64,000 nucleotides of DNA. It comes from Phycisphaerae bacterium. Lineage in GTDB: Bacteria; Planctomycetota; Phycisphaerae; Phycisphaerales; UBA1924. The stretch covers positions 214 through 64,213 of the forward strand of contig JAEUIW010000014.1 in NCBI GenBank assembly GCA_016794925.1, given 5' to 3'. The notes beneath the pieces were generated by a model. That model searched no databases. It was not told where the DNA came from and saw nothing but the letters and a program-made list of their open reading frames with translations. Within the stretch, counting starts at the first letter, position 1; each line of letters begins with the position of its first letter. Both the position numbers and the translations under genes were made by a program. Below are positions 1 to 64,000 of the stretch, one piece after another.

Positions 1-9
1 GACCGGAGC

Positions 10-423
10 TTATCCGGCGGCGGCGATTGCCGCGGCGGGGGCGCCGATGCGGAAGGCGCCCGAGAGGATGGTGGCGCCGGGGCGGATCTCGACGGCGGGG
101 GCGGAGAGGTTGCCGCGCCAGGTGGCGCCGGGTCCGATGAGGACGGGCCCGCCGGAGGTCACGTCGGCATCGATGGAGCCGAGGACCTCGACGCCGTCGG
201 CGGCCTCGATGCGGAGGCTGCGGAGGGCGCCGCCGGGGTACACCAGCACGCGGCCGCAGGTCTGGATGCTGCCGCCCCAGCGGGTGTTGCGGACGACCAC
301 GTCCGTGACTGAGACCTGGCGGTGGCAGCGCGGGCAGGAGGCGCTGATGCTGGGGGCGGGGACCTCGAACCGGCCCGTGCAGCGCACGCACACGACTTGT
401 CGGGTCCCCGGTCCGCTGGGCAT
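10..423 (-). CDS. bactofilin-like protein with N-terminal zinc ribbon
   Basis: C-terminal 137 aa of track ORF 10..1167, starting at the in-frame ATG (cat at 421-423). N-terminus has CVRC...CPRC (4-Cys ribbon). It is followed by a bactofilin-type beta-helix pattern (V.V.G.I.A.V.SGG.V.I..GA...G.L.A..V.I..GA). The upstream part of the track ORF is Arg/Pro-rich junk overlapping the next gene. Confidence 0.6.
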   Translation of the reverse strand: MPSGPGTRQVVCVRCTGRFEVPAPSISASCPRCHRQVSVTDVVVRNTRWGGSIQTCGRVLVYPGGALRSLRIEAADGVEVLGSIDADVTSGGPVLIGPGATWRGNLSAPAVEIRPGATILSGAFRIGAPAAAIAAAG

Positions 424-554
424 GTCGCATCGACCGACGCGCGCGGGCGTCGATCCCGATCGATGGGCCCGGCGGGCTCCGCCCGTCGCGGCTTGGTGAT
501 GGGGCGCCGGGCGCTCCGCGGCCGGCGGGACTCGCGGCGAAGGGGACGATCGAC

Positions 555-1130
555 TCAGGACGCCAGGGGCTCGTAGGTCTTGGCACCGGAGACGGTGATC
601 TCGGGAGTGGGAAGGGCGGGGGTGGACGGCGTGGCGGACGAGGCCGCCGCGGCGGTGGAGGTGAGCTTGGCGGTGCGCAACCAGTCGGGGCGGGCGGGAG
701 TGGATGGAGACGCCGGGGTGGCGGCGGCGGCGGTCCCGATGGTGGAGGACGCCCAGTCGGCGCGGGGGGCGCGGCCGATTTCGGCGGTGGCGCGCGGCTC
801 GGCGGTGCGAGCGGTGAGGGCCTCGGGGCCGACGCGGCAGTGTCCGGAGAAGGAAGCGCCCTCGGCGACGATGAGGGTTCGGGCGACGATGTCGCCGGTG
901 ACACGGGCCGTGGAGGCCAGCTCGGCGCGGTCGCGTGCGATCAGGTCGCCGTCGAGCGCGCCCTCGATGCGCACCACGCTGGCATCGACGGTGGCGCGGC
1001 AGGTGCCGGACTCGCCGACCTCGAGCTCGCCCTTGGCGAAGATCTTGCCCTCGAAGGTGCCGAGGATGCGCACGGAGCGCTCGAAGGTCATCTCGCCCTT
1101 GATCTGCGTGTCGGGGCTGATGATGGTCAT
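555..1130 (-). CDS. bactofilin family polymer-forming cytoskeletal protein (DUF583/CcmA-like) with Pro/Ala/Thr-rich tail
   Basis: Start at MTIISPDTQIKGEMTFERSVRILGTFEGKIFAKGELEV... (cat at 1128-1130). Typical bactofilin repeats (G.I.A...L.V.E.G......V.A..V.I.G...G.I). Low-complexity C-terminal tail. Confidence 0.75.
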   Translation of the reverse strand: MTIISPDTQIKGEMTFERSVRILGTFEGKIFAKGELEVGESGTCRATVDASVVRIEGALDGDLIARDRAELASTARVTGDIVARTLIVAEGASFSGHCRVGPEALTARTAEPRATAEIGRAPRADWASSTIGTAAAATPASPSTPARPDWLRTAKLTSTAAAASSATPSTPALPTPEITVSGAKTYEPLAS

Positions 1131-1407
1131 CTGCTCGTTGGACGGGTGGGATTGGGGCACGGTGCACTCCTTGCGGCTGGGGCGCGTCCCTCCGGGACGC
1201 GAATCACTGCGACGACGGCCCGTCGGACCCTCCGCGCGAGCCACGTCCGGTTATCGGCCGGTCGGGCGGGAAGTCCGTACTTTGGGAGGGCGGATCAGGG
1301 TCGCAGCGAGATCTGGAGCGGGGATCGATCATTCCCTGAAAACGGGGAAACGATTTCGGTCAGGCTGGGCGCTCGCAGGGGGAGGAGATAAGGGGGAGGT
1401 GTGCGAG

Positions 1408-2016
1408 TCAACGTTCGCGGAGGAAGTACGCCATCCACGCGTACTCGTCCTTCTGGACGACGACGGGGATCCAGATGGTGGCATTGTCGGAGTAGAACGC
1501 GTCGGCGCGGCGCTCGCGGTTGAGGCGATCGGTGATGGTGCCGGTGCGCCACTCGTTGACGGGCTCCTGCTCGATGGAGTCGGCCTTGCCGGTGTAGGTG
1601 CTGGTCCAGATGACCGTGGTGGCGCCGACGCGGCGCGCGAACTGCTCGAGCTGCGGGTCGGAGGGGCGGACGCGGCTGGTGGTGCGGAACTCGGACCTGC
1701 CCAGCACCTGGACGGCGGCGGGATCGCTGGTGATCTGCAAGCCGCGCAGGAGCCGGGCGTGCGCATCGGCGCGCTGGGCGGGGCTCCAGTCGTCGGGGTG
1801 GACGTCGCTGGAGGCGACCTGGGCCCGCAGCTCGCCGAGGGCGCCCTGGAGGCGCTCCCAGGGGACCTCACGCAACCGGACAGCCGCGTCCCGGGCGAGG
1901 GGCGGGGCGGGAGCGCCGTTGCTCTTGAATTCGGACTCCCAGAGAGAAGGAGAACAGCCGGGCACGATGCCCGGCGCGAGCAGCAGCACGATGAACGCCG
2001 TCGATCGAACACGCAT
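1408..2016 (-). CDS. hypothetical lipoprotein
   Basis: Internal ATG (cat at 2014-2016) gives MRVRSTAFIVLLLAPGIVPGCSP, a signal peptide plus lipobox Cys. The rest has normal (not Arg/Pro-skewed) composition. Confidence 0.6.
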   Translation of the reverse strand: MRVRSTAFIVLLLAPGIVPGCSPSLWESEFKSNGAPAPPLARDAAVRLREVPWERLQGALGELRAQVASSDVHPDDWSPAQRADAHARLLRGLQITSDPAAVQVLGRSEFRTTSRVRPSDPQLEQFARRVGATTVIWTSTYTGKADSIEQEPVNEWRTGTITDRLNRERRADAFYSDNATIWIPVVVQKDEYAWMAYFLRER

Positions 2017-2227
2017 GCGAATCTCCGTCGCGGCGGCGGGCGGGAACGGGCGCATCCCGCACGCGGCGCGCCGTAGGACCGAATGGGTCGGAAGCCCGGG
2101 CGTGATTCCCGGACGATCGGCGCGGGCACGAGGAGCGTATGAGCGCCGGGGAAAGGGCGGGAGAGGGGCGGATGATGTTGCGGCGCGGACAATGGGCGGG
2201 CCCCGCACGGGGCGAGGGCGCGGTGAC

Positions 2228-3061
2228 TCACGGCGGCTGGAGGAGCGCCCAGTGCTTGGCCTTGGTGCGCACGGGGATGCCGAGCATGGAGGCGGTCTCG
2301 TCGGCCTGCTCCAGCACGGATCCGAGCGCGGGCGCGAGCCAGGCGCGGGTGACGGTGCGCACCTTGACCGAGCCGAGATCGGCGGTGAGCGTCATGCGGA
2401 TGACCGAGGCATCGAAGCCCGCGGCCCCGAGGCGCACGCGCTGCGTGCCCTCGAAGACAATCTCCTGGGTCGCGGGACCCTCCATGCGGACGCGGCCGCG
2501 ATCCTCAAGCGGCCGGACGGTCATGCGCAGCGACTGGCGGAACGGCGTCGCGGCGCGCAGCGCCGCGGGCAGGAGCACCATCGGCGGTGCGAATTCGGTT
2601 ACCACCCCGTCGTCGTGCTCGATGGTCTCGACGAGGGCCACGGAGCCGTCGGCGGCCCGCTCCAGGATCTGATCCGCGACCGGCGTCGAGTTGCCCCCGG
2701 CGCACGAGGCGCGCGATTCGCGCCAGCGACCCGGCCCGGATCGGACCGCGTCCAGGCCCACGCGCGTGACGTGATGCGAGGCCACGGTGGGGTCCGCGAA
2801 CTCCCCGCCGTACGGCACATAGGTCGAACGATCGGGCGCGGCGGTGAACAGCTCGCCGCCGACCTCGCCCAGGGGATCGCGGCGCGGCCCCGCTTCGCGG
2901 GCAACCGCGCCGACGAGTGGCCCGCCGCCGGGACCCGGGGCGTCCGATCGGCGCGCGCCGACGCACCCGGAGAGACTCAGGGCGAGGGCCAGAAGCGGGA
3001 TGAGCGGCCGGCGGTGAAAGTCCGGGCTCCGGCGAGAAATGGTCCGATATACTCGAATCAT
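2228..3061 (-). CDS. hypothetical lipoprotein
   Basis: Start MIRVYRTISRRSPDFHRRPLIPLLALALSLSGC (cat at 3059-3061). Arg-rich n-region, hydrophobic core and lipobox LSGC. Confidence 0.6.
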   Translation of the reverse strand: MIRVYRTISRRSPDFHRRPLIPLLALALSLSGCVGARRSDAPGPGGGPLVGAVAREAGPRRDPLGEVGGELFTAAPDRSTYVPYGGEFADPTVASHHVTRVGLDAVRSGPGRWRESRASCAGGNSTPVADQILERAADGSVALVETIEHDDGVVTEFAPPMVLLPAALRAATPFRQSLRMTVRPLEDRGRVRMEGPATQEIVFEGTQRVRLGAAGFDASVIRMTLTADLGSVKVRTVTRAWLAPALGSVLEQADETASMLGIPVRTKAKHWALLQPP

Positions 3062-3956
3062 GGATGCGCGTCGCCGCCAGCGTAGGAAGTCGGGCCGGAC
3101 CTTTGCGGGCGTGCTCGCGGCGACGCTGCCCGCCGGCGCGGGCGGCCTGGCGGGGTGCGAGGCGCTGGAGGCGGCCAAGAACGGGGAGTCGATCCTGGCG
3201 ATCTTCGCGCAGCCGACGCCGGCCGAAGCGGCGGTGGACTCGATCAACCCGTACGACGCGGACAAGCGTGCCCGCGGCACCACGCTGCTGCTCAATGCGC
3301 CCTTCGGGGGTGAGGGCCCGTACCTGAAGGTCTACCGGCAGCACCTCTCGGACCCGGATCCCGCGGTGCGCGCCGTGGCGGCGCGGGCGCTGGGGCGTCA
3401 CGGCGCGCCCGAGCACGTCCCGCTGCTCGCGCCGCTGCTGGACGACGAGGACCGGGGCGTGCGCTTCGAGGCGGCCCGGTCGCTGCAGCGCCTGCACAAC
3501 GAGTCGGGGATCGATGCGCTGGTGAACGCGTCGGACATCCGCAAGGAGCCGGACCCCGATGTCCGCGCGGAGGCGTGCACGGCGCTGGGGCAGTACGCGG
3601 ATCCGCGGGTGCTGAACTCGCTGATCGCGTCGCTGGACGACGAGCACCTTTCGGTGTCGATGGCGGCGCTGGAGTCGCTGCGCACCCTCACGGGGCAGGA
3701 TCTGCCGGACCGGCCCAAGGACTGGCTGGCGTGGCGCGAATCGACCACGGCACCGTTCGCGGGGCGCCGGCCGTACGTGTACCCGGTCTTCTCTCGGGAT
3801 CGGGAATGGGTGGAGTATCTGCCGTTCGTGCCGGGTCCGCCCAATGAGACCGCTGCCGCGCCCGTCGGGATGCCGCCGGCCGCGGGATCACCCCTTCCCG
3901 CTCCCGTTCCCGCGACGCCTTCCAGTACGCCGACGAAGTCACCGCCGCCGCGCTAG
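3060..3956 (+). CDS. HEAT-repeat (PBS-lyase-like) lipoprotein
   Basis: MDARRRQRRKSGRTFAGVLAATLPAGAGGLAGC lipoprotein signal. Repeated D.D..VR..AA.ALG motifs (DPDPAVRAVAARALG, DEDRGVRFEAARSL, DPDVRAEACTALG) typical of HEAT_2 repeats. Alternative ATG at 3039. Confidence 0.7.
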   Translation: MDARRRQRRKSGRTFAGVLAATLPAGAGGLAGCEALEAAKNGESILAIFAQPTPAEAAVDSINPYDADKRARGTTLLLNAPFGGEGPYLKVYRQHLSDPDPAVRAVAARALGRHGAPEHVPLLAPLLDDEDRGVRFEAARSLQRLHNESGIDALVNASDIRKEPDPDVRAEACTALGQYADPRVLNSLIASLDDEHLSVSMAALESLRTLTGQDLPDRPKDWLAWRESTTAPFAGRRPYVYPVFSRDREWVEYLPFVPGPPNETAAAPVGMPPAAGSPLPAPVPATPSSTPTKSPPPR

Positions 3957-3989
3957 CCGTGCCGGCGAGCCGGACGCAAGGAACCCGAC

Positions 3990-4970
3990 GTGCGCGCACT
4001 GCTGCTGGATTCCCGCGCATGGTTGGACCCCCGCACGGCCGATCCGGTCGCGTCCGCGGGCGATGCGCTGATCCGCGTGCGGCGTGTGGTGCTGACGCGG
4101 CGCGAGACGCTGGCGGCGCCGTCCTGCGCACCCCCGATCCCGGGCCGCTGCTTCGTGGGCACGGTTGAACGTGCGCCGGCGGCGCGCCCGGCGTGGGCGG
4201 GCGTGCGGGTGGTGGGGATGGCGTCGGTGGCGTGCTCGACGTGCGACGCTTGCCGAGCCGGCCTTGGCGCGCACTGCCCGGCACGCACCGTCCCCGGGCT
4301 CACCCGCCCGGGCGCGGCGGCCGATCTCATCGCGCTGCCCGCGCACGCCTTGGCGCCGGTACCGGATACGCTGGACGACGATCGCGCGGCGTTCGGGGCG
4401 CTGGCGGCGTCCGCCGCGCACGCGGCGAGCCTGCTGCGGGTGCAGGGCAAGACGTACATCACGGTGCTCGGGGACGGCCCGCTGGGGCTGCTCACGGCGC
4501 AGGCGCTGGCGCGGTTGAACGCGTCGGTGCGTCTGCTGGGACGGCGCGAGGCGCGGTTCTCGTTGTGCGAGAAGTGGGGCATCAAGCACCGGCACGAATC
4601 GGAGGCGGGGCGGCGGGCCGATCAGGACATCGTCGTGGACTGCACGGGCTCGGTGGGTGGGCTGGACCTGGCGCTGCGGCTGGTTCGGCCGCGGGGCAAG
4701 ATCGTGGTGAAGCCGCTGGCGCCCCGCGCCGACGAGCCGAAGGGGCTGGAGCGTGCCGCGCTGGCCCGCCTGATCGACAACGAGGTGGAAGTCCTCGGCT
4801 CCCGGGATGGTCAGCTGGCCGACGGCCTCGGCCTCCTGTCGCGCGGGCAGATCGACCCGCTGCCGCTCATTTCGCGGCGTGTCGGCCTGGCCGATGCGCC
4901 GGCGGCGGTGGAGCACCTTCGGTTGGGCGACCCCGTTTGCGCCCTGATCGACCCGACGCCCCGGACGTGA
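3990..4970 (+). CDS. zinc-dependent medium-chain dehydrogenase/reductase (alcohol dehydrogenase superfamily)
   Basis: Structural-zinc motif CSTCDACRAGLGAHC (CX2CX2CX7C). Rossmann-like VLGDGPLGLL. MDR-type length and layout. Confidence 0.75.
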   Translation: MRALLLDSRAWLDPRTADPVASAGDALIRVRRVVLTRRETLAAPSCAPPIPGRCFVGTVERAPAARPAWAGVRVVGMASVACSTCDACRAGLGAHCPARTVPGLTRPGAAADLIALPAHALAPVPDTLDDDRAAFGALAASAAHAASLLRVQGKTYITVLGDGPLGLLTAQALARLNASVRLLGRREARFSLCEKWGIKHRHESEAGRRADQDIVVDCTGSVGGLDLALRLVRPRGKIVVKPLAPRADEPKGLERAALARLIDNEVEVLGSRDGQLADGLGLLSRGQIDPLPLISRRVGLADAPAAVEHLRLGDPVCALIDPTPRT

Positions 4971-5010
4971 GTGGCGGCCGCGAGTTCCGCGCGACGATCG
5001 CGCCGGCGTG

Positions 5011-5043
5011 AATGAAAAAGGGCCCGCCATCGATGGCGGGCCC
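5011..5043 (-). terminator. rho-independent terminator of the giant gene, between convergent genes
   Basis: 24-bp perfect palindrome GGGCCCGCCATCGATGGCGGGCCC at 5020-5043. On the minus strand it is followed immediately by TTTTTCATT (A-run 5015-5019 on plus). Lies 29 nt downstream of the stop of the 5072..14683 gene. Confidence 0.7.
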
Positions 5044-5071
5044 GGGGAACGCGAGGAGCGTCGGACGACGA

Positions 5072-8000
5072 TCAGCGCAGGGGCAGGATGCGCTGCAGCA
5101 GGCTGACGTCGGCCTGCAGGCCGAGGAAGAAGTTGGTGGAGCCGAGCAGGTCGGTGTTCGAGGAGATCTCGCGGGCGGTCGTGGAGAAGCGGTAGACGGC
5201 GCCGGCGGTCGGGATGTTGGGCACCGAGTCGGAGGCCATCACGTCCACGGGGGGGGCGGTGGTGCCGGCCGGGGACACAAAGACCTCCTGCAATCGGAGG
5301 CCGAGCAGCTCGCCGATGCGACGGGCGGACGCGGCGGTGAGCGACTGGACGAACTGATCGATGCCCACCTTGCCGGGGTTGTACTGGAGCACCGACAGGG
5401 CGGGGATGAAGACGACCGCCTGATCGTTGCGGTCGGCGTTGAACGCGTCGGCACGTTGGCTGGCGCCGAAGGTCTGGTTGTCGAAGAACGCCGGGGGCTC
5501 GTTTGAGCCGGTGAGCACGAGGGTCGAGAAGTCCTGGTTCTCGAACTGGGCGACGTTGGTGGAGAGAACGACGTTGACGCCGGCGTCGCGGAAGAGCGTG
5601 TTCAGCGCGGTGATGGTGTTGTTGAGGACGTAGGTGTCGACGGCGACGCCGCTGATGAACCCGCTGAAGCCGACGCCCGAGGTGGTGTAGGAACGGAGCG
5701 AGGTCGTGATGTTGCGTCCGGCCTCGATCCAGTTGATCGAGCCGCCGCGGGTCTCGATGAAGATGTTCTGCGGCTGGACGGAATAGGTGTCGACGCCGAG
5801 GGTGCGGATCTCGAGGGTGTAGTCCGAACGGAGCACGCCCTGGACGTAGAGGGCGAGGCGCGCCGGCACGGAACCGGCGATGCCCTGGCGGGGCGGCGCG
5901 ATGAACTCGATGAAGAAATCGCCGTTCTCGTCGTACCCGTAGTGATTGGAGAGGTCGGAGCCGGTGACGGCTTTGGGCGTGCCGGAGACGGCCTTGAAGG
6001 CGGACGGGGCCGCGATGAGCTGGGCGTCGCCCACGCCGGTGGCGCTGGTGGTCTCGAAGACGGCCATCTGGACGGCGCCGCGGAAATCCGGGATGCGGAA
6101 GACGACGTTCTCGCCCAGGCGCTCGCGGAGCGGGGTGATGTACCCGAGGTTGGATCCGAACTCGTTGAGGCGCATGGTGGCGCGGATGCGCGTGCCGGGG
6201 ACGATCGGGTCGCCGTTGTTGAGGCGGTAGACGTCGACGTCGGACTGCACCTGGGAGGGCACGCCCGACGCGCCGCCCTGGCCGATGGCGCCGGCGACGA
6301 ACGAGACGATCTGGTCGTCGCCGGTGGTGGCGCCGGAGGCGAAGACGCCGTCGGGCCCGGCGCGACGCTCGCTGAAGATGCCACCGCCGTTGGAACCACT
6401 GACGACCCACGTGGCCTCGGTCGGGCCGTCGCGGAAGAGGGTGTAGGTGTAGCTGCCCCGGACGATGGTGTCCCCGGAGCCGAACTGGGACGCGCTCGGG
6501 GGCGTGCCGACCACGACGCCGTCGCCGGAGTCGGTGTCGCCGGCGAAGCCGGTGTCGGCGTCGTCGAAGACCTCGATGGTGAACGAGTAGGTGCCGGTGC
6601 TGGCCCCCTCGGGGGGGACGTTGTACACGGAGTTGTCGCCGAAATTGACTTGCTGTGACGATCCGGTGTCGGTCAGGCTGCCGGCGACGATGACGAAGTA
6701 AGTGCCGGTCTCGCGGACGAGGTACTCGTCACGCAGCGTGATGTCGTCGTAGCCGGCGGGCTGGACCGGCAGGCTGAGGAGTTCGGGGTTGTTGATCAGC
6801 GAGGGGGTGAGGCCCGCGGTTCCGTTGAACGCGTTGCCGCTGGCGACCACGCGCTGGGCCTCGCTCGCGGCGCCCTCCAGCTTGCCCAGCCGCAGGATCT
6901 GGCCCGCCCGCAGGAAGATCTGGTAGAGGTCCACGTCGCCGCCGGTGCGGAAGAAGACGGGATCGGAGTCGGGGTGATCGCCGATGGCGCCCTTGATCGT
7001 GTAGGGCTTGTTGGTGTCGGGGAGGCCGTCCTGCGAGGCGGGCCCGTCCATGACCAGGTTGAGGTCGGCGGCGGGGTAGAAGTCCACGCGCAGGCCGCCG
7101 TTGTTTCCGATGAAGCCGTTCCCGCCCTTGTCGCCGGCGTCACCGACCACCTGGTTGGCGATGTAGTCGTCTGTGTCGCCCGCGGCCTGACCGTCCGAGT
7201 TGCCGTCGAGACGGTTGCGCTGGGACTGGCCGCGGAGGATGGCGGCGTCGATGGTGAAGCGGTAAGTGCCCGGCCCGGGAACGCCCGGCGCCTGGGGCAG
7301 GTCGCGGCGCGTGACGTCGGGCGAGAAGGTGACCAGGGCCGAGTTCGAGGCGGGGTCGTAGCGGAGGGTGTAGTCGGACCCCTCGGCCAGGCCGACGGTG
7401 AGGGCCCCGCCGTTGCGGACCTCCGCGACGGTGAGCGCGGGGGAGATGGTGCTCTGGGTGACGGGCTGGTTGAAGACGATCGCGGCGGTCCAGATGTTGC
7501 TGTCCTCGCCGACCTCGAGGCGAGCGACCTCGACGGGGAAGGGATCGGCGCCCACACGCACGACGGCGAAGTTGCCCGAGGCGTTGAACGCGGCCCCGCC
7601 CACGGTGACGGCGCCGATGGTGCCCGTGGAGCTGACGCGGTACGACTCGGAGTTGAGCCCCGAGCCGACGTTGCCGCCCGTGACGATGACGTTGCCGATG
7701 CTGGAACGGCCGTCGTCGGCCACGTCGTCGGGCGTGCCGAGGAACCCGTCCGCCCCGCGGGACACGCCCGCGGCGACGTCCGAGCGGGTGAAATCGCCGT
7801 TGATGGTCACCGGGCCGAGGGCGCCGTCGGTGACGCGGTCGGCCGCGTCGCCGAGACCGCCGAACGCGGCGTCGGAGCCGAGGTCCGCCCCGGCGTAGAT
7901 GTACGAATCGTCCGCGGTGCCGTTGACGACCACCGAGCCGATGCCGTCGCCGGTGGACAACCCGGCGCGGAACATGGCGCCCGAGACGTACGAGCCGAGG

Positions 8001-11000
8001 AAGAGGCCGACGCGCGACCGACCGCCGTCAACCCGACCGTTGATGGTCAGCGACCCGAGGTTGCGCGCGACGTTCACGATGCCCGCGTGCCGGCCGGTGA
8101 TGGTGATCGAGCCGCCGGCGCCGGCGGTGAGCTTGCTGGTCGCGGGCGCCAACGTGCCGTAGTCGCCGAAGATGGTCGCGGCCACGATGAAATTCGTGAG
8201 CATCGAGCCGCTGGTCATGGGCCCGGACACGAAGGTGGTGATGTCCATCCCCGAGCCGATGACGCCGGAGGTCTGAATGTACCCGAACCGCATCGTGCCG
8301 ACGTACCCGTCGGCGAAGAAGTTGGAGTTGCCGAAGATGCTGGGCTGGATGTCCATGAGGCCCAGCGACGAGCCGTCGTTGGTCAGGACGCTGAAGTTGG
8401 TGAGGGTGCCCGTGATCGCCTGCACGACGATCGTGGAGGCGGAGGTGGAGTTGATGATGTTGACGGTCTGCGTCGCCTGGGACCAGAACGCGCGGCCGGG
8501 GCCGGTGAAGAAGATGCGGGCCCGCTCGCCGGTGGCGGTGGTGATCTCCAGCCCGGCGGCGGGGATGAGGCCGGTGGCGGGGACGATCGGCGGGACCAGC
8601 GTGGTGTTGGACTGGTTCTGGCCCGGCCCGCCGCGGCGCAAGCCGGGGCTGGTGAAGCCCAGGCCGTTGTCGGCGTAGACGGACGATTGGGTGGGCGGCG
8701 CGCCCGCCACGACCACGGTGCCGATGCTCGATATGCCGTTTGCGAGCAGGTCGTCGCCGGTGTTGTAAACGCCGTCGAAGCCCGCGACCATGCCCGCGGA
8801 GATGGTGACGGCCCCAGTGCTCTTGCGGAACAGGATGGAGTTGATGCGGCCCCACTTGACGGTGTCGGTGTTGACGCCGACGCCGCCGGGACGACCGTCC
8901 CGGCCCAGGTCGATGATGCCGGCGTGGACGATGAGACCGCCGGCGAAGTCGCCGACCTCGATGGTGTCGATCGAGTCGCCCGCGACGATGAAGGAACCGC
9001 CCAGCCCCGGGGTGATGTCGTCGTTGAGGATCACGCCGTCGACGTAGATCCGGCCGATGGCCCAGCCGGCGACGATCGACGACTCCCACATCGAGCCCTT
9101 CTGGATGTTGACCAGACCGATGTTGCGTCCGGCGCGGATCTGCGGGCCCTGGAAGGTGGGCACCGGCGTGGCGCCCGGGGGGAGCTGGTTGCGGAGGTCG
9201 TCGAAACGGATGGCGTCGGACAGGTTGGGGTTGACGCCCATGTCGCCCCAGAAGCCGTTGGCGGCGGCCAGCACCTCCACGGCGAAGATGGTCCCGTCGG
9301 CGATGATGTCGCCCATCAGGTGCCCGCCGGTGATGGCGACGCGGACGATGTCGCCGTCGCGGGCGACGATCTGGTTGCCGGGCCGGAACGAGCCGTCGGT
9401 GATGAGGACGGTGCCGATGCCGCCCGACTCGCTGATGATCGAGCCGTCGAAGTCGCCGGTGATGACGAACGAGTTGATGCGCCCGAACGCGCGGAAGCTG
9501 GCGCGGGACACCAGGTCGTTGCCCGGCAGCGCGACGACGCGGCCGATGGTGATCACCCCGGTGATGCTGCCGCCCACGCGCACGTCGGCGTAGATCTGAC
9601 CGCGGGCGGTGATGGAGCCGAGGTTGCCCCTGACGTTGAGGGTGTCGAGCACCTCGCCGCCGCCGCCGCGCCCGCCCACGCTGCCGCCGCTGGTGACGGT
9701 GCCGACGTCGCGGGCGATGTCGAGGGACACCTGCAGGTCGCCGGCGGCCGAGAGCAGGCCGAGCGAGCCGTCGGAGGCGTCGGTGGTGGTGATGGTCGCG
9801 ATGATCTGCCCGCCCGTGCTCGTGATGGTCGCGATCGGTCCCGAGGCGCGGATGTTGCCGGTGAGGAACTGCCCGACCTGCACGAGGTCGATGCGGCCGT
9901 CGGGGCCCTCGCTGAAGATGTCCGTGCTGGTGATGCTCCCGCCGGCGATGATGCTGACGATCGCGCCCGCGGTGGTGATCGACGACGAGCGGATGTCGCC
10001 CGTGACGGCCAGCGACTCCAGCCGGCCGGTGGTGATGGTGCTGGCGCGGAGGTCGTTGAGCGCCACGATGGAGACCACGCGGTCGTCGAAGTCAATCTTG
10101 GACCGCACGATGTTCCGGGCCGTGAGGAGCGTGAGCAGCTGCCCGTGGACGTCGATCTCCAGGTCGGACATGTCGCCGATGACCTGGTTCTTCCCGCCGG
10201 TGCCCCCGGTGCCGCCGCCCGCGGGCGTGGTGCGGATGGTGCCGACGTCGCCGCTGGCGCGGATCTCGTTGAACCGGTACTCACGCCGCTCGCCGTCCTT
10301 GGTGGAGTTGCGGAACTCGTCGGCCGCGATCGAGATGATGTTCCCCTCGATCTCGACGCTCGACGCGTCGAAGGCCCCGCCCGCCACCGTGAGGTTCGTC
10401 AGGAGCGCGCCGTACACCTTCGAGCGGAGCAGGTCCGAGTTGACGAGGCGCAGGTTGGAGATCTCGCCCCGCGGGATGCGTGCGTCGGCCCGCTGCACCA
10501 GGCCGTAGAACCGCGCCGAGAGCCACCACGCGTCGAGCGTGGCCGCACCGAAGAACGCGCCGTCGACCCGTGCGTTGGTCATCGTGATCGGCCCCAGCCC
10601 GTTCACGATGCTCGTGCCGCTGCCGGGGGGCGAGACGTCGAGGTTCACGTTCGAGGCGAGGATCAGGCCGCTCATGACGACGCTGGCGATGCGGCCGCCG
10701 GCGATGATGGTCTGGATGTCGTTGTCGGCGAAGATGCCCGCCTGCGCGAGCGGGCTCGGGCCCGGGCCGCGCAGGCCGTCGCCCACGTCGATGCGGACGA
10801 TATCGAACGCGTAGATCACGCCCACGATGCCGTCGAAGCGGCCCACGGGGGTCACGCCGTCGCGGTTGACGATCAGCGACTGGATGAACGCCGTGGCGTC
10901 GCCGCCCTGCAGGACGATGTCCCCCACCGCCCCGCCGATCTCCGCCAGCGTCAGCGCGCCGGTGCGGATGACGATGCCGTTGAGGTAGCCGTTCAGGGGC

Positions 11001-14000
11001 GAGCCCAGGTCCTCCAGCGTCACGTCGCCGGTGTAATCGCTGGTGCGCTGCGAGACCGGCACCAGCGCCCCGCCGCCGTTGGCGGGGTTGATCGAGCCGG
11101 CGTTCACGCCCAGGGGCGCGCCGTTGGTCTGGGTGGGCCCGAACTGCAGGCCCAGGAAGGGCCCGATCTTCTTGGGGCCCACGCTGTTGGTCTGGGTGCG
11201 GCCGAGGTCGCCGCTCAGGATCGTCAGGTTCGTCAGGCCCAGCACGTCGACGGCGACCAGGTCGCCGTTGGGCGTGCGGTTCGAGATCGTCGCCAGCGCC
11301 GGGCCGGCGGTCTGATCGATCCGCAGCACGTCGATCTCCGTCGTGCCCTCGATGAAGATGCTGGACTGCGCGGCGTTGTTCGCTCCCGCCTGCGTGACGA
11401 TCGAGATGTGCCCGATGGACCCCACGCCCTTGTCGGTGCCGCTGATCCGCAGGTTGGCCCCGCCGATGAGCGTCGCGTCGATGCGCGCGATCGCCACGCC
11501 CCGCGACCCGGCCACCGGCAGCACCCGCACCCGGCCCGAGGACCCCGCCGCCGCGGCGGTGCCGTCGGCGATGCGGATGGTCACCGCGGCGCCCGAATCG
11601 TCGATGAGCGTGAGCGCCTGGTTGTACGTGAGGGTGTAGAACGAGTCCGGGTTGGCGTTGTCGAAGTCGCCGATGGCGATCTGGTCGAAGTCCGCGAAGC
11701 GGATGTCCGACCCGGCCCCGAGGTTGATGCCGGGCTGGCGGCGCTCGATCGAGCCCAGACGCCCCGCCACGCCCGAGGCGCCGATCACGAACCGGTCGAT
11801 GGTGGAGCCGGGGCTGGTCCGCAGGTTGAAACCGCCGCCCTGGATGAACGCGCCGACGAGGATCCCGCCGATGTCCCCGTTGCCGCCGTTCACGCCCGTG
11901 CGCACGTTGACCACCTCGGCGTCGGTCTGGAACGAGCCGACATCCTGGAAGAACCGCACGGCCCCGCGCCAGTCGAGCAGGCCGATCCGCCCGCCCACCT
12001 GCAGGTCCAGGTCGAGCACGTCGCCCTCGCCGGTCCCCACGCCCACCACCAGGGCCTGCCCGGTGACAAACACGCCCAGGTCGCCGCCGATGGTGAACTT
12101 CGGCCCCGGGGAGCCGTCGTTCCGCACCCCGTACACGTCCGAGCCCGCGTAGATGCTGTAGAGGTTCCCCGGCGTGCTCACGGACAGCTCGCGGACGTAG
12201 AGCAGTTGGTCCACCCCGAGCGCGGTGTTGATGACCTCTGAGGGGTTGGTCTCGGCGCCCTCGCCGCCCACGTAGCCGGTGCCGATCCGGATCGCGCCGA
12301 CGCTCCCCGAGAGCACACTGATGTTCACCGGGCTCTGGAAATTGCCCGTGCGGGCGCCGGAGCGGAACGAGCCCAGCGTGGTGGGCAGCATGCCCGTCAT
12401 CGTCACCACGTACTGCTGCGCCCGGTCGAAGCCGCCCTCGACGGGCGTGTTGAGCACGAGGTAGTACACGTCCGTGTACTCCGGCTCGAACCGGAACCGC
12501 GACGCCAGGTCGTTCTTCGTGCCCCCGAGCGTGAAGAAGCCGAAGCGGTCGCGGAAGCCGCTCAGCGGGGACTGCACCGACGAGTTGTTGTCCCCGTTGA
12601 GGCGCGACTGGCTCAGGAACGAGTAGTCCGTGGCCGCCAGCACCCGGCCGTCACGGTCCACGATCCGCGCATAGCCGCCGGTCACCGCGAAGCCGCCCGA
12701 CCACAGCACGTCCACCGTCAGCGGGCTGCCGGGGCCCGCCGCGAACGCGTACACGTCCGCGGGATCGTCGTTCGCGTTGACCGGGTCCTGGAAGCCCAGG
12801 TCGCCCGTGATCCGCACCGCGGTCCCCGCGTTGCCGACGTACTCGGCGCTGCCGATGGAGTCGTTGCGGAAATGTGAATTGCCGAACGCCACCGCCTGGT
12901 TGGACGGGAAGTCGTTGTTGAAGAGCACCAGCCTGAAGACGTCCGTCTTGTCCGTCAGCGTCCCGGTGTTCGCGAACCCGGTCCCGTACTGGAACTCGCG
13001 CTCGGCGTGCTCGAAGTAGTTGATCGCGGGCTTGGCCGGATCGTTCAGGTCCCCCTGCACGGTCACGCTGGACTGGTTCCGCCCCGCGATCGCGATCTCG
13101 CCCACCGTGCGCCCCACGAAGATCTGGGACCGCGTCGAGTTCATCGGCTCTTCGAAGGTGGTCGCCGTCACGTCGTCACGGACCCACACGCCGCTGTCCG
13201 ACGCCACGATGTACTGGCCCATGTCCCCGGTCACCGCCACGCTGCCCAGCATGTACCCGATCGCCAGCCGGTCCACGCTGCCCGTGAACCGCGAGCTGCC
13301 GTGCACCGCGCCGTGGATGATCACCGACCCGATGTTCGCGCCGTTGGTCGTGAACAGCCCCTGGTTCGGAGCCTGGAACAGGTCGGGGTTGCTGATCAGC
13401 GTCGCCGGCGACGGGTTGGTGAGGTACGCCGTCGGGTTCGTCAGCGAGCGCACGAACGGGCTGCCGACCACGACCGAGCCCGAGCCCTTGGGCAGGCCGA
13501 TGACCCGCGGCGGCGTCTCGTTGGTCAACGCGTACCCGAAGCCCGCGCTCTCAAATTCCGAGAAGAACCCGCTCACCTCGGAGGGGAGCGTGAACGGCGT
13601 GTTCTGGATGTTCAGGCCGTACATCGTGAAGTTGGAGCGCGCGTCCGTGCCGCTGAACACGATCCGGCCGAGGCCGTCGTTGAAGTCCGGCACCCCGTCC
13701 TTGTTGATGTCCACCCGCAGCACGTCGCCGGTGCCCAGCAGGTCCGTCGTCAGCTGCATGTCCCGGTCGTTAAGGTCGAAGAACTGCGCCGAGGCGCCCA
13801 CCGGGCCCGTGAAGCTCACGCGCGCCCCCCACGCCCGCGGCGCCAGCAGCGCGTTGAAGATCGGCGGCGGGATGAACGCGTTCAGGTTGTCGATCTGGAA
13901 CTGATCGAAATACGCGCCGTTGAGCTGGTTCGCCGAACTGAACCGCACCTCGTTGAAGAACCCGCCGTTGGCCGTCGTCAGCGTGTACCGGCGCGTCCCG

Positions 14001-14683
14001 TCGGGGAGCGTCTGGAAGGGCGCCGCGGCGTTGCCGCCGAAGAAGCGCCGCACGATGGTCCCTTGCAGCAGGAGCTCGACCTGGGTCCCCGTGTTGGGAT
14101 CGGTGTCCAACCCGCCGTTCTGCGGGCCGATGTCCAGCACCACCGACCGCGCCGCCCGCGCGATCGGGTTGGGCGGGACCGCGTCGAAGCCCGACTCGTA
14201 CACGAACGACAGTTGGCCCAGGCCGCTGATCGACACGCGCAGGTCCAGGTCCGTCGTGCTGCCGGTGCCCACCACCAGCGCCGCGCCCGCCCCCACGCCG
14301 TACGCCAGCCGCGCCCCGCTGCCCTGAAAGCGATAACCCGGCGGCGTCGCCGTGCCCTGGCCCTCATCATCGAAGGGCTCGACCACCTGCGTGTCGGCCG
14401 ATTGCGCCGGCGTGAAATCCCGGAACAAGTACGGCAGCACGTACCCGAAGTCCGCGCCCACCGTGCCCAGGCCCGTGGTCGGATCGACCGCGTCCGCCGT
14501 CACCGTCAACGCGAACAGCAATCGCCGCTCTTCGAGCGCGCTCATCATCGGCTCAGGAGCCGCGCCCGCCGCGCGCGCCAGCCGCTCCGCACGCGGGTCC
14601 GCCCGCGTCTCTTCTCGATTCGCCGCCCCACGAGTTCCGGTCAGCCCGAGCGATCCCAGCAGCCGCGCCATCGTCCGCTTCAT
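5072..14683 (-). CDS. giant (3203 aa) secreted/surface beta-helical repeat protein with PPC-like domains
   Basis: Uninterrupted 9.6-kb ORF with GAGGAG 5 nt upstream of the ATG. N-terminal MKRTMARLLGSLGL... followed by ALEERRLLFA. Long central region of degenerate ~20-25 aa G.I..I.V.G.I..S.I repeats. D.DVY/D.DLY motifs of pre-peptidase C-terminal-type domains. Normal non-shadow amino-acid composition. Confidence 0.9.
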   Translation of the reverse strand: MKRTMARLLGSLGLTGTRGAANREETRADPRAERLARAAGAAPEPMMSALEERRLLFALTVTADAVDPTTGLGTVGADFGYVLPYLFRDFTPAQSADTQVVEPFDDEGQGTATPPGYRFQGSGARLAYGVGAGAALVVGTGSTTDLDLRVSISGLGQLSFVYESGFDAVPPNPIARAARSVVLDIGPQNGGLDTDPNTGTQVELLLQGTIVRRFFGGNAAAPFQTLPDGTRRYTLTTANGGFFNEVRFSSANQLNGAYFDQFQIDNLNAFIPPPIFNALLAPRAWGARVSFTGPVGASAQFFDLNDRDMQLTTDLLGTGDVLRVDINKDGVPDFNDGLGRIVFSGTDARSNFTMYGLNIQNTPFTLPSEVSGFFSEFESAGFGYALTNETPPRVIGLPKGSGSVVVGSPFVRSLTNPTAYLTNPSPATLISNPDLFQAPNQGLFTTNGANIGSVIIHGAVHGSSRFTGSVDRLAIGYMLGSVAVTGDMGQYIVASDSGVWVRDDVTATTFEEPMNSTRSQIFVGRTVGEIAIAGRNQSSVTVQGDLNDPAKPAINYFEHAEREFQYGTGFANTGTLTDKTDVFRLVLFNNDFPSNQAVAFGNSHFRNDSIGSAEYVGNAGTAVRITGDLGFQDPVNANDDPADVYAFAAGPGSPLTVDVLWSGGFAVTGGYARIVDRDGRVLAATDYSFLSQSRLNGDNNSSVQSPLSGFRDRFGFFTLGGTKNDLASRFRFEPEYTDVYYLVLNTPVEGGFDRAQQYVVTMTGMLPTTLGSFRSGARTGNFQSPVNISVLSGSVGAIRIGTGYVGGEGAETNPSEVINTALGVDQLLYVRELSVSTPGNLYSIYAGSDVYGVRNDGSPGPKFTIGGDLGVFVTGQALVVGVGTGEGDVLDLDLQVGGRIGLLDWRGAVRFFQDVGSFQTDAEVVNVRTGVNGGNGDIGGILVGAFIQGGGFNLRTSPGSTIDRFVIGASGVAGRLGSIERRQPGINLGAGSDIRFADFDQIAIGDFDNANPDSFYTLTYNQALTLIDDSGAAVTIRIADGTAAAAGSSGRVRVLPVAGSRGVAIARIDATLIGGANLRISGTDKGVGSIGHISIVTQAGANNAAQSSIFIEGTTEIDVLRIDQTAGPALATISNRTPNGDLVAVDVLGLTNLTILSGDLGRTQTNSVGPKKIGPFLGLQFGPTQTNGAPLGVNAGSINPANGGGALVPVSQRTSDYTGDVTLEDLGSPLNGYLNGIVIRTGALTLAEIGGAVGDIVLQGGDATAFIQSLIVNRDGVTPVGRFDGIVGVIYAFDIVRIDVGDGLRGPGPSPLAQAGIFADNDIQTIIAGGRIASVVMSGLILASNVNLDVSPPGSGTSIVNGLGPITMTNARVDGAFFGAATLDAWWLSARFYGLVQRADARIPRGEISNLRLVNSDLLRSKVYGALLTNLTVAGGAFDASSVEIEGNIISIAADEFRNSTKDGERREYRFNEIRASGDVGTIRTTPAGGGTGGTGGKNQVIGDMSDLEIDVHGQLLTLLTARNIVRSKIDFDDRVVSIVALNDLRASTITTGRLESLAVTGDIRSSSITTAGAIVSIIAGGSITSTDIFSEGPDGRIDLVQVGQFLTGNIRASGPIATITSTGGQIIATITTTDASDGSLGLLSAAGDLQVSLDIARDVGTVTSGGSVGGRGGGGEVLDTLNVRGNLGSITARGQIYADVRVGGSITGVITIGRVVALPGNDLVSRASFRAFGRINSFVITGDFDGSIISESGGIGTVLITDGSFRPGNQIVARDGDIVRVAITGGHLMGDIIADGTIFAVEVLAAANGFWGDMGVNPNLSDAIRFDDLRNQLPPGATPVPTFQGPQIRAGRNIGLVNIQKGSMWESSIVAGWAIGRIYVDGVILNDDITPGLGGSFIVAGDSIDTIEVGDFAGGLIVHAGIIDLGRDGRPGGVGVNTDTVKWGRINSILFRKSTGAVTISAGMVAGFDGVYNTGDDLLANGISSIGTVVVAGAPPTQSSVYADNGLGFTSPGLRRGGPGQNQSNTTLVPPIVPATGLIPAAGLEITTATGERARIFFTGPGRAFWSQATQTVNIINSTSASTIVVQAITGTLTNFSVLTNDGSSLGLMDIQPSIFGNSNFFADGYVGTMRFGYIQTSGVIGSGMDITTFVSGPMTSGSMLTNFIVAATIFGDYGTLAPATSKLTAGAGGSITITGRHAGIVNVARNLGSLTINGRVDGGRSRVGLFLGSYVSGAMFRAGLSTGDGIGSVVVNGTADDSYIYAGADLGSDAAFGGLGDAADRVTDGALGPVTINGDFTRSDVAAGVSRGADGFLGTPDDVADDGRSSIGNVIVTGGNVGSGLNSESYRVSSTGTIGAVTVGGAAFNASGNFAVVRVGADPFPVEVARLEVGEDSNIWTAAIVFNQPVTQSTISPALTVAEVRNGGALTVGLAEGSDYTLRYDPASNSALVTFSPDVTRRDLPQAPGVPGPGTYRFTIDAAILRGQSQRNRLDGNSDGQAAGDTDDYIANQVVGDAGDKGGNGFIGNNGGLRVDFYPAADLNLVMDGPASQDGLPDTNKPYTIKGAIGDHPDSDPVFFRTGGDVDLYQIFLRAGQILRLGKLEGAASEAQRVVASGNAFNGTAGLTPSLINNPELLSLPVQPAGYDDITLRDEYLVRETGTYFVIVAGSLTDTGSSQQVNFGDNSVYNVPPEGASTGTYSFTIEVFDDADTGFAGDTDSGDGVVVGTPPSASQFGSGDTIVRGSYTYTLFRDGPTEATWVVSGSNGGGIFSERRAGPDGVFASGATTGDDQIVSFVAGAIGQGGASGVPSQVQSDVDVYRLNNGDPIVPGTRIRATMRLNEFGSNLGYITPLRERLGENVVFRIPDFRGAVQMAVFETTSATGVGDAQLIAAPSAFKAVSGTPKAVTGSDLSNHYGYDENGDFFIEFIAPPRQGIAGSVPARLALYVQGVLRSDYTLEIRTLGVDTYSVQPQNIFIETRGGSINWIEAGRNITTSLRSYTTSGVGFSGFISGVAVDTYVLNNTITALNTLFRDAGVNVVLSTNVAQFENQDFSTLVLTGSNEPPAFFDNQTFGASQRADAFNADRNDQAVVFIPALSVLQYNPGKVGIDQFVQSLTAASARRIGELLGLRLQEVFVSPAGTTAPPVDVMASDSVPNIPTAGAVYRFSTTAREISSNTDLLGSTNFFLGLQADVSLLQRILPLR

Positions 14684-15138
14684 GATGACTCCTCACCCCG
14701 ACACATCAGACGCCGAAACTGAAAACTCCGACGACCGTTCCTCGGCTCTACGCGGCATCCACGTCCCGGCACCGGGCCGCGGCGGCACGCACACATACTC
14801 CCACTCGAGCCGGGCTCCCGTTGGTCGCTGGCCGCCGGTTCGGCCCTGGCTCCCCCATCGCGTTCGACCCACGATTCACTCGCGGATTCGCCCAACCAAC
14901 GGAGGGCCGAAGCCTAACCCAATCGGCCCGCCTCCGCAAGTCGTCCCGCGCCGCCCGCACCGGGCTTCCGGCTCAGGCCCCGGGATCTGTGCAACAGGCT
15001 CGGCCAGGTTCAATACGCCCACGCCATCGGTCGGGATGCGACTGGTTCAATTGGATTGAGAGGATCGCTCCGAACCCCTTTTTTTGGTGAACGCGCAACT
15101 CAACGACTCGTCGAGCCGATCGGAATGGCCGCTTCACC

Positions 15139-15167
15139 TTCGCTCGCCGAGTCCGGCCGGGTATACT
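15139..15167 (+). promoter_or_regulatory. candidate sigma70-like promoter for tRNA-Ile
   Basis: TTCGCT-N17-TATACT (-10 at 15162-15167), about 43 nt upstream of the tRNA 5' end. Motif reading only. Confidence 0.3.
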
Positions 15168-15209
15168 CCGCCCCGAGCGGTGTCCGGCGCGCAATCGGAT
15201 GCCGTGAGC

Positions 15210-15283
15210 GGGCTTGTAGCTCAGGTGGCTAGAGCGCACCCCTGATAAGGGTGAGGTCGCAGGTTCGACTCCTGCCAGGCCCA
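15210..15283 (+). tRNA. tRNA-Ile (anticodon GAU)
   Basis: Hand-folded cloverleaf. Acceptor GGGCTTG/CAGGCCC (one G-U), D stem GCTC/GAGC, anticodon stem CACCC/GGGTG, loop CTGATAA, T arm GCAGG-TTCGACT-CCTGC, discriminator A. 74 nt. CCA is not encoded. Confidence 0.9.
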
Positions 15284-15304
15284 TTCGCGGAGCACTGCGA
15301 AATC

Positions 15305-15330
15305 TCCGCCGGATTGTGCCCCCCGGCGGA
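15305..15330. terminator. hairpin between convergent tRNA and CDS (possible bidirectional terminator)
   Basis: TCCGCCGG-N10-CCGGCGGA, an 8-bp stem between the tRNA 3' end (15283) and the stop of the minus-strand gene (15341). No clear U-run on either strand. Confidence 0.35.
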
Positions 15331-15340
15331 CACGCGACGG

Positions 15341-16561
15341 TCAGTTCGCTCCGCCGCCCAGAGCGTGACCCAGCGCAATCAATGCGTAGGAAGCGATCAG
15401 CACGCCGTCGTTTTCCATCCACCGATCATCAACAACCCGGAAGCTGCCGTCCGCCTGCTGCAAGGAAACCAGCCGGTCGATCAGGTCGTTGGCCCAGTCA
15501 CGCTCGGTCGCGGCGCCGTCGGGTGTGATCACGTTCAGCGTGGGCTCGGCCCGGGCGTCCATCGCCCGCGCGAACATGAGGTAGTAGTAGTACATCCCGT
15601 CCGTTCCCAGCCCGGGGTTCTCTTCCAGCGTGTAGTTCCTCGCGATCCAACCTGTCGCCGCGACAACCCTCGGATCATCTTTCTTCAGGCCCGCGTAGAT
15701 GAGGCTCTTGAACCCCGCGTAGGTCATCGACCCGTAGGCCCGGAGGCGACTGACGGTGGTCCCGTCGTCAAGCGTCTCATCGATCGAGCCCGCGAAGCTC
15801 TGACCGACGCCCGGTTGATCGCCCTCCGGGCCGGTGGCGTAGATAAACCCTCCCTGGCGCGTCCCGTCCGCGTAGGGCATGTCGTTCACCGCATCGACCA
15901 TCTGCACCCTCGCCAGGAAGATCCGCGCGCGCGTGAACGCCGCGTCGTCCGCCGGGACGCCCGAATCGTGCAGCGCCTGGAGCATGAAGGCCAGGTTCGA
16001 CAGGTCCGGACGGCTGTGCTTGCCGTAGCCGACGCCGCCATAAAACGGATGATCCGCCCCCACCTTCCCGGGCACCTCCGCCCCGACGCCCGGGCCGGCT
16101 CCCTCCCACCATTGGCCGGCCCGTACGAAGTCCTGCGCGGGCCGGATCGCGGCCCCCGCCTCCGGGGAACCCACCCGCGCCAACATGCTCAACGAAATCG
16201 CCGTGTTGTACGAGGGGAGCACCCGGTCGTAGATCCCGCCGTCGGGCTGCCGCAATGAGAGCACGAACGAAACACCCCGCGCCAACGCAGGATCCCGGAT
16301 CGATTCACCCTTGAGCAGCAGACCGTTCAGCGCCAGCGCCGAGATCGCCGGCATCACCGGCGGCCTGGGCTGGCCCTCGACCGTCGCGGGCACGCTCCAG
16401 CCCCCCGTCGCGACGTCCTGCTTGCTCCGCAGGAATTCCGCGGCCTTCGCCGCGGCCGCGCGACCGCGGCCCGCGTGCTCCTCGTCGATCGCGTGAACCG
16501 GGGCCGTCAGAAGGCCCGCGCACGCCGCCGCGAGTATTGATCCGCGCAGGGCCCGCATCAT
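15341..16561 (-). CDS. prenyltransferase/squalene-oxidase repeat (terpene cyclase-like alpha/alpha toroid) secreted protein
   Basis: Signal peptide MMRALRGSILAAACAGLLTAPVHA. Repeated Q.DGG(W/F) motifs (KQDVATGGW, RQPDGGIY, QQADGSF). Composition typical of this repeat family. Confidence 0.7.
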   Translation of the reverse strand: MMRALRGSILAAACAGLLTAPVHAIDEEHAGRGRAAAAKAAEFLRSKQDVATGGWSVPATVEGQPRPPVMPAISALALNGLLLKGESIRDPALARGVSFVLSLRQPDGGIYDRVLPSYNTAISLSMLARVGSPEAGAAIRPAQDFVRAGQWWEGAGPGVGAEVPGKVGADHPFYGGVGYGKHSRPDLSNLAFMLQALHDSGVPADDAAFTRARIFLARVQMVDAVNDMPYADGTRQGGFIYATGPEGDQPGVGQSFAGSIDETLDDGTTVSRLRAYGSMTYAGFKSLIYAGLKKDDPRVVAATGWIARNYTLEENPGLGTDGMYYYYLMFARAMDARAEPTLNVITPDGAATERDWANDLIDRLVSLQQADGSFRVVDDRWMENDGVLIASYALIALGHALGGGAN

Positions 16562-16568
16562 TCAACTC

Positions 16569-17300
16569 CTAAGGATCGTGATCCGGCGCGTCATTATTGG
16601 CGGCCGACTCCGCCGCCACGATGGCCGCCGCGCCGACCACCGCGGCGGTCTCCAATCGCATGACGTGGGGGCCGAAGCCCGCGCAACGGATCCCCGCGTC
16701 GCCGGCCGCCGCCCGCTCGGATTCGGTCCAACCGCCCTCCGGTCCGACGAGGAGCCGAATCCGCTCCGCGCCCAACGCCCGGTACGGCGGCGCGGCCGCG
16801 TCGGCGAGCACGATCGAGACGCCCTCGGCGCGCAGCGCCTCGTCCCACGTCGCCGCGGGACCGATCACCATGAGCCACGCCCGTCCGCACTGCTTTGATG
16901 ATTCCACCGCCAGGCGCGCCAACCGGTCGAGCTTGTTCGCCCTCGGATCCACCACTCCCCGCTCGGTGCGTATCGGCCTCCACCCTGCGGCGCCGACCTC
17001 GCTGAGCCCCTCGATCATCTCGTCGGCTCGCCCGCCCTTGGGAGTCGCGGTCCAGACCTCAACCTCCGGCCTCGGACGCGGCACACGCCTCCGCGCCACC
17101 ACCTCCAACCGAAGCGTTTCCCGGCCCGCATCCACCACCCGGGTGCTGGCGACCTCGCCATCCCCGCACAACAGCTCGACCATCTCACCGGGCCGCACAC
17201 GTTTCACCCGCAGCGCGTGCCGTGCTTCCTCGCCCATGATCTTGATCTCACCCCCGACGTCGGGCGGAACGCCGGGCCAATACACGCGGTGAATCGACAT
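16569..17300 (-). CDS. rsmE: 16S rRNA (uracil1498-N3)-methyltransferase
   Basis: MSIHRVYWPG...ARHALRVKRVRPGE (PUA-like N-terminus). C-terminal LLVGPEGGWTESE...G..LR.ETAA SPOUT knot motifs. Start at cat 17298-17300. Confidence 0.85.
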   Translation of the reverse strand: MSIHRVYWPGVPPDVGGEIKIMGEEARHALRVKRVRPGEMVELLCGDGEVASTRVVDAGRETLRLEVVARRRVPRPRPEVEVWTATPKGGRADEMIEGLSEVGAAGWRPIRTERGVVDPRANKLDRLARLAVESSKQCGRAWLMVIGPAATWDEALRAEGVSIVLADAAAPPYRALGAERIRLLVGPEGGWTESERAAAGDAGIRCAGFGPHVMRLETAAVVGAAAIVAAESAANNDAPDHDP

Positions 17301-17511
17301 CGGCAGTAAACTCCAGCGCGCACTCAATCTTCCCCCCCCACCCCCCCACTCCACCCCCCAGCTCATCCCCCGTCCCCAGCGCCGCTCCGCCGCCGGGCGG
17401 ACGTAAGGCGGAGGATCGCGGACGCATATGGTCTCAGGTTATCGGCAATCGAGCTTGAGTTTCCCTCGGCCACGGTCGATCATCCTCCGGATCGGACGCC
17501 AGGAGCGATCG

Positions 17512-18486
17512 ATGCCCGATGTCGGTGCGCCAACTCAGCCCCCCGCTCCTCCTCCTACGGAGGATCTCGGACGCGAGGTGGACCGGCTCCTCGAGGAGAC
17601 GGACCAGGCCGTCGGTCGCCGCGACTCTCTGCAACCTGGCGCGCCCGCCGCGACGGGTTCCAAGCCCGACAACGACTTTCTATCTCTGGACGATGCGCTG
17701 GCGGAAGCCGTCGATGAAGCTCGCGCCGATGCTTCCACGAACCAGGCTCCCGCGCCCGCGGCGACCGATCCCGGCCCGAGCACCTCCGAGCCGCTGCCGC
17801 AATCCCCGCCCGCTTCAACCAATCAGCCCGACCCCGCTCCCGAGGCGATCGGCGACCTTGACGCGGCGCTGGCGGAGGCCGCGGACGAGGCCATTGACGA
17901 GACCGATCCCGACGGCGCGATTTCCGTCGAGCCTCCTCTCGCCCCGGCCGCCGCCCAATCAGCGATGCGTCAACCCGACACGGCCCCGGGCAACATCGTG
18001 CCGAATGACGCGGACGACACCACACCGTCCGCGCGGCCGGAAGCCCGCGCCGAATCGGCCTCGCAAACGTCCGTCGATCCAGCGCCGAAGGCCGCGCGCG
18101 CCACGGGGCGGGACTTGCCGTCGCCGATCGAGCGAACGCTGGCACGCTTCGCCGCGCTGCCGCCCAAGGTCCATCAAACGCTCGGCTGGTGCGCGGCGAT
18201 CCTGGTGTTCAACGCCGTGGCCGTTTGGATCATCGCGCTGGTCAAGCTGCCGACCCCCGGCCCTTCCGTCATCGCGCCGACGGATGCCGCGCACGCAGCG
18301 GCGGGCGTGGGCGAGCCCGGGCACGAGGCACCCGGCGGCAAGGGCGACGCTCATGCCGCGAAGAAGCCCGCTCGCGCCGGTGAATCCAGGGAAAGCAAGA
18401 GCCCGCCAAAATCTCCGAAGAAGACCGATACGCATGAATCCAAGCCCGCGGCCAAGAAGGGCGCTGCGGGCGCGTCGGGGCACTGA
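17512..18486 (+). CDS. hypothetical acidic Pro/Ala-rich protein with one TM helix and Lys-rich tail
   Basis: ATG at 17512. Internal repeat LDDALAEAVDEA / LDAALAEAADEA. One TM segment (WCAAILVFNAVAVWIIALV). Basic C-terminus. No recognisable family. Confidence 0.5.
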   Translation: MPDVGAPTQPPAPPPTEDLGREVDRLLEETDQAVGRRDSLQPGAPAATGSKPDNDFLSLDDALAEAVDEARADASTNQAPAPAATDPGPSTSEPLPQSPPASTNQPDPAPEAIGDLDAALAEAADEAIDETDPDGAISVEPPLAPAAAQSAMRQPDTAPGNIVPNDADDTTPSARPEARAESASQTSVDPAPKAARATGRDLPSPIERTLARFAALPPKVHQTLGWCAAILVFNAVAVWIIALVKLPTPGPSVIAPTDAAHAAAGVGEPGHEAPGGKGDAHAAKKPARAGESRESKSPPKSPKKTDTHESKPAAKKGAAGASGH

Positions 18487-18495
18487 CGCCCGGGG

Positions 18496-18894
18496 CTACT
18501 TGTTTTTCTTCTTGTCGGCCGTGCCCTGGGGCTCTTCTTCCTCAAAGAAATGCTTCTCGAGCGCCGCGGCGATGTGTGTGGAACCGTCCTGCTTGGCCCG
18601 CGCGATCATCCACACGATGGCCTCCTCGAGGTACTGGTCCGCGTTGAACTTCTCGCCGGACGCCCGCCGTCCAATGCCCGCGGAAAAGCTGTGGTCGAAC
18701 GCCTGCTTGTGCGCTTCCTCGACGAGATAGTCGTAGTACTCCTTGTACTCACGATAGTTCTCGACTTCCGAGATGATGGTCTTCATGTCCCACGCCACTT
18801 CCTTGCTGGCGTTGAACTTGCGGTACGCCGGGTACGCGAAGACCACAACCAGGCCCAGAAGAGCAAGGGCAATCCGGATCTTGTAATACTCCAT
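18496..18894 (-). CDS. hypothetical small membrane-anchored protein (low G+C)
   Basis: MEYYKIRIALALLGLVVVFAYPAY N-terminal anchor. K/E/Y-rich soluble part. A hand count gives 28/60 G+C in the line starting at 18721. Confidence 0.55.
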   Translation of the reverse strand: MEYYKIRIALALLGLVVVFAYPAYRKFNASKEVAWDMKTIISEVENYREYKEYYDYLVEEAHKQAFDHSFSAGIGRRASGEKFNADQYLEEAIVWMIARAKQDGSTHIAAALEKHFFEEEEPQGTADKKKNK

Positions 18895-19065
18895 ACTCCA
18901 CGCGTCCTTTCCGCGCGGCGAGCGCGTCCGCCATTTCGGAACGCGCAACCCCGGCGCATCGGGATATTACCGCGCGCCATGTCGAACGCAAGATGACATG
19001 TTTGCGCGCCGCGGCGGGAGAATTCCCACGTCACACGAATTCGTGTGTTTCTCGCCCCGGCGCAC

Positions 19066-20220
19066 TCATTTTTGAGGTTCGGGGTCCGGCCGCGGCGGCG
19101 TGGCGAGGCTCGCTCGCCACGCGGAATCCACTTCCGCGAACGGCTGGCCGAGCGCCCCGAGACTGGCGGCGTCCAAGTCTTTTCCCTGGGCCAGCAGCCT
19201 CAGCCACGCATTGCGCCGCTCACGTCCGAATTGGTCGGAAACGAATCCCAACATGTGGTGGCCCTGGGTGTACACGTGCCCCATCCATCGTGGCTCGGTC
19301 TTATGAAAATCCGCCATATCTTCCCACTTGGCCAGCGATCCGGCCTTGGCCCACGCACGCACGGTCCGATCGGTGCGGGTGCGCGAGGCGGAGAATTGTT
19401 CCGCGGCCAGCTCCGCGGCTCCCTCCAGCACCCACCAGGGCATGTCGCTGGCGTGCGCACCGTACGTGAAGGTGGCGACGTGCCCAAATTCGTGGCCGAG
19501 CAGGACCTTGAGTCCGGCCTCGGACTGGCCCTCGCCGGCCAGGATCTTGATTGACTCTTCCGGCTCGTTCCAACCGCCCAGGCCGTCGGTGTAGCTGAGG
19601 TAGATTGAGGCCTGAAGATGCTTCATGTCGGCGTAGAGCTTGACCTCCTGCACCGCGGGGCCCTTGGTCTGGTACCCCTCTTCGACGTGCGCGCGGACGG
19701 CGGGCATCACGTTGACGACGCGCTGGGCAACCTGGGCGAGCGGGTTGGGCGCATCCCCCACCGCGGGAGCGAAGAGGACCTTGACGCCCTCGCCCTCGAT
19801 CACGTCCCAGCGCTCGCCACGATAGAGCCACTTGTCGCCGACGCGCGCGAAGCCGGCGGGGAAGGTAAGTGTGCGAGAGGATTTCTCGTCCCATCCCTTC
19901 ATGCGCCACTTGGTGACGAGCGTGAAGGTGGCCGCGTGGTCCTCGAACTGGGCGGGCGCGGCGTCGTCGACGCTCAGCGAGAACTCGGCCGCGGGAACGC
20001 GGCCGAGGTCGCGGGCCCAGTTGAACTGCTCCTTGAAGAAAACGGGGTCCTCGTTCGACACGTGGGCGAGGTAGGCGTCGCGATCGGCGGCGAGCACGGC
20101 CCGGGTCATGCCCGCGAGCGCGGCCTCGACCGCGGCACGGTCGGCGCGAGCCTCGGGAGGTCCGGCGAGGCTCAGAAGAAGACCAGCGATCGGGGCGCGG
20201 AGCGCGACGGGGTGAATCAC
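19066..20220 (-). CDS. secreted zinc metallopeptidase (HExxH, MA-clan-like)
   Basis: GTG start preceded by GGAGG (7-nt spacer). Signal VIHPVALRAPIAGLLLSLAGPPEARA. Zincin motif LLGHEFGHV, with a downstream EGAAEL as possible third ligand. Confidence 0.7.
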   Translation of the reverse strand: MIHPVALRAPIAGLLLSLAGPPEARADRAAVEAALAGMTRAVLAADRDAYLAHVSNEDPVFFKEQFNWARDLGRVPAAEFSLSVDDAAPAQFEDHAATFTLVTKWRMKGWDEKSSRTLTFPAGFARVGDKWLYRGERWDVIEGEGVKVLFAPAVGDAPNPLAQVAQRVVNVMPAVRAHVEEGYQTKGPAVQEVKLYADMKHLQASIYLSYTDGLGGWNEPEESIKILAGEGQSEAGLKVLLGHEFGHVATFTYGAHASDMPWWVLEGAAELAAEQFSASRTRTDRTVRAWAKAGSLAKWEDMADFHKTEPRWMGHVYTQGHHMLGFVSDQFGRERRNAWLRLLAQGKDLDAASLGALGQPFAEVDSAWRASLATPPRPDPEPQK

Positions 20221-20284
20221 AGATGAGCCTCCGGGGGTGGGATGAGCGGGATTGTTGGTCGGGCGTCGCCGCCGCGACGTCCGG

Positions 20285-20899
20285 TCAGACGCGGCAGGGA
20301 GCGGGGACGCGCGGCGGGCATCCCGGATCGGGAGCATCGGGCCGGCCCGCGCGCGCGGATTCGTACGCGGCGTGGTGCGGCTCGGAGACGCACACGAAGC
20401 GGATGAGACGGACGTGGCGGGCAAGGGGCGCCCACACACGAACGGCGCGGAGCGCAACGCGGGCCGCCCTCGCGACCGGGTAGCCGTACGCGCCGGTGCT
20501 GATGCACGGGAACGCGATGGTGAGGAACCGGCGTTCGTCGGCGATGGTCAGTGCACGCTGGTGGCAGCTCGCGAGCAGGCCGTCGGATTCCGATTCGGGC
20601 CGTTCACCCCATACCGGTCCGACCGTGTGGATGACGTGCGGCGCCGGCAGCGCGTGCCCGGCGGTGAGTCGTGCATGGCCGGTCGGGCAGCGGACGCCCG
20701 GGGCAAGCTCCCGGATGGCGCGGCATTCGGCGCGGAGTCCGGGCCCGGCCGCCGTGTGGATCGCCCCGTCCACGCCACCGCCGCCGAGCAGCGAGGGGTT
20801 GGCCGCGTTCACAACGGCATCGACCGGCTGCGTTGTGAGATCCCCGCGAACGACCTCGATGATCGTGCGGTCGGTGGGGGTGCCGCGGGAGTCCGCCAT
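20285..20899 (-). CDS. macro-domain protein (O-acetyl-ADP-ribose deacetylase, YmdB-like)
   Basis: VDAVVNAANPSLLGGGGVDGAIHTAAGP...ISTGAYGYP hallmark macro-domain motifs. Start taken at MADSRGT. Upstream in-frame sequence also has high GC3, so a longer N-terminus cannot be excluded. Confidence 0.85.
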   Translation of the reverse strand: MADSRGTPTDRTIIEVVRGDLTTQPVDAVVNAANPSLLGGGGVDGAIHTAAGPGLRAECRAIRELAPGVRCPTGHARLTAGHALPAPHVIHTVGPVWGERPESESDGLLASCHQRALTIADERRFLTIAFPCISTGAYGYPVARAARVALRAVRVWAPLARHVRLIRFVCVSEPHHAAYESARAGRPDAPDPGCPPRVPAPCRV

Positions 20900-21315
20900 G
20901 CGGGAGCGTAGCGCCCAGCACACGCGCCGCTCGAACCTCCGCATCGGGCCCATGCCGGCGAGAATGATCTCCACGCCCTGCACGCGCCCGAGCGTGACGA
21001 CGCGGGCCCGTCCAGTGCGCGCGAGTTGATCGATGACCCGCGGCGTCGGCGAAGCGGGCGTTGATCCCCGCGGACAGGCCGTTGCCACGCCGCGGAAAGG
21101 GGCGAGCATGAGCCGAAGTGACGTGATGAGGCACGGAGAGCCGGGCGTGGGCATGCAATTGCCCACTGACGGGAGATCGTGAGGACGGCACGAAGATCGG
21201 GGAAACCGGGAGACCGGGCGAGGCCGAACGCGCGCCGATGGTGTCGAGATACGATGATCCGCCACCGCGGCCGAGGGTCTTTCGATGCCCGGCACGCGCG
21301 AGGCCCGGAGGCCGC

Positions 21316-21897
21316 ATGTCCCTGCGCTGGCGCACGCAGAAGTTGTGGACGCTCGACGCGGTGGACGCGCCGCCGGCGCGATCCGACGCCCGCGCACCCG
21401 GGGCGGGACGCGTCGTTCCCGCCGAGCACGTCGCGGAATCCAAGGCCGCCGACTTCGGCACGCTGGAGATCGACCTGGCGTCGATGTGGGTCAAGTTCGC
21501 GGACGCGGTTCGGCACGCGTACGCGGGCGAGACACCGGACTGCAACCTCGTCGTGGCCTGGGTCCATCCCGACGGCGGCGAATTCGGTATCCGGCCGCTT
21601 CGGGTTGGCGCCAGGACGGGTTCGGACGCCCGATCACGCACGATCGGTCGCTGCGGCGTGCGTCTGCACAGCGACCTGATCGACCGCATGTACCACAACC
21701 TGCGCTCGTTGGAGGACGCCGCGACATTCAACCCCGCGTACGAAGGGCTGATGCGGCGGTGCATCGATGCCCTCCGATCCGCGGCCGGGTCGCCCCGAGC
21801 GTCGTTCGCGCTCGATCGCGTCCGTCGGGCCTGGCAGGCCGATTTTGTCGTGCAGGAGCACGCCGACGGAGGCCGCCGGGAACCGCTCGGCCGCTAG
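21316..21897 (+). CDS. hypothetical protein
   Basis: ATG at 21316 with GGAGG 4 nt upstream. Balanced composition. No recognisable motif. Confidence 0.5.
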   Translation: MSLRWRTQKLWTLDAVDAPPARSDARAPGAGRVVPAEHVAESKAADFGTLEIDLASMWVKFADAVRHAYAGETPDCNLVVAWVHPDGGEFGIRPLRVGARTGSDARSRTIGRCGVRLHSDLIDRMYHNLRSLEDAATFNPAYEGLMRRCIDALRSAAGSPRASFALDRVRRAWQADFVVQEHADGGRREPLGR

Positions 21898-22045
21898 CGG
21901 AGTTGGGGCCGGACGCGTGGTCGAGCCGAAAGAACTCTGGTCGCGCGGTTCGGCCCTGCGAGCACGGTGAGTGGGGTGCGGGACCCGGGCGCCTCGTGGG
22001 CGCGTGCTCCGGCTGACCGTCGCAACCCCATTGGAACGCATCACC

Positions 22046-22618
22046 ATGATGGAACTGCTCGCGTTGTGGAAACCGATCCTGCTCAGCGCCGCGCTGGTCT
22101 TCGTCGCCAGCTCGATCATCTGGATGGCGCTGCCCATCCACAAGAACGACTACAAGGGACCCGGTGACAAGGAGGAGGGGTTGATCGCGGCGCTGCGGAC
22201 CGCGGGGCTGAGCCCGGGCGTCTACTACCTGCCCTGGTGCGGCCAGCAGAACCCCAACGACCCCGCGGTGCGGGCGAAACTGAGCGCCGGGCCGTGGGCG
22301 CTGCTCTCGGTGCAACCGGGCCCGCCCAACATGGGCAAGATGCTCGGCGCGTGGTTCACGCACTTGCTGATCGTGTCCGTGTTCGTGGCGTATGTCGCCG
22401 CGAATTCGGGAATGGGCGACAAGGCGCCGTACCTAGAGGTCTTCCGGCTGGCGGGGACGACGGCGCTGCTGGCGCACGCGGGCTACGCCATGCCCATGAG
22501 CATCTGGCACGGGCTGCCGTGGTCGCACCTGCCGGGCCGGGTCTTCGACGGCGTGGTGTACGCGTTGCTGACGGCGGGATCGTTCGCGTGGCTCTGGCCG
22601 CGGGTCGCGGCGGGATAA
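22046..22618 (+). CDS. hypothetical integral membrane protein
   Basis: MMELLALWKPILLSAALVFVASSIIWMAL plus three further hydrophobic segments. Confidence 0.6.
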   Translation: MMELLALWKPILLSAALVFVASSIIWMALPIHKNDYKGPGDKEEGLIAALRTAGLSPGVYYLPWCGQQNPNDPAVRAKLSAGPWALLSVQPGPPNMGKMLGAWFTHLLIVSVFVAYVAANSGMGDKAPYLEVFRLAGTTALLAHAGYAMPMSIWHGLPWSHLPGRVFDGVVYALLTAGSFAWLWPRVAAG

Positions 22619-22693
22619 GTCCCCTCCTCACCGCTGCCGCACGCGCCGCGTCGCCGGCCACGCGGCGAAACCACCCCTCCCGACGCACGTCGC

Positions 22694-23665
22694 TCAGACC
22701 TCGGACGCGCCCTCCCATTCCTCGATCGTGCGCGGCCAGTCATCGCGCAGCAGCCACGACAGCGAGCGATCCGCGAGCAGCCGCCCGCCGTTCTGGCACA
22801 CGGGGCAATAGTTGGTTTCGTGCTCCGCGTACACGATGCGCTGGACCGGGGCGCCGCACACCGGGCACGGCTCGCGGTAGCGGCCGTGGACGGCAAAGCC
22901 GGGCCGGAACGCCGTGATCTCGCCGGGACGAGGGAACCGCCCCGTGTTGTCGGTGCCCCCGCCGACCACGCGGCCCAGGCCGAACCGGCCACGCAGCTCG
23001 TCGGTCCATTTCAGGAGCACGCGCCGAGCCGCGGCGTGCAGCGCGGCGCAGCCGCCATCGTCCAGGCGGCCCGTCAACGCGACCGGGCTGAGCCGCGCCG
23101 CGTGCAGGATCTCATCTGAGTAGGCGTTGCCGATGCCGTCGAAGGTGCGCGGACTTGTAAGCGCCCGCTTGAGGGTGCGATTCTCGCGCCGCAGGGCCGC
23201 GGCGAACTCACCTTCCGAGCACCCGAGCACATCGAGACCGCCCGGGTTCATGGCCGCGAGCGCCGCTTCGCCGCGCACAAGCCAAAGCCCCGCGCGCTTC
23301 TTGGTCGACGCCTCGGTCAGCACCAACGTGCCGGGGGGCAGGGTTCCGTCACGCGCGCCCGCGCGCTCGAACGCAAGGGCGGCGAGATCGATCTTCGATG
23401 CGGGACGGGCGCCCGGCGGCTTCCACAGCAGCCGCCCGGCGATCATCAGGTGCAGCACGAGGAACAGCCCGCCCTCGGCGTGGAGCACGATTCGCTTGCC
23501 CAGCCGCGAGACCGCGATGACGGCGCGGCCCTCGACCGCCTCCGGCGGCGGATCGATGGTGCGGAGCAGAAAGGGGCTCCTGATGATGAGCCGCGCCAGC
23601 GTGGCCCCGACGACGCGGGGGCGCAGCACCTCGGTATAGACGGTGATGTCAGGAAGCTCGGGCAC
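22694..23665 (-). CDS. Fpg/Nei family DNA glycosylase / AP lyase
   Basis: N-terminal MPELPD catalytic Pro2-Glu3. H2TH motif FDGIGNAYSDEILHAARLSP. C-terminal zinc finger CPVCG...YCPVCQ. Confidence 0.85.
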   Translation of the reverse strand: MPELPDITVYTEVLRPRVVGATLARLIIRSPFLLRTIDPPPEAVEGRAVIAVSRLGKRIVLHAEGGLFLVLHLMIAGRLLWKPPGARPASKIDLAALAFERAGARDGTLPPGTLVLTEASTKKRAGLWLVRGEAALAAMNPGGLDVLGCSEGEFAAALRRENRTLKRALTSPRTFDGIGNAYSDEILHAARLSPVALTGRLDDGGCAALHAAARRVLLKWTDELRGRFGLGRVVGGGTDNTGRFPRPGEITAFRPGFAVHGRYREPCPVCGAPVQRIVYAEHETNYCPVCQNGGRLLADRSLSWLLRDDWPRTIEEWEGASEV

Positions 23666-23759
23666 GTCGAGACACTAATCGAGACGGCTTCACACCGTCC
23701 GCGCCGACTCACCTCGCAACCCGAACAATTATCCACCGGCAGGCAGCGGATCGATGTAA

Positions 23760-23788
23760 TTGCGTAGACCTGACCCGACTCGTATCCT
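23760..23788 (+). promoter_or_regulatory. candidate sigma70-like promoter of the DUF5131-TcmP cassette
   Basis: TTGCGT-N17-TATCCT in a low-G+C intergenic region, about 50 nt upstream of the GTG start at 23839 (AGGGGA 5 nt before the start). Confidence 0.35.
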
Positions 23789-23838
23789 AACAACATTCGG
23801 ATGCGAGCTCGCGCTCGCGAAGGGGCCAGGGGATCCAC

Positions 23839-24636
23839 GTGGCACAATCTTCTTCGATCGAGTGGACGGACGCGACTTGGAACCCAGTCGCCGGGTGTAC
23901 TCCCGTTTCGCCAGGCTGCTTGAATTGCTATGCGGCACGGATGGCGCTCCGCTTGGCCACCGTCGGAGGCCGGACGGGAGACAAGTACCGCGGCACCGCG
24001 AAGCGCTCGCGCGACGGGCGTCCGGTCTTTGCAGGGAAGATCAATACCGACCCGGACATGCTGGACGTGCCCTTGCGTTGGCGCAAGCCCAAGCGCATCT
24101 TCGTGAACTCGATGAGCGACCTGTTTCACGAGGGCGTGCCGCCCGCGTTCATCTCGCGGTGCTTTGACGTGATGAACCGAGCGCACTGGCACACGTTTCA
24201 GGTGCTGACCAAGCGGCCCGAGCGAGCGTTGCGGCTCGCGGCGGATCTGCCGTGGTCGCCAAACATCTGGCTAGGGACGAGCGTGGAGAGTGTGATGTAC
24301 ACGCACCGCGTTCACACGCTGACGAAGGTGAATCAGGCGACGACGAAGTTTCTGTCGGTCGAGCCGCTGCTCGGGCGCATTCCCAAGCTCCCTGTGGATG
24401 GGATCGACTGGGTGATCGTGGGAGGTGAGAGCGGACCAGGCGCTCGTCCGATGGAGGCTGAGTGGGTGCGCGAAATCCGCGACCGGTGCAACGATCACAA
24501 CGTCGCGTTCTTCTTCAAGCAATGGGGCGGGGTGAGGAAGTGTGAAACAGGGAGAAGGCTGGATCGACGGGTGTGGAACGAGATGCCACCGGAGCACGAT
24601 CATGTCCGTGAAGAGCCGCTGGCCATCCTTGCTTGA
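23839..24636 (+). CDS. DUF5131 / phage Gp37-Gp68 family protein (three-Cys motif)
   Basis: N-terminus SSIEWTDATWNPVAGCTPVSPGCLNCYA (family signature with CX6CX2C). Also F.NSMSDLFH, ..LTKRP.R, SVEPLL, DWVIVGGESGP.ARP, FFFKQWGG. Confidence 0.85.
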   Translation: MAQSSSIEWTDATWNPVAGCTPVSPGCLNCYAARMALRLATVGGRTGDKYRGTAKRSRDGRPVFAGKINTDPDMLDVPLRWRKPKRIFVNSMSDLFHEGVPPAFISRCFDVMNRAHWHTFQVLTKRPERALRLAADLPWSPNIWLGTSVESVMYTHRVHTLTKVNQATTKFLSVEPLLGRIPKLPVDGIDWVIVGGESGPGARPMEAEWVREIRDRCNDHNVAFFFKQWGGVRKCETGRRLDRRVWNEMPPEHDHVREEPLAILA

Positions 24637-24637
24637 G

Positions 24638-25462
24638 ATGGCGAAGGTAGACGATGGGCTTGCATTCCGGGACTGCGGCTCATGGACTGCGGACAAGCTG
24701 TTTTTTTGGCATGAGTACCTCAGCATTACGACGACCGCGATGGTCGGGAACTCGAATTGGAAGGCCGGACTCTCCTACGTGGATCTGTTTGCGGGACCCG
24801 GCATTTGCCGGGTGCGAGAGACTGGCCAGCGGCTTCCCGGGTCTGCGATAATCGCCGCGCACGCGCCGAAGCCGTTCGAAGTCATACATCTCGCGGAACT
24901 TGACGCGGGGTCGGCGGACGCGTGCGAAGCCCGAATGAAGCTATCGCCGGCCAAATCCCGGTTTCACATGCATCGCGGTGACTGCAATCAGCTGGTTCAC
25001 GCAATTGCCAAGGCACTGCCTCTTCGGAGCCTGACGCTCGCATTTGTCGATCCACCTGGCTTGGACATCGAGTTTGACTCACTACGCGCGCTATGCACGG
25101 GCCGCGCCGTTGATCTCCTGGTGCTCTTTGCGGATGCGGTCGATGCGGCTCGAAACGTTGATCTCTACGAGGCAGTTCCAGAGCACAAGATGGACCGCAT
25201 GCTGGGCGAGGGCTCGGAATGGAGGGACCGCTGGAGTAGGTTGCTAAACCGCGTTGGATTCAGGACGCGCGAGTTCTTTGCCAGCGAGTTCATCGAGCAA
25301 TTGAAAAAGCACCTAAAATACACCGTGTTTCGGCAGCACACGATGGCCGCGAAGGGCAAGCCGCTGTATCGCATCATCTACGCATCGCGCAATGATCGTG
25401 GCTTGGATTTCTGGAACAAGGCGGTGCGGAAGGACCGGCAAGGTCAGAGCGAATTGTTCTAG
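24638..25462 (+). CDS. three-Cys-motif partner protein TcmP-like
   Basis: Immediately follows the DUF5131 gene (TGAGATG junction; alternative overlapping ATG at 24602). Matches my recollection of TIGR04474 context and size. Contains VDLFAGPG and FVDPPG motifs. Low G+C. Confidence 0.7.
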   Translation: MAKVDDGLAFRDCGSWTADKLFFWHEYLSITTTAMVGNSNWKAGLSYVDLFAGPGICRVRETGQRLPGSAIIAAHAPKPFEVIHLAELDAGSADACEARMKLSPAKSRFHMHRGDCNQLVHAIAKALPLRSLTLAFVDPPGLDIEFDSLRALCTGRAVDLLVLFADAVDAARNVDLYEAVPEHKMDRMLGEGSEWRDRWSRLLNRVGFRTREFFASEFIEQLKKHLKYTVFRQHTMAAKGKPLYRIIYASRNDRGLDFWNKAVRKDRQGQSELF

Positions 25463-25467
25463 GTCCG

Positions 25468-27192
25468 CTACAACTCCACCACCTGCATATCCGCCGTCTG
25501 CTCCACCGGCACGCTCGCGGCACACACACCCGTCGCGAACACGCTCAACTCGCCGGGGTGTCGCGTCGCCATCGCGCTCCGCGCGTTCGCCGCGTTGAAG
25601 TGCGTACACAGCCCCGCCGCGGCCAGTGCCGCATCGCCCCCGGCGGCATGCACAAGATCGGTCCCGATCTGCGCCTCGGCGCGGGCGCCTTCGCGGGGTG
25701 GGATGGCCTGCTCGAAGGCCTGCACCATGCCCCGCGCGTTCTCGAAGGAGCCGGATTTTTCGACCCACGGCGCGCCCGGCAGCAGCACGTCGGCCCCGTC
25801 CGAAATCGGGCCCGCGAGGGTGTCGATCGCGACCACGAACTTGCCCGCGAGGGCGTCGAGCAACTCCTTGCCCGCCCAGCCGCCGGTCGTGTAGTTGCCG
25901 GTGACGATCACCCCGCCGATGTCGCTCGATCCGCCGCCCTTGCCCAGACGCGCCACCGCCTGCGCGTACGTCAGCACTCCCCCGCTCCCCGCGCCGAGCA
26001 CGGCCTCGAGCACGCGGCGCACGCCCCGCGCGTTGGGCGCCTTCTCGGCGTACACCCGGAAGGCGTTGGGCGCATCCGGCGCCGACCCCACGGGATACAC
26101 GCGGTCCTGCCCGCGGGTGGGGATCGGCCCCACCGCGGCGCCCGCGCGGGGGTCGAGGGCCCGTGCCGCGGCGGCCAGCGCGAACGCGTCCTCGCACGAG
26201 AGCATGGGGCTGACCATCAGCAGCAGACGCCCTCCGCCCGCGACGACTTTCTTCAGCCCCTCGGCGGCCTCGCGCAGGGCCCGGCCCCACTCCGTGCCCA
26301 CGGGCGTGCCGAACTGCCGGCGGCGGGGCTCGCCAAGCCGGTCGTCGGAGTGAACGTGCTTCCAGCCGAAACGCACCTCGTCGCTGATCCACCAGCGGTT
26401 CACGGCCATGTTGGTGCGCGGCTTGACACGGTACACCTTGCCCTCGTTGTGCTCGACGAGAATGTTGTCGCCGCTGGCGGTGATGCCGTCGATGCTGGGC
26501 GTGCTCTTGAGGAACCACACCCGCTGCGCGAAGAGGAAGTCCTTCTCGAGCAGCGCCCCCACCGGGCACAGGTCCACCACGTTGGCGCTGAGCTCGTTGT
26601 CCAGGGCCCGCCCGGGGAAGACGTCGATCTCCTCCTTGTTCCCGCGCCCCGAGACGCACAGCTCGGCCGTGCCCGAGACCTCGCGCGTGAAACGCACGCA
26701 GCGCGAGCACATGATGCAGCGGTCGGCGTACAGGTAGACGTGGGGGCCCAGGTCCTTCTTGGGCTGCTTGACCTTCTGCTCCTCGAAGCGGCTGGCGCCG
26801 CGCCCGTACTCGTAGCTGTAGTCCTGCAGGAAGCACTCGCCGGCCTGGTCGCACACCGGGCAGTCAAGCGGGTGATTGATGAGCAGGTACTCCATCACCG
26901 CCTTCTGGTTGGCGATCGACTTTGGCGAGTCCGTGTACACCACCATGCCCTCCGCCGCCGCGGTCTGGCAGGTGGGGAGCAGCTTGCCGCCCATCAACGG
27001 CTCGAGCGCGTTGTTGTTGCGGGGGTTGGGCGCCCACACCTCGGCCAGGCAGATGCGGCACGAGGCCACGATGCTCAGCCCGTCGTGGTAGCAGTACTGC
27101 GGCACAGCCACACTGGCGCGGTTCGCGGCCTGGAGGATCATCTCCCCGGGCTTAAACTCGCATTCCCGACCGTTGATCGTCAGCTTGGGCAT
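25468..27192 (-). CDS. nuoG: NADH-quinone oxidoreductase subunit G-like Fe-S protein
   Basis: 2Fe-2S ferredoxin N-terminus (CYHDGLSIVASCRICLAEV). HPLDCPVCDQAGECFLQD and CIMCSRCVRF 4Fe-4S motifs. Molybdopterin-oxidoreductase-like C-terminal half. Confidence 0.8.
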   Translation of the reverse strand: MPKLTINGRECEFKPGEMILQAANRASVAVPQYCYHDGLSIVASCRICLAEVWAPNPRNNNALEPLMGGKLLPTCQTAAAEGMVVYTDSPKSIANQKAVMEYLLINHPLDCPVCDQAGECFLQDYSYEYGRGASRFEEQKVKQPKKDLGPHVYLYADRCIMCSRCVRFTREVSGTAELCVSGRGNKEEIDVFPGRALDNELSANVVDLCPVGALLEKDFLFAQRVWFLKSTPSIDGITASGDNILVEHNEGKVYRVKPRTNMAVNRWWISDEVRFGWKHVHSDDRLGEPRRRQFGTPVGTEWGRALREAAEGLKKVVAGGGRLLLMVSPMLSCEDAFALAAAARALDPRAGAAVGPIPTRGQDRVYPVGSAPDAPNAFRVYAEKAPNARGVRRVLEAVLGAGSGGVLTYAQAVARLGKGGGSSDIGGVIVTGNYTTGGWAGKELLDALAGKFVVAIDTLAGPISDGADVLLPGAPWVEKSGSFENARGMVQAFEQAIPPREGARAEAQIGTDLVHAAGGDAALAAAGLCTHFNAANARSAMATRHPGELSVFATGVCAASVPVEQTADMQVVEL

Positions 27193-27499
27193 GTCCGCTC
27201 CGGTCTTTGTCCGTTCACCCGGGTATGCGCGTCGCTCATCAGCCAGGGCTTGGGTCGAGATGATAGCGACCGCGCCGTGCGCCCCCGTCAGTCATCGCAT
27301 CCAATGGTGATCAACCAAGGCCACCGGACAAGACCGGTAACCTCGGAGCCTGCCGGCGCGCGCCTCAATTTCGCCGCCTCTCAACAATAATGCCGGCGAT
27401 TGCAACTCCGAACTCTTGAATCCCGTTTGGTGAGTTGTAAACTCTTGCCGAAACAGGGCATAGCTTGCCGACACACCAGAATCAGGGAGAATTTGGCCC

Positions 27500-28150
27500 A
27501 TGCGCACCGTTTGTTTGTTCGCACCCCTCGCCGTCACGCTTTCCATCGCCGGAGCGGCGACCGCCGACTCCGTGAACATCGCTTCCAATTCGCAGGCGAG
27601 CACCGAAAAACTCGGTGCCTATTCCGGCTCCATCACCTATTCGGCGCTGACCGCTTCGACGGGCACGCTGGTCTTCTCGCTCACCAACACGACCTCCCCG
27701 GCACTGGGCGGCTTCATCACCGGATTCGTGTTCGACCTGAATTCGGCCGCCGCTAACGCGAACGTCGTGCTCAGCGCCGCCTCGCACGGGACACTCACCA
27801 ACGCCGCGAATCAGAACGCCGCGCCCTTCGGCAGCTACGAACTTGGTGCGGCGATCGGCGGTAGCTTCCTGGGTGGCGGCAATCCCACCAGCGGCATCGC
27901 CGTGGGCGCGACGGGCACGTTCTCGTTCAACGTCACGGCTTCCGACGCCGGCGCGCTCAACGCTCACTCGTTCCTGAACGCCTCGCGGACCTACCCGATG
28001 GTGGTCCGGTTCCGCGGGTTTGCAAACGGCGGATCGGACAAGGTTCCCGGGCAGGAGAACGCCCCCGAGAATATCCCGCTGCCTTCGGCGGCCGCGATCG
28101 GCCTGGCGGGCCTCGGCGTGATCGCGTCGCCGCGCCGCCGCCGCGCCTGA
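27500..28150 (+). CDS. secreted protein with PEP-CTERM-like C-terminal sorting tail
   Basis: Signal MRTVCLFAPLAVTLSIAGAATA. C-terminus IPLPSAAAIGLAGLGVIASPRRRRA (Pro-x-Pro, TM helix, Arg cluster). Confidence 0.7.
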   Translation: MRTVCLFAPLAVTLSIAGAATADSVNIASNSQASTEKLGAYSGSITYSALTASTGTLVFSLTNTTSPALGGFITGFVFDLNSAAANANVVLSAASHGTLTNAANQNAAPFGSYELGAAIGGSFLGGGNPTSGIAVGATGTFSFNVTASDAGALNAHSFLNASRTYPMVVRFRGFANGGSDKVPGQENAPENIPLPSAAAIGLAGLGVIASPRRRRA

Positions 28151-28178
28151 GTTCGGAAAACCAACTGAGCCCAGACAG

Positions 28179-28211
28179 GTACACCTTCTGTGGGGGTGTG
28201 CTTGTTTTTTT
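28179..28211 (+). terminator. rho-independent terminator
   Basis: GTACACC-N9-GGTGTGC stem (7 bp, one G-U) followed by TTGTTTTTTT, 29 nt after the stop at 28150. Confidence 0.65.
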
Positions 28212-28289
28212 GCGCCCTCCGTGCCTCCGCGCACGATGCAAGGGACAAAACTCGCCCCGTTCGACCCCGAACGATAGAGTCGAGGCAAC

Positions 28290-29147
28290 ATGAACCAGAA
28301 CCCGTACGAGTTTCGGGGCAATCTTGGCGCATCGGGGTCAACCATGGATCCCGACTGGCTTCCCCAGACGCCCGAGCGAACCAGTCTGTTGGCGATTTTT
28401 TCGCTGGTCCTCGCATTGATCTGCTTCCTCCCCGGCCCGGGGGTGTTGGCGGCGATCCTGGGATCGGCCTCGTTGTTCGCGATCACGTCCGCGAAAGGCC
28501 GGCTCGGGGGCAAGGGGCTGGCCGCGACCGGCATCGTGGTAGGCCTGCTCGCGACCGTGCTGTGGGTGGGGCTGGCGATCGGAGCCGTGCAGTTCTGGCG
28601 GATGACGCAGAAGCAGTTCCTCGCTCCGGCCAACGAGATCATCCTGGCCATCGAATCATCGAACCCCGACGTGGTCGCGAAGAACTTCTCGCCCGACATG
28701 CAGCCGCAGGTCGCGTCGTACATCGGCGCGTTCCGCGACTCGTACAAAGACGAGCTGGGCAAGTTCCAGGGCATCCCGCAGGAATTCTGGGACGTGATCC
28801 AGTCCACGGGTCGAGCGTTCTCGGCGCCGCAGCAGAACGGGCGGCACGCATCGCAGGAACAGATGCAGAACACCGTGCCCTTCCCGGGCAAGTTCGAGAA
28901 GGGCACCGCTCTCGTGCTGATCGAACTGGACGTGACGCGGGGCCCATCGAACACGGGGCGCGGCTTCCCGTACTTCCGCAACATCGGCATCATGACGCCG
29001 ACCGGAAAGTTCACATGGCTGTTCCCGCGCGTCGGCCACACGCCCCCTCCCCCGAACCCGACCCCGACGCCCGCCGCCCCCGATGCCCCCACCCCGGCGA
29101 CGCCCGGCGGGGAGCCCGCTCCCGATCCGGCCAAGGGCCCGGGTTGA
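28290..29147 (+). CDS. hypothetical membrane protein (DUF4190-like N-terminal TM pair)
   Basis: Two TM helices (LLAIFSLVLALICFLPGPGVLAAILG / GLAATGIVVGLLATVLWVGLAIG). Soluble domain and Pro-rich tail. Confidence 0.6.
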   Translation: MNQNPYEFRGNLGASGSTMDPDWLPQTPERTSLLAIFSLVLALICFLPGPGVLAAILGSASLFAITSAKGRLGGKGLAATGIVVGLLATVLWVGLAIGAVQFWRMTQKQFLAPANEIILAIESSNPDVVAKNFSPDMQPQVASYIGAFRDSYKDELGKFQGIPQEFWDVIQSTGRAFSAPQQNGRHASQEQMQNTVPFPGKFEKGTALVLIELDVTRGPSNTGRGFPYFRNIGIMTPTGKFTWLFPRVGHTPPPPNPTPTPAAPDAPTPATPGGEPAPDPAKGPG

Positions 29148-29171
29148 AGCACGCGCACGCACGGATCCGCA

Positions 29172-29675
29172 TCACGCTTGGCGCGCGTAAATGACGAGGC
29201 GGTGCCCCTCGGGTACGAGGCCTCGTTCGCGGCAGATTCGGTCCCGGATGCCCGCCAATTCGGGCACCTCCAGCGTGACCACGGCGCGCGTGTCCAGCCG
29301 CACGATCACGCCGCTCGTGCGACGCCCGTACGCGACCTGATAGAACGACTGGTCCGTGTCGAGCGGGACTCGCTGCACGATCCCGGCCTCCTCGAGCAGC
29401 TTGATGGTGCGGTAGACCGTGGCCTTGGAGGCTCGCGCTCGTCCGGAACCCCCCGTGCCGTTCCGGAACGCGTCGATGATCGATTCGGCCTCGAACACGT
29501 CATCACGCCGGATGATCGCGTCCAGGATGCGGGCCCGCTCGGGGGTGTACTTAAGCCCCTCGGAACGGAGTTTGCGGCGGAACACGGCGCACAGCGGCTC
29601 AACGATCGAGAGCTCCGCACCGCCCTCCTCGGAGCCCGCGCCGACGGGTTCGTGCTCGATCGGCCTGAGGTCCAT
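29172..29675 (-). CDS. Fur family transcriptional regulator
   Basis: LKYTPERARILDAI...ATVYRTIKLLEEAGIV winged-helix signature of the Fur family. Confidence 0.75.
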   Translation of the reverse strand: MDLRPIEHEPVGAGSEEGGAELSIVEPLCAVFRRKLRSEGLKYTPERARILDAIIRRDDVFEAESIIDAFRNGTGGSGRARASKATVYRTIKLLEEAGIVQRVPLDTDQSFYQVAYGRRTSGVIVRLDTRAVVTLEVPELAGIRDRICRERGLVPEGHRLVIYARQA

Positions 29676-29718
29676 GGCCTGATCCTACGGCCGGAGCGAG
29701 TCGGTTAGACTCGGCGCG

Positions 29719-31911
29719 ATGAGCCCCCCCAGCGCCGAAACCTCGCGTCAGTCGGTGAGGATCGCGGCATGGCTGGGCCGCCCCGCTGCGCCGGTCGTGG
29801 CGCTGCTCGGGTGCCTGCTGATCGTCTCGTGCGTGGGCGTGGACCCCGTGTGGGCCGGACCCCTGGCGCTGCTGGAACGATTGCCCCGGGCGCTGGTGCC
29901 GCCGCTGCTCTACCTGGTCGCCGCGTCGGGATGGGGCCGCCCGCTGACCCGTTGGCTGCTGCGTCCGGTTCCGAGCGCGAACGAACCCGCCCAACACGCG
30001 GATGCGCCGGCGCCGTCCTTCGCGCTCCAGCTCGCGGTCGGCTTGGCCGCGTTGCTGACGCTCTCGCACCTGGCGGGGTGGCTCGGGCTGCTCGCCGGAG
30101 ACATGGGCCGATTGGTCGGGCCCGGTCTGCTGGTCGCGGGCCTGGTGATGCTGGCCGTGCGTCCGCGGGGAGTGCGGACCGACGGAGCCGCCTCCCGGAC
30201 GCCCGAGTCCGGCGGGAGCGCGTGGATATTGCTGTCCGCACCGGCGATCGCAACCATGCTCGTGGCCGCGTGCAGCCCGCCCGGATGGCTGTGGGGGAGC
30301 GAGTTCGGCGGCTTCGATTCGTTGTCATACCACCTCCAGCTGCCGCAGGAGTGGTTCCGGGATGGGGGCGTGCGCGCGTACCCGCACAACGTGTACGCGT
30401 ACCTGCCGTCGTACGTCGAGGCGGCGTACCTGCACCTGGGATCGCTGACGGGGCTGGCGTGGCCGAGCGCGCCGGGTCAGCCGAGCGGGCTGCTCGCCAA
30501 CGAGGGACTCGGGCTCGCATCGTGCCAGTTGCTGCACGCGGGCATGGCCCTGCTCACCGCGGCGCTGATCCACGACCTCGTGCGCGCGATCCAGCCCCGA
30601 GGACCGATCGCCGCGGCGCGCCTGGCCGCCTCGGCGTTTCTGGCCACGCCGTGGGTTGTCGTCGTCGGCTCGCTGTCGTACAACGAGATGGCGATGACGG
30701 CGATGTTCGCCGCCTCGCTCCGGGTGGCCCTCGACGCCAGCGGCCTGATCCACGCGCCGGCGCGACGCGGCGCCGCGCTGGGGCTGCTCATCGGGGCCGC
30801 CGTGGCCGCCAAGCCCACCTCCGCGTTCTTCGTGACGCCCGCGGTGCTGCTGGCGGCCGCGGCGGGAACCGGCAGGGCCGGGCTGACCTCGCTCTGGCGG
30901 GCCGCACCGGCGGCGGCTTCCGCCGTGTACGTCGTCTCGCTGCCCTGGCTGATCCGGAACCACCTCGCGGGAGGGAACCCGCTCTTCCCGGCGGGCGCGG
31001 CCGTCTTCGGACCGGCCCACTGGTCGCCCGATCAATTCGTCCGGTTCCGCGCCGGGCACAGCTTCAACGGCGGGCTGTTCGAACGCCTGTCGCTGCTCCT
31101 CTCGTCCGAGCGCGGCGCGGCGCACCGACAGTGGTTCTCGCTCTTCCCGCTGGCGCTGGCCCTGACCATCCCGGCCCTGCTGGACCGCGCGACCCGCCGC
31201 CACGCGGCGATCACGCTCGGCGGCGCGGCGCTCATCGCGCTGGCGTGGATGTTCCTGACGCACCTGCAATCGAGATTCCTGCTGGCCGCGGCGGTCCCGC
31301 TGAGCACGCTCGTCGGTCTTGGAGCCGGCGCCGGGAATCGCTCCGGCTCGGACCCGGGACGCGCGATGCGGGCATGGACGCCGCTCGCGGCCCTGGGCGT
31401 GGCGTCATTGACGGCCGCCTCGCTCTGGGTGTATTCGCACGAGCGCGGCGGTCAGCCGGGCCTCGCCCTGGCCGCGGGCGGGGCCGCCTTCACCGGCGAG
31501 GCGTGGCGCGACCGCCCGGGCATCGAATCGCTGCGGCCGGAACAACGCCGCGACGTTCTGGCCGGCGCCTCCCCGACGGTGTACTGCAATCTGACGCTCG
31601 GCGGAGGCGACCGGTTGTACCTGATGGGCGACTCGACGCCGCTGTACCACCTCACTCCTGTCCAGTACCACACGACCTGGGATCGCCCGCCCATCGCGGA
31701 TCCGGATCCCTCACGCTGGCGCGAATCGCTGCGGTCGCGCGGCGTTTCTCACGTGCTCGTGAACCTCTCCGAGATCGCGCGCCTGACCCGCGACGGCTGG
31801 TACGACCCGAGCCTCACGCCCGAACGCGTCTCGCGATGGCTTGACCTGGAGAAGAACGCGATCGAGCGCGCGTGGCCCGAATCGGGCACGGTGCTGGTCC
31901 GGCTGCGGTAG
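29719..31911 (+). CDS. large polytopic membrane protein (possible GT-C-type glycosyltransferase)
   Basis: More than 10 hydrophobic segments over about 500 aa, followed by a soluble C-terminal domain. The functional call is only by architectural resemblance to ArnT/PMT-like enzymes. Confidence 0.6.
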   Translation: MSPPSAETSRQSVRIAAWLGRPAAPVVALLGCLLIVSCVGVDPVWAGPLALLERLPRALVPPLLYLVAASGWGRPLTRWLLRPVPSANEPAQHADAPAPSFALQLAVGLAALLTLSHLAGWLGLLAGDMGRLVGPGLLVAGLVMLAVRPRGVRTDGAASRTPESGGSAWILLSAPAIATMLVAACSPPGWLWGSEFGGFDSLSYHLQLPQEWFRDGGVRAYPHNVYAYLPSYVEAAYLHLGSLTGLAWPSAPGQPSGLLANEGLGLASCQLLHAGMALLTAALIHDLVRAIQPRGPIAAARLAASAFLATPWVVVVGSLSYNEMAMTAMFAASLRVALDASGLIHAPARRGAALGLLIGAAVAAKPTSAFFVTPAVLLAAAAGTGRAGLTSLWRAAPAAASAVYVVSLPWLIRNHLAGGNPLFPAGAAVFGPAHWSPDQFVRFRAGHSFNGGLFERLSLLLSSERGAAHRQWFSLFPLALALTIPALLDRATRRHAAITLGGAALIALAWMFLTHLQSRFLLAAAVPLSTLVGLGAGAGNRSGSDPGRAMRAWTPLAALGVASLTAASLWVYSHERGGQPGLALAAGGAAFTGEAWRDRPGIESLRPEQRRDVLAGASPTVYCNLTLGGGDRLYLMGDSTPLYHLTPVQYHTTWDRPPIADPDPSRWRESLRSRGVSHVLVNLSEIARLTRDGWYDPSLTPERVSRWLDLEKNAIERAWPESGTVLVRLR

Positions 31912-31922
31912 GCCGGCCACGC

Positions 31923-32798
31923 TCAGCCCGGCGTCGAGCGCATGTAGAAGTGGACGGCGCTGTGCCGGTACCGGTGGGTCTCGGGCCCCTTCGCGCCGGG
32001 TATCGACAGATCGGCGAACGACCCCGGCGCCGGGGCGGCCGACGACGCGCCCGGATCGGGATCGGCCGCATCCGGCGTCCGTTCCGTTTCCGAGGCCGCG
32101 TCGTGTTCGCCCGGATCGATGTCCTCGAGTTGCTCGGGGGTGAACCACCGGCCGCCCCTGAACGCGTCAGGGGGCACGCCGCGTTCGACGACGCGCTGGT
32201 CCTCGCGCTCCCAGTCGCGCAGCGACCACCGGCCGGGTGGCCGTTTCCGTCCGCTCGGGCGAGGCTCGCGCGCGGGGGGCGCGCCGGGCGCGAGTTCTTC
32301 CGAGGGCTGGCCCATCAGGAAGAACGGCCACGGCGTGCGCAGCATCAGAAACCCATCCGGCGCCAGGCGCGGGACGATCCGCTCCAGCGCGCTCACCACC
32401 CGCCTCCAGCCGGACGCCTCGGCCACCAGCGGGTACGGCGGATCGAAGAACACCAAGTCGGCCCGTTCCGGACACCGCGCCAGGGCCCCGGGGCCGAGCG
32501 CATCACCGCGGAAGATCTCGCACCGGTCGCCGCACCCGAGCATCTCGACGTTGCGCTCGATGGCCTCCAGCGCGCCCCGGTCCTTCTCGACGAAGACGCA
32601 CGACGCGGCGCCACGGCTGATCGCCTCCAGGCCGATCTGCCCGGACCCCGCGAAGGCGTCCAGCACCCGCGCGCCCTCGACGCGCGCGCCGAGCATCGAG
32701 AACAGCGACTCCTTCACGCGGTCCGGCATCGGACGCGTCGTCATGCCGCGCGGGCTGTGCAGGGGCCTTCGACGGAACTCGCCGGCGATGATCCGCAT
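31923..32798 (-). CDS. rsmD: 16S rRNA (guanine966-N2)-methyltransferase with ~100-aa low-complexity insertion
   Basis: MRIIAGEFRRRPL..P.....RP..DRVKESLFSML, VLDAFAGSGQIGLEAISRGA, FFDPPY. C-terminal ..YRHSAVHFY. Acidic/Pro-rich insertion before the last strand. Confidence 0.8.
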   Translation of the reverse strand: MRIIAGEFRRRPLHSPRGMTTRPMPDRVKESLFSMLGARVEGARVLDAFAGSGQIGLEAISRGAASCVFVEKDRGALEAIERNVEMLGCGDRCEIFRGDALGPGALARCPERADLVFFDPPYPLVAEASGWRRVVSALERIVPRLAPDGFLMLRTPWPFFLMGQPSEELAPGAPPAREPRPSGRKRPPGRWSLRDWEREDQRVVERGVPPDAFRGGRWFTPEQLEDIDPGEHDAASETERTPDAADPDPGASSAAPAPGSFADLSIPGAKGPETHRYRHSAVHFYMRSTPG

Positions 32799-32842
32799 GG
32801 GACCCCACCTAAGCCCCGCCGCGCGCGAGAGTCAACGCGCGC

Positions 32843-33478
32843 TCAATCGGGAACACGGAAGAAGCAGAACCGGGGGGCCTCGATCCCCGACACCACCTGC
32901 CAGAACGGGACCTCGGCCCCCTCGCGCAGCCAGGCGCGAAACTGGCCGCGCTCGTCATCCGCGTAGGCCGCCAGTGCGGCACCGCCCGCGAACACGGCTC
33001 GGTGCAGCAGCAGCACGTCCTCGGAGGCGTACTCGGCCTCCGCCGCCACGCCCGCGATGGCATCCACCAGACGACCGAACAGCACCTTGTCCCGACGCAG
33101 CAAGATATCCGCGTCCGACCAAAGGTAATACCGGCGCTTGAGCGAGGCCGGATCGGCGTCCGCGTGCCGGCGCCGAAGAGTCTCCAGCACACCCGACGGA
33201 CCGTCCAGCCGCGGCTCAAGGGCCCGCCCAGGGAGAGCGCGACCCAGTTCCTCGCAGAACGAGTTCAGGTCCGTCACCCGATCGCCGTGCAGCACGCACA
33301 CCTGCGTGTCGGCGAGCTTCTCGAGATACTCGCCAACGCCCGCGATGAACCGCCCCCCGGCAAGAGAGTCCGGGGAGAGCGCGACGACGTGGCTCTCGTC
33401 CAGCACTTCCCCTATTTGCCGGGGCATGACGCTGATTTCCTGGATGCAGCGAGAGAATGGAAGCACCGAGATGGGCAT
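32843..33478 (-). CDS. hypothetical protein
   Basis: Balanced composition from MPISVLPF (alternative ATG at 33427). No secure family assignment. Confidence 0.45.
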   Translation of the reverse strand: MPISVLPFSRCIQEISVMPRQIGEVLDESHVVALSPDSLAGGRFIAGVGEYLEKLADTQVCVLHGDRVTDLNSFCEELGRALPGRALEPRLDGPSGVLETLRRRHADADPASLKRRYYLWSDADILLRRDKVLFGRLVDAIAGVAAEAEYASEDVLLLHRAVFAGGAALAAYADDERGQFRAWLREGAEVPFWQVVSGIEAPRFCFFRVPD

Positions 33479-33742
33479 TTCAGACTCCAGCGGGTCGAGC
33501 GCACCCCGACCCTGCTCGGCAGGGCCGCGCTCCAGCCCGTCCCTCTCCCGTCCATCCCTACGCCTTGCGCCGATCGATCGGCCCACGAACCCACGATCGA
33601 TCCGCCCGGCAGCACAAAGAGTGCCCCAGATTCCCGCCGGAATCCAGTGCGCGAATGTTATCGGCCTTTCTTGTCTTGAATCAACCGAATTGCGGGTTAC
33701 CGGAACGACCCCAATAACCCGGCTTCTCTCTGGCGCACTTCG

Positions 33743-34483
33743 TTATCGCCAGTCGAGCCGACGTCGGCTGGTGCCGGTCAGCACGTTGTATCCCACCGCC
33801 ATGCCACGCCCGGTAATGACCGTTCGAGAGTCCGGTGTAACCACCCAGATCGGCTTGGCGAGTGGACCGTCGGGATCGACCTGGGCGACCTCAACGCGAA
33901 CGTCGCCGCGATCGATGACCACTTCGGTCCCGGAACGACCCTCGCTGTCCTGGCCGAGCTGCACCTTGACACGGCTCAGACGCATGACGCGCAGCGTGAC
34001 GTTGTCGGCGAGTTGAACCGCGACCTCGGACCCGCGACCCGTGCGCAGATCGGTCGGACCGGTGACGCTCTCGCCCCCCCGCACGGCCTGCCACGCGGCG
34101 CCGGCGCCGGACCATTCGGCTCGCCCCAGCGCGCTGTTGACCGAGGCCCGGAGCACCGCGGGCGCGGGACGCGGGGCGCCGCGCGGCGCATCCACGCCCG
34201 CGGGCAAATTGCCGGACCGCTTCGAACCCGGCACGGGGACGGCCGCTGGCACGGGAGCGGGGCGGGCGGGCGCAGGGGCCATGCTCTCGGGGACCATCGA
34301 ACCCGGGCGGGCGCGGCGCGCGTCGCCGGTGAGATCGAAGACCGCCTTGCGCGGCGCCTTGCGGGCCGAATCGGGCGGCTCTGCGGGCTGGGCCCGTGCC
34401 GAAGTCGCGAGGAGGCTTGTTGCCCCGGCGACGAGCACGAACGCCGCGCCGCGGATCCATCCATGTTGCACGGTCCAGGCCAT
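33743..34483 (-). CDS. secreted protein with FecR-like C-terminal domain
   Basis: Start MAWTVQHGWIRGAAFVLVAGATSLLATSARA (signal). C-terminal L.TG.GS.V.V.L.D...L.V...S.V.V pattern resembles the FecR domain. Confidence 0.5.
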   Translation of the reverse strand: MAWTVQHGWIRGAAFVLVAGATSLLATSARAQPAEPPDSARKAPRKAVFDLTGDARRARPGSMVPESMAPAPARPAPVPAAVPVPGSKRSGNLPAGVDAPRGAPRPAPAVLRASVNSALGRAEWSGAGAAWQAVRGGESVTGPTDLRTGRGSEVAVQLADNVTLRVMRLSRVKVQLGQDSEGRSGTEVVIDRGDVRVEVAQVDPDGPLAKPIWVVTPDSRTVITGRGMAVGYNVLTGTSRRRLDWR

Positions 34484-34508
34484 GACCAGCTCCTCGATCA
34501 AGTTCGAA

Positions 34509-35390
34509 TCAGCGTCCGGGGATGGACGGCAGCGGTTCGCCGGTGGGGCGCGGTCCGCGCGTCGCCGCCGCGCCGGCCGGGATCCGATTCGGGCGTGCCG
34601 CGACGACCAGTTCCACCTTACGCGCGCTGGCGGCCGCTGGAGGCGTGGGGGCGGCCGTCGAGAAGTCGTCGAACGATTCCTCCGGCGCCCGGCCGGCGCG
34701 AGACGGTGCGAGTTCGGCCCGTTCCGCGGCGTGCCCATCCGACGAGGGCCGCGGGCCCCGACCCGATGAACGCCCGACCGGCGCGGGCGCGACGCCGCCG
34801 GCCGCGCCGACCCCCATCATGTCGTGCACGCTGAGCATGAGCGCGAGCAGTTGCGGGCCCGAGAGCGTCTGCCCGGGCGCGAAGGACGCGGGAATGGCAT
34901 CGAGCTCCTGGGCTCGTCGCGTCGCGCTCTCTTCGTCCCGCGCGGACGAATCGCCGAGCAGCCGAACCATGATCTTGGCCGCCTCGCCGACCGTGGCCGC
35001 CTCCCGTCCCGGGCGGTCGAAACGGTCCCGCAGCCAGCCGCGCCGGCGGGCCTCGGCCACCCGCAGGCCGTAGGTCCCGGGGCTCTTGCCCGTGCCCACG
35101 AGCAGCATGGCGTGCAGCACATCGTCATGGCTGGCGACATCGCGCCCGGCCAGCTCCTCATAGAAATCCAGTTCCTGCGAATCGGAATCGGGGTACATCT
35201 CCGCCGCGGCAACCCAGACCTGGCCGGAGCCGTCGGCGGACGCGACGGGGCGACGGTCAAGGGAGCGGGGCGCCTCGGTCGGTGCATCGCCCAAGGAGGC
35301 CCCGCCGCCGGACTGGCAGCCGGTGCACGCGAACGCGCCGCACGCCACGCTCAGACCGATCAGACCCTGAATGAACTTTCGTTGTGCCAT
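34509..35390 (-). CDS. hypothetical lipoprotein
   Basis: MAQRKFIQGLIGLSVACGAFACTGC signal plus lipobox. Confidence 0.55.
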   Translation of the reverse strand: MAQRKFIQGLIGLSVACGAFACTGCQSGGGASLGDAPTEAPRSLDRRPVASADGSGQVWVAAAEMYPDSDSQELDFYEELAGRDVASHDDVLHAMLLVGTGKSPGTYGLRVAEARRRGWLRDRFDRPGREAATVGEAAKIMVRLLGDSSARDEESATRRAQELDAIPASFAPGQTLSGPQLLALMLSVHDMMGVGAAGGVAPAPVGRSSGRGPRPSSDGHAAERAELAPSRAGRAPEESFDDFSTAAPTPPAAASARKVELVVAARPNRIPAGAAATRGPRPTGEPLPSIPGR

Positions 35391-35427
35391 TGCGTTCGTC
35401 CTTGCGGCGGGCCCTCGGCCGCCGGGT

Positions 35428-37140
35428 TCAGCCGCGCGGCCGGGTGACTCCCAGTTCTTCTTCCGCTATATCGGCCTCTTCCACGTCCCCCACGCGAGAA
35501 GTGGCCCCGCCCGGGCGGGCCGCGGTGCGGACCACGATCCTCGGCCCGACGTCACCGGTGCCCGGCAAGATCCCCGCTCCGGCGGGGCGACGTTTCTCTC
35601 CCGAGCCGGCCACGGCCGACCGCTCGTGCGTGGCGGCCTGCCGGCCGTCCTGGGTGCTGGAGTAGACCATGCCGATGGTCGTCTCCGGCTCGTCGAGCAG
35701 GAGACGGTTCACCAGTTCGACGCCCTGCATCAGGGTGTGGTCGGTGTTGCTCACCTCATACTTCCACATGCCGAAACGGCCCCGGCTGTAGATGTCGCGG
35801 GCCTCGAGCCACGGCACGACCGTGCTGAGCACGTCGTCCCGGTCCACGCTCGGCGTGGGGTAGGAGTAGTCGGCGTAGTAGCACCAGCGACTGACGATGT
35901 TCGCCCGTTCGCCGGGCTCGAGCAGGCCGGCGTTCTCGAGCCCGGTGACGCACGCCTCGACGACGGCGTCCACATCCCGACCCTCACGGCCGGGCGTGGG
36001 CTTGTACGCGCTCTCGCTCACCTCGCACAGCAGCGAGTAATAGTTGTCCTTGTCCGGCGTCATGTGCGGCGAGTAGTTGCTCAGGTACGTCACGCGGTAG
36101 AACGGGCAGTTGGCCTCGGGGAAGTACATCCAGCTCTTGGTGTCGGGCGTGCCCGCGCCCGGGGCGCGGCTGCGGAGCCCGATGCCCACCATGTACCCGC
36201 TGCTGTGCAGCAGCCGGGACGCGGCACGCCGGATCTCGTCGGGCACCCCGCCCCGCAGCACCTCGCGCGTCAGCACGTCCAGCGGCATGGCGCTGATGAG
36301 CACGTCGTACGGCTCGACCGACCCGTCCGCGAAGCGAACCGCCTTGGCGTCCACGTCGATCGACTCCACCCGCGCGTTCAGGTGAAGGTGACCGCCGTCC
36401 TTCGCGTGCCCCAGCACCCGATCGAACCGGGCGTAGAACTCCCCCGTGCCGCCCCGCAGCGGGAACTTGAACTGGTTGTTCGGCCCCCACCCGAAGTCGT
36501 CGCTGCCGAGCATCACGTTCTTCAACGCCCGGTCGATGTCGATCACCGCCACCCGCTCCCCGATCCAATGCTTGTTCATCATCTCGGGTTCGTGAGCCCA
36601 GACCTTGAAGTTGTACGGCCGCATGAAGTGACGCGCGATCCCCTCGCCGAACACCGCGTCGATGAACTCGCCGAAGTTCGCCGCCGCGGCCGCCGAGGCC
36701 ACCTTGCCCCGGCCCGTCTGCGCCTTGATGAGCCCGCTCAGGCATTCGTACGCGACCGGCGCGGGCAGGTAGCGGATGTTGTTCTGGAACGGGTACGGCA
36801 CCCAGCGGTCGAACATCCGCACCCAGCTCTCGCGGTTGTTGAGCGTGAACTCGTCGCCCATGAGCCGATCGAAGCAGGCGTCGTAGTACGTGTAATGACT
36901 GAACATCACGTGCCCGCCGATGTCCCACGTGAACCCCCGTGGATCGACGAAGCTGTGCGCCAGCCCTCCGATGTACGGGTGCCGGTCGAAGATCGCGAAG
37001 TTCGTGTACCCCAATTCCTTCAGGCGGTACCCCGCGCCCAGGCCCGTCGGCCCGGCCCCGATGATCACGATCCGCGGCTCGGCCCCCGTGCCCGACCGGG
37101 CCGCGGACGGGTTTTTCGATCCGTTGGACGACTGGGCCAT
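35428..37140 (-). CDS. FAD-dependent UDP-galactopyranose mutase-like oxidoreductase (eukaryote-type UGM-like)
   Basis: Dinucleotide fold IVIIGAGPTGLGAGYRL. GGL..S.....GF.WD.GGH. C-terminal SRGRFGMWKYEVSNTDHTLMQGVE block typical of long (eukaryote-type) UGMs. GGAAGGGAG SD. ~90-aa low-complexity tail. Confidence 0.7.
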   Translation of the reverse strand: MAQSSNGSKNPSAARSGTGAEPRIVIIGAGPTGLGAGYRLKELGYTNFAIFDRHPYIGGLAHSFVDPRGFTWDIGGHVMFSHYTYYDACFDRLMGDEFTLNNRESWVRMFDRWVPYPFQNNIRYLPAPVAYECLSGLIKAQTGRGKVASAAAAANFGEFIDAVFGEGIARHFMRPYNFKVWAHEPEMMNKHWIGERVAVIDIDRALKNVMLGSDDFGWGPNNQFKFPLRGGTGEFYARFDRVLGHAKDGGHLHLNARVESIDVDAKAVRFADGSVEPYDVLISAMPLDVLTREVLRGGVPDEIRRAASRLLHSSGYMVGIGLRSRAPGAGTPDTKSWMYFPEANCPFYRVTYLSNYSPHMTPDKDNYYSLLCEVSESAYKPTPGREGRDVDAVVEACVTGLENAGLLEPGERANIVSRWCYYADYSYPTPSVDRDDVLSTVVPWLEARDIYSRGRFGMWKYEVSNTDHTLMQGVELVNRLLLDEPETTIGMVYSSTQDGRQAATHERSAVAGSGEKRRPAGAGILPGTGDVGPRIVVRTAARPGGATSRVGDVEEADIAEEELGVTRPRG

Positions 37141-37260
37141 GCCACTCCCTTCCGGTCGGGCCGCGCGGGCGCCAACCCCAACGGGCTGGGCGTGGGCGAC
37201 CGATCCCGAGCGTTATTCTAGTCAAACACCCCCGCTCGACCCGCCGGAGCGTGCGGGGAA

Positions 37261-37953
37261 TCAGCGTGCGTTCGCCCCCGGCGGCACGGGAACGACCGCC
37301 CGCTCGGCACGCACCTCCTCGATGCGGGCCCCGATCCGCTCGGCCAGCCGCGCCGCCAGGTCCGGGTCCTCTCGACGCGGCACCTTGAAGCCGTACATGT
37401 CGCGGGCGACGAGCGCGGGATCGAGCGTGTACCCGCTCAGGTTGATGGCGGTGGTGTCGGGACGGAACCCGGAACGGTTGAGCCGATTCTGGACCACGTG
37501 CACGCGCGCCACATAGCCCGTTCCGCTCCCACCCGCGCCGCCCCCCCCCTCCCCTTCACGCCCGCCCGCCGCGCCGGGCGTCGCGCCCCCGGACGCCACG
37601 GCGGACCTCGGCTCGAAGGTCACACGGACCACCCGTTCCTCGCGGTTGACGGATTCCCGCGCCTCCTGCTCGAGCGTGGTCTGATCCGGGTCCCACGGGG
37701 TGAAGAACCCCACGCTGGACTTGGGTCGCGTGGTGATGACGCCCGCGACGGGGTCGGAACGCTCGATCTTGAAGTTGTACGCGCGGAGCACGTCGGTGGC
37801 GGCGCGGAAGGCCAACGCGTAATCGGATTCCGCGACCACGGTCATCTCGGGGTGCGTGCTGGCGCACCCCCATATCCACGACAGCGCCGCCCCCGCGACG
37901 CACGCCGCCCGGCATCGCCCGATTCCGCTCGCGCCCCAGCGTGACCCGTGCAT
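37261..37953 (-). CDS. hypothetical lipoprotein
   Basis: Signal with lipobox ALSWIWGC. ATG 4 nt after the stop of the upstream decarboxylase gene. Confidence 0.55.
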   Translation of the reverse strand: MHGSRWGASGIGRCRAACVAGAALSWIWGCASTHPEMTVVAESDYALAFRAATDVLRAYNFKIERSDPVAGVITTRPKSSVGFFTPWDPDQTTLEQEARESVNREERVVRVTFEPRSAVASGGATPGAAGGREGEGGGGAGGSGTGYVARVHVVQNRLNRSGFRPDTTAINLSGYTLDPALVARDMYGFKVPRREDPDLAARLAERIGARIEEVRAERAVVPVPPGANAR

Positions 37954-37957
37954 GCCG

Positions 37958-39445
37958 TCAGTCTAGCGAACCGAGCTCGCGCGCGATCAGGTCCCACGCC
38001 TCGCGCACGTGCCGCTCGTCCGTGAACGTGCCGCCGACGGCCACGCGGATGAGAAACCGCTTCGGCCCGCACGGGTTCCCCCGTGCGGGAACGGTCGTGT
38101 GCGAGAGCAGCACCCGCCCGGTCGCGTTCACACGCTCCAGCAGCCGTTTCGTGCGTGCGTCGGCCCCCGGGCCCTCGCCCCGAACCCGGAAGCAGACCAG
38201 ACTGATCCGGCAGGGCTCATGGACCTCCAGCCGCCCGTCGGCCCGGGCCCACGACGCGAAAGCCCGGGCCATCTCCACGCCGCGCCGCACGTGCGCCCGC
38301 AGGCCCTCCGCGCCGAGCATCCGGGCCACCATCCAAAGCTTGAGGGCGCGGAAACGCCGCCCCAGGGGCACCTGCCAGTCACGGAAGTCAACCACCGACC
38401 CCGATTCCGACGCGGCGTTGCGCAGGTACTCAGGCTGCACGGACAGCGCGCGGATCAGGCTCGCGCGGTCCGCGGTCCAGAAGAGATCGCAATCGAAGTT
38501 GGTCAGCAGCCACTTGTGCGGGTTGACGCACACGGAATCGGCGTCCTCCAGCCCCCGGGCCGACGACCGGAATTCGGGGCAGACCCACGCGTTGCCCTCC
38601 ATCGCCGCGTCCACGTGCAGCCACAGGCGCTCCGCGCGCGCGATCGCCGCGACCGCCGCGACGGGGTCGGCCGCGAGCGTCCCCGTGGTGCCGACGGTGG
38701 CGCACACGAAAAATGGCGTTCGGCCCGCCCGGCGGTCCTCCGCGATCGCCGCCGCGAGCGCCGACGCCGACATCGCCAGTTCGCCGTCGGTCTCGATGAG
38801 GCGCAGGCCCTCGCGATCGTCCGGCCCCCCGGCCACGCCCGCGATCATCGCCGCCTTCGCCACCGACGAGTGGGCCTGGTGCGAGGCGTACGCCACCAGC
38901 CGCCCGGAACCCGCCGGCGCCACCGCCGACCCGAGCGCGCGGACCCGGGCCGCGAGCAGCGCCGCCAGGGTGGCCTCGCTGGCGGTGCCCTGGATCACCC
39001 CTCCGCCCCGACCGTCGGGGGCGTCCGAGCGGAACCGCGCGGGAAGGCCCAGCAGCTCCGCCATCCAGTCCAGCACGCGGATCTCGAGCTCCGTGGCCGC
39101 CGGGCTCGTCGACCAGAGCATCCCGTTCACGTTCAGCCCCGCGCTCAGGATCTCGCCCAGCACGCCCGGCTCGGAGACGTTGCACGGGAAGTACGCGAAG
39201 AACCGGGGCGACTGCCAGTGCGTCAGCCCGGGCAGGATCAGCCGCACGAGGTCACGCTTCACCGCGTCGAAGGCCTCGGGCCGCTCCGGCGCCGAAGCGG
39301 GCAACGCCGCCAGCAGGGCCCCGGGGCGAGCGTCGGACGAGACCGGCCCGTCCTCCAGGCCGTCCCAATAGCGCGTGACCAGATCGATCGCGTCCATCGC
39401 CGCGGCCCGGAACTCGTCGCGCGTCATCCGTTGCCGACCGTCCAT
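37958..39445 (-). CDS. pyridoxal-dependent aromatic-L-amino-acid decarboxylase (group II)
   Basis: THWQSPRFFAYFP, GVIQGTASEATL, NPHKWLLTNFDCDLFW (PLP-Lys region). These are hallmarks of DDC/TDC-type decarboxylases. Confidence 0.85.
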   Translation of the reverse strand: MDGRQRMTRDEFRAAAMDAIDLVTRYWDGLEDGPVSSDARPGALLAALPASAPERPEAFDAVKRDLVRLILPGLTHWQSPRFFAYFPCNVSEPGVLGEILSAGLNVNGMLWSTSPAATELEIRVLDWMAELLGLPARFRSDAPDGRGGGVIQGTASEATLAALLAARVRALGSAVAPAGSGRLVAYASHQAHSSVAKAAMIAGVAGGPDDREGLRLIETDGELAMSASALAAAIAEDRRAGRTPFFVCATVGTTGTLAADPVAAVAAIARAERLWLHVDAAMEGNAWVCPEFRSSARGLEDADSVCVNPHKWLLTNFDCDLFWTADRASLIRALSVQPEYLRNAASESGSVVDFRDWQVPLGRRFRALKLWMVARMLGAEGLRAHVRRGVEMARAFASWARADGRLEVHEPCRISLVCFRVRGEGPGADARTKRLLERVNATGRVLLSHTTVPARGNPCGPKRFLIRVAVGGTFTDERHVREAWDLIARELGSLD

Positions 39446-39521
39446 TCCGCAAGCGTACCACGCGCCCGCGCGGGGCCGTGATCGATCGGGCCCCCGCCGC
39501 GCCCCGCGGGACCGCCGGCGC

Positions 39522-40823
39522 TCACTCCTTGCGGAGTTTCTCCAGCATCTCCTTCTGAGCCTCGAAGAACGCCGGGTCGAGGACCGCCCCCACCTGCCCG
39601 GCGAAGTGGAACTGGAAGTTCTCGTTCTGCTCGACCATCTTCTGCATCTGGCGCAGGAACTGCTCGGCCCGCGAAATCTGGGCCCCGCGCTCCTGGCTCT
39701 TGGGCGGGCTGGAGCGAGCGAAGTTCACCGCCGCGAGGTACTTCTGCACGATCTCGACCATCCGCTTCTCGGTGCGGTCGGTGTCGTCCATGAATTTGTT
39801 GATGGACGCCTCCGCCGCCTCGCCCACCCACTCGACCTCGCCCAGGCCCATCGCCTTGGCGAGCTCCTCGCGCGTGGCCGCGATCCCCTTGGCGAACTTG
39901 AATTTCACGGCGTCCGTGGCGTTGATCGTGAAGACCTGGCCCTCGGGGTTCAGCACGTACTGCCCGGAGGTGTCCTGGAACCACGACACCTCGCCGTTGT
40001 CGTCGATGCTCGCCGACAGCGGGGCCATGATCTGCATCGCCCGCATGATCTTGGGGTCGCGCTTGGCCATGGCCGAGGCCTTCTCCATGCGGTGCAGCAC
40101 CATCTCCAGCCGCATCCCCTTGGACGCCACCAGCCCGCCGCTGAATTCGGTGCACGCGCCGAGGTTGCCCTCGGGCATGAAATAGAACTCCTCGATCGGG
40201 TACGGGCCCATCGCCGCGGCGGAGATCGCCGACTCGACCCAGCCGACGGTTCGGAACTTGGGCTTGTACTCCTTCTCGAACACGTCCTGCAGGCGCTCCA
40301 TCTCCAGCGAATAACCGCCGCCGGAGTTGATTCGGACCACCACCACCTGCACGCCGTCCTTCTCCAGCAGGGGGATGGCGTCGCGGAACGCCTTGGCGCT
40401 GATCGTCACGCCCACCATGTTGCCCACGCGCCCCTGCCAGCCGCTGGGGGGACCGAAGTTCAGGATCGCCACCCGCGTTGCGGTCGACGATCGCGGCCGA
40501 TCGGTCTTGGAGGCCCCGGTCGCGCCGGCCCCGGGGGCGTCCTTCGCCGCGGGCTTGGACCCGTCCTTGGCCTTGGCCTGGGGCGCGTCCGTCGAGCGCT
40601 CGATCTTCTCGACCTGCTCGGGGAGGAAGTACTCGGGCTGCTCCACCCCCGCGGTGATCACCACGAAGTAGATGTAGTCCTTCTCCTCCTTCTCGACCCG
40701 ACCCTGCAGGACGCGCCCGTCCTTGAGGTGGATGGTGTCCGCCCGCGCGGCGGTCGCCAGCAGCGCCGCGACGCCAACCACCCCGATCATCGCCGCCCTC
40801 ACGAACCACGTGCTGAAGCTCAT
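39522..40823 (-). CDS. secreted ClpP/crotonase-fold (NfeD/SppA-like) serine protease homolog
   Basis: Signal peptide. Small N-terminal IHLKDGRVLQGRV..YIYF domain. VVVVRINSGGG and ESAISAAAM motifs resemble the NfeD/SppA oxyanion and Ser motifs. Helical C-terminal domain. Confidence 0.6.
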   Translation of the reverse strand: MSFSTWFVRAAMIGVVGVAALLATAARADTIHLKDGRVLQGRVEKEEKDYIYFVVITAGVEQPEYFLPEQVEKIERSTDAPQAKAKDGSKPAAKDAPGAGATGASKTDRPRSSTATRVAILNFGPPSGWQGRVGNMVGVTISAKAFRDAIPLLEKDGVQVVVVRINSGGGYSLEMERLQDVFEKEYKPKFRTVGWVESAISAAAMGPYPIEEFYFMPEGNLGACTEFSGGLVASKGMRLEMVLHRMEKASAMAKRDPKIMRAMQIMAPLSASIDDNGEVSWFQDTSGQYVLNPEGQVFTINATDAVKFKFAKGIAATREELAKAMGLGEVEWVGEAAEASINKFMDDTDRTEKRMVEIVQKYLAAVNFARSSPPKSQERGAQISRAEQFLRQMQKMVEQNENFQFHFAGQVGAVLDPAFFEAQKEMLEKLRKE

Positions 40824-40884
40824 CGCTTGTTCCCTCGCGTGTCTGTGCGTGCCGCCCGTCCGTGCGCGGACGGCGCGGCGCCGA

Positions 40885-42369
40885 TTACTTCTTGTCGCGC
40901 CGCTGCTCCTGCTCGAGCCGGTCGATCATGATGTTGATCTGGGTCGTCCAGTCATTGGGCGCGCCCTCGATGGCCCTGGGGTTGATCGCCTCCTTGAATC
41001 GCTCCAGCAGGGCCTTGATCTGCTTGAGGATCTGGATCCGCTTGCCGCGGGCGCGGGACCGTTCGTCCCACGTGCCCTGGACCTGGGTCTCGTTGTGCTG
41101 CCGCCACAGCCGCCGGAAATCCCGCTCGGCCTGGGTGACGTCCTTGCCCCAATCCTCGAGGATCTTGTCCTGCTTGGCCTGCACCATCGAGGCGTTCTTG
41201 GAGACGCCCAGCTCGAAGAGCAGCTGGTCGAGGGTGTCCACGGTCCCTTTGCTCAGCCCGAGCTTGTACGCCATGTCCGCGTTGAGCGTGAGCGTGTCGT
41301 TGCCCTGGAAGCGGACGACCGCCTGCTCGGTGTCCTTGTTCGGGTCCTTGCCGTCGTCGGTGAGGAGCACGTCGCCGGACGCGTCCTCGTGGTACACCGG
41401 CTGGCCGCCCTCGAACGACACGCTCAGCACGTAGTCGGTGCGGGCCATGGCGCGCACCAGCTTGGGCTCGTGGCCACCCTTGATGGCGAGCCCCTCGGCC
41501 CGCTTCAGCCGCAGCGAGTACTGCTTCTCCTGGGCCACCTTGTCGCCCACGCCGTTGAAGATGGTCTCCAGTCCGCCCACGCCGCCGTGCAGCGCGTCGG
41601 ACGTGTAGTAGATGTCGGGCGCCGCGAAGGGGAGGAACGCCGCGCCGCCCAGGGCCTTGCGCACCCACATCACCACCCGGGGCTTGATCGTCCAGTCCTG
41701 GTCGTCGCGGATGTCGTCCGTGAACATGGTCGAGAGCTGGCGCGCGGTCTCGAGCTGGTTGAACGCCGGGCCCGCGTCGTTGGGCACGAAGTCCGGCAGC
41801 TCCTCGCCCATGTACTTGTACTCGCAATCCAGCTTGATCACGATGATCCCGGGCTGCTGCTTCTTCGCGTCGGCCATCACGTCCTTGAGCGGCGTGGCCG
41901 AGACATCGCGCCCGAACTCGTGCTTCAGGTTGATCAGGTACACCTTCGTCGCGTCCGACTCGGACGAGTTCACCACCCCGCTCGTCTCTTTCGCCTTCTT
42001 GTCTCGCGGCGAGGACGCGGGCGTCGCGGGTTTGGCGGCCGGCTTCTCCTCGCGCACCCCGCCCGCCCCGCGCTCGATCTTCAGGATCTCGCTGCTGTCG
42101 TACGTGGTCTCCGAGACCAGGCCCACCGACGTCACCACCTTGATCCGCACCGTCGTGGCCGTCTCCTCGATCACCTCGCCGTCGATCACCTTCCCGGAGC
42201 GGAAGAGAATGCGGTCCAGCGGCTTGGGGTCCTTCGCCTCGGGCTTGGGCGGCTCGGGTGTCTTCGGCGCCGGCGGCTCGGACCACGCCCGCGCGGACGG
42301 GTTCGCCGCCACGAAACCGATCGCGCCCGCCCCAAACCCGATCGCCAGCATCCGCGCGTGCCTCTTCAT
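40885..42369 (-). CDS. paralog of the ClpP/NfeD-like protein, catalytic motifs degenerate
   Basis: Same layout (signal, ILFRSGKVIDGEV...ILKIER domain, ClpP-like core, helical tail). Has IIVIKLDCEYKY and RKALGGAAFL in place of the INSGGG and AISAAAM motifs. Confidence 0.6.
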   Translation of the reverse strand: MKRHARMLAIGFGAGAIGFVAANPSARAWSEPPAPKTPEPPKPEAKDPKPLDRILFRSGKVIDGEVIEETATTVRIKVVTSVGLVSETTYDSSEILKIERGAGGVREEKPAAKPATPASSPRDKKAKETSGVVNSSESDATKVYLINLKHEFGRDVSATPLKDVMADAKKQQPGIIVIKLDCEYKYMGEELPDFVPNDAGPAFNQLETARQLSTMFTDDIRDDQDWTIKPRVVMWVRKALGGAAFLPFAAPDIYYTSDALHGGVGGLETIFNGVGDKVAQEKQYSLRLKRAEGLAIKGGHEPKLVRAMARTDYVLSVSFEGGQPVYHEDASGDVLLTDDGKDPNKDTEQAVVRFQGNDTLTLNADMAYKLGLSKGTVDTLDQLLFELGVSKNASMVQAKQDKILEDWGKDVTQAERDFRRLWRQHNETQVQGTWDERSRARGKRIQILKQIKALLERFKEAINPRAIEGAPNDWTTQINIMIDRLEQEQRRDKK

Positions 42370-42480
42370 CTCGTGGTTCCTTACTCTCGCTGAGACCCAG
42401 CCGTACGACCCGGGAACGAACGCCCCGTGCAGAACGCCCGTGCGCACCCCACCCCCGGGGCGCGCACCCGACGCCACAGA

Positions 42481-43755
42481 TTAGACACCCATCCTCTTCG
42501 CAAGTTCCATCGCTTCGGCCTTGTTGGTCACTCTTCCTTCGAGTTGAGCATCGTACACCGCGGCCAAGACCCTCCCAAATATCGGACCTGGACGGGCGCC
42601 TCCCGCCACCAGGTCGTCCCCCGTCAACAAAGGCTCAGGGGAAATACCCCCCGCGATCCCATGAAGTTCGCGCATCCGGGCCCGGACCGGGTGAACCAGA
42701 TCGGGCCGACGCAGTTCCAGCAGGCTCATCGCGGATTCGAAACCAGCCCGGGCAACCAACCTTTTTTGGGGTGCTACCCCGGCGGACAGCCAGCCCCCTG
42801 CAAGCATCTCCAATATCTCCAATTCGGTTCGGATCGCTTCCGACTCATCGTTGCTCAGGCACAACGCCCGCCGCCAACGGCGCGCCACCGCGTCGATCTC
42901 GCCCGCGCGCAGCACGGCTGCCGGGGCCGCGTGCCGGTCCAGGGCCCACGCGCCCAAGCAGGTCGCGAAGGCCGCCCCATCGGGCAGGGCGGCGAGGGTC
43001 GCGACCGTCGCCACCCGGGACGGCTCGTCCAGCACCGGCGCATCCAGCCCGAGTTCAACGAGCATCCCGGCCGCGGCGGACCGCCCCGCCCCGGGTGCGA
43101 ACATCCGCCGCAGCTCTTCCCCGATGCGCTCGCGGCTGACCCCCCGCAGCTCGCGGGCGTGGGCGCCGATGGCCGCGCCGGTCTCGGCGTCGAGCGTGAA
43201 CCCGAGCCGCGCCGCGAAACGGACCGCCCGCAGGGCGCGGAGATGGTCCTCGGCCAGGCGGGCGTGCGGATCGCCCACGGCGCGCACCACCCGCGCGCGC
43301 AGGTCGTTCAGACCCCCGACGTAATCGATGACCCCATCGCCGAGGTCGCCTCGCGCCACGCCGTGCCAGCGCTCGGGGTCGAGGAAGAGCGCGTTGATGG
43401 TGAAGTCCCGGCGCTGCGCGTCGCCGCGAGCGTCTGAGAAGGTCACGGCGTCGGGTCGTCGGGCGTCGGAATAGGGCCCGTCGGAGCGGAAGGTCGCGAC
43501 CTCGATGGCGCAGCCGTCGAGCCTCACCAGCACGACGCCGAACGCGGCCCCCACCTCGCTGGTGCTGCGGAACAGCTCGCGGACCCGGGCCGGGGGCGCA
43601 TCGGTGGCGACGTCGAAATCCGTCGGCCGCAGCCCGAGCAGCAGGTCGCGCACGCACCCGCCCGCGAAGTACGCCGCGTGCCCGCGGGCGCGGAGCGCGG
43701 CGACCACATTCGCGGCGGCGAGACGGGCGAGTTCGGGGTCGTGGGCGCGGGGCAT
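42481..43755 (-). CDS. cca: CCA-adding tRNA nucleotidyltransferase / poly(A) polymerase family protein
   Basis: YFAGGCVRDLLLG..P.DFDVAT, RRDFTINALF, LRAVRFAARLGF. Start at MPRAHDP (cat at 43753-43755). The longer track ORF would overlap the downstream SRPBCC gene. Confidence 0.8.
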   Translation of the reverse strand: MPRAHDPELARLAAANVVAALRARGHAAYFAGGCVRDLLLGLRPTDFDVATDAPPARVRELFRSTSEVGAAFGVVLVRLDGCAIEVATFRSDGPYSDARRPDAVTFSDARGDAQRRDFTINALFLDPERWHGVARGDLGDGVIDYVGGLNDLRARVVRAVGDPHARLAEDHLRALRAVRFAARLGFTLDAETGAAIGAHARELRGVSRERIGEELRRMFAPGAGRSAAAGMLVELGLDAPVLDEPSRVATVATLAALPDGAAFATCLGAWALDRHAAPAAVLRAGEIDAVARRWRRALCLSNDESEAIRTELEILEMLAGGWLSAGVAPQKRLVARAGFESAMSLLELRRPDLVHPVRARMRELHGIAGGISPEPLLTGDDLVAGGARPGPIFGRVLAAVYDAQLEGRVTNKAEAMELAKRMGV

Positions 43756-43856
43756 GGGGTGATCGTACTGGGGGCGCCGCGCCGGGTGCGCGCGTGCGCG
43801 CTGGCGCGGCGTTCGCCCTTCCGTCATGCACGCCGCGTGCCCCGAAGAAACGGCGA

Positions 43857-44405
43857 TCACGGCCCGAAACGGATCTTCCCCGTCTCGATGCGCGCGTCCT
43901 CGCCGAACTTCGCGGCCAGGGCCCGCAGGTGCCGCTTCAGGTACATCGCGGGGTCGACCACGTGCTTCATCATCGCGCGGGGGATCGCCGAGTGGATCCG
44001 CCCGTGCTCGGTCAGGTGCACCGCGCAGCCGCGCCCGGCGTCGCGGACCTCGAACGTCCAATCGCCGCTGAAGAACTGGGCCTCGTCCGCGATGGTGCGG
44101 ACCAGCACCCGCGGAGGCTCGTGGCGCGTCGTTTCCAGCACCATCCGGTTGCGGCCCATGACCCAGCGCCAGGTCTCACGCCCCTCGCGCTCGGGCAGGC
44201 GCTCGACGCGGGTCACGCCCTTGTCCCACGAGGGGACGCCGGGCGTGTCGGCGAGCGCGGCGAACACCTCCGCCGCGGGGCGGTCGAGCGTGAGCGTCGC
44301 GTCGATCACGTGCCGGTCTGGCAGCGCCCGGCCGATGAGCCAGAACACGAGCACGGTCGCCACCAGCACGCCCAACAGCCCGCCGACGATCCAGATCCAC
44401 AGCAT
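43857..44405 (-). CDS. SRPBCC (START/polyketide-cyclase-like) protein with N-terminal TM anchor
   Basis: MLWIWIVGGLLGVLVATVLVFWLIG anchor, then a typical SRPBCC pattern (..P...VF..L.D....P.W......VE......R.W). Confidence 0.65.
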   Translation of the reverse strand: MLWIWIVGGLLGVLVATVLVFWLIGRALPDRHVIDATLTLDRPAAEVFAALADTPGVPSWDKGVTRVERLPEREGRETWRWVMGRNRMVLETTRHEPPRVLVRTIADEAQFFSGDWTFEVRDAGRGCAVHLTEHGRIHSAIPRAMMKHVVDPAMYLKRHLRALAAKFGEDARIETGKIRFGP

Positions 44406-44529
44406 GGGCGCAGTCTACAGGATGATCTCCGATCCGTCATCCGCCGGCGCCCAGCCCACGGTTCCACCTTGCTCCCCACCCACCCCACATGGCGCCGGCC
44501 CCGCGCGCGCCCCCGGGGTACCTTCACCC

Positions 44530-45414
44530 GTGCGCATCGAGTTCGTCCATGTCGGTTCCGCGGACGATCCCCGCCTGATCGACTACCTCGGGCTGCGCGA
44601 CGCCCACCTCCGCGAGCAGCACCTCGCGGAGAGTCCCTCCGGACTCTTCATGGCCGAGGGCGAGACCGTCATCCGGCACCTGCTCGCGCACGCACGGCCG
44701 TTCCGCTCCATGCTCGTCGCCGCCAACCGCGTGCCCGCCCTCGAATCGCTCCTGCGCGAGACGCGGCACGATCCGCCCGATTCACTGCCTGTGTATGTCG
44801 TCGAACCATGTGTGCTCGAGCGCGTGACGGGCTTCAACCTGCACCGCGGGTTGCTCGCCTCGGCCTACCGGCCGCCTCGGCGCACCTGGCGTGATCTGAC
44901 CGGCTCCGATCGGCCCCTGGTCATCCTCGAGGACCTCGCGAACCACGACAACCTCGGCGGGATCTTCCGATCCGTGTCCGCGTTCAATGCCGCGGGCGTG
45001 CTGCTCTCTCCGCGCTGCGCCGATCCGCTGTATCGCAAGTCGGTCCGCGTTTCGGTCGGCGCCGCGGCGACCGTGCCCTTCGCACGCATCGAGCCCTGGC
45101 CGCGGGCCCTGGGAGAACTCCGCGAATTGGGCTGGAACGTGCTCGCGCTGGCCACGGATGGCGCGATCGCCTTGTCAGAGTGGCGAACGACCATGACGTC
45201 CTATAACTATTTGAAGACATCTCGGACGGCAATTGTGCTGGGATCCGAGGGGCCGGGACTCTCGGCCGAGGCGCGCGCATGTTCCAGTGAAACAGTACAA
45301 ATTCCCATCTCGCCGCAATCAGATTCATTGAACGTGGTCGTCGCCGCCTCCATCGCCCTCTGGGAGCTCGCCAAGCCGCGCCCGCGCGCGGAACAACATT
45401 CGAGCCCGCACTGA
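44530..45414 (+). CDS. TrmH/SpoU family RNA 2'-O-methyltransferase
   Basis: GTG start. FMAEGETVIRHLL, DLANHDNLGGIFRSVSAFN, IVLGSEGPGLS, IPI....DSLNVVVAASIALWE SPOUT motifs. Confidence 0.8.
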   Translation: MRIEFVHVGSADDPRLIDYLGLRDAHLREQHLAESPSGLFMAEGETVIRHLLAHARPFRSMLVAANRVPALESLLRETRHDPPDSLPVYVVEPCVLERVTGFNLHRGLLASAYRPPRRTWRDLTGSDRPLVILEDLANHDNLGGIFRSVSAFNAAGVLLSPRCADPLYRKSVRVSVGAAATVPFARIEPWPRALGELRELGWNVLALATDGAIALSEWRTTMTSYNYLKTSRTAIVLGSEGPGLSAEARACSSETVQIPISPQSDSLNVVVAASIALWELAKPRPRAEQHSSPH

Positions 45415-45560
45415 TTTCCCGGCGTACGGACATCGATTTGCAGGTAGACTCACTGGGAAGCGCCGATGCGTTCATGGCACGCTCCCGAACCCCGCTCAGG
45501 CGTGCGGCGTAGCGTCGAGTGGTTTTTTCGCCGGCCCCGGCTCATCACGGAGATTGCACG

Positions 45561-46802
45561 ATGAAGTTTGCACACGGTCTTTCCGCAGCGTTCGCCCTCG
45601 TCCTGCTGGCCGGCTCCACGGCGTTGGCACAGGACGTCGCCCGCAAGCACGGCGGCGTGCTGCGCGAGCAGTTGTCCCAGATGGAGATGAAGCCGTTCGA
45701 TGCCGCGCTGCTGAGCACTCTGCCCGGCTGGACCAACGGCTCGGCCCCCACTTCCGAGTCCTTGCGGGGCAAGGTCGTGGTCGTGGTCACCTGGTCCTCG
45801 TGGTACAAGGTCTCGCACAACGCGCTCGCCTCCGCCCAGCAGATCCAGGATCGTCTGGGCGGCCAGGGCGTGATCGTGCTGGGCGTGCATCACCAGCAGG
45901 GCTTCGAGGACGCCAAGTCCGTCGCCGCGGCCAAGGGCGCGACGTTCCCGTTCGCGCACGACGAGAAGGGCGCGTTCCGATCTGCGCTCAGGGTCGATCA
46001 GGACCCCGAGATCTTCGTCATCGACCGGGCCGGAAATCTCCGGTACGCCGACGTGACCAACGAGGCCGCCCTGGGCGCCGCCGAGTCGCTCGCCAAGGAG
46101 ACCACCGAACAGGCCGCCGCGCTCCCCGCCTCGATCAAGGACCGCGCCGCCTCCGCCCAGGCCGAGGCGTCCAAGGCCCGCGGCGTCGCGGGCGCCATGC
46201 GCCCCGGCACGCTCCTGAATGTCGTGTTCACGCCCCCCGCGGCCGAGGAGTACAAGGCCACCAAGTGGCCCGAGACCAACAGCGACACCAGCGGCCTGAA
46301 CGCCGATGATCTTCAGGGCAAGCCCCTGCCCCAGGGCGCGGCCGCCGGGAAGTGGATCACCGAAGCCCCCAACACCTCCGGCCGCGTGGTGGTCTTCGAC
46401 TTCTGGGCCACGTGGTGCGGGCCGTGCAAGCGCGCCATGCCCACCCTCGACGACCTGCAGAAGAAGAACCGCCAGGACCTGGTCATCGTCGGGATGAGCG
46501 GCCAGCCCGCGGGCGACTACAAGGAGGACTTCGAATCGGTCAAGAAGTTCCTCGGCACGCACAAGTCCGAGTACGCCCACGCCAACGATCTCGGGCAATC
46601 GCTCTACAAGGCGTTCCGCATCAACGCCATCCCGCACGTCGTGGTCGTCTCGACCGACAACGTGGTCCGCTGGCAGGGCAACCCGCTCGATCCCAAGTTC
46701 CGCGCCGCGGTGGAGAACACGCTCCGCGTCGATCCCGGTGTGAAGGCCCGCCGCGCCGCCGAAGAGGCGTTCCTCAAGAAGTCCGAGGCCCGGGCTGGCT
46801 GA
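45561..46802 (+). CDS. secreted tandem thioredoxin-fold (TlpA/redoxin-like) protein
   Basis: Signal MKFAHGLSAAFALVLLAGSTALA. First TlpA-like domain lacks CXXC (TWSSWYKVS). Second has FWATWCGPCK. Confidence 0.8.
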   Translation: MKFAHGLSAAFALVLLAGSTALAQDVARKHGGVLREQLSQMEMKPFDAALLSTLPGWTNGSAPTSESLRGKVVVVVTWSSWYKVSHNALASAQQIQDRLGGQGVIVLGVHHQQGFEDAKSVAAAKGATFPFAHDEKGAFRSALRVDQDPEIFVIDRAGNLRYADVTNEAALGAAESLAKETTEQAAALPASIKDRAASAQAEASKARGVAGAMRPGTLLNVVFTPPAAEEYKATKWPETNSDTSGLNADDLQGKPLPQGAAAGKWITEAPNTSGRVVVFDFWATWCGPCKRAMPTLDDLQKKNRQDLVIVGMSGQPAGDYKEDFESVKKFLGTHKSEYAHANDLGQSLYKAFRINAIPHVVVVSTDNVVRWQGNPLDPKFRAAVENTLRVDPGVKARRAAEEAFLKKSEARAG

Positions 46803-46844
46803 GCCGCGCCGCCCGCGGCTCGACTCTCATTCACGATCCGCACG

Positions 46845-46877
46845 GGGCCGCTCCCCCAGGGGGCGGCCCTCTTCGTT
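46845..46877 (+). terminator. candidate terminator after the thioredoxin-like gene
   Basis: GGGCCGCTCCCCC-A-GGGGGCGGCCC (one bulge) followed by TCTTCGTT. A second perfect hairpin GAGCCGCG-N5-CGCGGCTC lies at 46801-46821. Confidence 0.45.
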
Positions 46878-46896
46878 GCATCGCGCCGGGGCTACG

Positions 46897-47430
46897 GTGG
46901 TGGCCGTGCCGCGCCCGTTCTTCCACGTCGTGCTCCACGAGCCCGAGATCCCCAACAACACCGGGAACATCGGCCGCACGTGCATCGCCTGCGGCTGCGC
47001 CCTGCACCTGATCCGCCCGCTGGGCTTCGACACCGACGAAAAAGCCTGCCGGCGCGCCGGGCTGGATTACTGGCCCAGGCTGAGGCCCGTCGAGCACGCT
47101 TCCTTCGACGCCTATCTCGCGGCCGCGGCGCCCGCTTCCGTCTGGCTCTTCTCCACCAGGGCCCGCGCCCCGCTCTGGAACGCACCGTTCCGCCCCGGCG
47201 ATCACCTCGTCTTCGGCAAGGAGACCGCGGGGCTGCCCGACCCCATCCTCGATCGTTACCCCGAGCGTCGCCTCCTCCTGCCGATGGTCCCCGGCGAACG
47301 TTCGCTCAACCTGGCCACCGCGGTGTGCGCGGCGGTCTACGAGGGCCTGCGCCGGCTGGTGAGCTCCGGGATCGCGGGGGTCACGCCCGACGGCCGACTA
47401 CACTGGGCCGAGCAGGAGGCACGATCGTGA
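46897..47430 (+). CDS. trmL: tRNA (cytidine/uridine34-2'-O)-methyltransferase
   Basis: FHVVLHEPEIPNNTGNIGRTCIA, LVFGKETAGLP, SLNLATAVCAAVYE. Start uncertain (GTG at 46897, 46900 or 46906; track TTG at 46876). Confidence 0.8.
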   Translation: MVAVPRPFFHVVLHEPEIPNNTGNIGRTCIACGCALHLIRPLGFDTDEKACRRAGLDYWPRLRPVEHASFDAYLAAAAPASVWLFSTRARAPLWNAPFRPGDHLVFGKETAGLPDPILDRYPERRLLLPMVPGERSLNLATAVCAAVYEGLRRLVSSGIAGVTPDGRLHWAEQEARS

Positions 47431-47672
47431 TCGCACGGTGCGAAACGGGAACTCTTCGCGCGCGGACGGCATGGCGGTGGGGATGGCGGTGCGGCGTGCT
47501 GCTGGCGCTGGGCCTCTCGGGCTGCACGCGGCCGCTCCTCTCCCCGGGCGAGGAGCGTTCGCCCTACGACCGGTACGACACCGTGCGCGACAAGCGGGCG
47601 CCGCAGTTCGTCGAGGACAAGTACGGCCGCCGCAAGCCCGACCTGACCGGCAGGCTCGCGCCCAAGAGCTGA
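47427..47672 (+). CDS. small hypothetical lipoprotein
   Basis: GTG at 47427 preceded by AGGAGG (47413-47418), overlapping the trmL stop. GVLLALGLSGC lipobox. Charged 50-aa mature part. Confidence 0.45.
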   Translation: MIARCETGTLRARTAWRWGWRCGVLLALGLSGCTRPLLSPGEERSPYDRYDTVRDKRAPQFVEDKYGRRKPDLTGRLAPKS

Positions 47673-47860
47673 CCGCCCGCCGCGGGCCCGGGCTGATAAG
47701 CTTGCCCCCCGCGTCGTCGGACCCGCACGACCGTCGCGGATCGCACATTTGGCAAGGTCCGCGTGGCCTTCGCCCGATCATTACGTACCCTGCTCGTGCG
47801 GCGCGTTCCGGGTCCGGGACGGCGCGAGGCGGATCGAACGAACCCGGGAAACGGCACGTC

Positions 47861-48532
47861 ATGGCTTCACGATCGGGCGCGAGCAAGTCCAAACGGCCGA
47901 GCACCTCCGGCGCCCGCGCCCAGCGCGTCTGGCTCTGCCTCCTGGCCTCGATGACCGGAGTCGGCGCCCTGCTCATGGGCCTGGACCGCAAGCCCGCGCC
48001 GCGCATGGACGGGGCCACGCTGCCCCCGCTCGTCGTCGCGTCCAGCGACTCGGGCATCGAATCGATCTTCCGCGTGCGCGTGCCCCTGGCGCGGGACCGC
48101 TGGACATCGATCATGATCCACCACAGCGGATCGATGCTCGGCAACCCGGAGACCATCGCCACCCAGCACCAGGGGCTGGGCTTCAAAGGACTGGGGCACC
48201 ATTTCATCATCGGCAACGGCGCGGGGATGGACGACGGCGAGCTGCACGTGGGCTACCGCTGGCTCGAACAGTTGCCCGGCGCCCACGCCGCCGGACCCGA
48301 CGGCGACCTGCACAACCGCCAGTCCATCAGCATCTGCCTGGTCGGAGACGGCAACCGCCAACCGTTCACCAAGGCCCAGCTCCGCCGCCTGGTGCTGCTC
48401 GTGCACGCCCTCTGCGACGAGTTGGACGTGCCCCCTGAGCGCGTGCTCCTGCACGGCGAAACGGCCAAGGTGGCCGACCCCGGCGCGAACTTCCCGGCCG
48501 AGTGGTTCCGTCGGCGGCTGGTCGGCGGCTGA
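47861..48532 (+). CDS. N-acetylmuramoyl-L-alanine amidase (Amidase_2/PGRP fold), membrane anchored
   Basis: TM helix VWLCLLASMTGVGALLMGL. IMIHHSG, HHFIIGNG, PGAHAAG...NRQSISICLVGDGN, LHGE. Confidence 0.75.
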   Translation: MASRSGASKSKRPSTSGARAQRVWLCLLASMTGVGALLMGLDRKPAPRMDGATLPPLVVASSDSGIESIFRVRVPLARDRWTSIMIHHSGSMLGNPETIATQHQGLGFKGLGHHFIIGNGAGMDDGELHVGYRWLEQLPGAHAAGPDGDLHNRQSISICLVGDGNRQPFTKAQLRRLVLLVHALCDELDVPPERVLLHGETAKVADPGANFPAEWFRRRLVGG

Positions 48533-48900
48533 GCGGCCGCGTCCCGCGCCGGTACACGTATTCAGTTCGCCCGTCTCGGGTGTGCGCGGAGCGATCCCCC
48601 GCTCATCCCGATGGAACCACCGGCGCATCCGGCACGGATAGCAATCCGAGCCCGTTCGGGCCCACGAGAGGGAGCTGTCTCGCACATCCCAAGCCGATAT
48701 GTCCCGGCCCGCACCGGGCCGGCCGATCCCACGCCCTCGGCCGTCCGAGCGGCGATTCCCTCACTTCTCGGGCGAGGAGTCTCCAGCGCGTGCACCGAAC
48801 ATCTCTGCAAGAGGATTGCTACAGTTCGCGTTCCTCTCCGGACCGGCCGGGGACAAGAGCGCCCGCCACACTGACCCGGACGCGGAGGTACGGCCCCATC

Positions 48901-49794
48901 GTGGAACCGAGAAAGCCAGGGGAGATGATCGAGGGATATCGCGTGCTGTCCGAGCTCGGGCGGGGCGCGGCATCGATCATCTACTTGGTTCAGGATCCCC
49001 GGAACAAGCAGGTCCGAGCCCTCAAGCACGTCGCGAAAGAGACCCCCAAGGACCAGCGCTTCCTCGACCAGGCCCTGGCCGAGTACGAGGTCGGCAGCGC
49101 CTTGGATCACCCCAACATCCGCAAGATCGAGCGCGTCATCAAGGTCAAGGACGGCATCATCAGCGTCTCCGAGCTCTACCTGGTCATGGAGCTGGTCGAC
49201 GGCACCAGCCTCGAAAAAGAGCCCCCGCGGACCTTCGAGCACGCCGCCTGGATCTTCGAGCAGGTCGCCCTGGCCATGGCCTACATGCACGAGCGTGGCT
49301 ACGCCCACGCCGACATGAAGCCCAACAACGTCATCGTCAGCGACCACACGCGCGTCAAGATCATCGACCTGGGGCAGTCCTGCAAGCTCGGCACCGTCAA
49401 GCAGCGCATCCAGGGCACGCCCGACTACATCGCCCCGGAGCAGGTCCATCTGCGGCCCATCACCGAGCGCACCGACATCTACAACCTCGGCGCGACCATG
49501 TACTGGGTGCTGACCCGCAGCTTTGTTCCCACCGCGCTCGCCAAGGGCGACTCGCTCGTCAATTCGCGCGACGACAAGCTCATCGAGAAGCCCAAGTCTC
49601 CCATCGAACTCAACCGCCGCGTCCCCGAGCTCTTCGACCGCCTCGTCATGGAGTGCGTGGAGATCGACCCCGCCCGCCGCCCCGCCTCCATGAAGCACAT
49701 CGCCGAGCGCCTCAACCTCATCCGCGGCAAGCTCGACGCCGAGGAGGAGCTCCGCCGCTCGGGCGACCTCGGCCGCGTCGACGTCGACCTCTGA
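48901..49794 (+). CDS. Hanks-type Ser/Thr protein kinase (non-RD)
   Basis: GRGAASIIY, RALKHV, HADMKPNNVIV, DLGQS, GTPDYIAPE. GTG at 48901 with GGAGGT upstream (alternative ATG at 48925). Confidence 0.85.
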   Translation: MEPRKPGEMIEGYRVLSELGRGAASIIYLVQDPRNKQVRALKHVAKETPKDQRFLDQALAEYEVGSALDHPNIRKIERVIKVKDGIISVSELYLVMELVDGTSLEKEPPRTFEHAAWIFEQVALAMAYMHERGYAHADMKPNNVIVSDHTRVKIIDLGQSCKLGTVKQRIQGTPDYIAPEQVHLRPITERTDIYNLGATMYWVLTRSFVPTALAKGDSLVNSRDDKLIEKPKSPIELNRRVPELFDRLVMECVEIDPARRPASMKHIAERLNLIRGKLDAEEELRRSGDLGRVDVDL

Positions 49795-49813
49795 CGCCGG
49801 AGGCACGCTCCCG

Positions 49814-50794
49814 GTGGCCGAACCCCCCGCCCCATACCTCGCGCCCGACATGCGCCGCGCCGACGCGGTCATCGACGCCCTTCGGCGCGGCCGGGCCGCG
49901 AACCTCTCCGCCTCGTGCCGGCGCGGCGGCGCCGACGTGATCACGCCGCCGGGGCGCCTGCTCGCCACCGGCGACCTGCACGACAACCCGGTCAATTTCC
50001 GGCGCGTCCTCGCGCACGCGGGGCTGCCGTTCGACGACACGCCGGCGGCGGCCGATCCCGCCCACATCACCCTGCACGAGGTCATCCACCCCGACCGCCT
50101 CGTCAACGGCATGGACTTCAGCTACCGATCGCTGGCCAGGGTCGCGGCCCTCAAGGCCGCGTTCCCCGAACGCGTCCACGCGCTGCTCGCCAACCACGAA
50201 CTGGCCCAGATGACCGGCTCGGGGATCATCAAGGACGATGTCAACGTCGTCGAGGCCTTCGACGCCGGGCTGGACCACATGTTCGGGGACGACGCGCCGG
50301 CCGTCCGCGTGGCCATCGGCGCCTTCGTGCGCTCCATGCCCCTCGCCCTGCGCGTCAAATCCCCCAACGGAGGGCCGGACGTGCTCGCCGCCCACGGCCT
50401 GCCCGCCCCGATCATGGCCGATCGCTTCGATCCCGCCGTGCTCGAACGCGAGCCGTCGGACCTCGATTTCGAGCCCCGCAAGGGGAGCGCCCACCTGATG
50501 GTGTGGGGGCGCGGCTGGACCGCGGAATGGGCCGATCACCTCGCCACACGCTGGAACGTCGGCGTGTTCATCCTCGGACACGAGAAGGCCGAGGAGGGCT
50601 GCCGCGTCGTGTGCCCGCGCATCGTGGTGGTGAACTCCGACCATGATCGGGCCACGCTGCTCGACATCGACCTGGCAGTTCCGCCCGCGACCGCGGCCGA
50701 CGCGGCGACTCGGGCCAGGGCCCTGGGTGCGCTGGACGAGCATCGCCACGCCTCAGCCAGGGGACGAGCGTCGGCCGGTCCGTCGGGTTGGTAA
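49814..50794 (+). CDS. calcineurin-like metallophosphoesterase (PPP-type Ser/Thr phosphatase-like)
   Basis: GDLHDN, ANHE, GHE motifs in PPP order. GTG with GGAGG 11 nt upstream, 20 nt after the kinase stop. Confidence 0.7.
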   Translation: MAEPPAPYLAPDMRRADAVIDALRRGRAANLSASCRRGGADVITPPGRLLATGDLHDNPVNFRRVLAHAGLPFDDTPAAADPAHITLHEVIHPDRLVNGMDFSYRSLARVAALKAAFPERVHALLANHELAQMTGSGIIKDDVNVVEAFDAGLDHMFGDDAPAVRVAIGAFVRSMPLALRVKSPNGGPDVLAAHGLPAPIMADRFDPAVLEREPSDLDFEPRKGSAHLMVWGRGWTAEWADHLATRWNVGVFILGHEKAEEGCRVVCPRIVVVNSDHDRATLLDIDLAVPPATAADAATRARALGALDEHRHASARGRASAGPSGW

Positions 50795-51083
50795 CGAAGC
50801 AACCAAGAACGACTCACCCGATCCGGTGAATCTCACACACCGACGCGGAACTCAATGTCATGTTTTTTCGGGCCGGCGCCCGTGTGGCCGACACGAATCC
50901 GTGGGTACACGCGCGCAACATCGTCTCCCAAGCGTGCGCGCGTGGCTTTTCCACACGGAATTGTGCGCTTGAGCGGCGCGCCCAGATGTGTCGAGAATCC
51001 AGAGACCGCACGGCGCCCGATGCCAGGACCACGGCCGCGACCCGGCACCTGACCGTAACGAGCATGAACTGAGAGGCACGCAG

Positions 51084-52040
51084 GTGAGCCACGAACCGGA
51101 CCCACTCCCAACCGAGCAAGAACTGGGTGAACGAGCCCGGGAAACACCGCGGCACCCGGGCGCGACCGGAGCGGACGCGCACAAGCGATTCGCCGAAGCG
51201 GTCGCGGCGGTCTTCGCGGGCTCCTTGAAAGCCCCTCAGGAATGGCTCGATCGCGCGTGCGCCGCGCTGCTGGAGTTCGTCTCGGGGGAAGCCCCGGCGC
51301 CACGTCCGGCGCGGCCCGGGCTCGGGGTGTGGGGGGTCATCCATGAACGGCACGATCCCGCCGGCGAAACGCGAACGCGTGCCGCGTCGGCGGTGGGCTA
51401 TCGCGATGCCCGCCAGGCCGCGGCCATGTGGACGCATGTCTCGCTGGGGCTGCGCGAGGATGACATGCCCGCCCCGAGCGGCGATCAGCCCGTGCGGACC
51501 GGGGCCCAGGCGGCCGCGTCGGGCACCTGGGGACGATCGTCATACGCTCGGTTCCGCGACCGGCATGGATTGGGCGGGTTCGTTCGACTGCGCCAGGAAC
51601 AGGGATTCGAGCGCTCGCAGCTCACGCTGACCATGCAGGTCGACTGGCCGGTGTCGGCGGCGTCCGCCGACGGGCCGGACGCGGACCTGACGCACCGGCT
51701 CGGTCTGCTCGCGACGATCATGGGATACGCCCTGCTGCACGGGGTGCTGGAGCACGAGGCGCGCCGCGCGGGGATCATGGGCCGGCTCAGCGCCGCGCAG
51801 CGTCAGGTGCTGCCGCACGTGCTGGAAGGCCTGAGCGAACGCGAGGTCGCGGCCAAGCTGCGGCGGAGCCCGCACACCGTTCACGACCACGTCAAAGCGA
51901 TTTACGCGGCGCTCGGGATCGCCTCGCGGCACCAGCTCCGCGACCTCTGGAACGGGATGTCCTCGCCGGCGGGCACGCCCGAGCCCGAGGGGGGCACGGG
52001 CGCGGAACGCGCGCGCACCATCGGCGCCGACGAGTCGTGA
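51084..52040 (+). CDS. LuxR-family HTH transcriptional regulator with uncharacterised N-terminal domain
   Basis: C-terminal LSAAQRQVLPHVLEGLSEREVAAKLRRSPHTVHDHVKAIYAALGI. GTG start with GAGAGG upstream (track start 50988 is possible). Confidence 0.75.
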   Translation: MSHEPDPLPTEQELGERARETPRHPGATGADAHKRFAEAVAAVFAGSLKAPQEWLDRACAALLEFVSGEAPAPRPARPGLGVWGVIHERHDPAGETRTRAASAVGYRDARQAAAMWTHVSLGLREDDMPAPSGDQPVRTGAQAAASGTWGRSSYARFRDRHGLGGFVRLRQEQGFERSQLTLTMQVDWPVSAASADGPDADLTHRLGLLATIMGYALLHGVLEHEARRAGIMGRLSAAQRQVLPHVLEGLSEREVAAKLRRSPHTVHDHVKAIYAALGIASRHQLRDLWNGMSSPAGTPEPEGGTGAERARTIGADES

Positions 52041-52055
52041 CCCGATCGGGCCGAC

Positions 52056-52069
52056 GTTCCACGTGGAAC
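52056..52069. promoter_or_regulatory. 14-bp perfect palindrome GTTCCACGTGGAAC (candidate operator)
   Basis: Read directly, 16 nt after the LuxR stop. The 12-mer TCCACGTGGAAC recurs exactly 200 bp downstream. Confidence 0.3.
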
Positions 52070-52218
52070 ATGTGCCGGAACGCGCGCGCCACGCCGCACA
52101 TTCACGCAACGGAATTGCCCGCGCAGCCATCCGGAATCAGCTCGCTCGCCACCGTGGGGCGGGCGGCGCGACCGAAATGCTCGCGGCCGACAGGTTCGCG
52201 GTCAGCCGGCCGTTCGAT

Positions 52219-52269
52219 CGGTTCCGGCGCGAACCGCTGAGGATTGCGCCGGAGCGATCCACGTGGAAC
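52219..52269. promoter_or_regulatory. two further GTTC-N6-GAAC-type sites (CGGTTCCGGCGCGAACCG and GATCCACGTGGAAC)
   Basis: Read directly, located 56-106 nt upstream of the ATG at 52325. Confidence 0.3.
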
Positions 52270-52324
52270 GTCCCTGTGGTACCTTGGCGGATCGTCGAAC
52301 TGTTGGCCCCCTGGTGACACCCGC

Positions 52325-53407
52325 ATGGACGACGTCACACCGACCGGAAAAGGCCGCGCCCGGCCCGTCTGCCCGAGTTGCGGGTACGACCTGACCGGCG
52401 TGGCGGCGGGCGTCGGGCTGGGGCCGGGCGCGGCGGTCGATCGGGCCGCGGCGGGAGAGGCCTCGACGCTGCCGGGGTGCGCGCCGCTGGTGGGCCGTTG
52501 CAGCGAGTGCGGGGTGTACTTCTCGTGGGGCGAAGTCCTGGGGCCGAACCGGCCGCCGGGGTGGAGCTTCGAGCACCACAGGGATCGACCGTTTGAACGG
52601 CTGGCGGGGACCCTGGCGCGCTCGGCGACGCCCGGGCGCATGTGGCGGGAGCTGAGATTGGGGCACTCGTTCGAGGGCCGGAGACTGCTGACGTACGCGG
52701 TGCTGGGCGTGCTTCTCGCGCACGGGGCGGTGTGCCTGGGCGCGCTGGGGGTGTCGCTGGCGTGGCCGGACGCGGTGTGGCGGGCGCGGGGGTGGATCAC
52801 GGGACGGCCGACATGGGTGGACGTGCTGGGCTCGTCCGTGTGGCCGTACCGAATGTCGGTGGGTTGGGGCTCGTGGGTGTGGGTGAACGTGTGGTTCGCG
52901 TGGGGCGTCCTGACCACGGCGATCATGCCCGCGGGGGTGGCGCTGATGCCCAGCACCCTGCACCCATCTCGGATGCGGTGGCGTCACGTCTGGCGGGTGT
53001 GGACGTACTCGTTTCCGCTGTTGCCCCTGGTGTGCGGGTCGTGGATGGCCCTGGGGGGCGTGCTGGCCTGGATGAAACGGCTGGTGGACGGTCGCGGGGG
53101 AGGGACGGGGGTCGCGGGCGGGGTGTTCTCGACGGGTCGTCCGAGCCCGGGCGGCGCGGCGACGGGATTATCGTGGGAGGGATTCTCGCTGGTGCTGGGA
53201 CGCGCCATCGGGGTCCACAGTTGGGCGTTCGGGGTCGTGTTCGCGGCGTGGCTGTGGTGGTGGTGGCGGGCCGCGGCGAAGCGGTACTTGCGGGCGGAGA
53301 TGCCGGGCGTCACGGCCGCGCTGCTGGTGCTGATGTCGAGCATGTTCGCGGCGGTGTTGCTGTCTTCGATTCCGGGCGTGATGGACGTGTGGAGAGAGGC
53401 CCGCTAG
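52325..53407 (+). CDS. zinc-ribbon (CPxCGYDL...CSECG) polytopic membrane protein
   Basis: CPSCGYDLTG...CSECG, WSFEH motif, then Trp-rich TM helices. Paralog of the next gene. Confidence 0.65.
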   Translation: MDDVTPTGKGRARPVCPSCGYDLTGVAAGVGLGPGAAVDRAAAGEASTLPGCAPLVGRCSECGVYFSWGEVLGPNRPPGWSFEHHRDRPFERLAGTLARSATPGRMWRELRLGHSFEGRRLLTYAVLGVLLAHGAVCLGALGVSLAWPDAVWRARGWITGRPTWVDVLGSSVWPYRMSVGWGSWVWVNVWFAWGVLTTAIMPAGVALMPSTLHPSRMRWRHVWRVWTYSFPLLPLVCGSWMALGGVLAWMKRLVDGRGGGTGVAGGVFSTGRPSPGGAATGLSWEGFSLVLGRAIGVHSWAFGVVFAAWLWWWWRAAAKRYLRAEMPGVTAALLVLMSSMFAAVLLSSIPGVMDVWREAR

Positions 53408-53444
53408 GGGGGACGCGGGACCGTTGTTCGGGTAGGCTCGGGCG

Positions 53445-54383
53445 GTGAGCGTGCAAGGCCGGAAAACCGTTGGATGCCCGGCGTGCGGGTACGACCTCTC
53501 GGGGGCGGGGCCCCACGGGGGCCGGGTGACGTGCAGCGAGTGCGGCCGGCGCTGGGAATGGGACGCGGCGCTGGGGGCGGCGTCGCTGGGGCCGTGGTGG
53601 AGCTTCGAGCACGGCTTCGGGCCCGCCCCGCAACGCTGGGCGCGCACGGCGCTCCGGTGCCTGACGCCGTGGAGAGTCTGGGGCGGCGGCGAGGCGCGCG
53701 ACGGCATCGATCCGCGGGCGCCGTCGCGGCCGTGGCGGCTGGTGATGTTCGCGGCGCCGATCCTGCTCGGGTCGCACGCGTTGATCGGCGGGCTCGTGGC
53801 GTGGGCGCAGTCGAGCGAGCCCGCCTGGCTGCGGGGGTCGCCGACGTTCGTCAGCAGCGTTCTGGGCGCGGACACGGCGGGCGGGTGGCGCCTGGCCGAG
53901 GCGTTCGTCTGGCCGTGGGATGAGCGGTTCCTTCACGCGGCGCGGCCCACGCTGATGGATCGGGCCGATCTCGCCGGGCTCGCGCTGGTGGCGCTCGCGG
54001 GCCCGGCGGCGTGGGCGGCGGGCCGTCTGGCGCGGGCGCGCGAGGTGCCGCGCGGGCATCTGATCCGCGCGTCGTGGATGTCGCTGCCCGGCGCGGCGGT
54101 GCTGCTGCTGGTGTCGATGCTGGTGCGGCTGTACCAGGAGCACGTGATCGGGGCCTACGGCAAGGGGTGGTGGGAGGTGCTGGACTGGGTGCTGGAGCCG
54201 CTGCTGGAGAGCCATGCGCTGGGTGGCCCGTGGGGTCTGTCCGGGCTGCTGGCGGCGTGGGTGGCGGGGTGGTGGTGGGCGGCCTGGCGCGCGGCGCTGG
54301 ATGGGCGGCGGGCGCTGGTCGCGTGGGGTGCGACGCTGGGCCTGGACGCAGCGGCGATCGGGCTGCTGATGTGGGCTGTGTAG
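53445..54383 (+). CDS. zinc-ribbon (CPxCGYDL...CSECG) polytopic membrane protein, paralog
   Basis: [10 protein letters not shown]...CSECG, WWSFEH, TM helices. GTG start. Confidence 0.65.
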
Positions 54384-54439
54384 CGGACGGGTGCGGCGCT
54401 GGGGCGGGCGCGGGGCCGGAGATGGGGTACGCTTGGGGC

Positions 54440-55753
54440 ATGTCCAAGGACGCGCTGTCGGACGGTCTGCTGGAGCTGCTGCGGGGCAAGGGGGGCGACC
54501 CCGAACTGGCGGAGTACATGGCCCGCGAGCGGGAGCGGCAGGAATCGACGATCGAGCTGATCGCGAGCGAGAACCACGTGTCGCCCGCGGTCATGCACGT
54601 GATGGGAAGCTGGCTGACGAACAAGTACGCGGAGGGCTACCCGGGGGCGCGGTACTACGGCGGGTGCGAGTGGCACGACAAGATCGAGGACCTGGCGCGG
54701 GAGCGGGCCAAGGCGCTGTTCGGCTGCCGGTTCGCGAACGTGCAGCCGCACTCGGGCGCACAGGCGAACACGGCCGCGTTCATGGCGCTGATGAAGCCCG
54801 GGGAGGTGTTCTGCTCGCTGGTGCTCAAGGACGGGGGGCACCTGTCGCACGGGATGTCGATCAACTTTTCCGGGGTGTACCACAAGCCGGTGTTCTACCC
54901 GCTGCACTACGAGCCGGCGCACCCGGAGTTCGAGCGGATCGACTACGACGCGGTGCGCCGGGTGTGCCTGGAGCACCGGCCGCGGGTGCTGATGTGCGGG
55001 TACTCGGCGTACCCGCGGGCGATCGACTTCGCGCGGTTCCGCGCGATCGCGGACGAGGCGGGTTCGCTGCTGATGGCGGACGTGGCCCACATCGCGGGCC
55101 TGTGCACGCACGCGGGGTGCGCGCACCCGTCGCCGTTCCCGCACGCGCACGTGGTGACGACGACGACGCACAAGACGCTGCGGGGCCCCCGCGGCGGGCT
55201 GATCCTGACCAACGACGAGGACCTGGCCAAGCGGATCGACAAGGCGGTGTTCCCGGGCGTGCAGGGGGGGCCGCTCATGCACGTGATCGCGGCGAAGGCG
55301 GCCGCGTTCGGCGAGGCGCTGCGTCCGGAGTTCGCGGCGTACCAGCGGCGGGTGGTTGAGAACGCGCGGACGCTGGCGGCGGCGCTGCGGGCGTGCGGGT
55401 TCCGGATCACCACCGGCGGAACGGACAATCACCTGATGCTGGTGGACCTGCGCGGCCGTTCCGACCGCTTGACGGGAACGGACGCGGAGAAGTGGCTGGA
55501 GGGCGCGGGGATCGTGTGCAACAAGAACGGGATCCCGAACGACCCGAGGCCGCCGCGAGTGACGAGCGGGGTGCGGCTGGGCTCGCCGGCGGTCACGACG
55601 CGTGGGTTCGGGGCGGCGGAGATGGAGCGTGTGGCGGGATGGATCGACCGCGTGCTGGGCGCCGGCCTGACGGGCGCGTCGGAGCTCGAGGCGTCGTCGC
55701 GGGCGGTGCGTGACGAGGTGCGGGACCTGTGCGCGAAATTCCCGCTGCCGTAG
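54440..55753 (+). CDS. glyA: serine hydroxymethyltransferase
   Basis: [59 protein letters not shown]. Alternative ATG at 54422. Confidence 0.92.
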
Positions 55754-55878
55754 GCGGGAACACGGGCCGGGAGGGTCGCCGGGGCCGGAGCGTGTGGTAC
55801 ATTGGTGATGGGAATCGGGCCGGGATGGCCCGAGCGAGCGACGTGCAACCAAGCAGGAGGCGCGGATTGGGCAAGGCC

Positions 55879-56322
55879 ATGCCGGTCAAGGATGACGGAA
55901 AGCGGGATCGGGCCCGCACCCTTCAGGCCGGCGCCGTGCCGTTCCGACGGGTGAATCGGGGGACGAGCCGGCGCGCGATCGAGGTGCTGCTGATCACGAA
56001 CACGGCGGGCGGCTGGATCGTGCCCAAGGGGAGGATCGACGCGGGGCGCTCGCCGCAGGAGACCGCGCTGATCGAGGCGTACGAGGAGGCGGGGGTGGTG
56101 GCGAGCGCGATCGGCGAGGAGCTGGGGCACTACTCGTACCTGAAGATGGGGCGGCGGATGCGGGTGCGTCTGTACGCGCTGGAAGTCGAGCGCGTGATGC
56201 GCGACTGGAAGGAGCGCGACGCACGCCGCCGCGAGTGGCTCAGCCTGCCCGAGGCGTGCGCGCGGGCGGCCTTCCCGGGCCTGAGACGGATCCTGGCGGA
56301 ATTGGAGGACGCGGTGGGCTGA
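55879..56322 (+). CDS. NUDIX hydrolase
   Basis: Nudix box PKGRIDAGRSPQETALIEAYEEAGV. Alternative ATG at 55825. Confidence 0.75.
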   Translation: MPVKDDGKRDRARTLQAGAVPFRRVNRGTSRRAIEVLLITNTAGGWIVPKGRIDAGRSPQETALIEAYEEAGVVASAIGEELGHYSYLKMGRRMRVRLYALEVERVMRDWKERDARRREWLSLPEACARAAFPGLRRILAELEDAVG

Positions 56323-56391
56323 GGGAGCCCGCGGGGCACGAGCCGCGCAACGGCGAAGGCCGCGGGTGCGTCCATCGCGTGATCCGACGCG

Positions 56392-57987
56392 TCAGCACGG
56401 GTCGTAGAGGACATTGAACAGATCAAAGAAGTCGAAGTCGTCGACGGAGCCGTCCCGGTTGAAGTCGGCGAGGTAGTGGTTCTGGAAGAACGCGTTGAGG
56501 AAGTCGAAGACGTCGAAGTCGTCGACCGAGCCGTCGTGATTGAAATCCGCCGCGCACGCCGGGCCGAGGTCGTAGGTGATCTCGAGGACGGGGCGGTCGG
56601 CGAGGGCCGATGCCTCGGACGAACGCGGGCGCCAGCCGTCGGTGCCGGAGGGGCGGATGACCCAGCCGAGGTTGGTGGCGGGCAGATCGGACCACGATTG
56701 GACCGTGGCGGTGACGTCGAAGATGGCCCAGGCGTCGCGGACATTGGGGATGAGCGTGAAATCGGGAGCGGCGAGGGACTCGACGCCGTCGGCGGAGACT
56801 CCCCCGCCGAGCGTGTTCCAGGTCGAAGCGGCGTTGAAGGGAACGAGCAGGCGGTGGAGCGACATGGACGAGTCGGACGAATCGCCGTTGGCGGAGCTGG
56901 GACCGGTGAGGAGGAGGAGCTTGGCGGACAGGACCGCCGCGCCGGGCGGGACCTGATCCGGTGCCGGTCCGAAGAGATCGTCAAAACGGATGAGGATCTG
57001 GCGGAGGGGCGAGCCGTCGGCGACGAGCGGGTCCGCCGCGGAACCGGGCGCATCGGGCGCGGCCTGCTCGATCATGGTGTCGAGCACGCCGGCGTACCCG
57101 CCGGCGCCGTGGCTGAAACGGCGGGTGGCGACGAGGTGATCGTCGCGGAACGGTCCGGTGAACGGACGGGCAGCGGCGACGGACGCGAAGGGCGCGGCCG
57201 CGTGCATGTCCAGGATGGTGCGGCACAGGTTGTGGAGGGTCCAGCACTGGTCGATCGCGCCGGGGCGGATCATGGGTCCGACGAGGATGGTCGGGATGCG
57301 GTTGCGGGAGGCGGACTCGTCCTCGTCCCAGGTCACGACCAGGAGCGCGTTGTTCGCCATCGCCCACTGGCGAAAGGGCTCGATGCGGGTCGCGAGCCAG
57401 GCGTCGGCCTGGGCGATGGTGCCGTCGTGCATGTCGTTCTGCTGGTTGGGCACGACGATGCAGACCGCGGGGAGGAGCGAGAAGTCCGAGGGGAAATCAC
57501 TGAACGGGCGGTTGATCTCCGGGGCGAGCTGGTTGGGGCCCCGCGGGGTGTTCTGCCAGTTGACCCAGGGGTTGTGCTTGCGGACGTAGAGGCCGCCCGC
57601 GGCGTTGGGGCCGTCAAAGCCGACGAAGGGAAGATCCTCGGAGAAACCGACGAACGTCGCGCCGGACGCGAGGAGTGACGCGGCGAGATTCGGCGTGGTG
57701 AACGGGGCGCCGGGAGCGGGAACGGTGTTGTCGGTGACGCCCTGATTGGACCCGGAGAAGAACTGGAGGTAGTTGGGCTGGCTGGGGTGCGTGATCGCGT
57801 ACATCGAGGTGAGCGACGCGCCCGCCGCGGCGAGGGCGTTGAGGTAGGGCGCATCGGGATTGCCGATGACCTGGTTGAACGAGTGGTTCTCCTCGATCAC
57901 GATCACGACGCGGGAGGGGGTGGGCGGCGCGGCGACGGCCGACGCGGCGATGCACACGAACAGGCCGGGTGCGTGCGAGGTGCTCAT
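56392..57987 (-). CDS. secreted phosphoesterase-family (AcpA/PLC-like) enzyme with C-terminal dockerin/EF-hand-like tandem repeat ending in Cys
   Basis: VVIVIEENHSFNQVIG, HPSQPNYL, NDMHDG phosphoesterase motifs. C-terminus DFNHDGSVDDFDVFDFLNAF / DFNRDGSVDDFDFFDLFNVLYDPC. Confidence 0.8.
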   Translation of the reverse strand: MSTSHAPGLFVCIAASAVAAPPTPSRVVIVIEENHSFNQVIGNPDAPYLNALAAAGASLTSMYAITHPSQPNYLQFFSGSNQGVTDNTVPAPGAPFTTPNLAASLLASGATFVGFSEDLPFVGFDGPNAAGGLYVRKHNPWVNWQNTPRGPNQLAPEINRPFSDFPSDFSLLPAVCIVVPNQQNDMHDGTIAQADAWLATRIEPFRQWAMANNALLVVTWDEDESASRNRIPTILVGPMIRPGAIDQCWTLHNLCRTILDMHAAAPFASVAAARPFTGPFRDDHLVATRRFSHGAGGYAGVLDTMIEQAAPDAPGSAADPLVADGSPLRQILIRFDDLFGPAPDQVPPGAAVLSAKLLLLTGPSSANGDSSDSSMSLHRLLVPFNAASTWNTLGGGVSADGVESLAAPDFTLIPNVRDAWAIFDVTATVQSWSDLPATNLGWVIRPSGTDGWRPRSSEASALADRPVLEITYDLGPACAADFNHDGSVDDFDVFDFLNAFFQNHYLADFNRDGSVDDFDFFDLFNVLYDPC

Positions 57988-58124
57988 GTGGGGACTGTAC
58001 CAGAGCCGTCAAGGCCCCCGGCGCGTCCCCGGGAGCGTCGGCGCGCGGCCCGGGACGCGGTTGCGGACCGCGGCTCGCGCCCGGCCGCGCGCTAGGATCG
58101 GCACCACACGACGAGGAGCCGAAC

Positions 58125-58922
58125 ATGACAAACCTGGGCACGCTGGTGGCGGTGATGTTCGCCCTCGGCCTTCCCCTCGCGGCCGCGACGCGAGCGGAGG
58201 TCCGGACGAAGACGATCGCGTACACGCACGACGGGGTGACGCTCGAGGGCGTGCTGGCCTGGGACGACGGCGTGAAGGGCAAGCGTCCCGGCGTGCTGGT
58301 GGTGCACGAGTGGTGGGGCCACAACGGGTACGCGCGGGAGCGGGCCGGGAAGCTGGCGGCGCTGGGGTACGTCGCGTTCGCGTTGGACATGTACGGCAAG
58401 GGGAAGACCGCCGCCACGCCCGAGGAAGCGCAGAGGCTGGCGACGCCGTTCTATCAGGATCGGGCGTTGATGCGGGCCCGGGCCGCGGCGGGGCTGGAGG
58501 TGCTGCGGACGCAGGAGAACGTGGACGCCTCGCGGCTGGCGGCGATCGGGTACTGCTTCGGCGGGACGGTCTGCCTGGAACTGGCCCGCTCGGGCGCGGA
58601 CCTTCGGGCGGTGGTGAGCTTCCACGGCGGGCTGAGCAACCCGACCCCCGCGGACGCGGGCAAGATCCGGGCCAAGGTGCTGGTGTGCAACGGCGCGGAC
58701 GACCCCATGGTGCCCGCCGAGGAGCGCCGCGGCTTCAAGGAGGAGATGAGCAAGGCGGGCGTCGACTACCAGTTCATCGACTACGGGGGCGCGGTGCACG
58801 CGTTCACCAATCCCGGCGCCGACGCGTTCAAGATCCCGGGCGTGGCGTACAACGAGAAAGCGGACCGGCGTTCGTGGGGCGCAATGCGGGCGTTCTTCGA
58901 CGAGACCCTGGGCGCGAAGTGA
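58125..58922 (+). CDS. dienelactone hydrolase family protein
   Basis: GAGGAG SD. Signal peptide. GVLVVHEWWG, GYCFGG nucleophile elbow, FHG, GADD, H near the C-terminus. Confidence 0.85.
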   Translation: MTNLGTLVAVMFALGLPLAAATRAEVRTKTIAYTHDGVTLEGVLAWDDGVKGKRPGVLVVHEWWGHNGYARERAGKLAALGYVAFALDMYGKGKTAATPEEAQRLATPFYQDRALMRARAAAGLEVLRTQENVDASRLAAIGYCFGGTVCLELARSGADLRAVVSFHGGLSNPTPADAGKIRAKVLVCNGADDPMVPAEERRGFKEEMSKAGVDYQFIDYGGAVHAFTNPGADAFKIPGVAYNEKADRRSWGAMRAFFDETLGAK

Positions 58923-58954
58923 GCGACGACACCGGACGGGCGAGGGCACAGCGA

Positions 58955-59725
58955 GTGAAGTCACGCGAAACGATCGTCGGGGGGAACTGGAAGATGAACA
59001 CGACCCTCGCGGGGGCCCCGGTCCTGGCCGAGGGCGTGGCGCGGGCGGTCCCGGGCGGGGTTTCAGTGGCGGTGTTCCCGCCGTTCCCGTTCCTGCTGCC
59101 GGTGCGGGACGCGCTGGCGCGCGCGGGGGCCGCGGGCCGGGTCGCGTTGGGCGCACAGGATGCCTATTTCGAGCCCAAGGGTGCGTTCACGGGCGAGGTC
59201 TCGCTCGACATGCTGCGGGAGTGCGGGGTGACGCTGGTGCTGGCCGGGCATTCGGAGCGGCGGCACGTGCTGGGGGAATCGGACGAGCTGGTCGGGCGCA
59301 AGGCGTCGGCGATCCTCGCGGCGGGAATGCGGTGCGTCCTCTGCATCGGGGAAACGCTGGCCGAGCGGGAGTCCGGCCGGACGCAAGGGGTCAATGAGCG
59401 GCAATTGCGGGCGGGGTTGCGCGGCGTGGGCCCGTCGAATGCGGAGCGGCTGGTGATCGCGTACGAGCCGGTGTGGGCGATCGGGACCGGGAAGGCGGCC
59501 ACACCCACGGACGCCCGTGAGGCCCACGGACACATCCGGAGCGTGTTGGGCGAGCTGCTCGGGGGGACCGCCGCGGAACGGACACCGATCATGTACGGAG
59601 GATCGGTCACGGCTGCGAACGCGGCAAGCCTGATGGCCCAACCGGACGTTGACGGTGCGTTGGTCGGGGGTGCGTCGCTCAAGGTGGACGAGTTCTCCGC
59701 GATCTGCGCCGCCGCGGCCGGGTGA
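58955..59725 (+). CDS. tpiA: triosephosphate isomerase
   Basis: GTG start. VGGNWKMN, AGHSERR, AYEPVWAIGTG, YGGSV, GALVGGASL. Confidence 0.9.
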   Translation: MKSRETIVGGNWKMNTTLAGAPVLAEGVARAVPGGVSVAVFPPFPFLLPVRDALARAGAAGRVALGAQDAYFEPKGAFTGEVSLDMLRECGVTLVLAGHSERRHVLGESDELVGRKASAILAAGMRCVLCIGETLAERESGRTQGVNERQLRAGLRGVGPSNAERLVIAYEPVWAIGTGKAATPTDAREAHGHIRSVLGELLGGTAAERTPIMYGGSVTAANAASLMAQPDVDGALVGGASLKVDEFSAICAAAAG

Positions 59726-59814
59726 TGCGCCGGGGGCGACGCGAGCGATGACACGATGCGTCTCGCCTAGACTTCCGGCTCGCTTCCGGAAGGGTGTCGT
59801 TAGGAGTGCGGTCG

Positions 59815-60264
59815 ATGCTGGTTCTGCTGACATGGGCGACGTGGGTCGTTGGCTCGCTGCTGGCGGTCTTCCTGTTCGCCTGTCTGCTGTTGATCTTGGT
59901 GGTCTTGATCCAGCGTCCACAGGGCGGGGGCTTGGCCGGCGCGTTCGGTTCGGGCGCGGGATCGGGGCAGACCGCTTTTGGCGCACGCACGGGCGATGCG
60001 CTGACGGTGGCGACCATCGGGTTTTTCTTCATTTACCTGGTCCTGGCCGTGGTGCTGAACTTCGGCACGCGGCCGACCTCCGGTGAGGGTCGACCGACTG
60101 CCGCGCCGGCCCCGACCGGTGGTGGTGGGAACAGGGCGCCCGCCTCCGGGACACCGAACGAGAACACGCCCGCACCGGCCGGCGCGACGCCCTCAAGCGA
60201 GAGTGAACCGGTCAGGCCGGCGACCGTCCCCGAGAAGCCGAACCCGTCCGAGCCGCCCAAGTAG
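59815..60264 (+). CDS. secG: preprotein translocase subunit SecG with Pro/Ala/Thr-rich extension
   Basis: AGGAG 8 nt upstream. LLILVVLIQRPQGGGLAGAFGSG core motif. Conserved tpiA-secG synteny. Confidence 0.75.
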   Translation: MLVLLTWATWVVGSLLAVFLFACLLLILVVLIQRPQGGGLAGAFGSGAGSGQTAFGARTGDALTVATIGFFFIYLVLAVVLNFGTRPTSGEGRPTAAPAPTGGGGNRAPASGTPNENTPAPAGATPSSESEPVRPATVPEKPNPSEPPK

Positions 60265-60358
60265 GTCGGCGGCCGCGTACGGAGCAGGGGAGGGAGCGTG
60301 GTAGGATCTTGGCGCGGGGGTGTTCGGAACCCGTTCCACGGAACGCGCGGAGCATCCC

Positions 60359-61249
60359 TTGATTCGCAGCATGACCGGTTTCGGTGACGCGTCGGCCGAG
60401 ATCGGCGGCGTCCACTACTTTCTGGAGGTCCGGTCGCTCAACAGCCGGTACTTCAAGGCGATCATCCGCCTGCCGGAGGAGCTGCAGGGGCTCGAGGCAG
60501 AGATGGAGGCGGAGCTGCGGCGTCGGCTGCGGCGCGGCAGCGTGGTGATGTCGGCGACGTACACCGACGCCTCGGAGAGCGCGGCGCTGAACGTGAACCA
60601 CCGGGCCCTGTCGCGGTACATCGAGCAACTGGAGCGTTCGCCGCGGGTGGGCTCGGGCGCGGTGTCGATCGATCTGGGCGCGTTGCTGACGCTGCCCGGC
60701 GTGCTCCAACCGGCGGGCAACGAGGAGCAGCGACTGGGCTCGGCGCGGGGCGCGTTCCTGTCGCTGCTGGACAAGGCGTGCGCGAACGTGAACGCGATGC
60801 GCGAGCGCGAGGGCGCCTCGCTTCTGGAGGACCTGCTGGAGCAGCGGGACCTGGTGGCGGCCCGGCTGGAGGTGATCGCGCAGCGTTCGCCGCAGGTGCT
60901 GATCGAGTACGAGGGTCGGCTCAAAACGCGGATCGAGACCATGCTGCGCGAGGCGGGCCTGGCCGTGGAGCCGGGGGACGTGGTCCGCGAGATCGCCATC
61001 TACGCGGAGAAGAGCGACATCGCGGAGGAGATCTGCCGGCTCAAGGGGCACCTGGAGCAGTTCACCGAACTGACGGGGGGCGACGGCTCGAAGGGCGCGG
61101 GTCGGACGCTGGATTTCCTGGCCCAGGAAATGTTGCGCGAGGCCAACACCATCGCGAGCAAGTGCGGCGACTCGATGATCTCGCGCTGCATCGTGGAGAT
61201 CAAGGGTGCCATTGACCGCATCAAGGAGCAGGTTCAGAACGCGGAATGA
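60359..61249 (+). CDS. yicC: YicC/YloC family stress-induced endoribonuclease-like protein
   Basis: (L)IRSMTGFG N-terminus (TTG start with GCGGAG 6 nt upstream; ATG alternative at 60371). C-terminal GRTLDFLAQEMLREANTIASK...EIKGAIDRIKEQVQNAE. Confidence 0.85.
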   Translation: MIRSMTGFGDASAEIGGVHYFLEVRSLNSRYFKAIIRLPEELQGLEAEMEAELRRRLRRGSVVMSATYTDASESAALNVNHRALSRYIEQLERSPRVGSGAVSIDLGALLTLPGVLQPAGNEEQRLGSARGAFLSLLDKACANVNAMREREGASLLEDLLEQRDLVAARLEVIAQRSPQVLIEYEGRLKTRIETMLREAGLAVEPGDVVREIAIYAEKSDIAEEICRLKGHLEQFTELTGGDGSKGAGRTLDFLAQEMLREANTIASKCGDSMISRCIVEIKGAIDRIKEQVQNAE

Positions 61250-61363
61250 GCGGCGACGGCCGCCCTGGCTCCTTGCCCGGAGGGGCAGCACGACACGCCG
61301 GGTCCGAGAATTCACGCGGGATCGGCGCGGCCGGCGAGGCAACAATCGGGCGAGGAGCGACCG

Positions 61364-62461
61364 ATGATGCGGACGGGTTGGGGCGCGTGGACAATGGGCA
61401 TCGCCGCGGTGAGCCTGGGTGCAGGCTCCGTCCCGGCCGGCGCGGAGCCCGACCTGAGCGCCCTGGTGGCGCGGCTCGGGTCGGAGGGGTTTCTCGATCG
61501 AGAAGCCGCGAGCGAGGAGCTCGGCCAGCTCTTGGGCGTGGGGCTCAAGGAAATCGAGACGCAACTGGCCCGCCGCGACCTCTCGGCGGAACAGCGGGAA
61601 CGACTCTCGGTGGTGGCGTGGTCGAGGTTCGTGTCGTCCGCGCGGGGGGCGGTGGGCGTCGAGTTCGACCGCCAGTTGCCTCGGTGGTACGTGGTGCAAC
61701 GGACGATCGAACGCTTCCCCGCGGCGAAGGCGCTGGAGGCCGGGGACATCATCGTCGAGATCGACGGCCACGCGCTGGCCGGTCAGTACGCCAACGACCT
61801 GCGGCCCCGGATCATCTCGCGCGACCCGGGCGACACGGTCCGGATGGTGGTGCTGCGCGGCGATCAGCGGCTCACGCTCGATGTGACCTTGGGCAGCTTC
61901 GGCGACCTTGACCAGGCGATGTTCGGCGAGGACGACCTGGTGACAGCGTGGCTGGCGCGGCGCGAGCCGTACGCCGCGCACGCCGCGGCGGCGGACCGGC
62001 TGGTGGCTCCGAAGGACGCGCTCACCGCGGTGGGCGAGGGCGACGCGGACCCGATTCAGGCAGGGCGGCGGAACTTGCTCAAGCCGCGCATCGCGGCGGG
62101 CGGGTTGATCCGCGACGGTTGGGTGGACGCGGGGTTCCGGCCCATGGCGCGGGGCGGCGGGCGCGGCCCCGGCGCCGCGGGGGCCATGATCGGCCGCAAC
62201 GGGGGTGTCCGACGCGGTGCGATCGGGGCGCAGGCCCCCGTGCCCGTGCCGCCGGATCCGGAGGCCATCCGCGAGGAACTCGCCACGATCACGCAGCGAG
62301 AGCAGCGGCTGCGTGGAGAGCTCGAAGCGGCGCGGAACCACGACGGGCCCGAGCGCGAGCTGCTCGTCGCGAACCTCGCCCGTTCGCTAAAGGTGAGTGA
62401 GAAGGTGCGGCGTGCGTTGGCCGCGCAGCAGGCGAGCGTGCCGAGCGGCGGCACGCCCTGA
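61364..62461 (+). CDS. secreted PDZ-domain protein
   Basis: Signal peptide. PDZ-like AAKALEAGDIIVEIDGHAL......PGDTVRMVVLRGDQ. Confidence 0.6.
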   Translation: MMRTGWGAWTMGIAAVSLGAGSVPAGAEPDLSALVARLGSEGFLDREAASEELGQLLGVGLKEIETQLARRDLSAEQRERLSVVAWSRFVSSARGAVGVEFDRQLPRWYVVQRTIERFPAAKALEAGDIIVEIDGHALAGQYANDLRPRIISRDPGDTVRMVVLRGDQRLTLDVTLGSFGDLDQAMFGEDDLVTAWLARREPYAAHAAAADRLVAPKDALTAVGEGDADPIQAGRRNLLKPRIAAGGLIRDGWVDAGFRPMARGGGRGPGAAGAMIGRNGGVRRGAIGAQAPVPVPPDPEAIREELATITQREQRLRGELEAARNHDGPERELLVANLARSLKVSEKVRRALAAQQASVPSGGTP

Positions 62462-62483
62462 TGTTCGCGCGCGGGCGGCGGGA

Positions 62484-64000
62484 TCAGTAGCCGATCGGGG
62501 CCGTGGCCGCGTACGACAGCGTGACCTTCGCGGGCGTGCCGCCGTGCTCATCGAAGATGAGGACTTCGTTGGTCTGCCCGGAGTGGATCGCGGGCCGGGG
62601 CAGGATGAGCCGGTGGGCGCCGGGCAGGGGTTCGCCCGCGGGCGTCGCGACGAAATACCGACCGACGTGCGCGCCGTTGAGATAGACCTGGCCCTTGGTG
62701 AGACCGTTCAACTCGATCCAGAGGGCGTGGGGCGTGTCCGCGGGTGTGAAGCGGGTGCGGAGCCAGACCGGGGCGCGCTCGACGGCCTTGCGTTCCACCG
62801 ACGAGAACGCGTCGGGTGCGGGCGGCTCCCACTTGGCAAAGGCCCATTCGGCCTTGGCGCTGATCGATTCGAGACATTCGTCGAACGTCGCCGCGACGTG
62901 AAGCCGGTCGAGATCCGGTTCCGATCCGAGCAACGCGAGCTGAACGGTGTTGTTGCCTCGGGCGAGGGCATCGGCGGGGAGGATGACGGTGCTCGGACCG
63001 GACGCATCGAAAAACTCGAAGGGCTGATCGTTGAGCACGATCAGGCCCCGGGCGCCGGGGTTGCGAAGGTGCATGAGCACGGCGCCCTTGCGGCGATGGG
63101 CGAGCGACCAGGTGACGCGCCGGGCCTCGGTGGCGTCGCCCTCGTGGACGTTCCAGAGCGGGGCGCGGAACGCGAGCGCGTCGAGCGGCGCGCCGGGCTC
63201 GATGGTCGGCTTCTTGACCTTGACGGGCTCGACATGCCAGATGTGCCCGAACAGCCCCTTGGGATCGGCCAGGCGGTGGCCGGCGCTGAACCGCCCCAGA
63301 TTCTCGGCGAGGACCACGAGCGTGTGCTCGTGACGACGGAAGGGGACGTGCAGCTCGATCTCCGAGCCCGGGCCGAGGCCCACGAGGCCGATCGGGTTCG
63401 CGTCAAGAAACAGGTGAAGGCGATCGGAAGCCTGCGGGAACGCGCAAAGGGTCTTGGACGTCGGGCCGCCCTTGATGGTGAGTCGGTACCAGCCGTATCC
63501 GAAGGGCGCGCCGAGCGCGGCCAGATCCGCCGGCCCCGGGATCGACGCGTAGCGGGCGCTGCGGCCGTTGACGTACTCCGCGGTCGGGGCGTGCTCCCAC
63601 GCCGAGAGCGTCACCCGACCGGGCGGGGGCGGCGCGACAAAGACCGGCTCGGGCGGGGGCGGCGGGGGCGGCGGCGGAGGAGGGGGCGGGGGCGGAGCAG
63701 CCTTGATCCTGCGGATGGTCTTGGGCGGCGGTGCCGGGACCGTTGCGACCGACTTGACCGCGGGAGGCCGAACGGTCGCCAGCGGCTTGGCTTGCTTGAA
63801 TTCGACTTTGGGGGCAGAGTCGGCCGATTTCGGGGACGGCTTGGGCGTCGGCTTGTGCGGCGCCGCAGCGCGGGGCGCGGGCTTGGGCTCGGGGTGTTTG
63901 TCGGCCTTGTGCTTGGCGTGCGGCTTGTGCTTGACGGGAACGGGCGCGTGCTTGCGTGAGGGCGAGTGGCGGGGTGGGACCGGGGAGTGGCGGGCGCCCG
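62484..64000 (-). CDS. protein with two beta-galactosidase-type jelly-roll (galactose-binding-like) domains; 5' end outside window
   Basis: GYGWYRLTIKG and WIELNGLTKGQVYLNGAHVGRYF motifs. The frame stays open with no stop from 63615 to the window edge (hand translated). It encodes a P15 run and a K/H/P-rich linker. The track start (GTG 63614) is only the first start codon in the window. Confidence 0.6.
   Translation of the reverse strand, partial: GARHSPVPPRHSPSRKHAPVPVKHKPHAKHKADKHPEPKPAPRAAAPHKPTPKPSPKSADSAPKVEFKQAKPLATVRPPAVKSVATVPAPPPKTIRRIKAAPPPPPPPPPPPPPPPEPVFVAPPPPGRVTLSAWEHAPTAEYVNGRSARYASIPGPADLAALGAPFGYGWYRLTIKGGPTSKTLCAFPQASDRLHLFLDANPIGLVGLGPGSEIELHVPFRRHEHTLVVLAENLGRFSAGHRLADPKGLFGHIWHVEPVKVKKPTIEPGAPLDALAFRAPLWNVHEGDATEARRVTWSLAHRRKGAVLMHLRNPGARGLIVLNDQPFEFFDASGPSTVILPADALARGNNTVQLALLGSEPDLDRLHVAATFDECLESISAKAEWAFAKWEPPAPDAFSSVERKAVERAPVWLRTRFTPADTPHALWIELNGLTKGQVYLNGAHVGRYFVATPAGEPLPGAHRLILPRPAIHSGQTNEVLIFDEHGGTPAKVTLSYAATAPIGY

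What the first reader, a model, noticed from the sequence alone, without database searches (positions are those of the whole stretch)
23666..25467. Low-G+C two-gene island: DUF5131 (Gp37/Gp68, three-Cys) plus TcmP partner, inserted between Fpg/Nei and nuoG
The pair is sharply lower in G+C than its surroundings. Hand counts are 32/60 in the line at 24661 and 29/60 in the line at 25261, against roughly 40-45/60 elsewhere. It sits between two core genes and has its own sigma70-like promoter candidate (TTGCGT-N17-TATCCT). The two genes are translationally coupled (TGAGATG). To my knowledge this conserved pair has no experimentally established function. Compact size, atypical composition and lack of any phage structural context fit a horizontally acquired nucleic-acid modification or defence-type cassette. 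An 8-bp AT-rich inverted repeat flanks it (GAACAATT at 23723-23730, AATTGTTC at 25452-25459). That is weak evidence for cassette ends.
Basis: partly seen in the sequence, partly recalled or inferred. Interest (0 to 1): 0.7.

Follow-up and report, generated by a model that had tools for sequence, protein, structure and literature searches.

The report
DUF5131–TcmP accessory gene pair beside nuoG
This is a real low-G+C two-gene operon for a three-cysteine radical-SAM-type protein and its methyltransferase-like partner, an ordinary member of a widespread, untested "candidate phage-defence" pair that most likely chemically modifies DNA bases.

Summary
The core observation holds. Window 23839-25462 (+) carries two overlapping genes, DUF5131/PF07505 (265 aa, invariant C-x6-C-x2-C) and TcmP/TIGR04474 (286 aa). 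They form the lowest-G+C stretch of the 64 kb (60.6% against 70.1%), between an Fpg/Nei-like gene and nuoG. Three details do not hold. TcmP starts at ATG 24602, a 35-nt overlap, not at TGAGATG. The promoter matches only 7 of 12 consensus positions. The 8-bp inverted repeat is at chance level.

The pair is already catalogued as PADLOC candidates PDC-M41 and PDC-M30, which are untested.

New here:
- TcmP models confidently (pLDDT 94) as an RlmJ-like N6-adenine methyltransferase fold with SAM motifs and the catalytic Asp conserved.
- Many TcmP domains are fused to spore-photoproduct-lyase-family radical SAM domains, some next to restriction-modification or DNA methyltransferase genes.
- The pair lies directly downstream of nuoG in at least four other Phycisphaerae-like lineages, and a sister contig shows the empty site.
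- DUF5131 similarity follows NuoG similarity, but the TcmP gene has been swapped repeatedly.

Best reading: an accessory, exchangeable two-subunit SAM-dependent nucleic-acid (probably DNA) modifier, likely conflict-related. It is a new member of a known but uncharacterised kind.

The parts
23666..23838 (.). 173-bp intergenic region between the divergently transcribed Fpg/Nei-like gene and the DUF5131 gene.
   Evidence: Sequence. The promoter scan reports nothing here. There is no nucleotide conservation with L081 upstream of the start codon.
23839..24636 (+). DUF5131 (Gp37/Gp68, PF07505) gene, 265 aa, GTG start. Its product is the three-Cys, radical-SAM-type subunit.
   Evidence: Pfam 1.3e-90. 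PADLOC PDC-M41B 2.4e-101 and PDC-M30B 1.8e-93. phrog_2045. The N-terminus MAQ..SIEWT matches the consensus of 121 homologues. AF2 model pLDDT 89.9. dN/dS against L081 is 0.11.
23896..23928 (+). Codons for the invariant three-cysteine motif C20-x6-C27-x2-C30 (GCTPVSPGCLNCY). This is the putative [4Fe-4S] ligand loop, lying after the first strands and before helix 31-42.
   Evidence: Invariant columns C20, C27 and C30 in alignment A3. Secondary structure of the model.
24591..24594 (+). GGAG Shine-Dalgarno-like element, 7 nt upstream of the TcmP start and inside the DUF5131 coding sequence.
   Evidence: Sequence.
24602..25462 (+). TcmP (TIGR04474) gene, 286 aa, ATG start, overlapping the DUF5131 gene by 35 nt. 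Its product is the RlmJ-like Rossmann methyltransferase-fold subunit.
   Evidence: NCBIfam 130.5 bits. PADLOC PDC-M41A 3.5e-19. Conserved N-terminus. AF2 pLDDT 94.2. Top PDB fold matches are RlmJ, E 5e-9.
24782..24802 (+). Codons for TcmP SAM-binding motif I, D61-L-F-A-G-P-G67.
   Evidence: D61, F63, G65 and G67 are invariant in 120 homologues. This is the lowest-entropy block.
25049..25060 (+). Codons for TcmP motif IV, D150-P-P-G153. These align to the catalytic D164-P-P-Y of RlmJ.
   Evidence: D150 is invariant and P151 near-invariant. hhalign pairs PGSPLIA...IDP with RlmJ residues 95-166. D164 is essential in RlmJ (PMC3814359).
25463..25467 (.). 5-bp spacer between the TcmP stop and the stop of the convergent nuoG gene. 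There is no terminator hairpin here.
   Evidence: The same tight convergent junction occurs in L081, L123, L116/L172 and L125.

Best explanation
The region is a compact accessory operon for a two-subunit, S-adenosylmethionine-dependent enzyme that acts on nucleic-acid bases, most likely in DNA.

DUF5131 is the radical-type subunit. Its invariant C-x6-C-x2-C loop is inferred to hold a [4Fe-4S] cluster that reductively cleaves SAM.

TcmP is an RlmJ/Dam-like Rossmann methyltransferase-fold subunit. It is inferred to bind SAM, to recognise the target and flip out the base (the RlmJ catalytic Asp of motif IV and an invariant Lys in the N-terminal helix, K32, are both kept), and so to supply specificity. 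It may also methylate.

The two genes are expressed together through a 35-nt overlap.

The module is not core. It is lost and regained among relatives, and its TcmP half is exchanged by recombination. It belongs to the untested PADLOC candidates PDC-M41 and PDC-M30, so its most likely biological role is in phage/mobile-element conflict, as a DNA mark or a DNA-directed effector used alone or alongside restriction-modification-type systems.

Shown: gene identities, folds, conserved motifs, gene overlap, domain fusions, presence/absence polymorphism and partner swapping.
Inferred: Fe-S and SAM chemistry, DNA as the substrate, and a defence role.
For: Identity:
- Pfam, NCBIfam, PADLOC and PHROG hits.

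TcmP:
- AF2 pLDDT is 94.2.
- The 14 best PDB fold matches are E. coli RlmJ and its homologue LPL1258 (E 5e-9 to 1e-6, TM 0.5-0.59).
- hhalign aligns PGSPLIA...IDP to RlmJ residues 95-166, E 1.9e-4.
- 16 of 120 homologues hit Pfam RsmJ weakly.
- Motifs I to IV are conserved.
- The RlmJ active site resembles those of DNA m6A methyltransferases (PMC3814359).

DUF5131:
- The three Cys are invariant.
- RadicalSAM.org/SFLD lists it as a radical SAM subgroup, in Megacluster-5 beside spore photoproduct lyase (PMC9477430).
- Its best PDB fold matches include LIAS, SuiB, SPL, LAM, MiaB and RlmN.

Functional link between the two subunits:
- TcmP sits next to DUF5131 in every locus examined, whatever the gene order or orientation.
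- At least 52 clusters of about 630 aa and 43 of about 710 aa fuse TcmP (151-212 bits in the four scanned) to an SPL-family radical SAM domain with CxxxCxxC. The longer form also has a wHTH domain.

DNA and conflict context:
- One fusion lies 41 bp downstream of a 1,388-aa Eco57I/MmeI-type RM-like enzyme.
- Another fusion sits with an N6_N4 DNA methyltransferase inside an arg operon.
- A Leisingera plasmid carries the pair next to two Abi genes.
- In Gordonia phage BaxterFox the pair lies between the integrase and the immunity repressor.
- The PDC candidates were derived from embedding in BREX, DISARM and type I RM loci.
- There is precedent for an SPL-like radical SAM enzyme modifying a DNA base: M6 gp53 (PMC8989533).

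Accessory status and exchange:
- Empty site in L132 against the cassette in L123.
- G+C dips over the pair in eight loci.
- Between the window and L081, DUF5131 is 87% identical by global alignment and TcmP is 38%, with the breakpoint at the TcmP start.
Against: - No biochemical or genetic test exists for any member. PDC-M41 and PDC-M30 are explicitly untested.
- DUF5131 does not hit Pfam Radical_SAM, and its motif is not the canonical CxxxCxxC.
- Its PDB fold matches are weak (E 5e-3 or worse, TM 0.48 or lower) and are interleaved with ordinary TIM barrels.
- No profile-level similarity to the SPL-like domain of the fusions was detected.
- TcmP lacks the RlmJ helical subdomain. Only D-P of motif IV is conserved across the family, so it may bind rather than methylate.
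- RlmJ itself is an rRNA enzyme that is inactive on ssDNA, so RNA remains a possible substrate.
- In this window and in four other planctomycete loci the neighbours are housekeeping genes, not defence genes.
- TcmP is rare in phage collections: 3 of 50,697 phage records and 3 IMG/VR contigs.
Confidence: 0.5

Rival explanations
1. Accessory RNA-modification pair. TcmP, like RlmJ, targets an rRNA or tRNA adenine, and DUF5131 adds radical chemistry in the manner of RlmN/Cfr. The pair would tune translation rather than act on DNA.
For: The best structural match of TcmP is the 23S rRNA m6A2030 methyltransferase RlmJ. RlmN and MiaB are among the weak fold matches of DUF5131. In Planctomycetota the pair sits among housekeeping genes such as nuoG, a tRNA synthetase, recG and an ABC transporter.
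Against: - Presence is patchy and an empty site exists.
- G+C is low and the partner gene is swapped.
- The pair occurs on conjugative plasmids, in a prophage lysogeny module and next to Abi or RM genes.
- Some fusions carry a wHTH domain and neighbour DNA methyltransferases.
- The rapidly diverging specificity-like subunit fits poorly with an invariant rRNA or tRNA target.
Confidence: 0.15
2. DNA-repair module. DUF5131 is an SPL-like lyase that reverses a base lesion, and TcmP serves as the lesion-recognition subunit.
For: - DUF5131 is grouped beside SPL.
- TcmP is fused to SPL-family domains.
- DUF5131 lies in the DNA replication/metabolism modules of mycobacteriophages.
- The neighbour here is the glycosylase Fpg/Nei, and in L090 it is RecG.
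Against: - The SPL-like domains score far below the SPL equivalog cut-offs (61-83 against 400 bits).
- Bona fide SPL needs no methyltransferase-like partner (established knowledge).
- The Fpg adjacency is unique to this genome: 0 of 80 Fpg loci carry the pair.
- A repair enzyme would not be expected to swap its recognition subunit or to be embedded in RM and BREX loci.
Confidence: 0.12
3. Infection-triggered effector that makes a toxic or chain-terminating nucleotide, or damages nucleic acid (viperin-like or Abi-like), rather than a constitutive modifier.
For: A radical SAM enzyme in a candidate defence context. Abi neighbours on the Leisingera plasmid. No cognate nuclease gene accompanies the pair.
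Against: The TcmP fold and motifs point to a polymer-base-flipping methyltransferase, not a free-nucleotide enzyme. The wHTH domain in the fusions also points to a polymer substrate. DUF5131 shows no similarity to viperin in the fold search.
Confidence: 0.1
4. Essentially selfish cargo of a homing-type element with no host function, or a decaying remnant.
For: An HNH/NUMOD4 homing-endonuclease-like gene lies directly beside the pair within the L123 insertion. The pair recurs at one intergenic site.
Against: Most copies, including this one, have no endonuclease gene. Both ORFs are intact, keep all family-invariant residues, and DUF5131 is under purifying selection (dN/dS 0.11).
Confidence: 0.05

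Closest known systems
PADLOC phage-defence candidates PDC-M41 and PDC-M30 (Payne et al., bioRxiv 10.1101/2024.01.29.577857)
   Same: Both window proteins hit the PDC-M41 models (B 2.4e-101, A 3.5e-19) and are adjacent and co-oriented. M41 and M30 share the DUF5131 family (FAM_00989) and differ in the partner family.
   Different: The candidates were defined from copies embedded in BREX, DISARM or type I RM loci and are untested. This copy stands alone between housekeeping genes, with no recognisable defence neighbour.
TIGR04474 TcmP / PF07505 DUF5131 (Gp37/Gp68) pair, as named in NCBIfam and Pfam
   Same: Both models are hit above their curated cut-offs, and the genes are adjacent as the family name implies.
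   Different: Nothing differs at the family level. Within the family this TcmP is divergent: its nearest non-self relative is 60% identical, whereas DUF5131 has a 90% identical relative.
E. coli RlmJ (23S rRNA m6A2030 methyltransferase; PDB 4BLU, 6QE0)
   Same: Best structural match. The order of motif I (hhDxxxGxG), the PGSPLIA strand and the motif IV Asp-Pro is shared, and there is an invariant Lys in the N-terminal helix.
   Different: - About 13% identity.
- The window protein has no Pfam RsmJ hit.
- The RlmJ helical subdomain (residues 47-98) is replaced by a short hairpin.
- An extra helical insertion (about residues 178-238) is variable.
- The family conserves only D-P, not DPPY.
- TcmP always has a three-Cys partner, which RlmJ lacks.
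Spore photoproduct lyase and SPL-like radical SAM enzymes acting on DNA (SPL; phage M6 gp53 glycinyl-thymine isomerase, PMC8989533)
   Same: - DUF5131 is placed next to SPL in RadicalSAM.org Megacluster-5.
- SPL structures are among its fold matches.
- TcmP domains are fused to SPL-family domains.
- M6 gp53 shows that an SPL-like enzyme can install a DNA base modification.
   Different: DUF5131 has C-x6-C-x2-C rather than CxxxCxxC. It shows no significant sequence-profile similarity to the SPL-like domain, and its fold similarity is weak (E about 1e-2).
TIGR04471 / TIGR04470 'radical SAM mobile pair' proteins A and B
   Same: DUF5131 weakly resembles pair protein A (63 bits, E 2.7e-17). The SPL-like domain of the fusions weakly resembles pair protein B. 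Both are mobile two-gene radical SAM systems.
   Different: The scores are far below the equivalog cut-offs (355 and 410 bits). The partner here is a methyltransferase-fold protein, not a second radical SAM protein.

Membership tests
PF07505 DUF5131 (Gp37/Gp68) | HMM score above the Pfam gathering threshold over the full domain | tested here: met
   303.6 bits against a cut-off of 28.9; residues 5-250 match profile positions 2-243 of 243.
PF07505 DUF5131 (Gp37/Gp68) | N-terminal three-cysteine motif | tested here: met
   C20, C27 and C30 are invariant across 121 sequences including the window protein.
TIGR04474 TcmP | HMM score above the NCBIfam cut-off | tested here: met
   130.5 bits against a cut-off of 53; profile positions 2-262 of 263.
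TIGR04474 TcmP | Encoded next to a three-Cys-motif (PF07505-type) protein | tested here: met
   35-nt overlap with the DUF5131 gene.
PADLOC PDC-M41 | Both component models hit by adjacent genes | tested here: met
   M41B 2.4e-101 and M41A 3.5e-19.
PADLOC PDC-M41 | Anti-phage activity | not testable with these tools
   The source paper lists the PDC systems as 145 untested candidates.
PADLOC PDC-M41 | Embedding in or proximity to known defence systems | tested here: not met
   The genes examined between 16.5 and 32 kb encode RNA methyltransferase, peptidase-like, Macro, Fpg, NuoG, DUF4190 and Fur products, plus five ORFs with no family hit; none is defence- or mobility-related. Such proximity is seen for some relatives.
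Radical SAM superfamily | Canonical CxxxCxxC motif and a Pfam PF04055 hit | tested here: not met
   The motif is C-x6-C-x2-C. There is no Radical_SAM hit at E<=0.01.
Radical SAM superfamily | Partial (beta/alpha) TIM-barrel core resembling solved radical SAM enzymes | tested here: inconclusive
   Matches to LIAS, SuiB, SPL, LAM, MiaB and RlmN have E 5e-3 to 6e-2 and TM 0.48 or lower, and are mixed with ordinary TIM barrels. SFLD/RadicalSAM.org nonetheless lists DUF5131 as a subgroup.
Radical SAM superfamily | [4Fe-4S] binding and reductive SAM cleavage | not testable with these tools
   Needs anaerobic biochemistry.
RlmJ family (PF04378) | HMM membership | tested here: not met
   The window protein has no Pfam family at E<=1. 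16 of 120 homologues give weak hits, best 0.0032.
RlmJ family (PF04378) | RlmJ-type fold | tested here: met
   Foldseek top hits are 6qdx, 6qe0 and 4blu, E 5e-9 to 6e-7, probability 1.0, TM 0.5-0.59.
RlmJ family (PF04378) | Motif IV DPPY with catalytic Asp | tested here: inconclusive
   The window protein has D150-P-P-G. Only D150 (invariant) and P151 (>=90%) are conserved in the family. The Asp aligns to RlmJ D164.
RlmJ family (PF04378) | Inserted helical subdomain (RlmJ residues 47-98) | tested here: not met
   Between motif I and PGS the model has only short strands 68-71 and 77-79. RlmJ description from PMC3814359.
Spore photoproduct lyase (TIGR04070 / PF20903) | HMM membership of the DUF5131 protein | tested here: not met
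   No SPL hit in Pfam or NCBIfam. hhalign against the SPL-like domains of the fusions gives probability 0.1%.
Classical genomic island / integrative element | Integrase or transposase, tRNA target, flanking direct or inverted repeats | tested here: not met
   The only tRNA is at 15210. No mobility gene was found among the neighbours. There is no 8-bp direct repeat, and the 8-bp inverted repeat is at chance level.
Restriction-modification system | A cognate nuclease gene with the modification gene(s) | tested here: not met
   There are only two genes. No nuclease domain was detected in either.

The most novel reading that the evidence does not exclude
DUF5131-TcmP (and the fused TcmP-SPL-like proteins) form a new class of DNA-base-modifying or DNA-directed defence enzymes. 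In them, a rapidly exchangeable RlmJ/Dam-like subunit selects and flips the target base, and a non-canonical three-Cys radical SAM subunit performs radical chemistry on it. In the paper read here (2021), SPL and phage M6 gp53 were the only radical SAM enzymes known to act on DNA, so this would add another such system, and one with swappable specificity.
Probability: 0.35. Interest if true: 0.8.

Novelty: new member of a known kind. Interest (0 to 1): 0.45.

Why it matters
The family is large. A profile of TcmP finds 5,002 clusters at 50% identity. DUF5131 saturates a search that caps candidates at 8,000 and occurs in 181 phage genomes. No member has a known reaction.

If the inference is right, these pairs and fusions would be a widespread source of unknown radical-SAM chemistry on DNA, with a modular specificity subunit. 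That is relevant to phage defence and counter-defence, to epigenetic marks that sequencing pipelines may misread, and to enzyme discovery.

This particular locus is an ordinary instance. Its value lies in the comparative handles it gave: the RlmJ-like fold, the SPL fusions, the partner swapping, and an occupied/empty site pair beside nuoG.

Tried and rejected
- Exact-sequence look-ups of the window TcmP (274-aa form) and of the 286-aa public record P0001 found no contig on record.
- A genome-contig scan with the Fpg/Nei protein returned 80 loci at 64% identity or less. None had NuoG, DUF5131 or TcmP nearby. The Fpg family itself is scattered across phyla.
- A sequence-only profile search of TcmP against the PDB gave only insignificant catechol-O-methyltransferase-like hits. 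The RlmJ relation needed the structure model.
- hhalign of the DUF5131 alignment against the SPL-like domain, both as a single sequence and as a 95-sequence profile, was not significant. A forced alignment lines up W-x-x-GC...C-x-x-CY and H...LTK, but this is not evidence.
- The inverted repeat as cassette ends is rejected.
- The sigma70-like promoter is weak and unconserved.
- The TGAGATG coupling is replaced by a 35-nt overlap.
- No tRNA or Rfam element lies near the pair.
- Window against its nearest NuoG relative (L093): there is no synteny beyond nuoG, so no empty site was found for this exact genome.
- Literature searches on DUF5131, TcmP, PF07505, TIGR04474, Gp37/Gp68, PDC-M41, PDC-M30, RlmJ-like, and SPL plus defence found no functional study.
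Full report
**1. What is there**

Two co-oriented ORFs lie between a divergent Fpg/Nei-like gene (22694-23665, -) and a convergent NuoG-like gene (25468-27192, -).

Gene A (23839-24636, GTG start, 265 aa):
- It is a full-length DUF5131/PF07505 protein, E 1.3e-90.
- It also matches phrog_2045 and PADLOC PDC-M41B and PDC-M30B.

Gene B:
- It passes the NCBIfam TcmP model TIGR04474 with 130.5 bits against a cut-off of 53.
- It matches PADLOC PDC-M41A.
- It has no Pfam family.

The nearest public record calls the source a Phycisphaerae MAG.

**2. Composition**

- The interval 23666-25467 is 60.6% G+C. That is the minimum of all 1,802-bp windows in the 64 kb (mean 70.0%, sd 2.4).
- GC3 is 0.78 for gene A and 0.71 for gene B, against 0.88 and 0.93 for the flanking genes.
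The window mean is 42/60.

**3. Details that do not hold**

TcmP therefore starts at ATG 24602, 7 nt after a GGAG, and overlaps gene A by 35 nt. Overlaps of 23-47 nt recur in relatives. Coupling is likely, but not at TGAGATG.
- *Promoter.* TTGCGT-N17-TATCCT matches the consensus at 7 of 12 positions. The scan does not list it, and the upstream DNA is not conserved in the closest relative.
- *Inverted repeat.* An 8-bp inverted repeat appears in 16% of shuffles of the two end windows. It is missing from four other cassette-bearing loci, and its right arm encodes the conserved C-terminus of TcmP.
- *Mobility signals.* No tRNA, Rfam element, integrase or transposase lies nearby.

**4. TcmP**

- With 120 homologues, AlphaFold2 gives pLDDT 94.2.
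- The 14 best PDB matches are E. coli RlmJ (23S rRNA m6A2030 methyltransferase) and its Legionella homologue, with E 5e-9 to 1e-6 and TM 0.5-0.59. Other class I methyltransferases follow.
- Profile-sequence alignment to RlmJ pairs the PGSPLIA strand and puts D150-P151 on D164-P165 of the catalytic DPPY motif (E 1.9e-4, probability 47%). The RlmJ sequence used was verified against PDB 4BLU.
- 16 of 120 homologues give weak Pfam RsmJ hits.
- The conserved blocks are the N-terminal helix (invariant K32), motif I DLFxGxG, PGSxxIA, GDxN, motif IV FxDP and DxxDxxRN. Residues 101-140 and 205-250 are variable.
- In RlmJ, K18 and D164 are essential, and the active site resembles those of DNA m6A methyltransferases (PMC3814359).
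- TcmP lacks the RlmJ helical subdomain. It is RlmJ-like in fold, not an RlmJ orthologue.

**5. DUF5131**

- C20, C27 and C30 are invariant in 121 sequences.
- The model (pLDDT 89.9) places this loop before the first long helix.
- PDB fold matches are weak (E 5e-3 or worse). They mix radical SAM enzymes (lipoyl synthase, SuiB, SPL, lysine aminomutase, MiaB, RlmN) with plain TIM barrels.
- There is no Pfam Radical_SAM hit.
- RadicalSAM.org/SFLD lists DUF5131 as a radical SAM subgroup in Megacluster-5, next to SPL (PMC9477430).
- dN/dS against the closest relative is 0.11, so the gene is under purifying selection.

**6. Evidence that the two work together, probably on DNA**

- TcmP-like genes sit beside DUF5131 in every locus examined, in different orders and orientations. 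These include planctomycete chromosomes, IMG/VR contigs, conjugative plasmids and Gordonia phage BaxterFox.
- A profile search turned up a 634-aa protein, P0264, that fuses TcmP (160 bits) to an SPL-family radical SAM domain (PF20903, 60 bits, CPFDCSWC).
- Its homologue search lists 52 clusters of this architecture and 43 clusters of about 710 aa. Two of the longer ones were scanned and are TcmP + GMT-like wHTH + SPL-like.
- One fusion lies 41 bp downstream of a 1,388-aa Eco57I/MmeI/N6_Mtase-type enzyme, with Fic and RadC upstream.
- Another fusion forms a three-gene insert with an N6_N4 DNA methyltransferase inside an arginine-biosynthesis operon.
- The Leisingera plasmid copy is next to two Abi genes.
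- In BaxterFox the pair lies between the integrase and the immunity repressor.
- In S. meliloti a TcmP gene (SMa2243) appears in the same expression table, directly after the defence gene hna (SMa2245), with a similar increase (PMC12445080).
- An SPL-like radical SAM enzyme that modifies a DNA base is known: M6 gp53 (PMC8989533).

**7. Status in the literature**

- PADLOC's PDC systems are 145 untested candidates obtained by 'guilt-by-embedding' in BREX, DISARM and type I RM loci.
- PDC-M30 and PDC-M41 share one family and differ in the partner family.
- No functional study of DUF5131 or TcmP was found.

**8. Is it an island?**

- No close genome was available. The best Fpg homologue is 64% identical, and none of 80 Fpg loci has nuoG or the pair nearby.
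- A small ENA contig, L081, carries DUF5131 at 90% aa identity by BLASTP (87% by global alignment) and 84% nt identity. Next to it is a TcmP only 38% identical with no nucleotide match, and then the nuoG 3' end in the same convergent layout.
- A metagenome scan with the NuoG C-terminus found the pair directly downstream of nuoG in three more distinct contig groups: L122/L123, L125 and L116/L117/L172. The L125 partner is a 388-aa TcmP closer to PDC-M30A.
- These loci are scattered in a NuoG tree.
- L132, the sister of L123, shows the empty site: nuoG, about 30 bp, a small membrane-protein gene, then truA. L123 has a 2.35-kb insert between nuoG and that small gene. The insert holds TcmP, DUF5131 and an HNH/NUMOD4 endonuclease-like gene.
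- L116 and L081 also have the small gene just beyond DUF5131. Many pair-less loci have nuoG followed by the small gene.
- G+C dips over the pair in every locus, most deeply in the TcmP gene.
- Pairwise identities show that DUF5131 tracks NuoG: window-L081 is 87% for DUF5131 and 60% for NuoG, and L125-L172 is 77% and 54%. TcmP does not track it: window-L081 is 38%, window-L123 is 50%, and the L125 partner is 21-29% identical to all others.
- Between the window and L081, dS is 0.71 for DUF5131, 1.1-1.3 for nuoG and saturated for TcmP. The nucleotide match ends 12 nt into TcmP.
- Reading: this is an old, frequently lost accessory module tied to the nuoG 3' end. Its partner gene is repeatedly replaced. 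The Fpg junction is specific to this genome.

**9. Verdict**

- The core observation is real.
It is wrong about the insertion site, the cassette ends, the promoter and the coupling junction.
- The locus is a typical member of a known, uncharacterised candidate family.
- The mechanism proposed here is a two-subunit SAM-dependent base modifier, with TcmP as the exchangeable targeting and methyltransferase-fold subunit and DUF5131 as the radical subunit, and DNA as the likely substrate. It is inferred from folds, motifs, fusions and context, and it needs biochemistry.

Noticed in passing
L091 5001-5732 (+) = NC_031226.1 32200-32931, Gordonia phage BaxterFox: A 251-residue tblastn match at 52% identity to DUF5131 lies on the + strand, where the record annotates only minus-strand ORFs (gp39-gp41). 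The DUF5131 gene looks unannotated or mis-stranded there. It is convergent with gp42, which is a TcmP (175 bits), and lies between the integrase gp37 and the immunity repressor gp43.
   Followed up: partly
L123 8737-9279 (-): A 180-aa HNH_3/NUMOD4 homing-endonuclease-like gene sits directly beside DUF5131, inside the 2.35-kb insert that the sister contig L132 lacks. This hints at homing-type spread to the nuoG-downstream site. Mycobacteriophage TChen also has an HNH gene right after its DUF5131 gene.
   Followed up: partly
L132 4658-4837; L123 9384-9578; L116 3005-3283; L081 2-94: A small membrane-protein gene (...IITII..LVVAT..ALWWWR...) follows nuoG in many related contigs and marks the far edge of the cassette. 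No copy was detected in the window, where the Fpg/Nei-like gene takes that position.
   Followed up: partly
L183 8001-11997 and L184 3156-7152: A three-gene insert sits inside an arginine-biosynthesis operon, between argG plus a TPR gene and argH. It comprises a TcmP-wHTH-SPL-like fusion, an unknown protein of 271-292 aa, and an N6_N4 DNA methyltransferase. It looks like an RM-type cassette that uses the fused relative of this pair.
   Followed up: no
L178/L179 3794-9905: A TcmP-SPL-like fusion lies 41 bp downstream of a 1,388-aa Eco57I/MmeI/TaqI_C-type methyltransferase-nuclease-like protein, with Fic and RadC genes upstream. The identical fusion protein is on record on 24 contigs, and the five places shown share this arrangement.
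   Followed up: no
window 5072-14683 (-): A single giant ORF of 3,203 aa with GC3 0.96. It was not characterised.
   Followed up: no
window 25468-27192 (-) and flanks: The NuoG-like gene is not flanked by other nuo genes. Downstream is the pair. Upstream is about 300 bp of non-coding DNA and an opposite-strand gene (27500-28150) whose product ends in a PEP-CTERM-like tail (by eye; no Pfam hit).
   Followed up: no
window 18400-19000 and 27200-27800: Two other G+C dips to about 0.60. The first covers a 150-aa ORF (18496-18948, -) with no Pfam family. The second covers the intergenic region upstream of nuoG and the start of the next gene.
   Followed up: no
alignment A3 against the SPL-like domains of the fusions: The comparison is statistically insignificant. 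Even so, the forced alignment lines up W-x-x-GC...C-x-x-CY and H-x-x-x-LTK between DUF5131 and the SPL-like domain. A more diverse DUF5131 profile might settle whether they are homologous.
   Followed up: partly
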